Shown here: piece by piece, positions 1-64,000 of the stretch | Numbering within the stretch: position 1 is the stretch's first letter | Layout: each line of letters opens with the position of its first letter | NCBI RefSeq assembly: GCF_964194025.1 | Contig: NC_134472.1 | Span: 36,642,001-36,706,000, forward strand | DNA: 64,000 bases | Reading direction: 5' to 3' | DNA from: Convolutriloba macropyga | Taxonomy: Eukaryota | Notes under the pieces: generated by a model | What the model was told of the DNA's origin: nothing | Databases searched by the model: none | Seen by the model: the letters and a program-made list of their open reading frames with translations, nothing else | Position numbers and translations under genes: made by a program

Positions 1-1043
1 ACGTCATATGGTCGTGACAGAAATTTTGACAAAATAAAAAACATAGCAGGACAAGTTCTGGCATCCAAAAAATTGATTGACTAAACAAAAGACTAGACAG
101 AGTGGATTATGAATAGGTTGGGAAAACCATGATTCAAAAAATCCAGTAGATAAATGAAAAAATGCCGCATGTGAACAAATGCCACCTGCGACTTTGTTTA
201 AACACCAATCTTTCAATATTTAAAGTTCGAGTAAAAAAATTTCACGCTGCATACAACTGCGTTGTTTACTCCTCTTCCCGTTTCGGCGTGACCAAAATTA
301 CCACTCCAAGTTTTCTTCAAAATTTATGAAAATATGTGAACAGATTTAAAAAAAGATAGCCGAAAGAAATCGGGAAACAAAACAGACAAAACAGCTGGCA
401 CATTGCCAGAAAACAGCCACAATAGCTCCGTAGACCCGCTGTCTCAAAAAGATAAAAAATTCTTTTTAGTAAACGTTGAGGTGTTATATTTTGATTGGCC
501 ATCTGACTTATTGCGGCTGATATTAGATGCCCTCAAACACCCTGCAGTTAGAGTGACACAAACTTATCAGACTTTATCTTAATAGAGTAAAGAAAATTAA
601 ATTTCAGAGTGAGGAAGTCATTTTGACAAGAGTGAGGTAAGTCACGTGTGACCAAAAACTTAATAACGCAGATGAACAAAAAACCACTCTCCACTAAGAA
701 TGAAAAATAACGTCACGCACGCAATTCAGTTGAAATTGCAAGAATGAACGGACAAAAATCAGATTTGAAGTAATTGTGACGTCATGTGGTCGTAACAAAA
801 ATCTTGACGAAATAAAAAACAACATTAAAATGATCATTTCAACTTGACCTCAAAAATCATGAAATTGCGTGAACAGATCTTAAAAAGAAAACAGCGCCCC
901 AATACAATTAAAATTCTTTGAATTGTAACTAAAATTAAAGAGAGGGCGAATAATAGCCCCAGCTATCGCTTTGCGGGCATTAAAAAAGATATACACGACT
1001 ACAATTATTGCTTCAACATTCGTTCGAGAGCAATTAATCTTAC

Positions 1044-1188
1044 TTTCAGTTGTCGCAATTGCAAATCCCCCTGAGGTATGATCATCGTGTGTTGCGAACC
1101 GAGCAGTAGACGATGACCCTCCTCCTCCCGCCAACACCCTGGAACTAGATTGGTGCGTCCCAGTTGACATCATTATGTCATCAGCCAT
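1044..1188 (-). CDS. Probable first coding exon of a host gene continuing beyond the left edge (product unknown)
   Basis: ATG at 1188 opens a Ser/Gly-rich peptide (MADDIMMSTG...GGGGSSS...ATTE) that ends at a good donor (AAA|GTAAGA, 1043). A plausible upstream acceptor (TTATTTCAG) lies near 1386-1395. Confidence 0.4.
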
Positions 1189-1599
1189 TAGTAATTCGAT
1201 TGGTCAGACCTCTTTAGTGTTAATCTATATACTTTTGTAGGTCTGATGATATTAATATTCTGGTAGTATCGTAATGCCCTGAGCAAGATATAAAATGAGT
1301 AAAATTTTTAATGGCGCGTCTATGAGCCAGTCCAATATTCAATCAACTACGCTAACCGAAACATCTCCATAATTCTCAAAACTAATCTGAAATAAATATT
1401 GGGATGCAACAATAATCGCCTCTTACTGTAACTATACGCATATAACCAGTACGAGTAAACAGTAATTCATCGCGCATTCAGTGAAGATGAGACCCCTACA
1501 CACAGACACAGTTTAAAACAAATTTGAATACCAGGAATGACAGTTACATAAAGAACAAAGCACTCCCTACTGACAAAGTCTACGCAACCACTAACGTCG

Positions 1600-2066
1600 C
1601 TTGAACTGCTCTCAAACGACCGGCGAGCGGTTGCCTTCGTCAGTAGCTAGCCACGGTTTAGTGAGGCCAGCTTTAGCTTAATTGAAGGAGCGTGAGGTGA
1701 GCGCAGCGGGGGGAGGGGGCAACGATGGGAGGGGGATCTTTGGCTGCATGAGACCCTTAAAGTCTGAAAGATGTGCACGGTTGGGGGCGGGGGCTGATGT
1801 GGGGTGCGGGATCAATTTCTAAGAACCAACAACTTCACACCATAAGTACAAGTCTCCAAAAAAGTGTCCATGAACCGCATATTTGGAGGATAGTGAGCTG
1901 AAAGGCTCTAAAAGAACTTAATGATCACTGGCCGCTACCTCTTTATCCCGTTTCTGAGAATGAAAAGTCAAATGGGTCAGAGGAAACATCGGTCAAGCGA
2001 AAAATTGCAAAAAAAAGACCAACAGGATTAATATAATTGGTACAAACTTCGTTTTAGAGCAATTAA
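1600..2066 (+). mobile_element. Non-autonomous dispersed repeat (family A) bounded by ~16-bp inverted repeats
   Basis: AACTGCTCTCAAACGA (~1603) is inverted to TCGTTTTAGAGCAATT (~2049), with a G-rich core. The same end motif (TACAAACTTCGTTTGAGAGCAATT) recurs near 1020, 3990, 7660, 15061 (reverse) and 21835. Confidence 0.6.
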
Positions 2067-2281
2067 CAATGATTTCCTAAGCGCTAGTTAAGACATTAAC
2101 GATAATACATTTTAGTATAATTCAGCGTTAATGAAGGTAAAAGATGATGTCATCACGCCACAGCAGCAGCTATAGTGCGACATCAACGAAAGAGTTTAGG
2201 GGAGAGAGAGAGAGAGTGAGATAAAACGTGAACGATAAAGAGAAGCAAAAAACCCCAACCGACAGAGAGAGGGAGAGAGAT

Positions 2282-2455
2282 CTAGGACTAATTTCCGTGA
2301 TGAGATTCGACTCTGCAACTTCTAGTTTTCTAGCCCTCTGAGTAATTAAATCATACAAAAAAATGAAAAGTGCAACATCTAAATGTTTTAATTACTTACA
2401 CCGCTAGAAAACTAGAAGTTGCAGAGTCAAATCTCATCACGGAAAATAGTCCTAG
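2282..2455. repeat. 53-bp inverted repeat pair (2282-2334 / 2403-2455), 68-bp spacer
   Basis: Direct comparison gives 51/53 complementary positions. Confidence 0.9.
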
Positions 2456-2459
2456 CTAC

Positions 2460-3560
2460 AATTTTTAACAACTGCAAATTTTAACAAAATCTTGCTAAAA
2501 TTTGTAATTAAATATCTTCAAAACCATTTCATTGTATCCAGATAATCCAGTATCCCTAACTCAAGCCTTAAACAGTTTCACTGGCTCAAAAAGATCCATA
2601 AACTTGGATTATGATAATAAGTTTCCAAAAACCTGAAAAAAAGTTTCATTGGCTCATAAAGATCCATAAACTTGGAACATGGTAATAAGTTTCCGAGAAC
2701 CTGATAATATTCCAAAAACTTGAAAACATAAATTTTATCAAAAACTGCTAAAACTCGATTAAATAAAATTTTAACAACCATTTCCATAACTCTAGAAACA
2801 ATGCAGCTTATTATCACAGGAGGAGGTTCCTTGGTGCCTGAAAAAAATCAAAACCTTGACATTCAAAACCTTTAAAAAAAATTTGCAAACATTAAAAAAA
2901 ACTGGTTAAATTCGTGACATTAAAACCTTGAAAAGCAATTTCCTATACTTAGAACCTAAGCATTAACCTGTTACCAAACCCTAGAGAAGGTTTCTTGGCT
3001 CTCGAGGCTGGAGAAACCAAAAATGCCAAACAATTCCACAAAGCTTAAAATTCAAAGTTTTTATCAAAAAATTGCTAAAAATTTTAAAATAATGAGTTGA
3101 AAATTAAACCATGGCCAGTAAAATTTTCAAGTAACTTCTTATCAAACCCTAACGGAGGTTTTCTGAGCCCTGAGGCCTAAAAAATCCTGAATAATGACAA
3201 AGGTCACAAAATTGAAAAATCGACAGTTTTGTAAAAAAAAATACTAAAATTCGTGATGTTAGAATCTTGAAAAACATTTCATTACATCTAGAAACTATAC
3301 AAACACCAATAATCAAATCCTAGAGGAGGTTTTTTGGCTCTAGAAGCTAGAGAAACGCAGAAATATGACAAAAATTTTCGAAAAACTTAAAAAAAATTGC
3401 AAGTTTTATCAAAAAATTCGCGATCTTAAAATATTGAAAACCATTCCATTACCACTAGAAACTATGCAGTAACCTATTATCAAAACTTAGGGGAGGTTCC
3501 TTGACACATAGGGCTGAGAAAATTCAAAAAATTACAAACATGTTCAAGAAGCATGAAAAA
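2460..3560 (+). repeat. Degenerate ~170-bp tandem repeat array, within a family-A-ended repeat terminating at ~4017
   Basis: The unit AAAACCATTTC..CTAGAAACTATGC..ATCAAACCCTAGAGGAGGTT..GGCTGAGAAA recurs near 2520, 2780, 2930, 3105, 3270 and 3440. Confidence 0.7.
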
Positions 3561-4184
3561 ATTGTGAAAATTAGTATAAACTTGCCGGTTTTTGTGTGTC
3601 TTACCAAAATATATTGCTCTCAAAATGGTCAAAAAAGTACGTATGTCTTGCACAAAGAACCTTTATCGTCTTTAACAAGCCTCAATTTTAGACTGGTCCA
3701 ACAAAAAATTTGAATAATGACGAAACACACGAAAAATTGCAACATTTTGGGCTCAAAAACTCCTAAAAATGACATTTTATCCTTAAACTACGGCCCTCCC
3801 GGTAGCTTCATGACACTAAGCACTTAATGGACTACTAAACGCGGCTAAGGGCCTCTAATGAAACTTCATGCCCGCTGGGCTCTATCCCCTGTTTATCCCC
3901 TTTTTAAGGACGAAAAGTCAAATGGGTAAGACGAAAAATCGGTCAAGCGAAAAATCGCATAAAAAAGACCAACAGGACTAATATAATTGCTACAAACTTC
4001 GTCTGAGAGCAATTAATAATAAACATAATTTCCAAAAAAATTCATTGAAACGTATTTGAACAACAATTTACACTATGTACAATTTACTGGAAAATAAACA
4101 AACAAGGATGAAATCACAAATTGACCACTCAGTTTTTAATACAAAATCACAGATCAAGGCGCAGTTATTCAAAACGGATTCAGG

Positions 4185-6137
4185 TCAGAACTCCATATCG
4201 GGCAGTGGATTCTGAGCAGAGACTCTAGGAGGTTTCTTCTTTTTGTTCTTCCCCATGACAACTGGCAACCCATGGTCTCTCAAAGGTGCATGTGTGGGCG
4301 ATATCTGGGGGAGAGGTTCCTTTGGGTTGATCCTATCCGTGGAGGCGCTCATTTTAGACATGCGACCTACTGAAGAACTTCTGAACGTTGCAGAACTTTG
4401 GTTATCTGTTTTGCCTTCACTACCTGGCTTCAATTTGCTACCCGTTACTGGCCTTGATGAGTCATTACCACGCGATCGAGAAGAGTTCCCTTCAATATTT
4501 TCTTTATCCAGTATGGTGTTGTAAATTAAGAACCGTTTCCAATCATTCTCAGCATCTTCCAAAGCTAAAGCCTCGTCTTTCAAAGCTATAACTCTCTTTT
4601 TACGCAACCTTTCAACGGATTCCTTAAAAGCAGATCCAAATTCCGATATTGCACTTTGGCCTTTATCATCGTTTCTCAAAACAGCATAAGTAGCTCTAGT
4701 CATCATTTCCGCATGTTGCTTGAACACTTTTAAAAACGTCTTCAAATTTTCATCGGTTGGCTTTTGTGTAAGCCTTTCATAATGAGTCAAAACGTCAGCT
4801 AAAGGATCGCATAATTCTCTTTTCAAGTCTTTATTAAAGCTCTCAAATGCTACTTGAATTAGCTCAAATAAGTCAGTCTGATACTTGACCTGCATCTCAT
4901 GAACTGAGCTGTAAAACTTGCATTCATTCTCGGCCGTTTCTTTAGCAAATTTGGAGACGGTTAATTGTAACTGCATGCATTCGAGAAAAGCCGCGATAAC
5001 TTGTGACACAGCGGACACGTTACTCGTCTTTAGGTGGGGCGCAAAGGCCTTGTAAACTGTCTCCTGAGAAATGCAGAGATTATCCTGCAACTTTATTACT
5101 CTTCTCTTTCGACCACCGTGCCTGTTATTAAAACAAGCTTTATTATTATTATAACTATTACTAGCACCTATAAAGCTACCGCTGTTTCTACTACCAACTG
5201 CAGGAGCGGGATTTGTTGTTGACTTGTTCAATTGAGGCAATAAGAATGTCATGAGCAATAACTCGCTTGAAACTAATTCCAACTGTTGCAAACTTTCTGA
5301 CAACTGGGCTCCCAATTTGCCCGCGGGTAAAGCAACGCAATCCAGCGCGGTCGAATTCTCAAACATAGCCAGAGGATCACAAAGCGCATTGATAGCTTGC
5401 TTAGTAGCCAGTAGACTTTTGTGCGCATTTGAAACTAAAGCTTCCAGACTTTGAAGGCTAATGAGGTCCAGTTTCTGTTGAAAAGTAGTTGATACAATCA
5501 AATCAAGAATTGATAAATCTTCAGGTTCTCTTGCTGCGCTTGACAGACTGTTGAAAGTAGACGCTGTTGTGTCTTGTTCTTTTGAGTTTAGTCTTCTGTT
5601 TGATCCGTAATCAAATAAAACAGGCTGGCCTAACGCTACACAATCTAGAATATGACAAGAATGCGAAAGTTGGTTTTTCACACCATTTAACTTCTCGACA
5701 TTTTGTATGAGGACTTTTCTTGGTACAGAAACCTCTGTATTTCCTACATCTTGAGAAACGTATCTTCGTAAGTCATCACAAGAACGGTCAATGGTTGTCG
5801 CGGCGTCCGAGATTAAACCAGTTCGCTGTTTTATACTTTCATACAAACATTGAATTTGACGTTCTAATTGTAAAACTTGCATTTTGAGCAAATTTATTCG
5901 ACGTTCATCACTTTTCTCATGACATTGCTCACTAGTAAGCTGTTTAACAATTAATTCTAATTCTTGCGTGCGTTTGCTCTGACGCTGATAGTCACTCAAA
6001 AGTTCTTCAGTGAAAATTCTGATATCGCTGACTTTGTCCAGATTAACGTTGAAATACTTTTCGTTCACAACTGCTTCGGTTGATAATTGGGGCGTTCTAC
6101 TGTTTAGTGCGACTCGAGAAGTCATGACTATATTCAT
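4185..6137 (-). CDS. Uncharacterised 650-aa helical/coiled-coil protein, single-exon CDS
   Basis: Long uninterrupted ORF in AT-rich DNA with an in-frame stop 18 nt upstream of the ATG. Heptad-rich segments (RRINLLKMQVLQLERQIQCL), a low-complexity basic C-terminus, and no transposon motifs. Confidence 0.85.
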   Translation of the reverse strand: MNIVMTSRVALNSRTPQLSTEAVVNEKYFNVNLDKVSDIRIFTEELLSDYQRQSKRTQELELIVKQLTSEQCHEKSDERRINLLKMQVLQLERQIQCLYESIKQRTGLISDAATTIDRSCDDLRRYVSQDVGNTEVSVPRKVLIQNVEKLNGVKNQLSHSCHILDCVALGQPVLFDYGSNRRLNSKEQDTTASTFNSLSSAAREPEDLSILDLIVSTTFQQKLDLISLQSLEALVSNAHKSLLATKQAINALCDPLAMFENSTALDCVALPAGKLGAQLSESLQQLELVSSELLLMTFLLPQLNKSTTNPAPAVGSRNSGSFIGASNSYNNNKACFNNRHGGRKRRVIKLQDNLCISQETVYKAFAPHLKTSNVSAVSQVIAAFLECMQLQLTVSKFAKETAENECKFYSSVHEMQVKYQTDLFELIQVAFESFNKDLKRELCDPLADVLTHYERLTQKPTDENLKTFLKVFKQHAEMMTRATYAVLRNDDKGQSAISEFGSAFKESVERLRKKRVIALKDEALALEDAENDWKRFLIYNTILDKENIEGNSSRSRGNDSSRPVTGSKLKPGSEGKTDNQSSATFRSSSVGRMSKMSASTDRINPKEPLPQISPTHAPLRDHGLPVVMGKNKKKKPPRVSAQNPLPDMEF

Positions 6138-6254
6138 CGGAATACGCTCAAGCTACATGTAAATTTGATCACACAAATGTAATCTGAAGAAAAAATATTA
6201 AATGTGAATAAACCAAGCTCTAATTCTGGACTTAATGGACTGAATCTTAAAATA

Positions 6255-6415
6255 ATGGCAACTCTCCAACCAAATAAGGAAAAGGAAGAAAAGAAACAAA
6301 ACATAGTTGCCTTTTGGGTAATGGCAACAACTCAACTTAGCATACGATCTGGACTTTCTACTTCAGCACATGACCTCCTTTCAATCAATATTCACCACTT
6401 AACTATTGTGAAAAA
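6255..6415 (+). CDS. CLN3: CLN3/battenin-like protein, coding exon 1
   Basis: NIVAFWVMATTQLSIRSGLSTSAHDLLS aligns with CLN3 TM1 ([28 protein letters not shown]). Donor AA|GTAAAG, phase 2. Confidence 0.8.
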
Positions 6416-7199
6416 GTAAAGTATGCAACATGAAGGCTCGCTAATGTGCGTTCGCGCATATTGTTCCGACCACCTCTCCTTCGCGAACTTTTGGAACCAA
6501 AAAGTTTTATTGAACCGTTGAATATCGAAAATTGGTAGGCTTTTCAAGCTGACACAAGTTTCGGTAGAACTTTTAAGAACTCAATTTCAAGTAATCGCAT
6601 TTAACAAATTCCCTTTATAAGAACAAATCTTAGATTTCTCGAAACAAAAAAATATAACAGGAGAAAAGCGTTTCTATTATGATTGAATATTTCAACAACG
6701 AGAGGTAATATAAGCTTAACCTCAAAAAATTACCCATGATTTTGAGAAGATCTCTTATTTGAATTTCATCTTCTTCAAAATAAACAACTTTAAATTCTCA
6801 TGAAAAAATAGGATCTTCATAGTTCTTATGGAAAACGCAGAATAAAAATTTTTTGCAGGTTCTGAGCCCCATAAATTAGAAAGATTCAGTTTTTAGAACT
6901 AGGGAGCCAGCTAACCACACTAGCTTCTAATTTGAACTATACGACGCCCCAAAAATTTTTTTAATTTTACTTATTTCACGGACGTTTAAAATTTGCAAAA
7001 AGAGCCTAAAGGCATGCTGACAAAAACTTGAATTCTTTCTGAACAAGCCAGAGACTAGTTGAACAATATCATAATGAGGGCAGCAAAAGTCTTCACTTTT
7101 TCCGCATTTTAGCAATTTCCTGCAAAACTTCGAATTCCAAAAACACTCAAGCAAAAAAAGAGGGTCACCACCTTGATACAAACATCCGACAAACGTCCA

Positions 7200-7684
7200 G
7201 CAAATTGTTCTCAAATAACTGACGAGCAGTTGGCTTTGCAAGTAGCTAGATGTGCGGCTTAGACAGGCTAGCTTTAGTTCAATTGAGGGGGGGGGGGGTG
7301 GTGAGCATGAGGGGAGGGGGGATGGGGGTGGTGAGCACGGCGGTGTGCAAGTGCTCGGAGCTACGGGTGGAATGAGGTCGAGTGGAGGTGGCGGAAGTAG
7401 GAAGTGAAGTAAGGGGGGATTAAAGAGGGTGGATTCAATCTCTAAGAACCACGCTTATATCATGAATTTATGTCTCTTAAATTGATTCGTTGAATCCCAT
7501 ACTTTGTGACTAGTCAGCCTTAAGGCTCTAAGAGAACTTAATGCCATCCGGTCATTACCTGTCTATCACGATTTTGAGGAAGAAAAGTCAAAAAGGTTCA
7601 GACAAAAAATCGCTGCAGCGAAAACCTCACAAAGACCACAGTACCAAAAAAAATTGCTACAAACTTCGTTTGAGAGCAACTAAA
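7200..7684 (+). mobile_element. Family A repeat copy in CLN3-like intron 1
   Basis: Collinear similarity to 1600-2066: AATTGTTCTCAAA start, G-rich core, TACAAACTTCGTTTGAGAGCAAC end. Confidence 0.6.
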
Positions 7685-8199
7685 GATAAGCAAGAAACTA
7701 AGACATTTTGGGTAATATATTCCCAAAAAATCATATGTTCGCTGAACATCACACCAAATCACTACTCAAAACTGATAAGGCAATTCAAAACCTTTTTTAA
7801 TCTAAAAAGGCAACCATTTTACCCCATAAAAAATTTAGAAGTGCAATATTCCGACTGCGTGATTAGAAAATCTGATGATCAAAAATATATTTTAACTGTT
7901 CCTGAGGTCAAAAATAAGTAACATTTTAGAAATTTGTATCAACAATTTTTCTTTATCTCACTTACTTTCTCAAACATAATATAAGAACATTTTTTCCGTA
8001 TTAGAATTTATTATGCTCACTTGTACAAAAATTGGGAATCAGTGTTTCCGGGGCAACAAAATCCAACAATTTTTTTTATTGATAAATTTTAGTATCAACA
8101 ATTCCCTCTATTGGGTCATCTTTTAGATTGATTAGATTGAAATTGTTTTGACATAGCATATAATTTTCTGCGGATAATTGCTGATAATCGATGTTTCAG

Positions 8200-8359
8200 C
8201 CAAGCATCATCTCTCGTGCGTTATCCCGAAACGGAATGCAATGCTAGCTCAACGGGAAGCATAATAGCAGTGTGCTACGTGTTCAACCTGCTGGCCGCCA
8301 TGGTAATCATAATGTGCTGCTATGAAGCTAGTCCAATTGTCAAACTTACTCTCATGGAG
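8200..8359 (+). CDS. CLN3: CLN3/battenin-like protein, exon 2
   Basis: TTTCAG acceptor and GAG|GTAAGC donor. ECNASSTGSIIAV matches CLN3 DCNSVSTAAVLLA; phase fits exon 1. Confidence 0.85.
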
Positions 8360-8649
8360 GTAAGCGCACCATTCAGTTAGGTGGTAACAATTTTCGATTA
8401 TTGTTACAATATTTCGATTTTTCGGGACCAGTCTTCACTACAGCAAATATGAGAAAAAGTTAAACTGATCTTATCGGCTTCTCATGTGGCGCCATTTACG
8501 AAGTCAAGGTCTAAATCAAACATCGCATGTCCCATGTACTCCTCGCTCTACACTCTCGTCCTCATTGTAATATTTAATCCCTTTGATCCTTAAACCTTAG
8601 TTACCTGATCTTGATATTTTCATGAGTTTGACCTCCCCGCTCATTGGGT

Positions 8650-11600
8650 GATTTAAGAAAGAAAGAATTAACTTCGTTGTTGAATAGTTGTAAACAAACA
8701 GGCAACGTGGACAAATAATGAGATCAGAGCGATCTTCTTTTTCAATTTGCCCAATAAATTATTGAAAACGATGACTTGATATACGTTCGTTAAATACATG
8801 AATAATATAGCAAACAAATTATTCAAATAGGATATCAATTCAACAAACTAAAGTAGCACATGTTCAACATTGTTGTTCGCTTCAGTTAAAAACGAATCTA
8901 ATTAGCTCATAGTTCGACACCAGATATGAGTTTTTCAATTTATGACAGAAACTTGTCACTCCAGCTTGGCTACCATTCTCAAAATTAGCGTGAATTATCT
9001 GCATTATTTTTAATTTGTTATTTAGTTTAGCACCTCTAAAACGTAGTGAATTCCGTTCCAACTTTTTTTTTACAAAACGGTTCCTTTAGCAAGTTAAGAA
9101 TCCCACTTCTAGTTTTCCGGTCGTTGGATCTAAATTGAAACAAATTGTTGCACAAATACTGCTGGTGTAGACCACTGGTTGATTTCAGAAAAAAAATTAA
9201 TTAATTCGTATATGTGTAGTTCGTAGATAGTCAACATATTTAACTTTTAAAATTTTACTTTTAAAACTTTTTTCTGCAGTAGGTAGATCGGTAGAAGCGC
9301 TGAGTACGTACAGAAATCATAAACCAAGGCACCATATCGAAATAGTGGTGTCACATTTGAATTGTAGTAAGAAATTAGTTTGATTCAGAGGAACAATGTC
9401 TGAGTTTTGCTAGTATACCACATTAATTACTTAATTTACTTTGCACATGATCGATATGAGCTCGAAAGGAGAACTTACTATCTAATTTTACCCAAAGATA
9501 TTTACAGGAATGCTCAACTTTGATGTCAGTTTTGTTCAATTGAAAACTAAGATTAGCTGGGCCTTTTTTCAAGTTAATTTGAAATGTTTTACTAAGATTA
9601 AGCACAAGCTTGTTACTCTCAAGCCAAAAGTTTATACTATCTAAATCTGAATTTATATTTTCAACAGAAAACCCAACTGCTTCTATGTTAGTATCGTCAG
9701 TAAAAAGTAAAAATTCAACATTTTTACTAGAGGAAGGTAGTTTACATGAATTAAAAACAGAAGAGGGCCCAAAATCGATCCTTGAGGAACACCGTTTTTG
9801 ACTTCGCACCAATCAGAAGAAGTACCATTAATTACAACTTGCTATATTATTCTATTACTCAGATAAGAGTTAAACCATTTCCGTCAGTTGCCTCTAGTTC
9901 CATATCTCTCTAGTTGTTCTAAGAGAAATGTATGATTGATAGTGTCAAAAGCCTTTTTTAAATCCAAAAAGAAACTAACTATTGTCGCATGTTGTTGTCT
10001 CATGCGAACAGATTCGGTTAGCTCAACTAGTGCATCAATTGTACTATGCTTAGACCTAAAGCCAAAATGCTTCTAAAATAAAGAAAAATTTCTCAAAAAA
10101 TTGGTACACGCGATTGTACATAGCTCTTTTAAAAACTTTACTGAAAACTACCAGAAGTGAAATTGGCCTATAATTATTTTGGTCAAGTTTAGACCCCTCT
10201 TTGTGCAGTTGGAGAACTCTTGCTTGAGCCAGTTCTTTAGGAAAACTACCTTTGGCAGGAGAAAAATTTATCAAAAACACAAGGTAGGGGTTGATGACAT
10301 CTGAAGATAATTTTATTAGTATGTTATTAATATCATCAACACCTAGAGATGACTTGTAGTCAAGATTGGTTATAATTTCACCCACCTTTCTCGCAGTAGT
10401 TTTGCAAAGGTACATGGTGCATTGGTGTCTAGGAAAAGAAAACTTTTATTTAGGTGCATACTGACTTGATATCCTACGGAAGCAAAAAATTGTTGAACTC
10501 GTTTGTATTATTTTTATCCGAAGGCTTATCAAACTTCTGATAACAGCTGCTTAGGATTGGCAAATTCTGCGATCTATATGACTTGCTTTTAAGCTCATTG
10601 ACTAGTTTGAAAGTCTGGAGTCCACTAAACATTTTTGGAAAGAATTTAGATAGAATTGCTTTTTGCGCAACTTTAATTGCTTTTCCAGCTATTCTACACT
10701 CTTAAAATTTCTTTAGCAAGTCATTGTTATTTTTGTTTTCTTTATATTTATAATAAGCATGGATGGTTTTCTCTTTTGACGTAAATTTTTTAACCTATTA
10801 TTGAACCACTTCGGGACTTTTCGTTTATTATCGATAGATTTTAAAGGAGCAAAGTCTTGTCACTTTAAGAAAAAGTTGGTTAAATGTGGAAAAAGCATTG
10901 CAAGGATCGACACATTTGTGAATAATGTCACTGTTTTTGTTAAGATAAACTTCAAATGCCATTTTATAACGGCTCACAGCATCCTGATTTTTTACAAAGC
11001 TAGTATCGCGGAACATTAAATCATTTTTATTTATATCTTCACTTCTTCGCCACGTTAGAATAACCGGATTATGATCCGAAAAATTTTGATGCTCTAGGAC
11101 TTCTACAGAAACATGCTTACCCAAATTTTGATGAAATGGTCCAAGCAAGAACTGTACTCATTAGTTGAACGTGTTGGTTCGGGAGAAGAAATACAGAAAC
11201 CATTTGCTGTAATGCTGTTTCAGCAATTTCTGCTCAGCAAATTATTTTTCACAATATCCAAATTCATATCACCACAAATAATGACTGACTTGTTGCTCGA
11301 ACTTACATTTTCTGAAAACTTATCAATCACATTGACAAATTCAACTTTGTTCGAGCGTTTGTACAGTTTTAAGTTTGTTTATTTTTGCAAATATCTACAC
11401 AAAGAGCTTCCTGAAAGTCGATCTTACTTTCCGTTGTAATATTGAAAAACTTGTTTCATTGCAAAATGACTCCACCCTCTTTAGAATTCCTATTCCTGGC
11501 TACAAAACTATTGTATCCAGTAACAGGATAGTTGGAAGTTTCATCTGTTTCAGAAAGCCAGGTTTAGTTAAACAAATTACATCAGGTTGTACATCCAGAC

Positions 11601-13150
11601 TATAAATAAAAGCTTCTAGGTTCAACAAATTTTTTCTAAGAGATCTTACATTTACATTGAGAATAGTTCTAGTTTTTGTGTTACTTTTAAGTACTGAACC
11701 TTCAGTATTAGGAACGAAAAAAAAAGATATTTGTCCAGAACTTGGTCCGGAAAACTGAAATTTGAAGAACTTCAGGGCATCGCTGAATAATGTTGGATTT
11801 TCTGTTTTTCGTGTGGAAAGTTGGCTGCCGAAAAGTTTGATTATTGATATTTGCGCGTGGTGGTGGAATAAAGGAGTTGAAACAATTTAGTACACTTTCT
11901 ATGCTATAATTGAGATCAATTCCACCTTCATACAAACCATGAATTTTGTAGGCTAAATTGTCGTATTGCCACTCATAGAACAAAGTGCCCTCCCTTGACC
12001 ATACTGAATTGATTCTATCATCTGCCTTCATCAAGTTGCTAAAATTAACTCTCGCTTTGTGTCCGATTGAGCCATGTTTCCTATCTTTTTCATGTAGTCA
12101 AGTTTTGTTACTCTGCGCACAAATTTTGCTACTATTGGTTTTCTTTCGGAATTTGACGGTAGACGGTGCGCAATTGAGATTTCCTTCAAATTCATACCTA
12201 TGTCCACTGCAACATCAACAACTAACTGCAATGTCTGTTGATAATTTTCTTTACCTTCAGTCGAACATGGAGATAGCCCAAGCAGTTTGATATTATCTCT
12301 TCTTTTATACGTTTCTAAGAGCTCCGATTCAAAAAGAGTTTTGAGCTCAGATTTGGCAGCTTCGAAGTTGACTTTGCCATCGAGTTCATTTCTTAGGTCA
12401 CTAAATTTGGCATCGACAATCTCACTGATAGTATTGCGCAGTTCTGTCCTAATGGTTATCAATTGATCTTTTAATGCTTGATTCTACTGTCTTCTCTAAA
12501 TTCACATCTGAATTCGTCTCTTCCGCCGAACTAAGAACAGAACAGCTCCTTTTAACACTTTTTGCAACGGGACTATCAAGGTCTTTACCATTTCTAATTG
12601 GTGTTTCTCCGTGAAATCTGAGTTCGTGCATTGCTTCAGAGAAATTACACGCAATTTTGCTTTCCAGGAATGTCGAGTTTGCTATATCGTTGATTGCTGT
12701 CCTATCCATTTGAATTTCATTTCCAACAGAATTTGTAGCTTCTGACATCATTTGAGGATCTCTAGTCGACTACAAAAGTTAAATTTAAGGACAGATTACA
12801 TAAATTTACAAACTCAAAGAACAAAAAAATATGGAGAATAAACACGAACAGTATGCCGAATAGTAGTATTTAGTACTTAACTTCAGTCGAATAGAATTTA
12901 AACTTTATTGCCTTTAGCAGTTCCAAGATATCAAAATCTCAAAAACTGCCTGTGCTGATTAAGCAAAATATCAAATTACGAAGGAAGCATTCATAACTGT
13001 TGTGCGTTTCAACCAAATTATAAGCAAGCAACTAGTCCGCTGCAATTATAGCACCACAGAGTCAATTCCTCAGCAACGATCTCAGACGGCAGCTCCAAGA
13101 TAATGAAATCTCAAAGTTTGCCCCAGAGATCAAAGCTAAGAAACCGAAAC
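8650..13150 (-). mobile_element. Decayed CR1/L2-group LINE (ORF1 ~12750-11700; ORF2 APE+RT ~11690-8950) in CLN3-like intron 2
   Basis: ORF1 motifs RRDNIKLLGL and ISIAHRLP..KPIVAKFVRR. APE motifs NVNVRSL, ICGDMN, FSDH. RT motifs NNYRPISLL, FLDLKKAFDTINH, GVPQGSILGP, LFTDDT. Many frameshifts; ends approximate. Confidence 0.9.
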
Positions 13151-13346
13151 TGACTAGCAAAGATTATACACAAACCAAAAAAAGCATAAGGAAATTTTGA
13201 CTTACTAAATGTTATCTTTTTTTATTTTTTCTTATTTGAAACAAAAAGCAAGAAAATAGACGAAAATCATCATTTCTTAAAATACTGCTATTTTAATTTA
13301 GTTGGATTTTGGAACAAATTTCTGAATTACTTAGTCACCATTATAG

Positions 13347-13481
13347 GTCTTTTTCGTGACTGGATTTGTAATCATCACTTTCTCACATGCACTTTGGAGT
13401 CTGTTCTGTGGAGTGATTGTCATTGGCATCGCAATCAGCCTGTTCGAGCTAACAATACCACCGCTAGCCAGTACTTACAAG
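13347..13481 (+). CDS. CLN3: CLN3/battenin-like protein, exon 3
   Basis: TTATAG acceptor. GFVIITFSHALWSLFCGVIVIGIAISLFELT matches CLN3 [31 protein letters not shown]; 135 nt, phase 0/0. Confidence 0.85.
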
Positions 13482-14040
13482 GTCTGTTATTCATGCTCTA
13501 AACATCCTCTAATTCACGCTTCAACAGAAAGTATTTTGAGAACAAGTACAGACCCATTCCAATTTTGCTTTCCTAAGAAAAAGATCAAGTGTATAAAAAA
13601 GAAGGGTAAATAAGGTAAGATTAAAATGCCAAGAATGTACGTAACAAGAAGGTAAGTTACAGATCCGTTTCCGAGAACGTGCACTGAAAGCCTTCATTTC
13701 TGTTAACAAAATACAAAATTCCGAATTAAAAAAAATCAGTTAAAATCATTTCAAATAGGAGTCATATCACGCTTTTGGTCAAAATTGGAGGCAGCTCTCG
13801 CATACAGGTCCTATATGCTATCAAGTTCCATTTAAGAAATTTGACCCACATGTTTGCGTTTTTCTCGCCCATCAAGTGAGACATTAATTCGATATGCTTA
13901 TGCAAGAATCCCTACACATTGGGTGGTGTATTCATCACAAAACTTTTACATAAAAATAGAAAACAGTTAGTGAAACAAATGTTCAGATTTGACCACATAA
14001 TGGATAGAGAAAGCTTATCGGCGCAAACTTGCTTATTTAG

Positions 14041-14176
14041 GTGCAGGCCACCAATGCATTGGCCGCAGGAGCTGGTATGGCCCAGACATTAGGTTCCACT
14101 ATCTACGTCTCAATGAAAGCCATCGCCGTCTCAACAGAGGAACCATTTTACCCGTTCATAATTGTTAACATCACAG
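14041..14176 (+). CDS. CLN3: CLN3/battenin-like protein, exon 4
   Basis: TTATTTAG acceptor. ALAAGAGMAQTLGSTIYV corresponds to CLN3 WWSSGTGGAGLLGALSYL; donor G|GTTCGC, phase 1. Confidence 0.8.
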
Positions 14177-14727
14177 GTTCGCAAGTTGCCACTTGTGCGA
14201 ATTGGAAATAAGCTTTATACAACTCTCGTTGGCATAACAGTTGAAGAACTTACAATGAAATAACTTGCTAGCGCCCGATGTGAAGAAGTAGCGAAGTTCT
14301 GCTTTCCAATTAGACTATCCTTTTCCGTCACTATTTACCTGCCACTAATAACGATAATCTAAGCAATCAATTGCAGTGTGGCATAAGTTATGCAAATATA
14401 ATAGCAGCGAGAGTTGATTTAAAACATTGCCACATGGTTGTTATCGCCCTATCGAAGTTTTTCAACAACTCGTCTTCGCCTTGGAGTTTGATAACGTCTC
14501 GATGACGATAACAACTGTAAGGAAATATTCAATAAGTAAGCTCAAAACTGATAACTCCATATTTTCAATTACTATCCTCAGCTAAGAAAGTTTTCCACAA
14601 ACACGCTAATGCACATAAGCTTGAGATTATAAAAAAAAGTTGCTCATATTTTCTTTCTCTGTCGTTCTTCAATCTATGTTCTCGGCTTCTCTTATGTCTG
14701 TAATTTCTTTGCTTTTCGGAATTTCAG

Positions 14728-15007
14728 GTCTACTAGTATTTCTGCTACTTGTTACTCCTCCATCAACAGAGAAAGAGGACAGAAAAATCAATGAACTGTG
14801 GTCAACAGAGCAGGAACTAGAAATCATTCCACTAATTGTAGGCAGTGGATCAGGATTAGCCTCCTCAGCGAATGAAAAACAAAAGTTGGACTCGAAACTC
14901 ATTGAAACAGACAAATTGATGAACGATCAGTCATTGGGGTGTCGCAGAAAATTTTGCTCGATTTGTCACAAAGAACAGAGACTTAAAAGTGGATCCTTTT
15001 CCAGCTA
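14728..15007 (+). CDS. CLN3: CLN3/battenin-like protein, exon 5 (TM end plus cytosolic loop with ExxxLI sorting motif)
   Basis: TTTCAG acceptor. GLLVFLLLVTPP matches ALLLASYFLLLTSP, followed by EIIPLI dileucine-type motif. Donor TA|GTGAGA, phase 2 fits exon 6. Confidence 0.8.
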
Positions 15008-18000
15008 GTGAGATTTTACGCCCAATGCAAATAGTCAACTTTAAGGGAGAATTCATTTTTAGTTGCTCTCGAACGAAGTTTGCAGCAATGATTTATTGTT
15101 AACGCATTGGTTTTTTACCCAAATTTTTGACCGTTTTGACTTTTACGCCCTTGACTATTCATTTTGCGTGTCTCTAAATGTCTCTCTCATTAACAAGCGT
15201 CAACAGCTGAACTAAGTGGCGGCAGTTCACTACTAAATGTCAAATGAAAAGTGCGCCAAAATTTTTTACTTTAAACTATTACTGGTTATAGTGGTATAAA
15301 ATACCCTCTAATGATGTCATTTGAAGCAACCCTTAGTCAAATTAGCTACTCCCCTAGCCATGACTGAAGAAGGCTGCAGATAGATTCGAGCTCCCACTAG
15401 TCCTACGAGAGCAATTCTTCCGACATTAGTCAGTTATGTTTATAGCTACGAAGCTGTAAGCCGAGCGTAGCTATATTGCAGTGTCCTTGTTTTTAACTAC
15501 TCAAAGATTATTGGTTTTCTTGTAGTTTTTCTACCTGATGTGCTATTTATTAAGGTGACGTTTTGACATCACGCAAAACTAGTAAAATTGCCGAGTGAAA
15601 AAGTTTTTGCAGAGCGAGAAAAGTTATTTGTTCATGCGCTGCGTTGAGAAATACTTTTTGACTTTGAAAAGTGTTCTCGCTAGAGTGGCCTACATAGATA
15701 ACCACTATTAGGTTTTTTCCATCATCCTGATTTAAATTGTTTGCGTGTAGTTTTGTTTTTTTTGTACATTGCAACAGCGCTTCGATAATTCATGCTTTAA
15801 AAACGCCTGTTTTTGAATTATTGTTCTTTAAAATACACATGCCTAAACAAGTTTGGCTGTTTCGCACAATTTTATTTTCAGTTGATTATTAGAGTAGGGC
15901 TTTATCTTCACCGTCAAATAGATTTTGGCATTACCAATTTGAAACTTGATGAAAGTTGGAATCGAAAGAGATGTTGCCAGTATTTTTGACCTTTTGGTCA
16001 AAATAATTAAATCTTTCGAATTGTTGAATTGTTTCAAGTTTCAACTGTTTTGTTTTGATATGAGGATGCATATGTACCTGTATTGAGCCAAAAAAAGTTT
16101 TCAAAAAATTAATTGTACTTGTTTTTCTACAATTAAAAAACCTGGTTGTCTTTCAAAATTTTGAATATGCTTTGTTTATAATTCTTTTACAACGTGTCTT
16201 TAAGCTTCACAATCGAGCATATGGAACCCTTTTTGTATTTCACAAATGCCTTTTGACTAGCAATCATACTCGTTTGCTATTTGCTCGATCATTATGAGTT
16301 GTTCAAGCTTCAAGATTGAGGCCATTTTCTTAGATTGTTTTGTTTTTGTTTGCGTTAATTTCATTTCACCAAATGCGGCTCAAAGAATTGGCTACGATTA
16401 CTATTTAAATATTCTTGACTGATATTTTTTGAATGACATAACTGATAAAAACAATGTTCACTGGGCCAGATTTCATAATTAACGTTTTTTTTCTTTTGAG
16501 TTTGAATCTGTTTCCATTTTTTCCACATATAAAATTAAAAGGTGCAAAAAATGATATTCAATTTTGTCAAAAAAAACAAAAAAAAAATTTCTCAAACGTC
16601 CTAAACACTGCAACGCCAATCATTGTTTTTATTTCACTTAGACAAGATTTATTTCCTTTATAACACATTATGGTACTCTTTTCCCGCACTTTTTCTCAAC
16701 GCTTTTTTGGAAGACATTGACAATAAGTCCCATTACTTGTAACATGCCACGTACGAAGGATGAAAATATTTCCAATCAGAGCAAGGTCAAAACTGCACAA
16801 AAATTGCCGACTAACTAACATAATATCAAATTAAAGCTCTAGAATTTTACTACAAGAACTAATTTCAAGAAACATGCTTTTTGGGAACAAAATTGGTAGC
16901 ATGTCATGACAATTTGGCTCAAGTTTCTGCCAAAATTGACAAATTACAAAATCAGAAATTACTATCTTTTTGATGACATCACAGACCAACCATTATGAAA
17001 GCCTTCCTAAAGATGTCTGTGTCTCGAATCAAATACATCAAAGATTTCAAAAGAACAAACTGGCATAATTTTATGTCAATTTTGAGTAATTTTCGACAAA
17101 ACTTTTACCGATCAATTTAAGATTAAACCGAGATAACTAGTGATTTTCCCGTGGGAATTTGGAATTTAAGAACGACCACTATACAGTCTTTCAAACAACG
17201 AATCTGCGTGAAAAAGTTCAATACTAAATTTTACGCCCATTTTTAGCCAATTGCATCAACACTTAGTTATTTACCCATGTTTCAGCTCATTTTGCTATTT
17301 TTTCAGTTTGTGAGATACAAGAACAAAAGCAACATTTTAGATCTCGCATAACTGATTAATTCTTTGTGAAATTTAGAGAAATATAGCAAAAACATGAAGA
17401 CAGCTCCTCGACCTTTGAAGACTATCGGCAGTCATCTGATTTAGATAACTTGGTCCAGGGGCAAAAATGACTGAATATCGACCAAACGTAAATGGTCTTG
17501 CATTAATAACTTCCTTTCGCAACTGAGATTCAAATAAAACTCACATCAAAAATTTTCAGATCATAGAGACTTTCACAGGGATTTTTTCAGTTTGATTATA
17601 TTGTCTTCAATAGCTTCTTTTTTCTTCAAATCTGTTTCTTGTTGAAGAACTGTAAAAAAGAAATCAAAACGATTTGTTATAAGCGACCTCATCTACTCAG
17701 TTGGCTAATATCAAGCTCCTAATTTTTCAATTCATAGATTTTGAATCATGGCTGCGCGTCGTGTGCTAACATCTTGATTTTTTCGGAAGTCATTTGTCAA
17801 TTTTGGAGCGCGAAATTACTGCCATCCAAATAGTTTAGTCACAAAAACGACCTTGGGCGTGAAATGCGACTGTGGAAGTGAGAAGGAAAAAAACTTTTGC
17901 AAGCAATGTTACTTATCTGCGGTATTTCAACTACTGTTTTCGCTATATCTTTTCAAAGTCTCATTTCCTCAAATAATGAAACTTATTTATTTCTGATCCA

Positions 18001-20316
18001 AATTGCACGAATCAGTCAATGAGATCCTAAATTTTTTTGAATTTATAGCCATTTGTCTTGTTAAAATGCGCCCTCTTTATAGTTCCTTTAGAGATTCGTG
18101 TAGATTTAAATAGTGACAGATTCAGTCTGGTTTGAGATAATGAAGCAAAGCCGCATTTATGTGAAAGTTTTATTCAAAAGTCCAAAACTTTTTTTGCAGA
18201 AATTTTATACTCTATCTGCATTTTTTCCGGAGCTGTATTTCTCAGTTCTGTTGTCCTTAGTAGAATTCTCTATTCTTCCCTCTCTATGGTTTTTATTGAT
18301 TTCGACAACCTTTGTTCTGAAAAAATTTTTGTCACAGTTGCTTGATTTTATAAGTCCTCGCCTGCGGTATTTCTGTTTATCTGATTTTGTACTAAATTCC
18401 AGCAGTTTAAAATTTTTAAGTGTTCTCTTTGAATGTCTTGAAATATCATTTGAAACCATCTGTTTCAATGCTCTTGCTAACGGTCAAACAATTTTGATAC
18501 CTGTCTGTTCAGAAATGTTCGAATTCTAATGTTTCTAATTGTCGTTTTCAACAACTAGATGCCATTTAACTTCATAAGCCTCATCAAGTTAGTCCGCTGG
18601 AAAATAAATAGATAACTTGTTTTACTTGTATTTTTCTAAGGCAGTGTTTATTATATCCCTTGTCTTCTTATGTCTCTGGCTTCATGAATTGCACGAATTT
18701 AAACTCTGGAATTCGAACTTGATTTATGTTCCGTCAAACAGAGGTTTCGCTTGACCTGCTTTTTCAATTTGAAAAAATTAAAGCAATTACACTAAAAAAT
18801 TTCCGGGCTTCAAATAAGCTGTGGTGATAGGACTCTGAACCTAATGCCGGGAAAAGTAAAAAAAATTACAGCCAATCTTTTTCGATATTGTTTGCGTTTG
18901 TTTATGATCATGTAGTTGAAGAAAGCACATCATTTTTTTCCATTAAATTTTTTTACAATTCAAAGAATTTGAATTGTATTGGGGCGCTGTCTTTTTTTTT
19001 AAGATCTGTTCACACATTTTCATGATTTTTGAAGTCAAATTGGAGTCGTGATTTTGGTCACGCCGAAACAGGAAATGGAGCAAAAAAGCGAGTGGTTTTG
19101 CGGCGTGATTTTTTTTCGCTCTAATTTTAAAGTAGAGTGCGAAAATGGTGTTTGAACAAAAATTCGCTTTATCGGTAGTGATTTTTTGTTCACATGCGGC
19201 AATTTCACTGATTTTTACTGTTTTTTCGATTTTTTGGATAGGATTTTTTTCTAAATGATTTTTCCAATCCATTCATAGTCCGTTCTAGGTCTAGTTTTCT
19301 GTTTAGTCAATGAAAATTCTTTGAATTGTACGTCAGGACTTGTCCTGCTATGTTTTATATTTCAGATGCGAAAATTGCACTAGCTTTCGGCCAATACGTA
19401 CTGACTGCGGAAAACACAGATTATCAGACGTTTACCGTTAAATTTACCATTTGCCCTCAGTTCATGTGCCCATATTCACTTTGTCGTTACTTCAAAAGTT
19501 TGTAGAGTGTGCTTCTTTGGAAGGCGAAGTCTGATTAACAAGACTTCGCCATCACTGGGGCGGCTTTTATATAGGACGTATTTTCTGTTATCTTAATTCG
19601 GTTTAGATCAAATCAGCCAAGCAGTCCGGCGTATTGTTTTGTCAATACTTTCAACGCTGTCTCAGGACCTTATCATTTTGCCTTCTATATTCTACTATGT
19701 CATTCGTTCTAAATGTAATTAAACAGGCGGGCGGGGAATTTTTGAACAATGTTTTTGCACGGATTAAATTTGTAAAGCCTCATTCGCTAGTGTTTTTGAC
19801 CAACAATCAACCTGCTGCGCAGAACACTTAGCATTAAATAGTTAACTTTGAACTGGGAGTCATTACAGAACACTCAAAATATTAAAGTTTTCAATGTCTA
19901 TTAAAAGTTATAAACAGAGACAGGATGACCTGATGACGCAAATCTAAACAGACAAAAAATGTTTACAAAAATATTTTGACTGAACTGTTTTATGACGGTG
20001 TTATAGCCACACACGTTTGTCAACAATTTTCAACAAATTAGTCTCAAAGATAGAATTCAGTCGCAAATAAATTCATTCGTGATGAGAGGTTACTGAGGCA
20101 TTTTGGTTCCTCTGAAAAATCCAATGTAATCTTTTTTCCTTCCTTTTTGGAACTTGCGGTATAGAACAGTTTCCTTATTCATTTATTGCTAAAGTTTCTG
20201 AAATTCTGAAATATCCTTTCAAATATGAAAAATGATGCAATGTATGCTTTCAAAAACCAAGGAGGAAACATTCTGCACCATGCATAGAATCAAACGTGTT
20301 CCTGTTTCCATTATAG

Positions 20317-20475
20317 CTTCTCAATGTCGGAAGATTGGTGTGAGGCAGCGGCCAACCTACGAGACATATTCGTGTACTTGAGCCTTTTCTACTTCCTCGA
20401 GTACTACACTAACTTGGGAATCCTCGAACATGCTACTGTGAGATCTTCGACACTCAGAACATCCGAACAGTACAG
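20317..20475 (+). CDS. CLN3: CLN3/battenin-like protein, exon 6
   Basis: LFYFLEYYTNLGILEH...SEQYR matches CLN3 VVYFAEYFINQGLFEL...AQQYR. TTATAG acceptor, AG|GTACC donor. Confidence 0.9.
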
Positions 20476-21180
20476 GTACCTCAAATTTCAAAAACACTAG
20501 CTCCCTTAAGGAACAGTACCGGCTATATTATCGCATCAGATCACAATTTAAACTTATTCTATTGGTGTACCAACTCTTCCGTTGATGTAGATAATTACTT
20601 TTAAACTGAGTTGCTTGAGGATCTCGAAATTTGAACTAGATTATCGAAATTAAAATAAATCCTATTTTTCAAACCTGTACATGCTTCTCAAATTGAACAA
20701 ATTTAAGGTCAGAAAATAGCAAACGAATGCCGTAGTTGAGGAGTAGACAAGATCAGGGAACAAAAAGGCTAGCAAAAGTCGGTGTTAACGAAAAATGTTT
20801 GCACATCAGTACGTGAAAACACACAATTTGCCAAACCATACGTTCATTGTAAAATTGATCGCATTCAAAAAAATTTAAAACAGACTTAGGCTACAAAAAA
20901 ATTATTAGGTTTTAAACAAAGTCTATAGTTTCACTTTCATTCCTAATTGCGTGGTTTCCTTTTAATGAAAAAACCATGCTGGAGTACACAAAAACCAAGG
21001 TCAACTGAAACATCATAACAATATAATAGAATTTTTTGTTCAGACATTTTATAGATCTTTACAAGATACAGCTTATACTTCTTCAACTTTTACTTTCATT
21101 GAGCCCGATAAACTAGACAAAAATATGCCAAAAATACATAAGAACTCATTTAATGAACAGTTTTAGACTGGCTGAACACA

Positions 21181-21856
21181 ATCGTCGGGCGAATTGCTCT
21201 CCAATGACCCACGAGCCGTTGGCTCTGGTAGATGGTCGCTTGGTCTAAGGAATCTAGCATTAGAGGGGTGAGCGGAGTGGGGGTCTCAGACGGAGGGGTC
21301 AAGGGCTGGGAGATAAGCTTGGGTGAGCCGGACCACCATAGGTGGTCTAAATTTCCAGGTGGAGTAGGGTGGACGGGGGAATGGCAGTGGGGTGTGACTG
21401 AGGGGCTAAAATCTTAAGATGAATTTATGTCTCCATGAATTCATGATAAACAGGTAGCGCTCGGAGGACATTGAGTTCCCTTAGAGCCCTAAGCTATACT
21501 ATACTCTAAGAATGCGATTCACCAAAACTTTCAACTTTCGAGGAGACAATTTAATGGTTTGAAGGGCGGTTTTTACTCATAAAAGTTTGACCCGCTTAGT
21601 CACCCCCCCCCACACTTCTCAACACTCCTTTTGCCACCCTCCTCTACCTGTGGATTTGAACCCGCTTTCATTTAGCCTTTCCAACACAACCCACCATCGC
21701 CCACCCCCCCCCCCCCCCTCCCCAAACACACACACACAAACGCACTCCAGTCACCCCCTAAAGCTAGCATACTCCTTCCCGGTCGTTTGAGTGCAATTCC
21801 CCCGACGTTAGTCGGTTATGTTATAATTGTTACAAGCCTTCGTTTCAGAGCAATTA
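21181..21856. mobile_element. Family A related foldback repeat in CLN3-like intron 6
   Basis: CGTCGGGCGAATTGCTCTCCAATGACC (~21183) is inverted to GGTCGTTTGAGTGCAATTCCCCCGACG (~21781). G-rich left arm, C-rich right arm, family A end motif at ~21835. Confidence 0.6.
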
Positions 21857-22270
21857 TCCAACAATAATCTCAAAAATCAAAAACAAAAAACAAATTAGGA
21901 CTCATCAAAACCTATCAAAAATTGTACAATAGAAGTTCTCATTTCTTTCTTTGTCAATGCAGATTTTCTATGTGATCAATGCATTGTCCAACACTTTTCC
22001 TGACAATTGTTCAACCGCCCGAATTTTTTTGGTCGCAGTAACTTTTGAAACAAAAAAATCTCTAAAAATGCTTGGTAAATGAACCCGATAAGAATGTTGA
22101 GATTTTATAGGCAGAAATTCTGTTTTCAATAACACCACAAATATTGGCATGGAATGTCGTTAGAGAAATAAGACATTCCTCTTTGCATAAGTGCGTCTGG
22201 TATAGAGTTCTCACATATTCTAAATATTAGACCAATGAAACAGTTGAAAAGAAGCTTCTGTATGTTCAAG

Positions 22271-22709
22271 GTGGCTGATGTTCTCCTACCACTTGACTCA
22301 GACCATAGTCCGCTCAATACCTCTACCAAATTTTATGGAGCAGCTACTGGGGCCAATCACAATTGCGCAAGCTATTGTCACAGCGGTGCTGTTCTCTCAA
22401 TCTGTGTTCGACTACATGATACATTTTGAGATACTAGTAACATTTATTGTCGTGGAAGGCTGCCTCGGGTCCGTAGCGTATATGATTGGACTTCGATATG
22501 CCAGGAGCTGTTCTGAAAAAGAGGGAGTGAAAAAAGCTGCAACTATATTAGTTCTAGCAGCAGATATTCTAGCTCTAGGACTTGGATCACTTGCTGCTGT
22601 ATCGTCTCATGAAATTTTATGCAGACAAAGAATGGGAATACATTTGAACTCCATTCGCAATCAGTTCAACACTAAAACTCATAACATAAGCAGAACTCTA
22701 ATAAGCTGA
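22271..22709 (+). CDS. CLN3: CLN3/battenin-like protein, last exon (joined CDS 1470 nt, 489 aa)
   Basis: RWLMFSY..VRS..VVEGCLGSVAY..AADILALGLGSLAAVSSHEILC matches CLN3 [49 protein letters not shown] at 22779. Confidence 0.92.
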
Positions 22710-22880
22710 ACTCATTATGCCACTCGACAACTTTGTTTTATAAGCGACATGCATTTATACGGTTTTTCGATAGGCAAAAATAAAAGAGAAAAACTGAGAA
22801 TTAGAAATATTCTGAATAATTTTAGAGACAATTATTGCATTGCATCTCCTTAAAAAGCATAAGTTCTCACAATTAAGCAA

Positions 22881-23450
22881 TTAGGCATTTTCAATCCGTT
22901 CTTTTTTCGTGCGTATTTTATGGTATCCAGAGGAATACCATGTTAAGTAATCTCTGCTCCACAGTTCATCTCTCCTTCCAAATCGAAATGTATTTTTCAG
23001 ATCAGACGAGCAACGCAATTGTCCTGGCATTTTACAAACACAATCAAACTGACTCTGATCCGTTCCTATTAGAGCCCGATTTTTGCTATAATTTTTTATT
23101 GAATTACGCGAGGTCCCAAAAAGGTTTTTAAGATGCGTCCATATCTCACTTGAACTCTTGCCAAACAAGTCTATCAGCATTTCATGATTATTCTTGAGGA
23201 ACACTTGCAGGAATGGTGTCGGCGTCATATCTTCATACGCCATAAATTGAATTCCTGGGTTACGATGTTGCAGTTGTGGAAGACGGTATTTAACAAAACG
23301 TTTTGCACCCTCTGTTTCTTCAGTAGTTCCCTGCTTGAGGTAATTAAATGCCATGATTTCAACACCTTTATGAAGAAAAATGTCACCTTTGTCCAGGTAC
23401 TTCAGCGTGCCAATAATTGGCGAGGGTCCAATCCATTTTTTGCCAGCCAT
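22881..23450 (-). CDS. MRPS25: Mitochondrial ribosomal protein S25 (mS25)
   Basis: GPSPIIGTLKYL..EGAKRFVKYRLPQLQHRNPGIQF..MTPTPFLQVFL..CVCKMPGQLRC matches the mS25 pattern (GRFPIRRTLQYL..EGARKFVFFNIPQIQYKNP..MTPSPFLRFYL..CICEVEGQVPC). Acceptor TTTTCAG just upstream of the ATG suggests a short 5' UTR intron. Confidence 0.93.
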   Translation of the reverse strand: MAGKKWIGPSPIIGTLKYLDKGDIFLHKGVEIMAFNYLKQGTTEETEGAKRFVKYRLPQLQHRNPGIQFMAYEDMTPTPFLQVFLKNNHEMLIDLFGKSSSEIWTHLKNLFGTSRNSIKNYSKNRALIGTDQSQFDCVCKMPGQLRCSSDLKNTFRFGRRDELWSRDYLTWYSSGYHKIRTKKERIENA

Positions 23451-23619
23451 GATCTGAAAATCAAAGCGATCTGACAGAAATCGCTATGGTCGAAAACAGG
23501 TTAAGGTGCTTTAAAAACAAAATGAGAAATTACCGGAGCAAATAAGCTCGGGGGACTAAACATTTTTTGCCAAAAAATTGGGACTAAAAATTGAATGATA
23601 AGAAAATGGAAATTTATGA

Positions 23620-24330
23620 ATGAAAGCCTGAATGAAAACAATGCCTGCTCTTGGACAATAAATTGCGACTGCTCAAGCTACAAGAACTCGACAGCTATCT
23701 AAAACTTACGAGAGGCTTCACCTCAGCACCTGCTACAAAGCCGATAAACACAACAAATATTGGCAATATGAATTTTCACGTCAAAGGGACGAATATGAAG
23801 AACTTGAAAAACAGAAGTACCTTTACTCAGCTACTCAAAAATTTGCAATAAGTTTATGAATACATTTTATCAATACAATTTATCAGAGAGTCAGAAGGGG
23901 ATCACAACCGGCACGATTTCATGGCCAAGCAAACTGCAATCTTCTCAGACCCGTGCTCTCAAGCCCCGGAACTAGTTGACAACCCGAAAACGTTTTTATC
24001 CACTTTTTCAGAAGTTACCAGGTGCAAACATTGAAATAAACACCGATGATGACAGAAACACAGAGGAATACATTTCTTTAGAAAAGGATGAGCCAATGAT
24101 GTCTAATAACGCGAAAAGCCCCACACCAATGCAGCAGAAGGGGAGTTAATCGAAATCGCTCTGAAAGATGTATGTATATTCGGTCCATGATGTCTCGGAA
24201 ACTCCGCATGAAACTTGCCATAACGACTGTTCACTTAAACTGTGTAAAGAGTGGTACACGCAATAGGACGGCTTGGAAATTGTTGCTCCAGCAAGCGACG
24301 TGTCGCCTTCAGAGGTTAATGCTTATCGCA
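23620..24330 (+). mobile_element. Heavily decayed Penelope-like retroelement RT fragment
   Basis: GSQPARFHG and LRPVLSSPGT (Penelope-type GSxPARLYGLxKVHK..LRPIVS), plus a degenerate SxDxKSLYTN-like stretch near 24100. Confidence 0.65.
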
Positions 24331-24599
24331 AATTACGAAAAAAAAACTGGTTCTATGACTAGGGAAAAACTAATGCAGAATATGCAAAAAAAAAGTCAAT
24401 TAAGAGAAGGCCCCTCCTCTAAAAGGGTAGTCGGTCAACTGGGGTGCAGCAAGTCAACTCCAACGTGTATTTATAAATCCTGACAGTAGTCAAAAATTGA
24501 AGCATCAGATGAAAAAGATAAAGAAACTAAAGCATCAGAATTATAATCAAAACAGATATGGTAAATAGCATTTAAAGTATAATGTGTAGTGATTTTGAA

Positions 24600-26150
24600 T
24601 CAAGATTAGAAGAAATATAAAGCATTTAGCACAACAGCCTCCTTTCCTCCAAAAAAAGTTCCTATTGAAGCTACTACTGCAGGGCGCCGGCGCATGGAGC
24701 GCGCGCCACGGAGGCAGAGTATGGAGCTACGCAAAAAAGATTTTGTCCTTATGTACATGATCACGTCGGAATATTAATCTTCTTTCTTATCGCTGATCCT
24801 GCAAGCCAATCTCTGTATGGCTCTTGATGCTGACGGAAAGGCTCCTCCTGTACACGAAAAGATTAAGGGACAGAAAGTGGCTTTCTCGACTTCGATTATC
24901 CTTTGCTCATATTTCAGCCTCTTGATGGATAATTGTAGGAATCTGGTATGCTTCTTGGGCAACTCGCATACGGATTTAACACTTTGACATCAAAGAACGT
25001 TCTGCTGAAACGTGAATCGAAGAAAACATTAGCTTTAATGTCTAGTCGAGCGTCGTCATCAATAGTGGTAGTTATATTTGCGAAGGTTTCTCCTTGCAAA
25101 GTCTAAAGACAGGCCTCTACTTCGACATCATCGCAGACCTCATTGAGCAGGTTGGCAAAAGAGTCACGGATTTCATGGTGTCTTATGTCCGTAAATCCAC
25201 CTTTTGGATAATGAAGAGCATGTGCTACATTAAGGTTTTCTCCACATGCGCATCTTGATGGCAATTTTACGGGATTCCATCCATATCTAAGAGCAATTCC
25301 ATCGCTAAACTCTCCCTTGGTTAAATCGAAATGATATCTTTCGATGGAAGTGCGTTTAGCCACCATGATGCTCATTTCTTTTATAGCCCATTTTAGAGAA
25401 CACGCCTCTTTATCATTGATGAGATCTTTGATTGCCAACTTTTTGGCTCGAGCTTGTTCCTGTTTTTCTTTTCTGATTCTCTGAAGGATTTTTTCCTGAT
25501 GAAACTCTTGCGTCAGCGTTATCATTCTGTAACGGCTCACAAATCCGAATAGATCTTTCATATTCGTTCGCCCTGTCTTTAGGAAGAAGAATGCTTAGTC
25601 CACCCTCTTTAAGCGGGAGAGAAAACCTTCCAGCATCTGTCATTGTAAGAGGGATGATTCAACATTGAAAGTATAAAATTTTTATCAATTATTTTTGTGG
25701 CATCCCTCAGCAGACTGTCCGAGTGGAGTAGTCCTAGCTGATGGGACACCTTACTATGTTTGGCGAGCTTCTCTAGCATGTTGGAGTAGTTCACTGACTT
25801 TTCTTTCAGAAAACCGTTGCAGCTTTTATCAGAACCAATAACCGAACCCAGAACTCGATGACCTTCAATAACATCAACATCTAATCCCGAAAGAACTTTG
25901 TTCGCCTTCTGAACAAACTCAAGTTTTGTAATGAGATGACATTTGTTCATATTATAACCGAATGCACCGCCATGTTCGTAGAGCTTATCTAGCACGATTC
26001 GCAGTGATTCAAGGCTACCGGCCACATTACCGTCATCTGCGCACCATTTATGAGTCAAATTTTGATCTTCGAGCTTGTCAATGAGAGGTAGTGTAGCCAC
26101 TCCGTACATTATCATGGCTATTGGATCGCCTTGTGTAATAGAATACACAA
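24600..26150 (-). mobile_element. 5'-truncated, decayed non-LTR retrotransposon with restriction-like endonuclease (CRE-like clade)
   Basis: RT motifs TQGDPIAM, WCADDG, HRVLGSVIG, LPLKEGGL. Zinc motif CACG..HAL..GG...RHHEIRD. RLE motifs ARLDI..FFDVKV..KRLKY..FCPLIFSCTGG. Confidence 0.88.
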
Positions 26151-26799
26151 TTATGCAGATGCTGTGATTTGAACCCTACTGAAAAAAGCAGCAGCTACGC
26201 GATTTTAAGTTGTGCAAAAGATTTGTGGGTGACAAGATGTCTCGAGTTTCCGGCGATCCTCGAAAAACACCTTGAATATGCAAACTCACTACATCAATTT
26301 ACACAAATACCTGCCATTAGTATCGAAAACCAACAGACATAACCCTACACTTTTGTAGCTTTCGTTGCTTTTTCCACTTAGACATAAGAAACGGATAGTC
26401 TTCTAAGGTTCGATTCGTAAAATTTCATTGAAACCAGTAATGGGACCAGCACCTTTGTAACAAGTCACTCGTTCATACACCAAAAATCAAAACACAGACT
26501 CGGAAGTCTGAGATTTTTGGTTATAAAAATGTTCAATTACCTTGCTGAAGAAAATCTTTTGCCAAAATCGGTAGATAAAACTGAAGTTTTTTCAATTCGC
26601 ACTAATCTTAGAACACCAATTGGATAATAAAGATATGTTTTATTAGGTACTGCACGTTTATGTAGATTCTCTGGGCACCTCCTGAAGATTCATTCGACTC
26701 GTATGGTGTCCTAGTTGGTGAATTGAATTAGTGCTTCATAATAATTGTTTGTATCTTCTGTTTTAATAATTGTTCGTATCTTCTGAATGCAATGCGATT

Positions 26800-27266
26800 T
26801 CACATCTTCCGCGCGCCACGACACCTGAATTCCTACCGATAACGGACTCTCAAGCCCACAAAAGAAATTTCAAGCTGTTCAGCGGAGTACTGAACATTCT
26901 GTCGCTCCCTGGAGGTCAAATACGGTACACATGTACGATTTTATACCTGCACAAGGCAAGTACAAGACAATCATTCTCTTCATAGGAGGGAACGATTGTT
27001 TCGAAAAAGAAGGCAGTTTCAGACACAAGAACAAGGACCTTGCAAAATACACTGGGGAAGTTTTTGTTCTCGGAATCCCCGAACGATTCCACAAACCAAA
27101 TCGCAACAAGCCGATCAACCAAGCCCTGCTGAAACCAAGTCAGAAAGCCAACTGGGAGCTTAGAAATGTATCCCATTACTTGTGGAGCCGTCACGTCTCA
27201 CAAGACAAGGTACACCTCACAGAAGACGGATTGAAAAACGTCAAGCTGATGAAGACAAAGTTCTGA
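26800..27266 (+). pseudogene. Frameshifted SGNH/GDSL esterase-like domain, probably LINE ORF1-derived
   Basis: All four SGNH blocks appear across two frames: ITDSQA, LPGG, ILFIGGND, DKVHLT..G. Confidence 0.7.
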
Positions 27267-27469
27267 AGAGCAGGTACAGCATTGATCGGGACAAGGCAGG
27301 CAGCAACGCGGCAGGTAACGAGTATACACAAAGGAACATTAACCGCTATGTCCGTGCCAGCACTACAAAGGATGTTAATCTGCTAGTTTGTTAAGCTATC
27401 GTTTCTTTCTGCAGCCTTAAGGGCTCTTAGAAAAATGATAGAACAACAAAACTAACATCCTCTCCACCA

Positions 27470-28110
27470 TGACTCGTTGCAACACCTGCAATAAGTCAAT
27501 TGGTGCCAAAGAACAATACTACCAATGAGCTATTTGTAACACAAACACCGTGACGCACCGGACTCTCACCAGTTGCAATCAATTGGATCAAAGAAATGAC
27601 CCCCTCATTGCTTCGTTTTGCAAGCATAGCGTGGAGAGCAAACGGAACGACGCTTTTCGGGAAAGCAGTGTGCAGGGAATGGAAATTACGAAGATAAACT
27701 CTACGGAGGAGAAACTGGAGAAGACTATCGAACAAAATGTCAGCAGCGTCATCACGAAATGCGAAAGTCGCATAGAGGAACTAGTCAACAGAGTAATAGA
27801 AACGAAGCTAGAGCCCAAGCTCAAGCGATTACAAAAAATCTGTCTCAAAGGAAAATGACAATCGTCACACTATGAAATCAAGCTTTCGCGTAAGAGGTCT
27901 CCCAGAAGACCCGAACAAAAGTAGAGAAGAGAATGCGCTCTTCACAAACGAAAAACTGAATGAAGTACTCGACGAAATCGGAGTAAAAGTTGAAAAACTA
28001 CAGAGGCTAGGAAAATTTGGTGAAACCAGGAAAACACTAAGAAATGTAATTTTCAACCTAATCAACAACTGGGATGTCAGAAGGACAAAAAGTTTCAGAG
28101 AAGGCTAAAC
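27470..28110 (+). mobile_element. Decayed LINE ORF1 fragment (Cys-rich N-terminus, coiled coil, RRM-like region)
   Basis: MTRCNTCNK.., coiled-coil segment, FRVRGLPE..VEKLQRLGKF..RNVIF. Confidence 0.6.
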
Positions 28111-28299
28111 GATGGTTCGCGATACAAAAAGCCAACCCAAGCTGCGGACTAGAATGGGATTTACCATATGGTTGAGTGCACTGGTGATGGCTGTGACGGG
28201 AATGGGTGCATTTTCTGGTCGAGGATCTGGCTCCCAGAACGCATTCCCAAGATCTTCTTAACCCAGCCATTCCTTTGAGGGTTTTGTGCTCACGACAAG

Positions 28300-28688
28300 A
28301 TCTCAGAGAGGAGCAGTCAAGCAATATGGGAGGCAAGACAATGTCAAGATTGTTGGGCTGGATGTAGCAACGAGGATCCATGCGAGGACGTGATCAAGGT
28401 GGCAGGTTACTGTGGGGTATGCTTGGAAACGGACGACATCACTGAATGTCATCGTCTCCCTTGCAGAAATGACGGTGAGCGACCGTTGATTGCTCGTTTT
28501 GTTCGAAGAGAAGAAAATATAATTAATGCGGAACAAGAAAAACCTGAATCTCAATCAGCTAAAACTTATCTCAATGATTATCTGACACCAATTGCGTTCG
28601 AGAATATTGTTTTCTTTGCGAAGAGATCATACCATCAAATCTGCCAATCGATGAATGAACAGATTATTGTATATGTTGCGATTGATTC
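28300..28688 (+). mobile_element. ORF1 remnant of the CR1/L2-group LINE interrupted by the Gypsy element
   Basis: RRQDNVKIVGL..DDITECHRLP..RPLIARFVRR, the same ORF1 type as 12031-12462. Confidence 0.75.
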
Positions 28689-29120
28689 TATAGTAGCCGC
28701 CCGCGCGCAATACTCTATTTCTTTGGCTAATTGAGCGTGGTACTTGGTTAAAATGCAAAGTTAGAAGTTAAATTGTTAGGTAGATTTTGGTGAAGAAAAA
28801 TTGCTTTAATAAACTAAGATTTAATAGAGTGGTTAGCTCTGATGGTAAGATTGGTGTTCAATGAATGAATATAATCCTCATTTTGTTTGGTACCCAATAT
28901 CCGTTCTATCTTCGTGGTAAATTACCAAGTCAACAAAGATATGTCAGTTTTGTTGATTTCGCTCGAAGCCCTAGCTTTGTCTAATCACAGGTCTATTTTC
29001 TTTTCTGACACCTATCAACCTTGTGTCAGTCATAAATCAGGTAATAAATCAAGTTTTAAACTAAATTTTTAAACTTGCAACCCAGGGTGTTTAGTACATC
29101 TTCTCTATATAAGTGTGACA
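28689..29120 (-). repeat. LTR copy (432 bp) of the Gypsy element
   Basis: Near-identical direct repeat of 41492-41923; begins TGTCAC on the minus strand. Confidence 0.85.
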
Positions 29121-29558
29121 CTCAGAATTCAAAAACAGTGCAAAACACATTGTATGATGTTCAAAGAGCGTTTCCCAAATTTGTTGAAAGTGCTTCAAAC
29201 CAGGCAAACAATCCTTTTCAGGAAGGGATCCTTCTCCTCCTTCTCTAAATTCTCATCGTTTTGATAGCTGTTGTAATTCTATTTTGAAAAACCAAACTAT
29301 TTATTATGTCAAGATTCGGTCTCTAAATTAGTTTTTGACGAAATTCAATAAAATGTCTAAAGAACCTCCAAATATACTATTATTTGTCTGGTTGGAGGTC
29401 TCGCAGAGACCTTGGTGGAGGACAAATTAAAAACAATTCGTTTCAAAGTCGATAACTACATATTTTCAACCGTTGTCACGTTAGCAAACATCACAGCACA
29501 GGTATATATGTGCATGATTCGATTAAAGCTGATGTAGTTGACATTGAGTTTGAAAACA
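29121..29558 (+). repeat. Duplicate of LINE ORF2 (APE) start also present at 41924-42361
   Basis: Collinear near-identity; encodes GGLAET..GIYVHDSI. Confidence 0.85.
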
Positions 29559-29764
29559 ATGTAAAGCTCCCATTCTCGTCCGCATACTTTTTAAATGATT
29601 TCATATAAATTTTTAAACCTGACGATGAACGCAATGTTCGAAAACGTTCGTTTTAGTTAATCAATTTAAGTTTTAATTGACAATTACTTCTCTGCATCCT
29701 AAATCTTTAACCTTGAAACCCAAGGTTTTTAGTACATCTTTTTTATATACGTGTCACACGCACA

Positions 29765-29779
29765 CTGCCCCCCACTTAA
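29765..29779 (-). promoter_or_regulatory. Polypurine tract of the Gypsy element, adjoining a ~60-bp 3' LTR remnant (29706-29764)
   Basis: TTAAGTGGGGGGCAG followed by TGTGCGTGTGACACGTATATA..GATGTACTAAAAACCTTGGGTTTCAAGG, matching the LTR start. Confidence 0.8.
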
Positions 29780-29895
29780 CAAGAATAGAGTGCAAAACTC
29801 ACTCGGAATTAAACAATGTTTTCATTCATAGATCTCGTTATGTGAACGTCTTACTATACAAAAAGATTGTAGATTTATATGGACAGTTTAATTAT

Positions 29896-31000
29896 TAGTT
29901 TTGGTTGTTCATAACTTTTCCTGCCTCGTCAAGTCCAAATATGTTTTACGCCTCCCGTGCCGCATCATTTGTCAGAATTTGATATGCCCAGTTGATTGTC
30001 TTGAAGATTTCTTCGTCTTCACCAGAGATCAGGGTGCGTTTCAACAGGCTCATTTTGTGGTAGTGTTTCCTGATCTGATCTTTTGAATCAGAAATTTTTA
30101 CCAACAAAATCTCGTATAGCGTTTTAGGCCGGCTCATAATGTTTTGGTTCCGAATCTCGGATAAACATTTCTCCGTGGCTTTTGTTTTGCCTTTTTCGTT
30201 TCTAAGAGCACTCTTTTGTCGATCAATGAGAGAATTTTTTTTCGGCATTCGTTGGCCAAATACTGATTGTAGTGTTCCAGCTGCTCAAGCTCTGACCTCA
30301 ATTGGTCATTCATTTTCTCCATATTTTCGATGGCTTTGCCCTTCTTAGCAGCTTTGACTTTCAAATCGGCCAAGTTGGCTTCAATACCTCAATGGATTGC
30401 TCCTGTTCAGCATTTTTGGCTGCTGTTGCCCTTAAGTTATCTCGTAACGCCTCAAACTCGGCACTCTATTTGCCCAAAACTACTTTTGTTGCCTCTTTGG
30501 TCTTGTTGTAACAGTTATCCAGTTCCTGTCAAAGCTCGACGAGGTCTTTTTGAAGTGACGAGTTAGTACTCTTCAACTTCTCTAATTGCAAGGACTGGTT
30601 CTGCAGTTCCACTTCAGTCTTCAGAGCACGCGACCGAATACTGGCTTGTGCCAGATATTCTAGCGTAGATATTTTCCGAGTCCGCGACAGACAAGATTCT
30701 ACTCGATACCCTCAGGGGCAAATCTCGGAAATAACTTTCCACAATTCTGGCATGTACACATAATCGCCAATCACTGGAATCTTATTACCCGCTATATTCA
30801 ATAAAAACCCTTTTTGCTTCTAAATTTTCTCGATATTTTCAATCTTGAGCTCGAGACTTTTCTTTTTTTTTCGTTTCTTTTTTTGGTCTTTAGCTCGAGA
30901 CGTTCCCGTTTTTTTGGTCTTGAAATCAAGACATTTTTTTTGGTCACGTTATGGGCTCAAGATTCCGCAACAGTTGTCGCCAAAACGCTCCAATAAAATC
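29896..31000 (-). pseudogene. Retroelement-borne coiled-coil protein with C-terminal DnaJ J-domain (disrupted)
   Basis: TLYEILLV..SDSKDQIRKHYHKMSLL-[HPD in shifted frame, CACCCTGAT at 30036-30028]-GEDEEIFKTINWAYQILTNDAAREA*NIFGLDEA. Upstream are coiled-coil fragments and a KKKRKKRK basic run. Confidence 0.8.
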
Positions 31001-31099
31001 TAATCCTAAATAGATGAACAACAGGGAAAATTTTTCACAAATTGAAAAATGAAGTAGACTGTTAAGACTGACACAGAAATGTCCTTCGCTTTTACCCAA

Positions 31100-34000
31100 A
31101 TTTATAAGGTTTCGGTTCATAAATTCCGAAAAATTGTTATTTCTTTTGTTAGAAAAAGTTGTTGTTGGAACTGATAAAGCAGTAAGACAAAATTTTCATT
31201 ACTATATTTTCTATGCGAATCTCAGAATGCTTCCCGACTGATAATTCCTTTACTATAATGGCGAATTGTTCGAGTAATTTGATTCTGTTTTACGTCTGAT
31301 GTGGAGAAAAGGCTACGATGCAGGTTTTAATCACTTCTATTTAAGTTAAATTCATCGACCACTGATATATCACCGATTGAATTTCTTCAGCGTTTCTCCA
31401 TATTGTTGAAAACTGCCGTCTCCTAATTTGACAACATTCAGGTACAGCGGGTTGAATGCAGCGGTTGCATAATTATGATGTATAATTATTGTTATAGGGT
31501 CCATACATCTACTAAAAGAAAAATTCTGACCCTTTACTATCACAGGAACTTCTTCTGTGCAAAAAGGAAGTTTAGTTATTGTTGCTACCATCTTTGAACA
31601 TTTATGAACATATAACACAGATCCTGCTCTTTCGACGTGAGTTCCTTCCTCGAAAAACGTTACTGACGGGCTAACAATGTTTTCTGATATTTCAATCATT
31701 GTTTATATTCTTAGTCGGTGAATCTCGCATTAGAGCGTTCTATTTTTCATTAGAAAATTCTCTCTTTTTGAGAAGTTCGAAATTAAAGGTGTCAACAACG
31801 CTCGAAAGAAACATTTCCATGGATATTTTAAGATTACCAGTTTTCAGTTCTGAACTTTCCTCGGAATAAAAAACACCTGGAACTCCGGTTGTTTTCACCT
31901 GCCTTTCTAATGCAAAATCTTCATAATGGTTTTTTAATAAAATGTTTTCGCTGATAAAAGTGGTCTTGTTGTTATTAAAATTTTTTGCAGGATCTTCCCT
32001 ATTAATGTGTCTGATCTTTTGACATGTTTGCTCACCTTGATTTTCAAAAAAATTATTTTCTTCGGTACTATTAATCATTTCTTCGGTACTTTTTGTTTTT
32101 CTGCTATTTTCCTGAGGCTTTTTTTATGGTTTTGGAATTTTTGTTTTTCCTGTTTTTTCTCCAGTGTACTCTGTAGGTTTTGATGAAGTTGCATCTCCTC
32201 CCTTGGCAACATTTTTTGCCTTCTCTTGCCCTTCAGAGATTTCTTGCTCGGATTCTTTAGCTTCATTCTCAGACGTGTCATTTGTAACATTTAGTGACTC
32301 ATTAGCACCCTCAGCTTCGGATTGACTTTCTGTGTTTAGCGTGCTTTCATTGTCTGTTGATGATTCTATTTCAATTATATCACCTTTGTCTGCGCTGATC
32401 AAATCTGTATTCTTCTGCTCCTTAACGGTCGCTTTTCTTTTCGCCTGAGGCTTAGGCGTGAATGGCTTTTTTCTCGTGTTTTAAATTTTTTCAGTCGGTC
32501 ATAATGGACCTTAATAGCTTTCCTGGTCTTTTTATCTTCTACCTTGAAATTCATATCGTTCATAACTTCAACTATTATGTATGGTCCTCTATAGAAGGAA
32601 GTATTTTTTCTTATTTTTCCTTTTTTAACCGTTGGGTTGAAAACTAACACTATTTCGCCAACTTTTTAGCTCCGTCCATGCTTACTGCAATCATAGTAGG
32701 TCTTCTGGCGTTCTTGTTTGACATCCATATATTCTCGTATCAACTGATGCGTTTCCTGTAGTTTCTGTTTCATTGTGAAAACATAGTCACTTGGTGTTGC
32801 ATATATTGCGGTCTGTGGTGTGCTGTAGGTGCAGTCTATAGGTAGCGACAGTGGAAAACCCAATAGCACTTGCCCTTGGCTGTATTTTTGTTACACTATG
32901 GATTGTTGATCGATAGGCCATCATCGCTAAAGGTAGAAATTTCGACCGCTCATGTTAATATTGGCCTATTTATTTATGGGGACATTCTTTTATTGACCGA
33001 TTTGTTCTTTCAATCATCGCATTTACTTGGGGGTGTTAGAACCCCGTTGATGTCCTCTAAATTTCTAGTTCACTGCAAAGACTACGAATTAATTTTGACA
33101 CAAATTTTGACCCTTGGTCACTTTGTAGGCTGACGAGACAGCCGAATCTCACCATCCAGTGTTCAACAAACGCTAATTGCACGGTTTTTGCTTCTTGATT
33201 GGGTAAAGCTACGGCTTTGTACAACTTACTGAATTCATCACCGATAGGCAAAAAGTACTTGTTTCCCTGAGACTCGGGAAGTCGACCCATGATATCAAGA
33301 GATACTTGCCAAGAAATATATAACACAGATCTTGCTCTTTCGACGTGAGTTCCTTCCTCGAAGAACGTTACTGACGGGCTAACAATGTTTTTTGAAATTT
33401 CAATCATTGTTTGAATTCTTAGTCGGTGAATTTCGCATTGGAGCATACTAATTTTCATTAAAAACTATCTCTCTTTTTTTGAGATGTTCGAAATTAAAGG
33501 TGTCAATAACGCTTGAAAAAACATTTCCATGGATATTTTAAGATTACCAGTTTTCAGTTTTGAACTTTTCTCGGAATAAAAAACACCTGGAATATTGGTT
33601 TTCACCTGCTGTCCACACAAACTAATTGCTTTTTCCTCTAGAATTTCTAATGCAAAATCTTCATATTTGTTTTTGTAAAAAAAATTTCCGCTGATAAAGG
33701 TGGTCTTGTTGTTACTAAATTTTTTTGCAGGATCTTCCCTATTAATTTGTTTGATCTTTTGACATGTTTACTCACCTTGATTTTCAAAAAATTATTTTAC
33801 TAAGTCCTTTTAAAAATATGTGACTTTGAGGAAAACAGTTTCAAGAAACCTAGGGGATCCTTAAATTCTAATAGGTTTCTTTGTAGCAGCTTCCCTCAAG
33901 TTTCTCCGATGTAAAGTTTTCCTTTATTACCACATTTCCAATAACTTTTCTCCTGTAGGTGAAACCCACTGTACAGGTTTTGCATGCAAAGCGCCTTCAT

Positions 34001-35037
34001 GCCCTTTTTTGCCATGAATCTACGACTATGCTCTTCGACATAAGTGGTTTCGAAGGCTTGATGTAAAATTGTTTCAGTTACCGACCTGTTGACTTTGAAG
34101 GTCCTATCACCAAAACCTGGTATGTTATAGCAAAGTTTTTGTTCTGCCAAATATTCCTAAAAGCTCCCTATTTAAAGAGTGTATTGATTTTAGTAGTCTC
34201 GAAATTTCTGTGAGAAAAAGGACATCGTCATATATGTTGCTTTTTAGTACCAACACTGTGTAAACCGCTTCATAGATGCAAAATTTTAGTTTTCTTTCAG
34301 GTTGAACCTCAGCATATATCAAACTACCTTCTTCTTTTGTTTTCGATACTCGAGTTTTGTTATCACAATTTGTACTGCAATCAAGAGAATAGATCTTTGT
34401 TGATATAATTTTTTGTCAAAATCATAACCGTTTAACTTGATACAAGGTCATGGAGAAGCAAAAATGGCTACCAATGCCACATACAAACATAGTGATACTC
34501 CATCACACGATGCTCCAGACGAACTCGCCTTTCTTTTCGATTCCAATACTTCTTTCTGGATTTTCCTGGAACAAAAACACCTTCAGTTTCCTGACTGCAG
34601 AAGTACTCTTTATCTTGCTCAGTAATGTAATTCTTTAATTTCTCAGGCACCGATTTTAATCGGCTGTTAGAACTTGTAGCCATTTTTGGTGCCTTGGGAT
34701 CACTATTAATCTTTTCTTCGGTACTTTTTGTTTTTCTGCTAGTTTCCTGAGGCTTTTTTTCTGGTTTTGGAATTTTTGTTTTTCCTGTTTTTTCTCCAGT
34801 GTACTCCGTAGATTTTGATGAAGTTGCACTTCCTCCCTCGGCAACATTTTTTTCCTTCTCTTGCCCTTCAGAGGTTTCTTGCTCTGATTCTTTAGCTTCA
34901 TTCTCAGACGTGTCATTTGTAACATTTAGTGACTCTTTAGCATCCTCAGCTTCGGATTGATTTTCTGTGTCTAGCTTGCTTTCACTGTCTGTTGATGATT
35001 CTATTTCAATTATATCACCATTGTCTGAGCTATTCAA
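31100..35037 (-). pseudogene. Envelope-like glycoprotein (chuvirus-G-like) remnants, split over tandem duplicated units
   Basis: Hydrophobic LCLYVALVAIFA then LNGYD(F)D..SILLIAVQ(N)CD (~34490-34360). LQCEIHRLRIQT..RAGSVLYVHKC..FCTEEVPV..MDPIT..NPLY (31740-31370). Confidence 0.65.
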
Positions 35038-38000
35038 ATCGGTTTTTTTCCTTGAAATTCAAATCGTTCATAACTTCAACTATTATATATGGTCCTCTTT
35101 AGAAAGAAGTAATTTTTCTTATTTCTCCTATTTTAAGCGTTGGGTTGAAAACTAACACTTCTTCGCCAAGTTTATAGCTCGGTCCATGCTTACTGCAATC
35201 ATAATAGGTCTTCTGGCGTTCCTGTTTGACATCCATATATTCTCGTATCAACTGATGCGTTTCCTGTAGTTTATGTTTCATTGTGAAAACATAGTCACTT
35301 GGTGTTGCATATATTGCGGTCTGTGGTGTGCTGTAGGTGCAGTCTATAGAAAGCAACAGTGGAAAACACAATACCACTTGCCCTTGGCTGTATTTTTGTT
35401 ACACTATGGATTGTTGATCGATAGGCCATCATCGCTAAAGGTAGAAATTTCGACCGCTCATGTTAATATTGGCCTATTTATTTATGGGGACATTCTTTTA
35501 TTGACCGATTTGTTCTTTCAATCATCGCATTTACTTGGGGGTGTTAGAACCCCGTTGATGTCCTCTAAATTTCTAGTTCACTGCAAAGACTACGAATTAA
35601 TTTTGACACAAATTTTGACCCTTGGTCACTTTGTAGGCTGACGAGACAGCCGAATCTCACCATCCAGTGTTCAACAAACGCTAATTGCACGGTTTTTGCT
35701 TCTTGATTGGGTAAAGCTACGGCTTTGTACAACTTACTGAATTCATCACCGATAGGCAAAAAGTACTTGTTTCCCTGAGACTCGGGAAGTCGACCCATGA
35801 TATCAAGAGATACTTGCCAAGAAACATATATTACAGATCTTGCTCTTTCGACGTGAGTTCCTTCCTCGAAGAACGTTAATGACGGGCTAACAATGTTTTT
35901 TGAAATTTCAATCATTGTTTGAATTCTTAGTCGGTGAATTTCGCATTGGAGCATACTAATTTTCATTAAAAACTATCTCTCTTTTTGAGATGTTCGAAAT
36001 TAAAGGTGTCAATAACGCTTGAAAAAACATTTCCATGGATATTTTAAGATTACCAGTTTTCAGTTTTGAACTTTTCTCGGAATAAAAAACACTTGGAATA
36101 TTGGTTTTCACCTGCTGTCCACACAAACTAATTGCTTTTTCCTCTAGAATTTCTAATGCAAAATCTTCATATTTGTTTTTGTAAAAAAAATTTCCGCTGA
36201 TAAAGGTGGTCTTGTTGTTACTAAAATTTTTTGCAGGATCTTCCCTATTAATGTGTCTGATCTTTTTACATGTTTGCTCACCTTGATTTTCAAAAAAAAT
36301 TATTTTCTTCGGTACTATTAATCATTTCTTCGGTACTTTTTGTTTTTCTGCTAGTTTCCTGAGGCTTTTTTTATGGTTTTGGAATTTTTGTTTTTCCTGT
36401 TTTTTCTCCAGTGTACTCTGTAGGTTTTGATGAAGTTGCATCTCCTCCCTTGGCAACATTTTTTGCCTTCTCTTGCCCTTCAGAGATTTCTTGCTCGGAT
36501 TCTTTAGCTTCATTCTCAGACGTGTCATTTGTAACATTTAGTGACTCATTAGCACCCTCAGCTTCGGATTGACTTTCTGTGTTTAGCGTGCTTTCATTGT
36601 CTGTTGATGATTCTATTTCAATTATATCACCTTTGTCTGCGCTGATCAAATCTGTATTCTTCTGCTCCTTAACGGTCGCTTTTCTTTTCGCCTGAGGCTT
36701 AGGCGTGAATGGCTTTTTTCTCGTGTTTTAAATTTTTTCAGTCGGTCATAATGGACCTTAATAGCTTTCCTCGTCTTTTTATCTTCTACCTTGAAATTCA
36801 TATCGTTCATAACTTCAACTATTATGTATGGTCCTTTATAGAAGGAAGTATTTTTTCTTATTTTTCCTTTTTTAACCGTTGGGTTGAAAACTAACACTAT
36901 TTCGCCAACTTTTTAGCTCCGTCCATGCTTACTGCAATCATAATAGGTCGTCTGGCGTTCTTGTTTGACATCCATATATTCTCGTATCAACTGATGCGTT
37001 TCCTGTAGTTTCTGTTTCATTGTGGAAACATAGTCACTTGGTGTTGCATATATTGCGGTCTGTGGTGTGCTATAGGAGCAGTCTATAGGTAGCGACAGTG
37101 GAAAACCCATTACCACGTACGCTGGGCTGAATTTTTTTTACACTATGGATTGATGATCGATAGGCCGTCATCGCTAAAGGTAGAAATTTTTACCACTCAT
37201 GTTGGTATTGGCCAATGTATTTATGGGGACATTCTTTTATTGACCGATTTGTTCTTTCAATCATCGCGTTTCCTTGTGGGTGGTAGGACCTTGTTGATGT
37301 CTTCTAAAATCCTAGTTCACTGCAAAGACTACGAATTAATTTTGACACAAATTTTGACCCTTGGTCACTGTGTAGGCTGACGGGACAGCAGAATCTCACC
37401 ATCCAGTGTTCAACAAACACTCTTGACACGGTTTTTGCCTCTTGATTGGGTAAAGCTACGGCTTCGTACCACTTACTGAATTGATCACCGATAAGCAAAA
37501 AGTACTTGTTTCCCTGAGACTAGGGAAGTGGACCCATGATATCAAGAGATATTTGCCAAAATGAATGATAAGGTTTCAATTTTGTGAGTGAATGCCGATG
37601 TTTCCGCTTAGTGCTTTTCCTTTTAGGCACACGTAACAGCTTTCTATCCAGTTTCTTACATCCCATCTCATGCACAGCCAATAAAACCGTTCACAAGCCT
37701 TTTGGTGTGTTTTCTTAATCCCAAATTGACCTGCGCTAGGAGAGTCATGCAACAGCTCAAGCACGTTGGACACTCTCTCCCATGGTACAAGCATTTGGTA
37801 AACAGTCTTAAAGTTTGGTTCTATTTTTGTATTTACGATACAAAATCCCGTCGATGAGACAAAGATTTGTATACTTAAGCCAGTATTTCCAAAAATCCTT
37901 TGAGGCTCCATTTTCCAATTGCCGTGGTTCCGTTCTTTTTTGGTTTAGTACCCAGGAGTATACTTCTTTGAGTACTTTGTCATTTTGCTGGGAATCTCGC

Positions 38001-41000
38001 AGATTTACTCACTGCAGTTTGTCTAACTGCCAACCTCGACTACCATAATCAGTTTTGTCTAGCTCTGCGTCAATGGCAATAGCGTTAACAAAAGCCGTTT
38101 GTTCATCGTCTTCTGTGTTTATGCGCGACAGACAGTCAGCGTGTGGGATTTTTTTGCCTGCTCTATGCTTGATGTCAATGATAAATTGCCCAAGTTTCTC
38201 TATCCATCTTGCAACTATAGCGTTTCGTTCCTTAAAACTACAGATACAGACAAGGGCTCGGTGGTTCTTTATAATTAAAAAGTGCTGACCAAGAAAATAG
38301 TTTTAAAAAGTTGAGTAAAATGAACGATTTCAAATAATTCCCTCTTAGTGGCTGAATAATTTCGCTGACTTTTACTCAGAGTCTCGCTAGCAGATGCAAT
38401 AACTCTATCCTCCGTTCCTAGCTTTTGGGTAAGAATTGCTCCAATTCCTGTCAACGAAGCATCCGTAGTTAATGTACACGGATCCCTATCGTTTGGATAT
38501 CCTAAAACTGGGGCGTCCAAAAGCTTTTTTATAACTCGGTTACCGCATTTTCACACTCTGTACTCCATTCAAGTTTATTTGGCTTATTCAGCAAACTGTA
38601 AAGAGGTTCTGCTGCTTTTCCGAAACCTGGAATAAATTCCGATAATAGCCCACAAGGCCTAGAAGGGCCCTGGCGTCCTTCAGGGATGATGGTTCTTTCA
38701 TTCTTTCTACCGCTCTTATTTTTTCTGGGTCGACCTCAACAAGCGGATATATAGTGCCCCAAGAAGCTGAAACGTTTTTGGAAAAAATTGAATTTTGATC
38801 CCTTAATCTTTTATCCATTCTCCGTTAAACGTTGGAAAACCACTTCTAATCGTTTCAGATGTTCGTCGAAATTTCTTCCGAAAACGATAACGTCTTCTAG
38901 ATACACTACAGCCATTTCGGAAAAGAAGCCAGTAAAAATGAACTCCATTAGTTTTTGAAAAGCACCCGGAGCAGACGCTAGTCCCATAGGGAGTCTTTTC
39001 CACTTATACAGGCCTAGAGGCGTTATGAAATCTGCTAAGATCTGACTCTCTTCCTCGATCGCCATCTGAAAGTATCCCGACAAGAGATCAATTTCCGAGA
39101 AGTTTATGTGTCCCTCCAGTGAATCATTAACCTCATTTATTCGTGGTAAAAGCCAGCATGTTTTTTCTATTTGTTTGTTCAGACCACGATAGTCAACAAC
39201 CAAGCGATAGGTTCCATCTCTTTTGATGTGCCAGTAATGAAGGTGCTGCCCAGTCGGAATGTGTTGTTTCGACTATGTCGTCTCGTTCCAATTCTTTAAC
39301 AATTTTTTTTCATGGCTTTTCTTTTCTCAAAGCTCATGCTGCCGTATGTACGTCTGAAAAGCAAAACATCTTTTTTTAATTTTGTTTCATGGTAAATTTG
39401 GTCGCAAAATTCCAAATCATTTGAGCTTCGCGAAAAAATTAATTCATATTTTGTGCAAAGTGAACTCACTTGTGTCTTTTCCTCGCAAGACAAGCTCATT
39501 GAACTTGAGTTCACATGCTTCTTCTCTATGAATCAAATTCATCTCTATGTTTTGTATCTTTGTCAGGGTTATTTTGTTGTATTCTTGAAATTTTTTCAAT
39601 GTTTTCCGCACAGGCGATTCTCGCATTTTTGTAAATTTTCTTTAGTTCTAATGTAAAAATCAGAACTCGAACCCATAAGACATCAACAACCATGTCATTC
39701 AGCGATCTCGCTACTAATAACTGTGATTTGTCTTCAAACTCTTTCATGGGTTCGACAATAATTTCTGTTCGCTGTGTTATGTTACCTTTATCATCGATAA
39801 TTTTGCATTTAGTGAAACCTTTGCAGCGACGAGGTGGTTCGTGATCCTCAGCAGCAATTAAAAACAGATTATTATTTTTTCGGTGTGATGGGACAATTGT
39901 AATGTTTTTCCAATTGTCCCGCAAAAGAGTTCGTTCTTTCTGAGGTTTAAATTACAGTCAAAATTATTTAAGAATTCCATGCCCAATAAACAAGGTCGTT
40001 ATCTACCAATTTTGGTCACTAGAAACTCTACTGTCATCTCAGATGTAATTTTTTGAAGTTTGACCTGAATAGCTGTTGACCATTTTACAAGAATTTTTCT
40101 ATTGTTGGCAGCTATTATATTTTTATTGCACACTCTGATCTGGCTCGGTTCTCCAAGTTGCTGGTAGAGTGTGTCGCTTAAAAGTTTAACAATACTATCA
40201 ATTAAGGCCATTATCAGTTTGTCTTTTATCATTATTTTGGCAAACAAGGCCTCCAATGGCTGTTTCTGCCACGCAAAGTTTTTACGCAGCTACCTGAAAA
40301 TGCTCGTTTAAATGCAATTCTGTTTGAAATGATTTAAACTCCCACATTCAAAACATTTCTTGCATTCCTTAGATGCATGGTTTCGCTGACCGCAACGGCA
40401 ACACTTTTCTCTCTCAAAACTAACCGCTGTCTTTGACTTCTCGGCACCGATTTCGGCTTCTGTTCTCGCCTCCTGGTGTTGGCAATCGCGCTCTACTGTC
40501 GCCAACGGTTCTTTTATTAACAGCTCTGCTTCTGTTATAGTTATTATAGTTTCTATTTTTTTTCTCCGGCTTCTCTTGAACAACGCTCACTTCCGCGCAG
40601 AAACTCTTTTGGGCTCGCTCCTTGGGATGGAAACTCTTGATTACCTTACCTGTTAGATTGAGTAACTGTTAACTTTTCATCTAATTGACATCTGTTAACT
40701 TTTCACTCGGCTGTTGGACTCTCCTAACTATCCTCCCCCGGAAAACTACAAAATTCTCATTATACTGCTGTCTGAAGGCTTTTACGGTCTCACCATATCT
40801 CCTCCTAATGTCCTCCTGAAAGTGTACGATAGAAATCAGAAGCCGAATTTTGTAGCTTTAACGAAAAATAATTGATTTCCGTTCATCAATTTCGGTTTCA
40901 GCGCCGTTTTTTGTTTCTTTTTTGCCACTTCTGAAGTTGTGACAAAGATTAAAAAGTGTAACATAACTTTCAAAATTATTCGAACCCGTAAAACAGCGTT

Positions 41001-41471
41001 TTTGAGGAGTACCGCGCCATCAGTGTTTTTCTTAAAGCTGCTATTTTTCAAATTATTTTTATAATTATGTTCGAAACCCGAACTACTTATTGACACTCTA
41101 AATCAGCGGCTTTTGAATCTCATTGACACTGAGTTTTTTTCTTGAAAAAATTCAAAAATTTCGAGGTTCAATGGTGTATTTTAAGTCAAATTAGCTCGAA
41201 TTCATATTCACTTGATTTTGAACGCTGTTTTATTATCAAAAAAACATGTACCAACCGATTTACGATATTCGAAATTTTATGGAGTACTCACTTGAATGTT
41301 CAAAGATGGCAGTGTTCCTTGTCAAATCCCGACACCAGTTCAAAATTCCTCTTTCGGGTCATGATGTTAAGACGTCAGACTCGTGTCGAAAGTTGATTTT
41401 CAAACAAAAAAAAGATTTCTTTTAGAAATCAGTACAACGCTCAATATTAAATGATGGTGGTTTTCTATTTA

Positions 41472-41490
41472 CCTTTAATCTCTGTCGCCA
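41472..41490 (-). promoter_or_regulatory. Primer-binding site of the Gypsy element
   Basis: TGGCGACAGAGATTAAAGG lies 1 nt after the LTR end and is absent beside the other LTR copy. Confidence 0.75.
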
Positions 41491-41491
41491 C

Positions 41492-41923
41492 TATAGTAGC
41501 CGCCCGCGTGCAGTACTCTATGTCTTTGGCTAATTGAGATTGGTACTTGGTTAAAATGCAAAGTTAGAAGTTAAATTGTTAGGTAGATTATGGTTAAAAA
41601 ATTTGGTTTAAATAAACTAAGATTTAATAGAGTGGTTAGCTCTGACGGTAAGATTGGTGTTCAATGAATGAATATAATCCTCATTTAGTTTGGTACCCAA
41701 TATCCGTTCTATCTTCGTGGTAAATTACCAAGTCAACAAAGATATGTCAGTTTTGTTGATTTCACTCGAAGCCATAGCTTTGTCTAATCACAGGTCTATT
41801 TTCTTTTCTGACACCTATCAACCTTGTGTCAGCCATAAATCAGGTAATAAATCAAGTTTTAAACTAAATTTTTAACCTTGAAACCCAAGGTTTTTAGTAC
41901 ATCTTCTCTATATACGTGTGACA
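41492..41923 (-). repeat. 5' LTR (432 bp) of the Gypsy element
   Basis: Direct repeat of 28689-29120, adjacent to the PBS. Confidence 0.87.
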
Positions 41924-44830
41924 CTCAGAATTCAAAAACAGTGCAAAACAAATTGTATGATGTTCAAAGAGCGTTTCCAAAATTTGTTGAAAGTGCTTCA
42001 AACCAGGCAAACAATACTTTTCAGTAAGGGATCCTTCTCCTTCTTCTCTAAATTCTCATCGCCCTGATAGCTGTTGTAATTCTATTTTGACAAATAAAAC
42101 TATTTTCTCTGTCAACATTCGGTCTTTAAATTATTTTTTTGACAAAATTCAATAAAATGTCACCCGAACCTTCAAATATACTATTATTTGTCTGGTTGGA
42201 GGTCTCGCAGAGACCTGGGTGGAGGACAAATTGAAAACAATTCGTTTCAAAGTCGATAACTTCATATTTTCAACCGTTGTCACGTTAGCAAACATCAGAG
42301 CGCTGGTATATATGTGCATGACTCTATTAAAGTTGATGTAAATGACATTGAGTTTGAAAACATTTTACTGCTGAAAATTACGATTTTTTGAAAATATTGT
42401 TTTTTTCGGGCTGTGTTCAATTTGTCATCCAACTCTAAAGGGAAGTTCATTGAGGACGTTTATAGGTTTCTGGAAGAATTCTCTACAAATTTTGAATGCT
42501 TATACTGAGTGGGTGATATGAACATCGATCTACTCAAGCAAGACAGCCTAACTGAAAAGTACACGAATCGTCTCATAAATTACGCTGTGGAACAAATCAT
42601 TGCTGAAGCAACTCGGATCGGAGAGAGATCATCTCTTCTGATTGATCATATTATTTGTAAAAGAATTACGTTTTTGAATAGCGAAGTTATTCCAAAACAA
42701 TAACCGATCACTACGCTACATCCGTCATCACGCTCTATGAAGTTCGCAGCAATCAACGAAGCTTGCGAAAAAAGGAATTAGTTTTCTCCACAATGAAGCT
42801 GACCATAGCAAAATGTTGCATGATCTCGAAAGACAGTTTTATAGTGTAGAGTATTACGTTCTTGTGTAGAGAATTATGTCCTTTCAAAATTGTTCTTGTG
42901 TCTCTCATCCAAAGTTATACAACAAAAAAGACAATAAATTCTCGTATGAAAAAAAGTACCCTGTTTTGATAAGGAAGTTGACAAGGAAGAAATAGTAAAA
43001 TCAAAAACTCAAGAAATTAATTTAAAAATTCCTTGCGGAACTCAAAATGGCCAGGAAAGTGGTCAACAGCTTAGCCGCCAATAAAAAAAACAATATTATA
43101 ACAATATGGTCATCGGTACAAATTAAACAAAAGGCAATATGTTCAGAGACATCAACGAATTAACCGGTAACCGGGAAGAAAACAAACAAATCTCACTTCT
43201 AATCGATGGTGGCGATACTGTTGATGATGGTGGAACCGTAGCAGATTTGTTCAATGAGTATTTAACTATCATTGCTGGCGATCAACTAGAACAATTTGAT
43301 CATACTTGGATGAAATTTAGTTTTGCACCAGCCCTAAATTCAATATTTCTTTTTCCAGTGGGTAACAGAGAGGCAGAGAAATTCTTTACCGCACCTAATC
43401 CTAATAAATCAACTAGACTCAATGGTCTCTCTGTGAAAAAACTGAAATCTATGCTTCCGGTGATCTCACAACACGTAACTATGACTTATAAATAGTTCAA
43501 TTTCCCGTTGTGTTCTTCCAGATCGTCTCAAAAAAGGCACGCATAACTCCGTTTTTCAAAATAAACTCAATGTTTGAAGTGAGCTATTATGGACCAGTAT
43601 CAATCTTGCCTGCCGTTAGCAAAGTCATCGAACGAGCTATGTATACAAGGTTGTAGAGCTTTATGAACTTATGATTAAATGAAAATTAATTGAATTTTTG
43701 AATTATATATATTATAGTATTGGTAATCGCAGAGATATTTGAGAAACTACGATTTAGCACGTCAACCAAACAGTTTTGTGTTTTTCTTGACATTAGTAAT
43801 GCATTCGATACCGTTATTCATGGTTTGAATTTTGAGAAACTGGAAAAATATGGTGTCAGAGGAGTCCTTTTGAGTTTCGCAGTTTTTTCTTGAACCGGCA
43901 ACAGACTGTGTTCATCAATGGAGCCCTATCAGATTTCAAAGTAATCAGTAGCGGTGTGCCACAAGGGTCAATACTATACTCGGCCCTTTCTTTTTCAATA
44001 CTTATACAATCGACTTTTTAGTAGTTGCAAATATTTGAATATGTATATGTTAGCGGATGATACAACACGTATGTACTTTGCAAAAACTTTGGATGACAGA
44101 TGCATTGGTTCTGACATTGTTTGCCTGCAAAATTGGATCATTTGTAATCAACTGTCAACCGCTGACAGATATTAGGCTTCAAAATGAAAGGTTGAAAAAC
44201 GCAGGTTCTGTAAAGTACCTGGGCATTCACTTAGACTAAAACCTTTCTTTGGACGTTCATGTTGATAGGAGTCTAAAACGCTCGTCAATGCAAGTGTTTG
44301 TGGTTGCAGGAATCAGGACATTCGTGAGTAGAAACGTTCTCATTTTTTATTAACGTTCCTTTATCGAGCCGATAGTTCGACATGGTCTTTTAACCTATGA
44401 ATGTACAACATCTTCTAAGTTACGTTGAATCTATAAGGTGCAAAGAAAACTGCTTAAGTTGATATTTTCAGAAAACAGAGAGAAAATGCATCTTGCGTTT
44501 TCTCAGAATCTACTATCCTAAGTGTATACTATTTATACATTCTGGAAGTAGAGAAATTTGTTTTGAAATCGGCCAATTCGAAACAGCCTACTTGGTGTCT
44601 GATTAGCCTTTATCAGCGTGACGTGATGGATTGCCTTACCTCGAGGAGCGTCCCATCAGGCCTCTTCAGGAAACCATGCCTGAATAAATCCTCGGATAAA
44701 AACTCATTGGCCTGGAGAGGATGCTTTCTGTTAAAATACTTGATTAGTTATGGCTTTATTTTTGATCTCTTGTTTGAGGGGACGAAACATTATTAAGACA
44801 TTCAATAGGTCATCCCATGGTTTTGTTAAT
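41924..44830 (+). mobile_element. Decayed CR1/L2-group LINE ORF2 (APE+RT)
   Basis: SVNIRSL, GLAETW, VGDMNIDLL, LIDHII, TDHY; PVSILP..KVIERAM, FLDISNAFDTV.H, GVPQGSI, LADDT, KYLGIHLD. Confidence 0.9.
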
Positions 44831-45569
44831 GAAAAAAGAATTTATTCGATACCCTGTTCTAGTATGAGTTCATTTTTTATTTTTTATTTTGTACTAAGCT
44901 TATCTGTAACTATTGTGGGGCTTCTAACTTCTGTGAGACCATTTCTCAGAGGAGGTCTTTTTCTGGTGCTTTGCAATTTCTTTTAGAATGCAAAAAGTTA
45001 ATTGAAGTGTATAACAGAAAAAATATAACTTCTTCAAACTATTTTAATAATAACTTTCTAAAAACATAAGCTTTCTTAATATCCCCGATAATTAACACAA
45101 AAATTGCAATTCAAAATATGAGGAAAAACTATTTCATATTGCAAAACCTGACAAAAACTCAGAAAGAATTATAAATAGAATCATAGAGAACATATTTTAA
45201 CGGTATTTTTCTACCTTGAATCCACCCACGTACTTTCATTAGATGCATTATTATAATTGGAAGTAATGCTTATAAGCCAAAACTATTCTAGCTGAGTCTC
45301 CCTCTTGCTGACGACTAACCTTGAGAAGGATACAAATTTCACAAGGCCAGACAAAAACTCAGAAAGAATTATAAAAAGAAATTTAAAGAAATTTTTTTCT
45401 CTTTTCTAGCCTTCAACCTTGAGTCCACCAAATCACGTTCTTATAAGTGCAACCAAAACTATAATTGAAGGTAGTTTATATGCACTAGAATTAGTCCAAA
45501 AAAGCCGTTCCCTTTGAAAAGACTTGAGGAGAGACACAAAATTACAAAATTTAGAAAGGACTTGATGTG

Positions 45570-48060
45570 GAAAGGTTCATTGATTACGCTTACTGAAAAC
45601 AGCGTGTAAATATTTGCAACCAATTGGCTCAACCACTACAGTTAGAGGGACTGGCAAATGGCTTTTGCATCCATATGTTTCCAAAAATATCAATAAACTG
45701 ATCTTAGTTGAGCTGAACGCATGTGATTTTTTTGATCTACGTGATGCTTGAACTAGGCAGGAGAAAATTGTTTTTGTGCTGATCTTCATCCATCAATAGA
45801 TTGCGCACAACAATTTCAATAAATTCTAAAAGCATATACAACAGTTGAGAAGACATTATGAATCAATCTTTTAGCGTTTCCACGTTCAAACAAACTAACC
45901 ATGATCTAGACAACCAGAAGCAAAGGTTATTTCTGCAATTGGGATTCAATTAACGTTTGTTATTTGAAAACCAAAGGGTCCGATCTAATCTTGGCTCAAA
46001 CAAAAAGAAACAATTCATGCCATGAGTACATTCAAGGAGACCAAGGAGACTTCCATCGGATTGCAAAAAAAACCCAAAATTCAGGAAAAAATCATCAACT
46101 GAATTACAAAGATTTTTTAAGGTCTTTAAGTTTGATACCATAAAACCTTGAGTCCCACAAATTACAATTGTATACATGCAACCAACAATATACGTAAAGT
46201 TAAATTTTATGTACCAGAATCAGTCCAAAGAAATTCCTTCCTGTTGAAGACTAAAAATTGGGAGAGATACGGAATTCCCAGGTGACTTTTTATTGCATGC
46301 TTTGACTAATAATTTTAGTGAAAACATCATGAAAACGTTTTTCAACCAATTGGCGCAACCGCTACAGTAAAAGAGAAACTGGCAAATTGCTTTTGCTTCG
46401 TTAGCCTTCCACAAAATATCAATTAAGTGAACTCAACTGTGCTAAATGAATATTCTCTTTCTGCTATAAATTGATGCTTCAAACGAATACGCAGAACAAC
46501 TTTATTAAATTTCAAAGGCATATACAACAGTTGGGAAGACCTTTTGAAAAAATATTTCAGCATTGTCATGTTGATAAGAATTGACTATGCTCTAGACAAA
46601 GTGACGCAAAAGCTGGTTCTGCCATTCAAATTCTACAAAGCATTGGCATTTGATGACCAGGAGTTCAAAAGTTTTTTGTCCTTTGGCAACAAATAGATGT
46701 TCACATTTTGGGTACAAGTATAATAGTCGCAGCCAAAACCCAAAAACAGCTCATTGAATAGACACATAGGAGACTTCATAGGTTACAGCTCTTACGGATC
46801 ACTGCTAATTTTTCGGTTAGGGACATTTTGTGATTAAAAGAATTCATTTATATTCAATAGAAAACGAAGCCATGTCGTGATTTACTGAGCAGAAGAATTG
46901 GTCGACTAAAAAACCATTTACAGTTACTTTTGAGAAAAGTGGGACCAGACGTATGTTGAAGATTTGTCTGAAATTGGGAATAATTTTAACAGGTCTGTAA
47001 ATCGTGTTGCCCAAATTGCATCTTATTAAATGTTTACAAAAAATCAGCACTTTCAATAAACCCGAGAACTAGCACAAAAAATTACAAATCAAAATCAGAA
47101 GAAACTTTTTTCGGATTGGAAAGATAGACAAAAGATTAAGAAAGAACTACAAACAGAACTATAAGGAGGAGGTTTTTACGCAAATTAAGTTTTGTATATT
47201 GTGTCCACTAACTTACATACTTATAGATACAGCCAACCTTATAATTTAAGGTAGTTTCTACCAGCCAGAAGCAGTGTAAATTGATGTCACTCCGGCATCT
47301 TTGCAAATTCGGCATCTTTCGTCCAAGACTAAAAATGGAGAAAGATGCCGAATTTGCAAATGACTTGATATTGATTGCATCAATAAAAAAATTTACTGGA
47401 ATCAACTCGGCAAAGTTTTGCTATCAATTGGCTCAACCGCTACAATTCGACGGATATTGGCAAGTGATTCTTGCTTCCATGTCGTTTCCGTCAAATATTA
47501 ATAACATGAACTCAATTGAGCTAAATGCTTATTTCTTACGCTATACTGTACTTGATGCTACACATGACCGTACAGGTTATCTTCGATTATCGTGCTGCAC
47601 TTGATGCTTTAAATTACCACAAAGGACGGCTTCGGAAAATTTCGAACGGCATATACAACAATTGGGAAGACATTTTCAAGGAAATTTTTCGCCTTGCCCC
47701 TAAAAAAAACGGACTATGATCTGGACAACGTGACGCGGAAGCTAGTTCTACGATTTGGATCCAATGAAGAAATTAAGACCATTTAAATTATGGGTACAAT
47801 AATATTGCTCACAGTTAAACCCAAAGCAACTACTTGATTAGACACACAGGCGACTTGCCAGCTGAAATCAGTTGCGGATCACAGCTACTATCTGTATACT
47901 TTGACATAATTGAAAATCAAAGAGTTGGTGATGTGAGATCTCCGGTTTTAAAAATCATTCTGAAAGACACTTTGGAAATGGGAGCTTGAACACAGTGACA
48001 CCCATACACGTCAAACCCTACACCTTTTTGGATTGCACGCCTATACTATCAAACAACATT
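45570..48060 (+). pseudogene. Three tandem decayed Polinton/Maverick minor capsid (penton) gene copies (~45570-45950, ~46300-46830, ~47335-48060)
   Basis: Best copy: NSAKFCYQLAQPLQFDGYWQVILASMSFP..ISNGIYNNWEDI..LLSVYFDIIENQRVGDVRSPVLKII. The DNA motif CAATTGGCTCAACCGCTACA..TGGCAA recurs at ~45621, ~46347 and ~47426. Confidence 0.75.
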
Positions 48061-48199
48061 TGGGCGCTGTAAACAAAAGCTGTAAACTGAGGCCGCAGAA
48101 GAATTTGGTCGTAACAAAAAATCGATAAATCTTCTATAAAATTGAACAAAGTTACAATCAGCCGAAAGTTAAAATAGAAGGTCTTCTGAAAAAAATAGT

Positions 48200-48386
48200 A
48201 GCTGACCAGAACTTCAACGGGGGACGGAAATTTACTGCAGATTGAGGGAGGGGGAACATTTTTGTTTTAGGTTATTTTCATTGGAGTAAAAAATTTGCTG
48301 CAAGTAACCGAAAACAAAATTGACCCCCCTCCCGTTGTAATCTCTGAATCTGCAGTAAATCCCCCCGTTGATTTTCTTGTCAGCTT
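48200..48386. mobile_element. Small MITE-like inverted-repeat element
   Basis: GCTGACCAGAACTTCAACGGGGG..TTTACTGCAGATT is inverted to AATCTGCAGTAAATCCCCCCGTTGATTTTCTTGTCAGC. Confidence 0.7.
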
Positions 48387-48627
48387 TTATCACTACTCAC
48401 CTCCTCTAGGACAAATCAGACAAATGTTTGCCGTGAATTAAGAAGCTTGAGAAACAGTGTATTCCTACACCAGACAGCAGATTTCGCAATTAAAGCATGA
48501 ATTTGTCTATGATTACCTTTGGTTGAATCCAAAATTACTTTAAGTCTCTAAACGCATATATTATCTCAAAATTTAGAAACTGCCGCAGCATAGTTTTCAT
48601 GAACAGTTTTCAGAAACTACCAACAAC

Positions 48628-49789
48628 CTAGCAAGAGCAGTCTTTGTTTTTGGAGTGCTCTTCCTTATTGCCGTCATTGTGGTCATTTTTATTTGCCTCC
48701 TTGTCATCTTCAGAGGCATCGTCGTCATTGTCATCGTTTTCGCCGTCATCATCGTTGTTGTCGGAGGCATCGTCGTCATCTTCAGAGGCATCGTCGTCAT
48801 CCTCATCGTCATCACCATCATCGTCAGAGGCATCGTCGTCATCGCCATCGTCATCTCGATGATCGCCAGAGGCATCGTCGTCATCGTCAGAGGCATCGTC
48901 GTCATCCTCATCGTCATCGCCATCATCGTCAGAGGCATCGTCGTCATCGTCATCTCCATGATCATCAGAGGCATCGTCGTCATCGCCATTGTTGCCATCG
49001 TCAGCGTCATGGTCATCCTCATCGTCATCGCCGTCATCGTCATAGGCATCGCCGCCATTGCCATCGTCATCTCTATGATCGTCGGAGGCATCGTCCTCAA
49101 CGTCATCATTTTCGTCCTCGCCCTCATCGTCAGAGGCATCGTCGTCATCTTCATTCGCATCGTCATCACTACCATCGTTAGAGGTATCGTCGTCATCTTC
49201 ATCGTCATCACCGTCATCGTCAGAGGCATCGTCGTCATTGTCATCATCGTCATCGTCGCCGTCGTCAGAGGCATCGACGCCATTGCCATTATCATCAGCG
49301 TTATCTCCGTCAGAGTCATCGTCCTCATCGTTATCATCATTCTCAACATCATCGTTGTCGTCGTCATCATCATCGTCAACATTGTCACCGCCGTCGACGT
49401 TGTCATCATCATTTGTGCCCTCCTTGTCATTGTCGGGCTCGCTCAATGATCCACAGTATTTGTTAAACTGACAAACAATTTTGTTCATCCTGTTATGACA
49501 TGGGACGTCATTCAGGGCTGTTTCAGAGCCCGATCCTTTGGGCTTTGTTTCCACACACCATTCGTTATTGTTGTCGTGGTTGTTGGGTTCGTCTTCCCAA
49601 AACAAACCATCAGGTATGTCAGCGCAGGTTGAAATACTGTGATACTGATTTTCCTCTTTGTCTGGACATCTAAACTCGGCTGAATTTTCTGCATATCCAA
49701 CGAAGTATTGTTCGCCCTTAAGTACGGTAAAATGATTCTCTAGCATATCTATTTCTTCCCTACTTTTCGGCTCGTAGAGGAGGCCATTC
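48628..49789 (-). CDS. Terminal exon of a C-type lectin domain protein with a ~250-aa aspartate-rich tail
   Basis: Acceptor TTTCATTTTAG at 49790. CTLD motifs L..PKSREE, YFVG, W...EPNN..EWCVE..LNDVPC..IVCQ. Then DDDDASDDDGDDDE-type repeats, ending KDCSC*. Upstream exons not resolved. Confidence 0.85.
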
Positions 49790-52157
49790 CTAAAATGAAA
49801 CATTTAAATTTCAAGACCTTTTACAATCATCCTCTTTTTTCAAGAAATGAAACGTTCGATTTCAATGATGAACAAAAATTTACAAGTTTGATGAGAATAC
49901 GGAATTAAATTTGCTTAAAATAATATTTAATTTTCGTAAACACATCATATTGAGTAAAAACTCCTCAAGGGTATTGATGAACAGGTAGTAAAATTAATAA
50001 TCTGCGTGCTCTGCGCTCCCGTTTTCATCAATCAGTTCACACAATTCTTATGCTCTTCCCCGATCATGGGTGAGGCGGAAAAGTTGCCATTGATTTAAAG
50101 GGAGATTTATAAAACTATGTTTTAAGCGATTGGTTCAACTTCTAGTCAGAAGATGATTCGCACAAAAGCAACTTTGAGCAGGTGTGCGCTCCAGTGTGTC
50201 TGATCAGAAGCCATCAAATTTGTCTGTCCACTAACCGTTTTTTTGCATTCTATTCCTCCTCCAAAAAAACTATTCACAGAAAATTTTACTATCAAAATTC
50301 TAACGGGTTTTTGAAACTGGCTCTGATTTATGGTTCTGTTTCTGATTTGAAAATGGCTCTTCATGGTCATATTCTCCTAATTTTAATTCATTTGAGGAAA
50401 GCAAAATGTACTCCATATATATAATCCCTTTTTCAAAGTAAAAGCTACTTTGTTCGATCAGACTACATCCAGATTCCACATCAGATTCTGGATTTTCCTA
50501 GAACCACGGCACTTTCTCCTAATATCATTGAAAGATTTTGCGTGGTTTTGCTAGTAATCTGTGCTTTTTTCGAGGAGCCGGAAAACACTAAAAATCAGTC
50601 ACACAACTACAGAAACAAAATTCTTTGTATTGCAATGAGGTAAAAACTGTTGCTAGCCCATTAGAAACTTTCAGAAGAAAACTTTCGACAAAATCGAAAA
50701 CTTTCGACTGCTATAAAAAAGTTGCCTTGAGCGAAAACTTCTAGAACCTCTGGAATTATAATTCAAACCGTTCAGCGCGCGTTTTTTTTTCAAAAATTAC
50801 ATCTACTAAAACGTCCACAAAAAACTGCAAGTTTCTGACATCTATGGTGATATTCCCGCTCAAATGCGCATTATCTCTAGCAGGATCATGAAAAAGGGCA
50901 ATTACTTGACAAAAAGTTTGATAACTTAATTTTTTGTACCGCAAAAACACAATATCTAGTGGCGTCTTTGTGACCTACGAAACTGATTTGAGTTCGTTTA
51001 AGCATGTTCTCAAACATTTCAAATGCTTATATTATTTCTATGCAGAAATATGTTCAAAACTAATACGTCGAAATCAGTTTTTTTTGTACAAGATAAAACT
51101 TACGCTGAAACAAGCAAGAACTAATTTTTACAATAGAAAGAGTTCAATTGTAAATATAATTTTGTAATTTTAGTATGAATGGTTTGATTCTTAAGGATTA
51201 GTGAAAAAATAATCGAAATGCAACCAACCAATAATCTTTATTCGTGTGTATGAAAAATTGGGCCAAAATTCGATTAGGCAAACGGAATGTTTATTGCTAT
51301 TATTCAAAAATCCTGAAATAATTCTTTTTGAAAATTAAATTGGGCAAGAACCAAGTAAAATTTTTAATAGAGGTGGTTCATTATCCACTTGACACTATAA
51401 AGTACTCAAATGTCCCTTATATGCGAAAAGTTTGTCAAACTGCAAATATTTTCATATTTTCAATGTTTTGCATCTCTTCTACTCCACTCAGGGGCTTCGT
51501 GGTCAGTGGTTTGGATTTTTAAAATAGTGCAGAAAAAAGTTTAAAGTTACATTTCAATTATAATAATGTAATCAATTAAGAACAACCGTGTTGAAGAAAA
51601 ATGGGAATGAACTTTGGTGGAGTTAGAGTTTGACACTTGTCAATTTTTTAGCTTTTTGTAGGCTATTGTTTATGAGTACAATGGAATCCTTGAAACGACT
51701 CATTTCAATAAACAACACTGAATTATATATCAGAATATTCAAATTTATGCGTGAATCTATTATTGAACTTCTGATTATCGTTTGATTTGACCCATTAAGC
51801 AGTTCGTTCCTATAAATAAAAATAGGGAACGGATATTCCCAATTTTTTGTCTATTTTCATGCTGACATTGCAATAACTCTGTTAGAGTTCTTTTGAAATG
51901 TATTTTTTTCCTTTCGCTATTACATTAAAAGGCAACTTTTTCCACTTTTTGATGCTCTTCAAGATCAAAGATCTTTTAGTCTGCTTAGTGTGCTCTTGCG
52001 TACTCATTATCATCATCTGTTTTGTCCGTTTTATTTTTTGTAGTTTTAGGCAGTTTCCACTATTTTTAAAGTTGTCTGATGTACCACAATGAATGAAGTC
52101 TGTGTGAAAAGTCATTTATAAAGTATATGTACTGCCGAAGCTAGCACACTTGTACTC

Positions 52158-52550
52158 ACTCTTAAAAATGTCCAGGTAAATTTACCTGCAACTTTTGCAG
52201 GTAAGCAAAATTGCAGGTAATATTACCTGCAAAATTACTTGCAAAAATGATGCGGGCGATTTACTTAAAATACGGTACCTAGAATTTACCTGCAAACTCA
52301 AACAACAATATATTAGGTATATTGATTTTCACCTGAAAGAAAAACATTCAAAACTTGTGGTTGATGTTTACATATTATTCGTCAATGGAAGATTAGAATG
52401 ATACAAAGAAAGTTACCTAGAATTTGCGGGTAATTATACCTACCAGGGATTTACTGGGATTTTCCATCTGCAATTTTTACCTGCTATTTTCAGGTAAAAC
52501 TACTTTGTAAAAAGAACTCTATTTTTTAGGTAAAAATTTAGGAGAGTAAC
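52158..52550. mobile_element. Non-autonomous EnSpm/CACTA-like element with TTTACCTGCAA/TTGCAGGTAAA subterminal motifs
   Basis: Starts CACTCTTAAAAA with many copies of the motif in both orientations; right end degenerate. Confidence 0.55.
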
Positions 52551-53122
52551 ACTTCAATCTCTAAGTACATTGGCAAATTTACCAATAATTGCAGGTATTT
52601 GAGGTTGCTTGCAGGTACGTTGCATTGAAGAACAATTTACTTGCAGATTCTAGTTCGCAGATGATCTTTCCATGTGTGTTATATTTGTCGATTCGGCATG
52701 CCGAAGCTAGATGTATAAATAGACTTATTTAAATCACATTAAACACGTTAACGTAAACAAAGGATCCCATTTGGTTGTGAACTTTGTTTTATTTTTTTTC
52801 AACTTTCTAAACTTTGATAATTCTCTGACATCTTTCACATGAATCCGAGAAAACTTGGGCCAAATTTTATAGATAGCTTGGCGTCAACTATTTGCAGCTA
52901 GAACTACCCATAAAATTTTTTGCAGGTAAAATATTAGGAGGGCAACACTGCAATTTCTAGGTACATTGCAGGCAAATTTACCTACAATTGCAGGTATTTG
53001 AGATTTATTGCAGGTAAGTTGCGTTAAATAACAGCTTACTTGCAAATTCTAGGACGCACATGAATTTTCCATGTGATTTATGTACGTCTATTTATACATC
53101 TAGCTGCGGCATGACGAAGCTA

Positions 53123-53181
<59 letters not shown>

Positions 53182-53370
53182 CAAATTAAACACGTTAAGG
53201 TAAATAAAGGATCTAATTTGGTTGTGATTTTTGTTTTATTTTTTCTCATTTTTCTAAATTTTAATAATTTTCTTACATCTTTCGTATGAATCAGAGCAAA
53301 CTTGGGAAGTTGTTGTAAACATGAATCCGTGAAAACTTGCTAATTTTTATGAATAGCTTGGCATCAACTA
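52520..53370 (+). repeat. Tandem duplication of a ~400-bp unit; second copy contains a (TA)n microsatellite at ~53127-53178
   Basis: 52520-52900 is collinear with 52915-53370. Confidence 0.8.
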
Positions 53371-53669
53371 TCTTTTTCATGATTCTGAAAGCAGTTGGAA
53401 CTATAAAACATTAGTCGTCGGGCCAATCTTTTGAATACACCAAACTAAAGGTTGCGAGAGGATCAATATCACAACATGGGGGAACGCGAGGACCAGTAAC
53501 AGTTAGATGACTGCCAATTATTTGTCCAGTAGCAGTTAGACGAGTTGGCCAATGGACCCATGAAAAGAATTTAAATTGATCAAGGAAAAGTCACGTGCGA
53601 ATTTATCAAAACACTGTATGTCGACCGTAACTGATTTTCAGAAGACAGTAGAGCGACTCTTGGGAATTT

Positions 53670-56600
53670 GCTCTGACCTTACCGAGTGGTGCATAATTGT
53701 TGTAATACGTCAAAAAAGCGACAAATGTTAAACGTGCTTTGTTAACTCACAATATTTTAATATGAAAACAATTGTTAGAAGCTTTCAGCGGTAAATGGAT
53801 TCTTAAGTTAAGTGTTCAAATTTTTAATTGCCTTCGCCTATTTACCACAGAAAGTTGAGGGAAAATTTTTGCATTGTGGCACCAAAACCCACTTCTCTTT
53901 TTTTGACTAGTTTTCATCAACGCTTGTTTTGTTTACAACTTTCTTTTGTAGCAGAGAATCCTTTTGTGCCGAATGAACAATTAAAATTTTGAAACACAGC
54001 TTTTTTCTCAAAAAACCGTAATTAAAAAAAAGTTGCCTTTTTTGTATCCCAATGGAACCATAATACAGAATTGAACTGAATAATAATATGAACGCTACAA
54101 AAAACATATCTTCCTGTAGTCTTTTAATCACAATATTTTGTAGTCAAAATTGTAATTTTTTGATATCGCTTTTGATTTTTTTTTAATACTTAAGTGTCTT
54201 TTTTAAATTTTATTAACCATTACTAAGTTGCCGTAGTTTTAAATAGTTGTGATTATTTCAATATATTTCTGTTTATTCTCAAAGCTTGTAAACTTTTACC
54301 TTCCGGTTATATTATTAATTTACGTGGTGTGCAAAAAATTTGAATAATTATACGAAAAAGTTTTACTGAGCAAAAACGGGCCGGAAAAGACCATTTTAAA
54401 ACTTCCACTGGAATTACTACTTAGTTTAAATTCTATAAATGTATTAGATTTGCGATTTAGTTTCCATTAGTTCTAAGCAAAAAGTTTCATTTTTTTTCCA
54501 GAAAATTCCTAAAGCAGTTGGAACTACGAAAACTTTAGTAGCCGGCCCCTATTATAAATACAACACTCTAAAAGTTGCGAGAGGATAAAAAGCACAGCGT
54601 GGGTTAGCGCAAAGACCAGTAACAGTCAGATGATTAATAGTTATGGGTCCAGTAGCAGTTAGACGAGTTGGCCAAAGGTGTTTCCGTTTTCCATTCAGAA
54701 AGGTCTTCTCAAGAGTCCATCTATTGCCTTTTGAGAACCAGTTACTGCCGACATACAGTATTTTCATAAATTCGCACGTAATTTTTCCTTGATCAATTTA
54801 AATTCTTTACATGGGTCCCTTTTAATGAAACAATGGATGTGTTTTTTCCATTAAGTTGCGCTGTGAAGATGACTAGAATTATCTAGAAGTAGAAACAGAA
54901 CCGTACATACTCTAAGAAATCCTGGTTGAAAAAATAGCATATCCCAACATTAAAAATGCGTATGCGTAGATTATTAAACAAACACATGTTTGAAAAAAGA
55001 AATCTTGATTAGAAAAAAAACAGAGATTTTGACCACTTTTATTAAGAAAAAATCTAAGTCATTCTAAAAGAGCTAGATCAAAATTTCTTATTGTTTCGCC
55101 GCATACCATCAATTTTTATGTTAAATTTAATCACTTAGTTACAAGGTTTCGTTAAACAAAACATTGATAGTTGGGAATGGGATATTGAGCAAAGGATTTT
55201 TGTTTTGAAAATTTTGAGCATCAGTTTTGTGGAACAATCGAATTGCAACTAAAAGACTAAAAAACTGTATTTCAGCATCCATTAAAGCTACAGTGTAATG
55301 TAGTGTCGCTAAAAATTGTCTCTACCTGATAACAGCTCACATTCATATTGTGTTTAATATCGTAAATTTGCAGAATTTCAGTTTAAGTCCGTTCAGCAAT
55401 TACGGCAACCTTGTTTTTGAATTTTCCTAACCCCCTAATGTAAATTATTTATGTTAAAGCAATTAACTTTTTTGATTAAGTTCTCGTTGTTTTCCCAAAT
55501 TCTTTTTTTGCCAAACATTTCTGCTTTGACCTTACTAAGTGGTGCATGATTGTTGTAATGGCTCAAAAAAGCGACAAACTTTAAACGTGCTTTGTTAATT
55601 CAAAGTATTTTAATATGAAAACAGTTGTTAGGAGCTTTCTGCGATAAATGGATTCTTAAGTTAAGTGTTCAATTTTTTTATTTGGCTTCGCCTAATTTCC
55701 ACAGAAAGTCATGGCAAAATTTTTCCTTTGCGGCCACAAAACCCCCTTCTCTAATTTTGACGAGTTTTTATGAAAACTTATTTTGTTTACAATTTTCTTT
55801 TGTAGCAGAGAAACCTTTTTTGCCGAATAACCAACTAAAGTTTTGAAAAACAGCCGTTTTCTCAAAAATTTTAATCAAGAAAGGTTGTCACTTTTAGCGC
55901 AATGGAACCATATTACAGAATTGAACTGATTACTAATATAAAAGCTAAGAAGAACTTTTCTTCGTTTTTCCTTTTGCTCAAAATATTTTGTAGTCAAAAC
56001 TGTAATAATTTAATATCGTTTCTGCTCTTGCTATATTTTTAAGAGTTCATTTTCAAATATTACTAACAATCATTTAATTGCCGGAATTTTATATATAGAG
56101 TAACGGACAACTTAATGATAGCATTAATCGACAACCAGAAGATTATTGGATAATTTTGATTACTTCAATTTATATATTTTTTTATTTTCAAGGCATGTAA
56201 ACTTTAATTTTCCGGTTATATTATTAATTTACATGGTGCGCAAAATAAAGAATAATTATACGAAAAAAGTTTTCTGAACAAAAACGGGCGGGAAAGGACC
56301 ATTTTAAAATTTCAACTAGAAATATTTTGTTCAAATTCTATAAATGTATACATTTTGCGACTTAGTTTTATTTAATTTTAAGCAACAATTTCTATTTTTC
56401 CTAGAAAATCTAGGTTTAATAAATCATAGTGTGGACATTTCCAAGGGGACTTTTTGTATTTTTCGACCAATCACTGTTTTATTTCACACTTGGTCAGACC
56501 ACAGATGAACGAATGCACAAAAGTGGTCGTGCGTCCAAAATTACGTGGTCTGTTAAAATTGATAAAAGTTAGGAACTTCTGATGAGCGCCCAAAAATTTG

Positions 56601-58395
56601 GATATGAAAGCACAATGATCTGACCATGAACGCAAAAAATTCTGGGAATGAACGGAAGAAAGTCCGGAAAAAAGCAGGTTCTATTTAGGCATGTTCCGTC
56701 TGGGACGTTCTTGGCATACCGGTTTCCGTCTGACAACTCAGCCTGGGTACCCAACGAATTATTGCTTGATCTTATATTAATTTTTAGAAATGCAATACAG
56801 TTTAGTACGTTTCCTTGAAAATGAATTTCTGCATACGCATGTTGAGGTCCTAGACCAAAAATGAACGCAACGCGTCGTGCGTTCAAAAATATTTATTCAG
56901 GAAATATAGAAAAACGCATGATACCCTGATGAACGAATAAAGTTTTGGATATAATCACTTTGCGTCTGGAAATGTCTGGTCATACTCCCGTGTCGAACAT
57001 TTACCCCCAAAAAGATGCAAGATTGAAAGTTTAGAGGGGTAATCGAGGGAATTTTTAGCAAATTCCCCTCGAAACTCTAACATCTTTTTGGCGGTAATGG
57101 TGGGTAATTGGGTTTGGGGGGGGGGGTAGAATGGTGCAAGAGTACGGGGGTAATTGGGAATTGCCCCTCTGGAAGCGATAATTTGATATCGTTTTTATTC
57201 TTTTCTACATTTTTAAGTGTTCATATTCAAATCCTACTAACAATCACTTAATTGCCGCAATTTTATATATAGAGTAACGAACAACTTAATGGTAGCATTG
57301 ATCAACAACCAGAAGATTATTGGATAATTTTGATTATTTCAATATATATTTCCGATTATTTTCAAGGCATGTAAACTTTAGTTTTCCCGTTATATTATTA
57401 ATTTACATGGTGCGCAAAAAAGTGAATAATTATGCGAAAACAGTTTTCTGAACGAAAACGGGCGTGAAAGAACCATTTTAAAACTTCCACTAGAAATATT
57501 TTGTTCAAATTGTATAAATGTATAAATTTTGCGACTTAGTTTCAATCAATTTTAAGCAACAAAGTTTCTATTTTTTCCTAGAAAATCTAGATTTAAGAAA
57601 TCATAGTGTGGACATCTCCGTGGGACTTTTCCTATTTTTCGACCAATCAGTGATTTAGTTCACCCTTGGTCAGATCACAGATAATCGCATGCATGAGAGG
57701 GGTCGTGCGTCCAAAATTACGTGGTCTGTAAAAATTCATAAAAGGTAGGAACTTCTGATGAACGCCCGAAAATTTGGATATGAAAGCGCAATGATCTGAC
57801 CATGAACGCAAAAGATTCTTGGAATGAACGGAAGAAACTCTGAAAAAAGCAGGTTCTGTTTAGAACGTCCTCTGTTTAGAACGGTTCTGTTTAGAACGTT
57901 CTGTTTAGGCATGTTCCGTCTGGGACGTTCTTGGCATACCAGTTTCCGTCTGACAGCTCAACCTGGGTACCCAACGAATTATTGCTTGATCTTATAATAA
58001 TTTTTAGAAATGCAATACAGTGTAGTACGTTTCATTGAAAATGAATTTCTGCATACGCATGTTGAGGTCCTAGACCAAAAATGAACGCAACGCGCCGTGC
58101 GTTCAAAATTACTTAGTCAGGAAATATAGAAAAACGCATGATACCCTGATGAACGAATGAAGTTCTGGACATAATCACTTTGCATTTGGAAATGTCTGGA
58201 CGTACTCCCGTGTCGAACTTTTACCCCAAAAAGATGCAAGATTGCAAGATTAGGGGGTTAATCGAGGGAATTTTTAGCAAATTCCCCTCAAAACTCTAAC
58301 ATCTTTTTGGGGGTAATAGTGGGTAATTGGGGGTAGGGGAGGGGTGGTAAAATGGTACAAGAGTACGGAGGTAATTGGGAATTGCCCCTTTGAAA
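53670..58395 (+). repeat. Mosaic of local duplications (53670-54500 ~ 55530-56405; 56040-57170 ~ 57205-58395; 53380-53550 ~ 54505-54680)
   Basis: Collinear sequence identity visible by eye. Confidence 0.85.
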
Positions 58396-58913
58396 GCCCT
58401 GATCTTGCATTGCTTTAGCCACCCATACGCGAAGACTTACACTCTTGAACCCGCAACCTCTGTACTCTCAGCCGGTTCTCCTTAGCCTCCAAGACATCAA
58501 TGCTTGTCCAATTTTTCACGGTCCATCTATATGAATCTACTCCCCATTACCATCATTACCTCCTTATCTTACATCGTTTTACCCCCTAAAATTACCCCCC
58601 CCCCCTTATCTTACTTTTTTTGGGGGGGGGGGGTAATTTTTGGTGGGTGAAATATAAAAAAATTCCCCCGTTACTCCCGATTACCCCCATAATCCTCCTT
58701 ATCTTACATCGTTTTACCCTCCTAAAATTAACCCCCTAATCGTACATTGTGGAGTAATTTTAGGGGGCAAAATATGCAAGAATATCACATTACTCCCCAA
58801 TACCCCCATAACCCCCCTTAACTTACATCGTTTTACCGCCATAAACAATAACCCCCTACGCTTTGATCAGTTTTGGGGAGTAATCAGGGGGCGGGGGGTA
58901 ATTTCGACACGGG
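58207..58913. mobile_element. Complete non-autonomous TIR element (CCC...GGG ends, 2-bp CT target-site duplication), CMC/EnSpm-like
   Basis: ct|CCCGTGTCGAA ... TTCGACACGGG|ct, with internal TTACCCC/GGGGTAA repeats. Truncated copy at 56987-57170. Confidence 0.8.
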
Positions 58914-60166
58914 CTTGATTTCACTCTGGCACCACATTGGGCACCACAACTATGGATGCTTTTCTGGTCGACCTGAAGTCGGGTATATGGTCCACTTGAA
59001 ATATTTTCACACCCATTTCGTATCGAGTGACGTGTTTTCATTAAACGACCGTCATCTAGGGAAAGTTAACATACCTATCTGTACAATATCTTTTGGCCTG
59101 TTTCGCATCTTTAAATCCGTCGTTTGATTCGACGAGAAACACTCTAAATTTTTCTCGTGTGAATTACACAAAAAATCGTGTATTTTTACCCAATTTCTCG
59201 TGTGAAAACGGACACACGAGTTTGCGCTCATTTACACGAGAAATAGTGTATTTCCACACGATTTTCTTGGGCTTAACCATAAGATTTTTCATGTGAATCA
59301 CACGATAAATCGTGTAAAAAACACACGATTTTTCACGTGTTTCCGTCAGAATTTCATGTGAAAGATCACACGAAAAATCGTGTAAGAACACATGATTTTT
59401 TGGTTACTTTCACACGAAAAACGTCGTGAAATTTACACGATTTATCGTGTGATTCATAGGAAAAATCGTATGGTTAAGCCAGAGAAAATCGTGTGGAAAT
59501 AAACGATTTCTCGTGTAAATGAGCCTAAAATCGTGTGTCCGTTTTCACACGAGAAATCGGGTAAAAATACACGATTTTTCAGGAGATTTTACATGAATTC
59601 TCGTGTAAATATTTTTTTTCAATTCTGAAACTAAAAATCTGGTTTTTCGTAATGAATTTTGACTAAGCAAACGCCGAACAACCCCTATCGATTCTGAAAA
59701 CAGGAATTACGCAGTCAATTGGTTTCGCTCTGAGTTTTCTTTAACGCTTTTCAAAAGAGCTTGTCCAAAAATGGGCAAATAATACGGAAGCTTGAAAGTT
59801 AATAAAAGCATTATAGGAAGAACCACAACTGGAATGAGCTAACGCAGCATGCCCTCTCTTATTCTAAAAAAGCAAGGAGTAAGACAGTCAATTAGATTAG
59901 CATTAGCGATAATTTCAGGTATCATAAAACAGAAATAATAAAGTTGCATCAAAATTTTGTTGGGTTCTCGCTGGTTGGTTATAACAGCGAACTTATAAAG
60001 ATGCATCAAATATTTATTGGTCTCTCGCTGTTGGTCAAAATTATTGTCTCATCAAATCAATTCAATTCTGGAAGCTTTCAATCTAATCTTTTGACCAATT
60101 ATGCCAATAAGACAACCAGACGAACAAAAACAACAAATAACCACAGCAGTCAGTTGAAAACTATTT

Positions 60167-60436
60167 TCAATTTTCATGGGTTACGATTTGAATACGTTCA
60201 CAATCAGCGCAAGAGGATAGGTCTTCACTCAGGTAAAATCTAGGCACAAGTTCCTTGCATTTTGGGCATAAAAAGAAACAAGTGTCCCGAACAACCTCAT
60301 CCACGTTTTGCCTGCAAATAAGGCACTTCGGTAGAAAGCAAGCCACATGATCGCCGAACTGACCAGAGTGGATGATCAAAGCATCGTCTGCAAGTTTCTC
60401 CAAACAAAACGGGCACTCTGCGTTTCGTTGCATCAT
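60167..60436 (-). CDS. Small RING-like/zinc-finger ORF inside the CACTA element
   Basis: CPFC..H..DHVACF..CLICRQNVDEVV (MDM2/IAP-type RING pattern, apparently internally shortened), then CPKC..CADC. Confidence 0.5.
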   Translation of the reverse strand: MMQRNAECPFCLEKLADDALIIHSGQFGDHVACFLPKCLICRQNVDEVVRDTCFFLCPKCKELVPRFYLSEDLSSCADCERIQIVTHEN

Positions 60437-60442
60437 TTTTAT

Positions 60443-61527
60443 AGAGAATTAGTTAAGAAACTTGGTTTTAAAAACTATGCAAGATTTGGTCAATTTTATG
60501 GCCCAAACCCATCAAAATCATAAGAAGCTGGTCATTTTTATGGCCCAGCTGCATCTAAGTATCTCAAAAAAAAGAAAAAGGGAAATCTACAGACACCAGC
60601 ATAGGGCAAGTTTACCGCCAGAGCTCTAAAGTCCTCCGGAAAATTAACAAAGCTTGTATTTAAAAAGAAACAGAGCTTGCAGTTATCACAGACCAGCATC
60701 ATCACAGAATGGCAACAAAAAGTTTTGATTTCGAAAAAAATGGTTTTTCTGAATTTTGAGAAAGAATAATTTTAATTCAAACGGGAAAAATTCACGTTAG
60801 TTTGAGCAGATTTCATAAGCATTTACTTCGCGTCAACTTCATCTAATAACAAACATCTAATGTTAGCCATATTTGTGGCTCAACGCCGATGAGGATTTCT
60901 TAAAGTAAAAAACAGTATCCTTCAACTGGTCATTTTTATGGCCCAGTTTTGCTACCAAAATTTGGGTTGAACAAGAGAATTAGTTGAGAAACGTGGTTTT
61001 AAAAACTATGCAGGGTTTGGTCAATTTTATGGCCCATAACCATCAAAATCACAAAAAGAAACGAATACTCAACGAAGCTGGTCATTTTTATGGCCCAGCT
61101 GCATCTGAGTATCTCAAAAAAGAAAAAGGGAAATCTACAGACACCAGCATAGAGCAAGTTTACCGCCAGAGCTCTAAAGTCCTCCGGAAAATTAACAAAG
61201 CTTTTTTTAACAAGAATCAGAGCTTGAAGTTATCACAGACCGGCTTCATCACAGAATGGCAACAAAGTGTTGATTTCGAAAAAAAAACAAAAATTTTTCT
61301 GAATTTTGAGAGCCAATAGTTTTAATTCAAACAGGAAAGATTCACGTTTGTTTGAGCAGATATTATAAGCATTTACTTCGGGTCAATTTTATCTAATAAC
61401 ACACATCCAAAGATAGCCATATTTGTGGCCCAACCCCGATAAGGATTTCTTCAAGTAAAAAACAGAATCCTTCCATTGGTCATTTTTATAGCCCTGTTTT
61501 GCTATCAAAATTTGGGATAAACAAGAG
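60443..61527 (+). repeat. Tandem duplication of a ~530-550-bp unit with repeated GGTCATTTTTATGGCCCA motifs
   Basis: Units start AGAGAATTAGTT at 60443 and ~60975. Confidence 0.9.
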
Positions 61528-61989
61528 TGAAAGCAATGAATTAACTATGACCTCATTTCTAGTTTCAAGCCCATTGCCCTATTTTGCAATAGACTAAACG
61601 CCTTTACTATCAGTTCTTAAAAAAGCTATCATGGGATTCGCGTACAAAAAAAGCTCACCTTCTTTTTTTTCCACACACTTGTGTACATCAATCGGCCATT
61701 AATAAGCAACGAAGAGGACTGTGTTCTAGCTCTTTTAACTCCGGTGTTCTTTAGCATTATCTGAAAAGAACTTTCGAATTAATTATTGCTCAACATAATA
61801 ATTCACATTGATAAGAAAAAACGGCATTGAAAACATCTTTGATTATTGAACGCAAACAAATATGCAAATCAAAAGTTTCAGTATATATATAGAGAGTATG
61901 GAAAAATGTTGACTCAAGCATAGACGATACTAAACAGATTTTAATAAGCAGAAGCATTTCCGTTGAAAACTACTTATATACCGATAAAT

Positions 61990-64000
61990 GTTATGGTTTT
62001 GCCAGCAAGCTGGCAAAATTATTAAACAGGAGTTTATTGCGCAAAACAATATGGCCATATCGACAAGTCTGATCAAAGCACTGATGTATAGAAAAACAGT
62101 GATAGTCAAACAGAATATCATAGGAAACAAACTTGCTGACTGCTATTTCAGTTGTCAGATAACTTCTGGAAGCAGTGGAGTATTTAACAACTTCAAGTAT
62201 ATTACCAAAAAAACCAATTGGTCCTGTACTCGCAGTAATTTTTCAATTTTCAGAAAGACTGGCATGTCAGTGCAGGCATTGTAGTTAATAATCACGACAT
62301 CACAAACTTTAAAACATACTCCCAGTTTTTTTGCTCTCTTGCATTCGTATATTTTGTCATCTTGAGGGTTGAAATTTTCTTGAAATAAATTTAAATTGCC
62401 AATAGCGAAAAGGTAATTAGAGAGAACCCATTTTCCAGGACCAAACTCAGTCGCCAAAGAATTATCCGAAGAAGACCAGTGAACAAAATGCTCCAACTGA
62501 TGTCTGTTAATCATTGTTTTGCAAATTTTCTTGAAGTTGCACACTTGGTGAGCCAGACGCTTGAAAAACTGATGTTTTCTTTCATATTTTAGAACGCACA
62601 TATGGGTAAATGGTCCTGACTGCTGTAAGATAGTTGGATAGTGAATTAACCGATGTTGTTTGAAGATGACCGGTTGGTTAGCAAACAGCTTTTTGAACTT
62701 TTGCAGGTGCTTGCCTGTTAAAACATGGCATTTTGGTCAAAGACATTCCAAAAAAATTACTTTATGAAAACCAGAATTATTATTTTCTAAAGAGTTATAC
62801 AGACTTTGGTTATGAAGGTGTAGATGCTATTGTACAGCTAATGCTACTTACGAATCTCATATGACAGAATCACTAAATCCGCCTGCACGAATGATGGGGA
62901 GAGAAGTAGAGAAATCAAGTCAAAGTAGTGCAATAAAAACTGCCGGTGCTCATCTTGCTGCGGGATAAGGTCACACAAAATGATAGGCAGAAACCTATAG
63001 AGGGTGAAGATTTGATCTGTTTTCCCCCGTACACTGTGATCTTTAGTATCTCTGAGCATGAAAAAAGTCCTTTATTAACTCATCTAAACGTTTAGAGAAG
63101 GACTAGTAAAAAAATAGTAGAAACAATTAATATTTCTTTTTCTTCAAAACTTAAAAAAAATGCCACTGCTTATTGCGAGACATTGCAGTGGTGTTTCAGG
63201 AGAAGCTGCAGTAAACATATGTGTAAATTTTTGACCTGTTTATGTCTATTTCCGTTGGTTTGCCGTCAATCTCTCGACCGTAGGCAAAAGAATGTAGCCT
63301 GTATTTAAGCACATCAATGGAGATAATTTTCCTGCTGACAACCAGGTTATGAAGCACCAATTTCATTGTGTGCTGTGTCCCCCCTTCAAAGAGGTCATGC
63401 TGGATGTCAGCGGTCCAATTGCGATATGCACTGAAATGCTTTGTTTTTAGATAGGACTTTGTTCGAACACCTTTTGAAGGCTTGGAAGTCAATTCGGCCT
63501 TCTCGGCGTTTTTCGTAAAACTTTTGAGACTGCGCAACGGGCATTTTGACTGGTCAAATTGGCAACTGAATTCATCAGCTGTTACGAGGCATCTCTCGCA
63601 GCAGAGGCTTTTAGAAAAGTTTTTCACAAAACCAAGCGGTGAATGATATTCAGCGTTATCAGCTACAAATGAAAAATGAGCACCGGTCACAGTTATCTTT
63701 CTTCCAGTGTCAGTCACCACATTGAACGGTTGTTCCAAACTTTCCAGGTCTTTACTGATTCTAGATAAGATTTTCTTGTAACCATACCGGTACAAATCTA
63801 AGGTGTTGCAGACTGCAGCAACATTTATTGCACTCGACTGAGATGTCAACCACGGAGGCAGATTCCGAAGAATACAATAAAAACATGTGACTTTGTGTAT
63901 TGTTCGTCGTGAACCGATTGGGTTAGCTGGCTCAAAATCATCGGAGTACAGCTGTAAGCACAATTTAAAAGACTGCGAAGTCATTTCAACATTAATTGGT
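61990..64000 (-). pseudogene. EnSpm/CACTA-type transposase, frameshifted and interrupted
   Basis: LYSDDFEPANPIGS..HKV..FY..NLPP, VADN..H..GF, CERC, DIQHDLFEG, HRLIHYP..GP..KYERKHQFFK..NFKKICKTM..RHQ. Confidence 0.88.

Follow-up and report, generated by a model that had tools for sequence, protein, structure and literature searches.

Layout of the element in the window

The window, a stretch of 64,000 nucleotides of Convolutriloba macropyga DNA (contig NC_134472.1, positions 36,642,001 to 36,706,000 of the forward strand), contains a dead, internally duplicated, minus-strand copy of a virus-like Ty3/Gypsy retrotransposon with the layout gag-pol-env-ORF4. Its features, in window positions, are:

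41492-41929, minus strand: 5' LTR of about 430 bp with the family termini TG...TA, preceded by GAAT
41478-41490, minus strand: primer-binding site, whose 13 nt can pair with the host tRNA-Ser(GCT) at its 3' end plus CCA
40314-41020, minus strand: gag remnant with zinc knuckles, an internal deletion, stops and frameshifts (located by tblastn with an unbroken copy; zf-CCHC match weak)
36338-40259, minus strand: pol remnant with protease, RT, RNase H, integrase (H2C2, core and GPY/F-type C-terminus) and acidic tail
35823-36297, minus strand: duplicated middle piece of env, codons ~253-412
34547-35820, minus strand: duplicate of part of integrase with the acidic tail of pol, the same pol frame continuing into RKERRVR (34539-34519)
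33315-34546, minus strand: 5' part of env, codons ~1-412, with signal-like stretch, GYD motif and fusion-domain region; broken
32066-33312, minus strand: another duplicate of part of integrase with pol tail, which splits env
30941-32061, minus strand: 3' part of env, codons ~251-633, with PF24664 core and hydrophobic C-terminal stretch; broken, end deleted
29898-30813, minus strand: ORF4 remnant with coiled coil and DnaJ domain (HPD codons 30036-30028), stops and frameshifts
29699-29777, minus strand: polypurine tract, then a truncated 3' LTR of which the first ~65 bp are present
29125-29558, minus strand: duplicate, 434 bp long and 92% alike, of host sequence found upstream of the 5' LTR, pointing to local duplication
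28689-29126, minus strand: complete LTR closing the element on its 3' side, matching the 5' LTR at 95.6%; GAAT, the 4-bp target-site duplication, comes next

What the window retains of env is codons 253-412, 1-412 and 251-633, three pieces that overlap and contain many stops and frameshifts; they arose by internal tandem duplications whose copies are 84-97% alike. The divergence of the duplicates (84-99% alike) argues that the junctions are real. A sequence-only reading had placed a chuvirus-like env at 35037-31100 within a gag-pol-env-J element, and this layout is borne out, as is the reality of the J-encoding ORF (30813-29898; PF00226 E 3.9e-8 for the fragment). The motifs it listed occur on the minus strand, namely LNGYD (34435-34421), RAGSVLYVHKC (31630-31598), FCTEEVPV (31564-31541), MDPIT (31504-31490) and NPLY (31453-31442), along with LQCEIHRLRIQT at 33443-33408 and again at 35951-35916. 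Within the proposed span the gene starts near 34546, positions 35037-34547 being acidic pol tail, and 33312-32066 is a duplicated integrase piece. The basic cluster RKERRVR is present at 34539-34519 (minus strand), but in the pol rather than the env frame and past the point at which pol stops in unbroken copies; env was found to have no R-x-[RK]-R site. The string SILLIAVQ comes from reading out of frame downstream of a frameshift; the alternative frame gives IISTKIYSLDCSTNCD, which is common to the unbroken copies.

The family across the genome

Six env-bearing Gypsy families (A-F), forming the two clades A-C and D-F, were found in the genome, and the window element belongs to family A. This family measures about 9.8 kb with its LTRs, shows the gag-pol-env-ORF4 order, a tRNA-Ser(GCT) primer site and a polypurine tract, and is represented genome-wide by no fewer than 150 env matches. 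Across 36 two-LTR copies the median LTR identity is 96%, and an exact 4-bp target duplication flanks 21 of them (one was not readable). Unbroken frames for pol, env, gag and ORF4 occur in one, five, 14 and 17, respectively, of the 69 copies fetched, a sample that is part of the family, with all four unbroken in none of these 69. One copy of the sister family B has all of its ORFs continuous.

The env product is a predicted class III fusion protein

In the unbroken natural copies, env codes for a product of 666 amino acids that passes the Pfam profile Monjiviricetes_fusion (PF24664) over residues 296-605 (40.3 bits; cut-off 27), while the 110-residue piece at 31370-31702 of the window stays under this cut-off (23.2 bits, E 2e-5). 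The predicted fold resembles the class III fusogens, including the glycoproteins of chu-like, xinmo- and related negative-strand RNA viruses, thogotovirus GP, GP64 and herpes gB. In Foldseek the top 13 viral matches are all RNA-virus-type glycoproteins or unnamed proteins (best E 3.4e-14), at only 12-16% identity, and all 40 PDB matches listed are thogotovirus GP, GP64 or herpes gB. The top six VIA matches comprise five herpes gB structures and the rabies G fusion domain, with Z scores of 6.0-7.4, all below 8, and the top three ESM Atlas clusters are PF24664 (0.95-0.96). The model itself, of a monomer, is weak (mean pLDDT 59.9, pTM 0.43), being confident only in residues ~65-300 and mostly below 50 in residues 303-568, and its TM-scores to the matches are only 0.12-0.22. 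A PDB sequence search with env gave no matches at E 10, and no relative was found in viral contigs or JGI metagenome contigs. By hydropathy alone, a signal-like stretch lies at residues 11-39 (2.07), and a short C-terminal hydrophobic stretch includes 15 uncharged residues at 589-603 (2.39); its best 19-residue mean is 1.56, as against 2.0-2.8 in relatives.

The profile and structural matches point to env encoding a predicted membrane-fusion protein of class III. Its earlier assignment to the chuvirus-like (PF24664) kind of viral fusion glycoprotein, rather than to the baculovirus F-like kind, holds for the profile in unbroken copies and for the Foldseek matches, although the likeness extends beyond chuviruses: chu-like proteins are among the structural matches, but proteins of xinmo-, qin-related and rhabdo-like viruses rank equally high.

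ORF4 and the proposed life cycle

The unbroken form of ORF4 codes for a coiled coil of about 170 residues (a predicted single helix, 59-228) followed by a C-terminal J domain, which matches PF00226 at 60.8 bits (cut-off 27.8) and retains the HPD motif in 56 of 67 copies. In the PDB search this domain matched the J domain of Sis1 (E 1e-10), and SV40-type T antigen entries gave weak ORF4 matches (E 0.005-0.008). The J domain is modelled with moderate confidence (Foldseek to Sis1, E 0.09), and the ESM Atlas gave no better than a 0.76 lead. An SH3-like barrel guessed by eye at the N-terminus was rejected, the model there being helical with pLDDT below 60, and neither a signal nor a membrane stretch was found in ORF4. 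Judged on sequence, ORF4 is a predicted J-domain protein and a likely recruiter of the host's Hsp70; our literature searches turned up no J protein encoded by a retrotransposon. Four other families also have a coiled-coil fourth ORF, lacking a J domain, so that such an ORF occurs in five of the six env-bearing families, although the fourth ORF of family A showed no kinship with its counterparts in families B and D.

The pol frame overlaps gag in the -1 frame, and Gag-Pol would be produced by a -1 frameshift. Env and ORF4 would be expressed from subgenomic, probably spliced RNAs, since a splice-donor-like site in the leader is kept in 38 of 45 cases and 63 of 72 alignments keep a TTTAG exactly where the ORF4 frame opens, with phase 0 in 48 of the 72. 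Only one of 38 copies has an in-frame ATG for ORF4 in the leader exon; past the acceptor, the first ATG is mostly out of frame. The 12 donor-like sites found within genes are kept no better than their surroundings and were set aside. Env would then pass particles by membrane fusion into neighbouring, probably germ-line, cells, and the coiled-coil oligomer of ORF4 may present several J domains that turn on the Hsp70 ATPase at the particles, helping capsid assembly or uncoating. The action of the oligomer on Hsp70 at element particles is the least certain step, with slightly less than an even chance of being correct. A broader proposal is more tentative still, and we lean against it: the env-bearing Gypsy elements of this host would be 'complex' invertebrate retroviruses with a conserved accessory slot between env and the 3' LTR, filled in family A by a coiled-coil J protein that would be the first Hsp70 co-chaperone encoded by a retroelement and would drive assembly or uncoating of infectious particles.

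Alternatively, the J domain may act on host defence or chromatin rather than on particles, bringing Hsp70 to a silencing or RNA-export complex. The coiled-coil fourth ORFs of four families that have no J domain suggest a base role without need of Hsp70, and the J-protein SILENZIO acts with Hsp70 in plant transposon silencing, according to the accessible part of PMC8616336. ORF4 gave no match to a DNA- or RNA-binding domain, however, and the lack of detectable kinship among the fourth ORFs also counts against this role, which we consider unlikely while keeping it as a serious candidate. A role of the ORF4 J protein at the particle is slightly preferred here.

Origin of env

Identity in env tracks identity in RT across the six families (correlation 0.75; 28 of 720 permutations), which fits an old env that was probably inherited together with pol from an env-bearing lineage. 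The pairing of a Ty3/gypsy element with a gB-type env has been described widely by Chary and Hayashi (eLife, PMC13524379) under the name HSV/gB-type errantiviruses: with the chuvirus-like glycoproteins of mosquito BEL/Pao elements as baits, they obtained 114 gypsy elements with homologous genes, and they found HSV/gB-type env to be as abundant as F-type env across animal phyla. The env of family A is probably not a new capture, and the rare, independent acquisition that had been envisaged from sequence is not supported.

A capture by clade A-C from a negative-strand RNA virus of the chu-like or a related kind, separate from that of the other gB-type errantiviral env genes, is nevertheless suggested by several observations. 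The top structural matches are RNA-virus glycoproteins, the env proteins of A-C are only 15-18% identical, near noise, to those of D-F in the same genome, and only two near-length relatives were found among 8000 scored candidates; several Ty3/gypsy lineages also contributed, as Chary and Hayashi conclude (PMC13524379). The PF24664 core and eight cysteines are, however, common to A-C and D-F, and thus to all six env-bearing families, the correlation with RT points the other way, gypsy elements with the same glycoprotein are already reported in many phyla, and the low identity of the viral matches leaves no near donor in sight. Such a capture appears rather improbable and, if true, would be one more of a known sort, older than family A. 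Co-inheritance of env with pol remains the likely origin.

Selection on the four genes

Selection was assessed in the 69 natural copies by comparing omega for variants common to at least three copies with omega for singletons, which represent private decay. Omega for the shared variants is 0.32 in gag, 0.35 in pol, 0.44 in env, 0.30 in ORF4 and 0.22 in the J domain, as against 1.2-1.3 for singletons (Fisher p 5e-17 for env, 2e-18 for ORF4 and 3e-7 for the J domain), while the acidic pol tail, used as control, gave a non-significant 0.79 (p 0.23). Amino-acid changes are also depleted among shared variants in the anchor-and-tail region of env (p 9e-4), and stops make up eight of 263 shared variants in env and two of 110 in ORF4. 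At the level of copy sequences, these values demonstrate purifying selection on all four genes, the J domain included. They largely refute the view that a family moving only inside cells carries env and ORF4 along as passengers or decaying relics: env is the least constrained of the four genes, its anchor is short and it is unbroken in only five of 69 copies, but the strong depletion of amino-acid changes, the rarity of stops and an env covered over more than 80% in 56 of the 69 copies make this view very improbable.

Pol is of the Ty3/Gypsy type

The unbroken pol product of 1375 amino acids has the Pfam domain order protease-RT-RNase H-integrase, and its best PDB match is the Ty3 Gag-Pol (E 1e-110), with retroviral RTs at E 1e-35 to 1e-39. 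At least 120 RT relatives were found, most of them unnamed. The BEL domains Peptidase_A17, DUF1759 and DUF5641 are absent from gag and pol and present in five of five BEL controls, nor do gag and pol form one ORF as in BEL/Pao. RT was placed by one quick and one careful tree, both of which part the element from an in-genome BEL outgroup at 100 support, a value that carries a long-branch warning. By domain content and RT placement, pol is Ty3/Gypsy and not BEL/Pao, as had been read from the sequence. That the element is instead BEL/Pao (Anakin-like), or a BEL-Gypsy chimera with an env from a BEL element of the same genome, is hardly credible: chuvirus-like glycoproteins were first linked to mosquito BEL/Pao elements, as stated in the accessible part of PMC7642597, and BEL elements are abundant in the genome (at least 150 matches), but the missing BEL domains and the separate RT refute a BEL/Pao identity of pol, PF24664 occurs in none of five long BEL ORFs scanned, and of six further PF24664 loci four lie behind a Gypsy-type pol and two have no pol.

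Significance and comparison with known systems

Taken as a whole, we hold with good confidence that this is a gag-pol-env-ORF4 Gypsy family with a predicted class III env likely co-inherited with pol and an ORF4 J protein that likely recruits Hsp70. The env represents one more lineage of a widespread kind, and the fourth gene is the unusual part. A J-domain gene under selection would mean that a retrotransposon, like some true viruses, supplies its own adaptor for host Hsp70, and would give a direct handle on the Gypsy life-cycle step that needs chaperones. The coiled-coil fourth ORFs in five of six families suggest an overlooked class of accessory genes, for which the 1,512 published errantivirus loci (PMC13524379) allow immediate comparison.

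Family A shares with the HSV/gB-type errantiviruses the combination of gag, pol and env in one LTR element with a Ty3/gypsy pol, a class III env akin to the Chuviridae-like glycoprotein that BEL/Pao elements of mosquitoes carry, a signal peptide, the lack of a conserved furin site, conserved cysteines, an env that diverges with pol, a tRNA primer site and many copies. It differs in its fourth ORF, which encodes a coiled coil and a J domain. The terms 'DnaJ' and 'coiled' occur 0 times in the main text of PMC13524379, and 'DnaJ' 0 times in its seven supplements; fourth ORFs may exist unreported in those elements because the pipeline sought only gag, pol and env. Anakin and other mosquito BEL/Pao elements, described with a Chuviridae-derived glycoprotein in the accessible part of Dezordi et al. 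2020 (PMC7642597), carry the same glycoprotein family in an LTR retrotransposon, but with a BEL/Pao pol. The accessible part of Dezordi 2023 (PMC10084718) reports no clear Gypsy capture, and the later eLife paper (PMC13524379) found such cases. Among the Monjiviricetes glycoproteins (PF24664; chu-like, xinmo-, qin-related and rhabdo-like), which give the profile match above cut-off and the best Foldseek matches, identity to env is only that of the viral matches above, and the env of family A lies between LTRs, behind a retroelement pol.

The errantiviruses of Drosophila (gypsy, ZAM and Idefix) have the same gag-pol-env layout of the Metaviridae. Their spliced env RNA and 4-bp target duplication resemble features seen here, while their env belongs to the F-type (class I, like baculovirus F) and has a furin site; to our knowledge they have no fourth ORF. 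Virus-encoded J domains are known from the polyomavirus T antigens and the host-derived DnaJ inserts of pestiviruses, which, as in family A, place an HPD-bearing J domain on the mobile element itself. The J domain of family A is closer to cellular class A/B proteins, however, and lies C-terminally after a long coiled coil, in a retrotransposon. Host-like cargo has likewise been captured by Gypsy-type elements among the bdelloid LTR retrotransposons, whose ORF3 codes for an esterase or exonuclease (PMC5408684, a paper with 0 occurrences of 'DnaJ' and of 'ORF4'). In those elements the cargo takes the place of env, whereas in family A it follows env.

Structure of the window element and its family

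The segment 31100..35037, where the sequence-only reading had placed a chuvirus-type env captured independently by a Ty3/Gypsy element, is enclosed by an LTR retrotransposon. The features of the window are:

48577-49803: GAT/GAC-rich low-complexity tandem array, several frames open; its minus strand translates as a lectin-like cysteine stretch, then an aspartate-rich tract
about 41929 to 28689, minus strand: LTR retrotransposon, with env beginning near 34546
30940-30830: spacer between env and the fourth gene, ORF4, within the retrotransposon
25103-26175, minus strand: fragments of what we take to be a non-LTR-type reverse transcriptase, with a YADD-like motif
22881-23483, minus strand: intron-free ORF of the host, 200 codons long, resembling mitochondrial ribosomal protein S25

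Every motif quoted for env was located in the window sequence and the env observation was largely right, although RKERRVR sits in the pol frame, SILLIAVQ is an off-frame reading and env, while present, does not extend to 35037. Stops and frameshifts occur in every gene and the window element is therefore a dead copy. Its integrase-env region is tandem-duplicated, giving three alternations of integrase and env pieces; identity between the duplicates is 84-99%, and the env-to-integrase junction was found in no other member of a set of 69 copies. The LTRs are 95.6% alike and come with a GAAT duplication. Host DNA from upstream recurs as a 434-bp copy ahead of the last LTR, which points to a local duplication. 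The nearest fetched relatives are 85-89% alike.

Searched with a 110-aa piece of env, the 1.18-Gb genome shows matches at no fewer than 150 loci (1133 candidates, 150 of them scored), and at several of these the frame is open for 677 codons. In this family (family A), five natural copies measure 9.7-9.9 kb, have 430-bp LTRs 98-99.8% alike, and encode a gag of 343 aa, a pol of 1375 aa in a -1 frame overlap with gag, an env of 666 aa and an ORF4 of 285 aa counted from its first ATG. The set of 69 copies comprised the window element and 68 others, 60 of them chosen from at least 150 ORF4 matches and spanning 68-99% identity. Two LTRs are present in 36 copies (median identity 96%, range 74.5-100%), 21 of which have an exact 4-bp target duplication, and the primer site is complementary to the host tRNA-Ser(GCT) over 13 bases. 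Family A was primed by tRNA-Ser, integrated with 4-bp duplications and was copied in bursts over a long span. Unbroken frames were found for gag in 14, pol in one, env in five and ORF4 in 17 of the 69 copies, none of which has all four.

Of the 50 matches to the 3' end of tRNA-Ser(GCT), 46 fall in one cluster at G000:C10:2701272-2801477. In the family A copy L038, near position 6170, pol ends and env starts within a shared TAATG, an overlap that may permit termination-reinitiation. The env-ORF4 spacer (L038:8100-8330) is a variable array of 188-750 bp with A-rich repeats and a TTGTCTTGAG..CAAGAC core.

The Pfam domains of pol follow the order protease, RVT_1, RT_RNaseH, Integrase_H2C2, rve and Integrase_p58_C, and among solved structures Ty3 Gag-Pol is its closest relative (E 1e-110), with caulimovirus and retroviral enzymes ranking below. 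BEL/Pao markers, carried by all five BEL elements of the same genome used as a control, were not found on family A. Both a quick RT tree of 64 rows (55 of 120 listed relatives, namely the first 25 and then every third, plus family and BEL rows) and a careful ten-row tree keep family A and BEL apart with full support, subject to a long-branch warning. The pol is Ty3/Gypsy, as had been read from the sequence. A galactosyltransferase ORF (PF01762, 451 aa; L070:8206-9558) adjoins one BEL element and is missing from a near-identical BEL copy, L071.

Nature and origin of env

An unbroken env passes the chuvirus-like glycoprotein profile PF24664 (Monjiviricetes_fusion) with 40.3 bits (cut-off 27) over residues 296-605. 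Built from 48 sequences, the AlphaFold model is of middling quality (pLDDT 59.9, pTM 0.43); its confident regions are about residues 65-300 and the C-terminal helices. Among viral models, the leading Foldseek matches are glycoproteins of chu-like, xinmo-, qin-related and rhabdo-like viruses (best E 3.4e-14, 12-16% identity). Every one of the 40 PDB rows shown belongs to thogotovirus GP, baculovirus GP64 or herpes gB, and no F protein is among them. A Foldseek-free structure search is led by five herpes gB chains and the rabies G fusion domain (Z 6.0-7.4, weak if taken alone), and the ESM Atlas agrees; env is thus a predicted class III fusogen. Its sequence includes a signal-like stretch and five N-glycosylation sequons; the hydrophobic stretch at its C-terminus, a possible membrane anchor, is short, and no furin site was found.

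The closest env relatives in public data share 27-30% identity with it, and one of them, used as a query, retrieved a sister family (B) and a third family from the same genome. Family B accounts for 38 top matches of that query with almost equal scores, 36 without a stop; it is a very recent expansion. One copy, L063 (G000:C7:30576000-30585990), has identical LTRs, no break in any of its four frames and a fourth ORF of 330 aa. A PF24664 genome scan gave 99 matches; Gypsy-type pol lay upstream at four of the six loci opened, and no pol at two. The loci L137-L148 include a second Gypsy clade, with RT-RH 27-30% identical to family A, env proteins of 769-902 aa matching PF24664 and fourth ORFs of 274-611 aa. 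A 7.7-kb unit at L139/L140, flanked by 673-bp repeats 99.6% alike and lacking gag and pol, combines a PF24664 env with a coiled-coil ORF and a PAN-domain ORF (L139:6899-7558), and is possibly a non-autonomous env carrier.

Across six families (A-F), RT-RH identities of 27-77% correlate with env identities of 15-61% (0.75; 28 of 720 permutations), and eight env cysteines are common to all. Judging from these identities, env was plainly co-inherited with pol within families A-C. Env identity between clades A-C and D-F falls close to noise level, and one old capture in each clade may have occurred. The new capture initially proposed is not supported, given the several env-bearing families, the correlated identities and the already published pairing (consulted parts of PMC13524379).

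ORF4 and selection on the genes

In the model of ORF4, residues 59-228 form a single helix (about 170 residues, mostly pLDDT over 90), behind which lies a DnaJ (J) domain. This domain passes PF00226 with 60.8 bits, and its closest matches are Sis1 and human J proteins of class A/B. J domains act on Hsp70 through the HPD motif, which is kept in 56 of 67 family A copies. The gene looks lineage-specific, since 63 of 64 public relatives are pieces of family A itself (45-98% identical), the remaining one being a cellular DnaJ. Families B, C, D and E also have an ORF at this place, between env and the 3' LTR; it is 274-611 aa long, heptad-like in its C-terminal part, lacks a J domain and shows no detectable kinship to the ORF4 of family A. 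No fourth ORF was seen behind the family F env. A leader splice donor (kept in 38/45) and TTTAG where the ORF4 frame opens (63/72) suggest a spliced RNA for ORF4; in family B, TTTAG directly precedes both env and ORF4 starts. Synonymous shared variants occur 5' of the first ATG, a hint that the protein may begin upstream of it.

Variants were counted column by column over the 69 copies, in a simple tally where transitions carry a fixed weight rather than in a tree-based model. Private variants behave neutrally (omega 1.2-1.3), while in those common to at least three copies omega is 0.32 (gag), 0.35 (pol), 0.44 (env), 0.30 (ORF4) and 0.22 (J domain). The contrast is significant in all four genes but not in the acidic pol tail (0.79 for shared variants). 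Selection acted on the four genes of family A, env and ORF4 included.

Gag-Pol would be produced by frameshift, env and ORF4 would be expressed from subgenomic RNAs, and Env would mediate entry to neighbouring cells. We give slightly less than an even chance to ORF4 being a cytosolic coiled-coil oligomer that offers J domains to Hsp70 at particles. A role in silencing or RNA handling, the main rival to this particle role, is somewhat less likely; the J protein of PMC8616336 is a host silencing factor.

Comparison with known elements

Family A is an HSV/gB-type errantivirus-like Ty3/Gypsy family. In the consulted parts of Chary and Hayashi (PMC13524379), HSV/gB-type env is described on Ty3/gypsy elements throughout animal phyla, the Chuviridae-like glycoprotein carried by mosquito BEL/Pao elements is found beside gypsy pol too (114 elements), and ancient co-divergence is favoured; figure supplements of that paper may show further ORFs. 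Dezordi et al. 2023 (PMC10084718) had reported no clear Gypsy capture. DnaJ is absent from PMC5408684, and searches of a literature collection poor in subscription papers and Repbase reports turned up no J protein encoded by a retrotransposon. What sets family A apart among errantivirus-like Gypsy elements is a selected fourth gene with a J domain.
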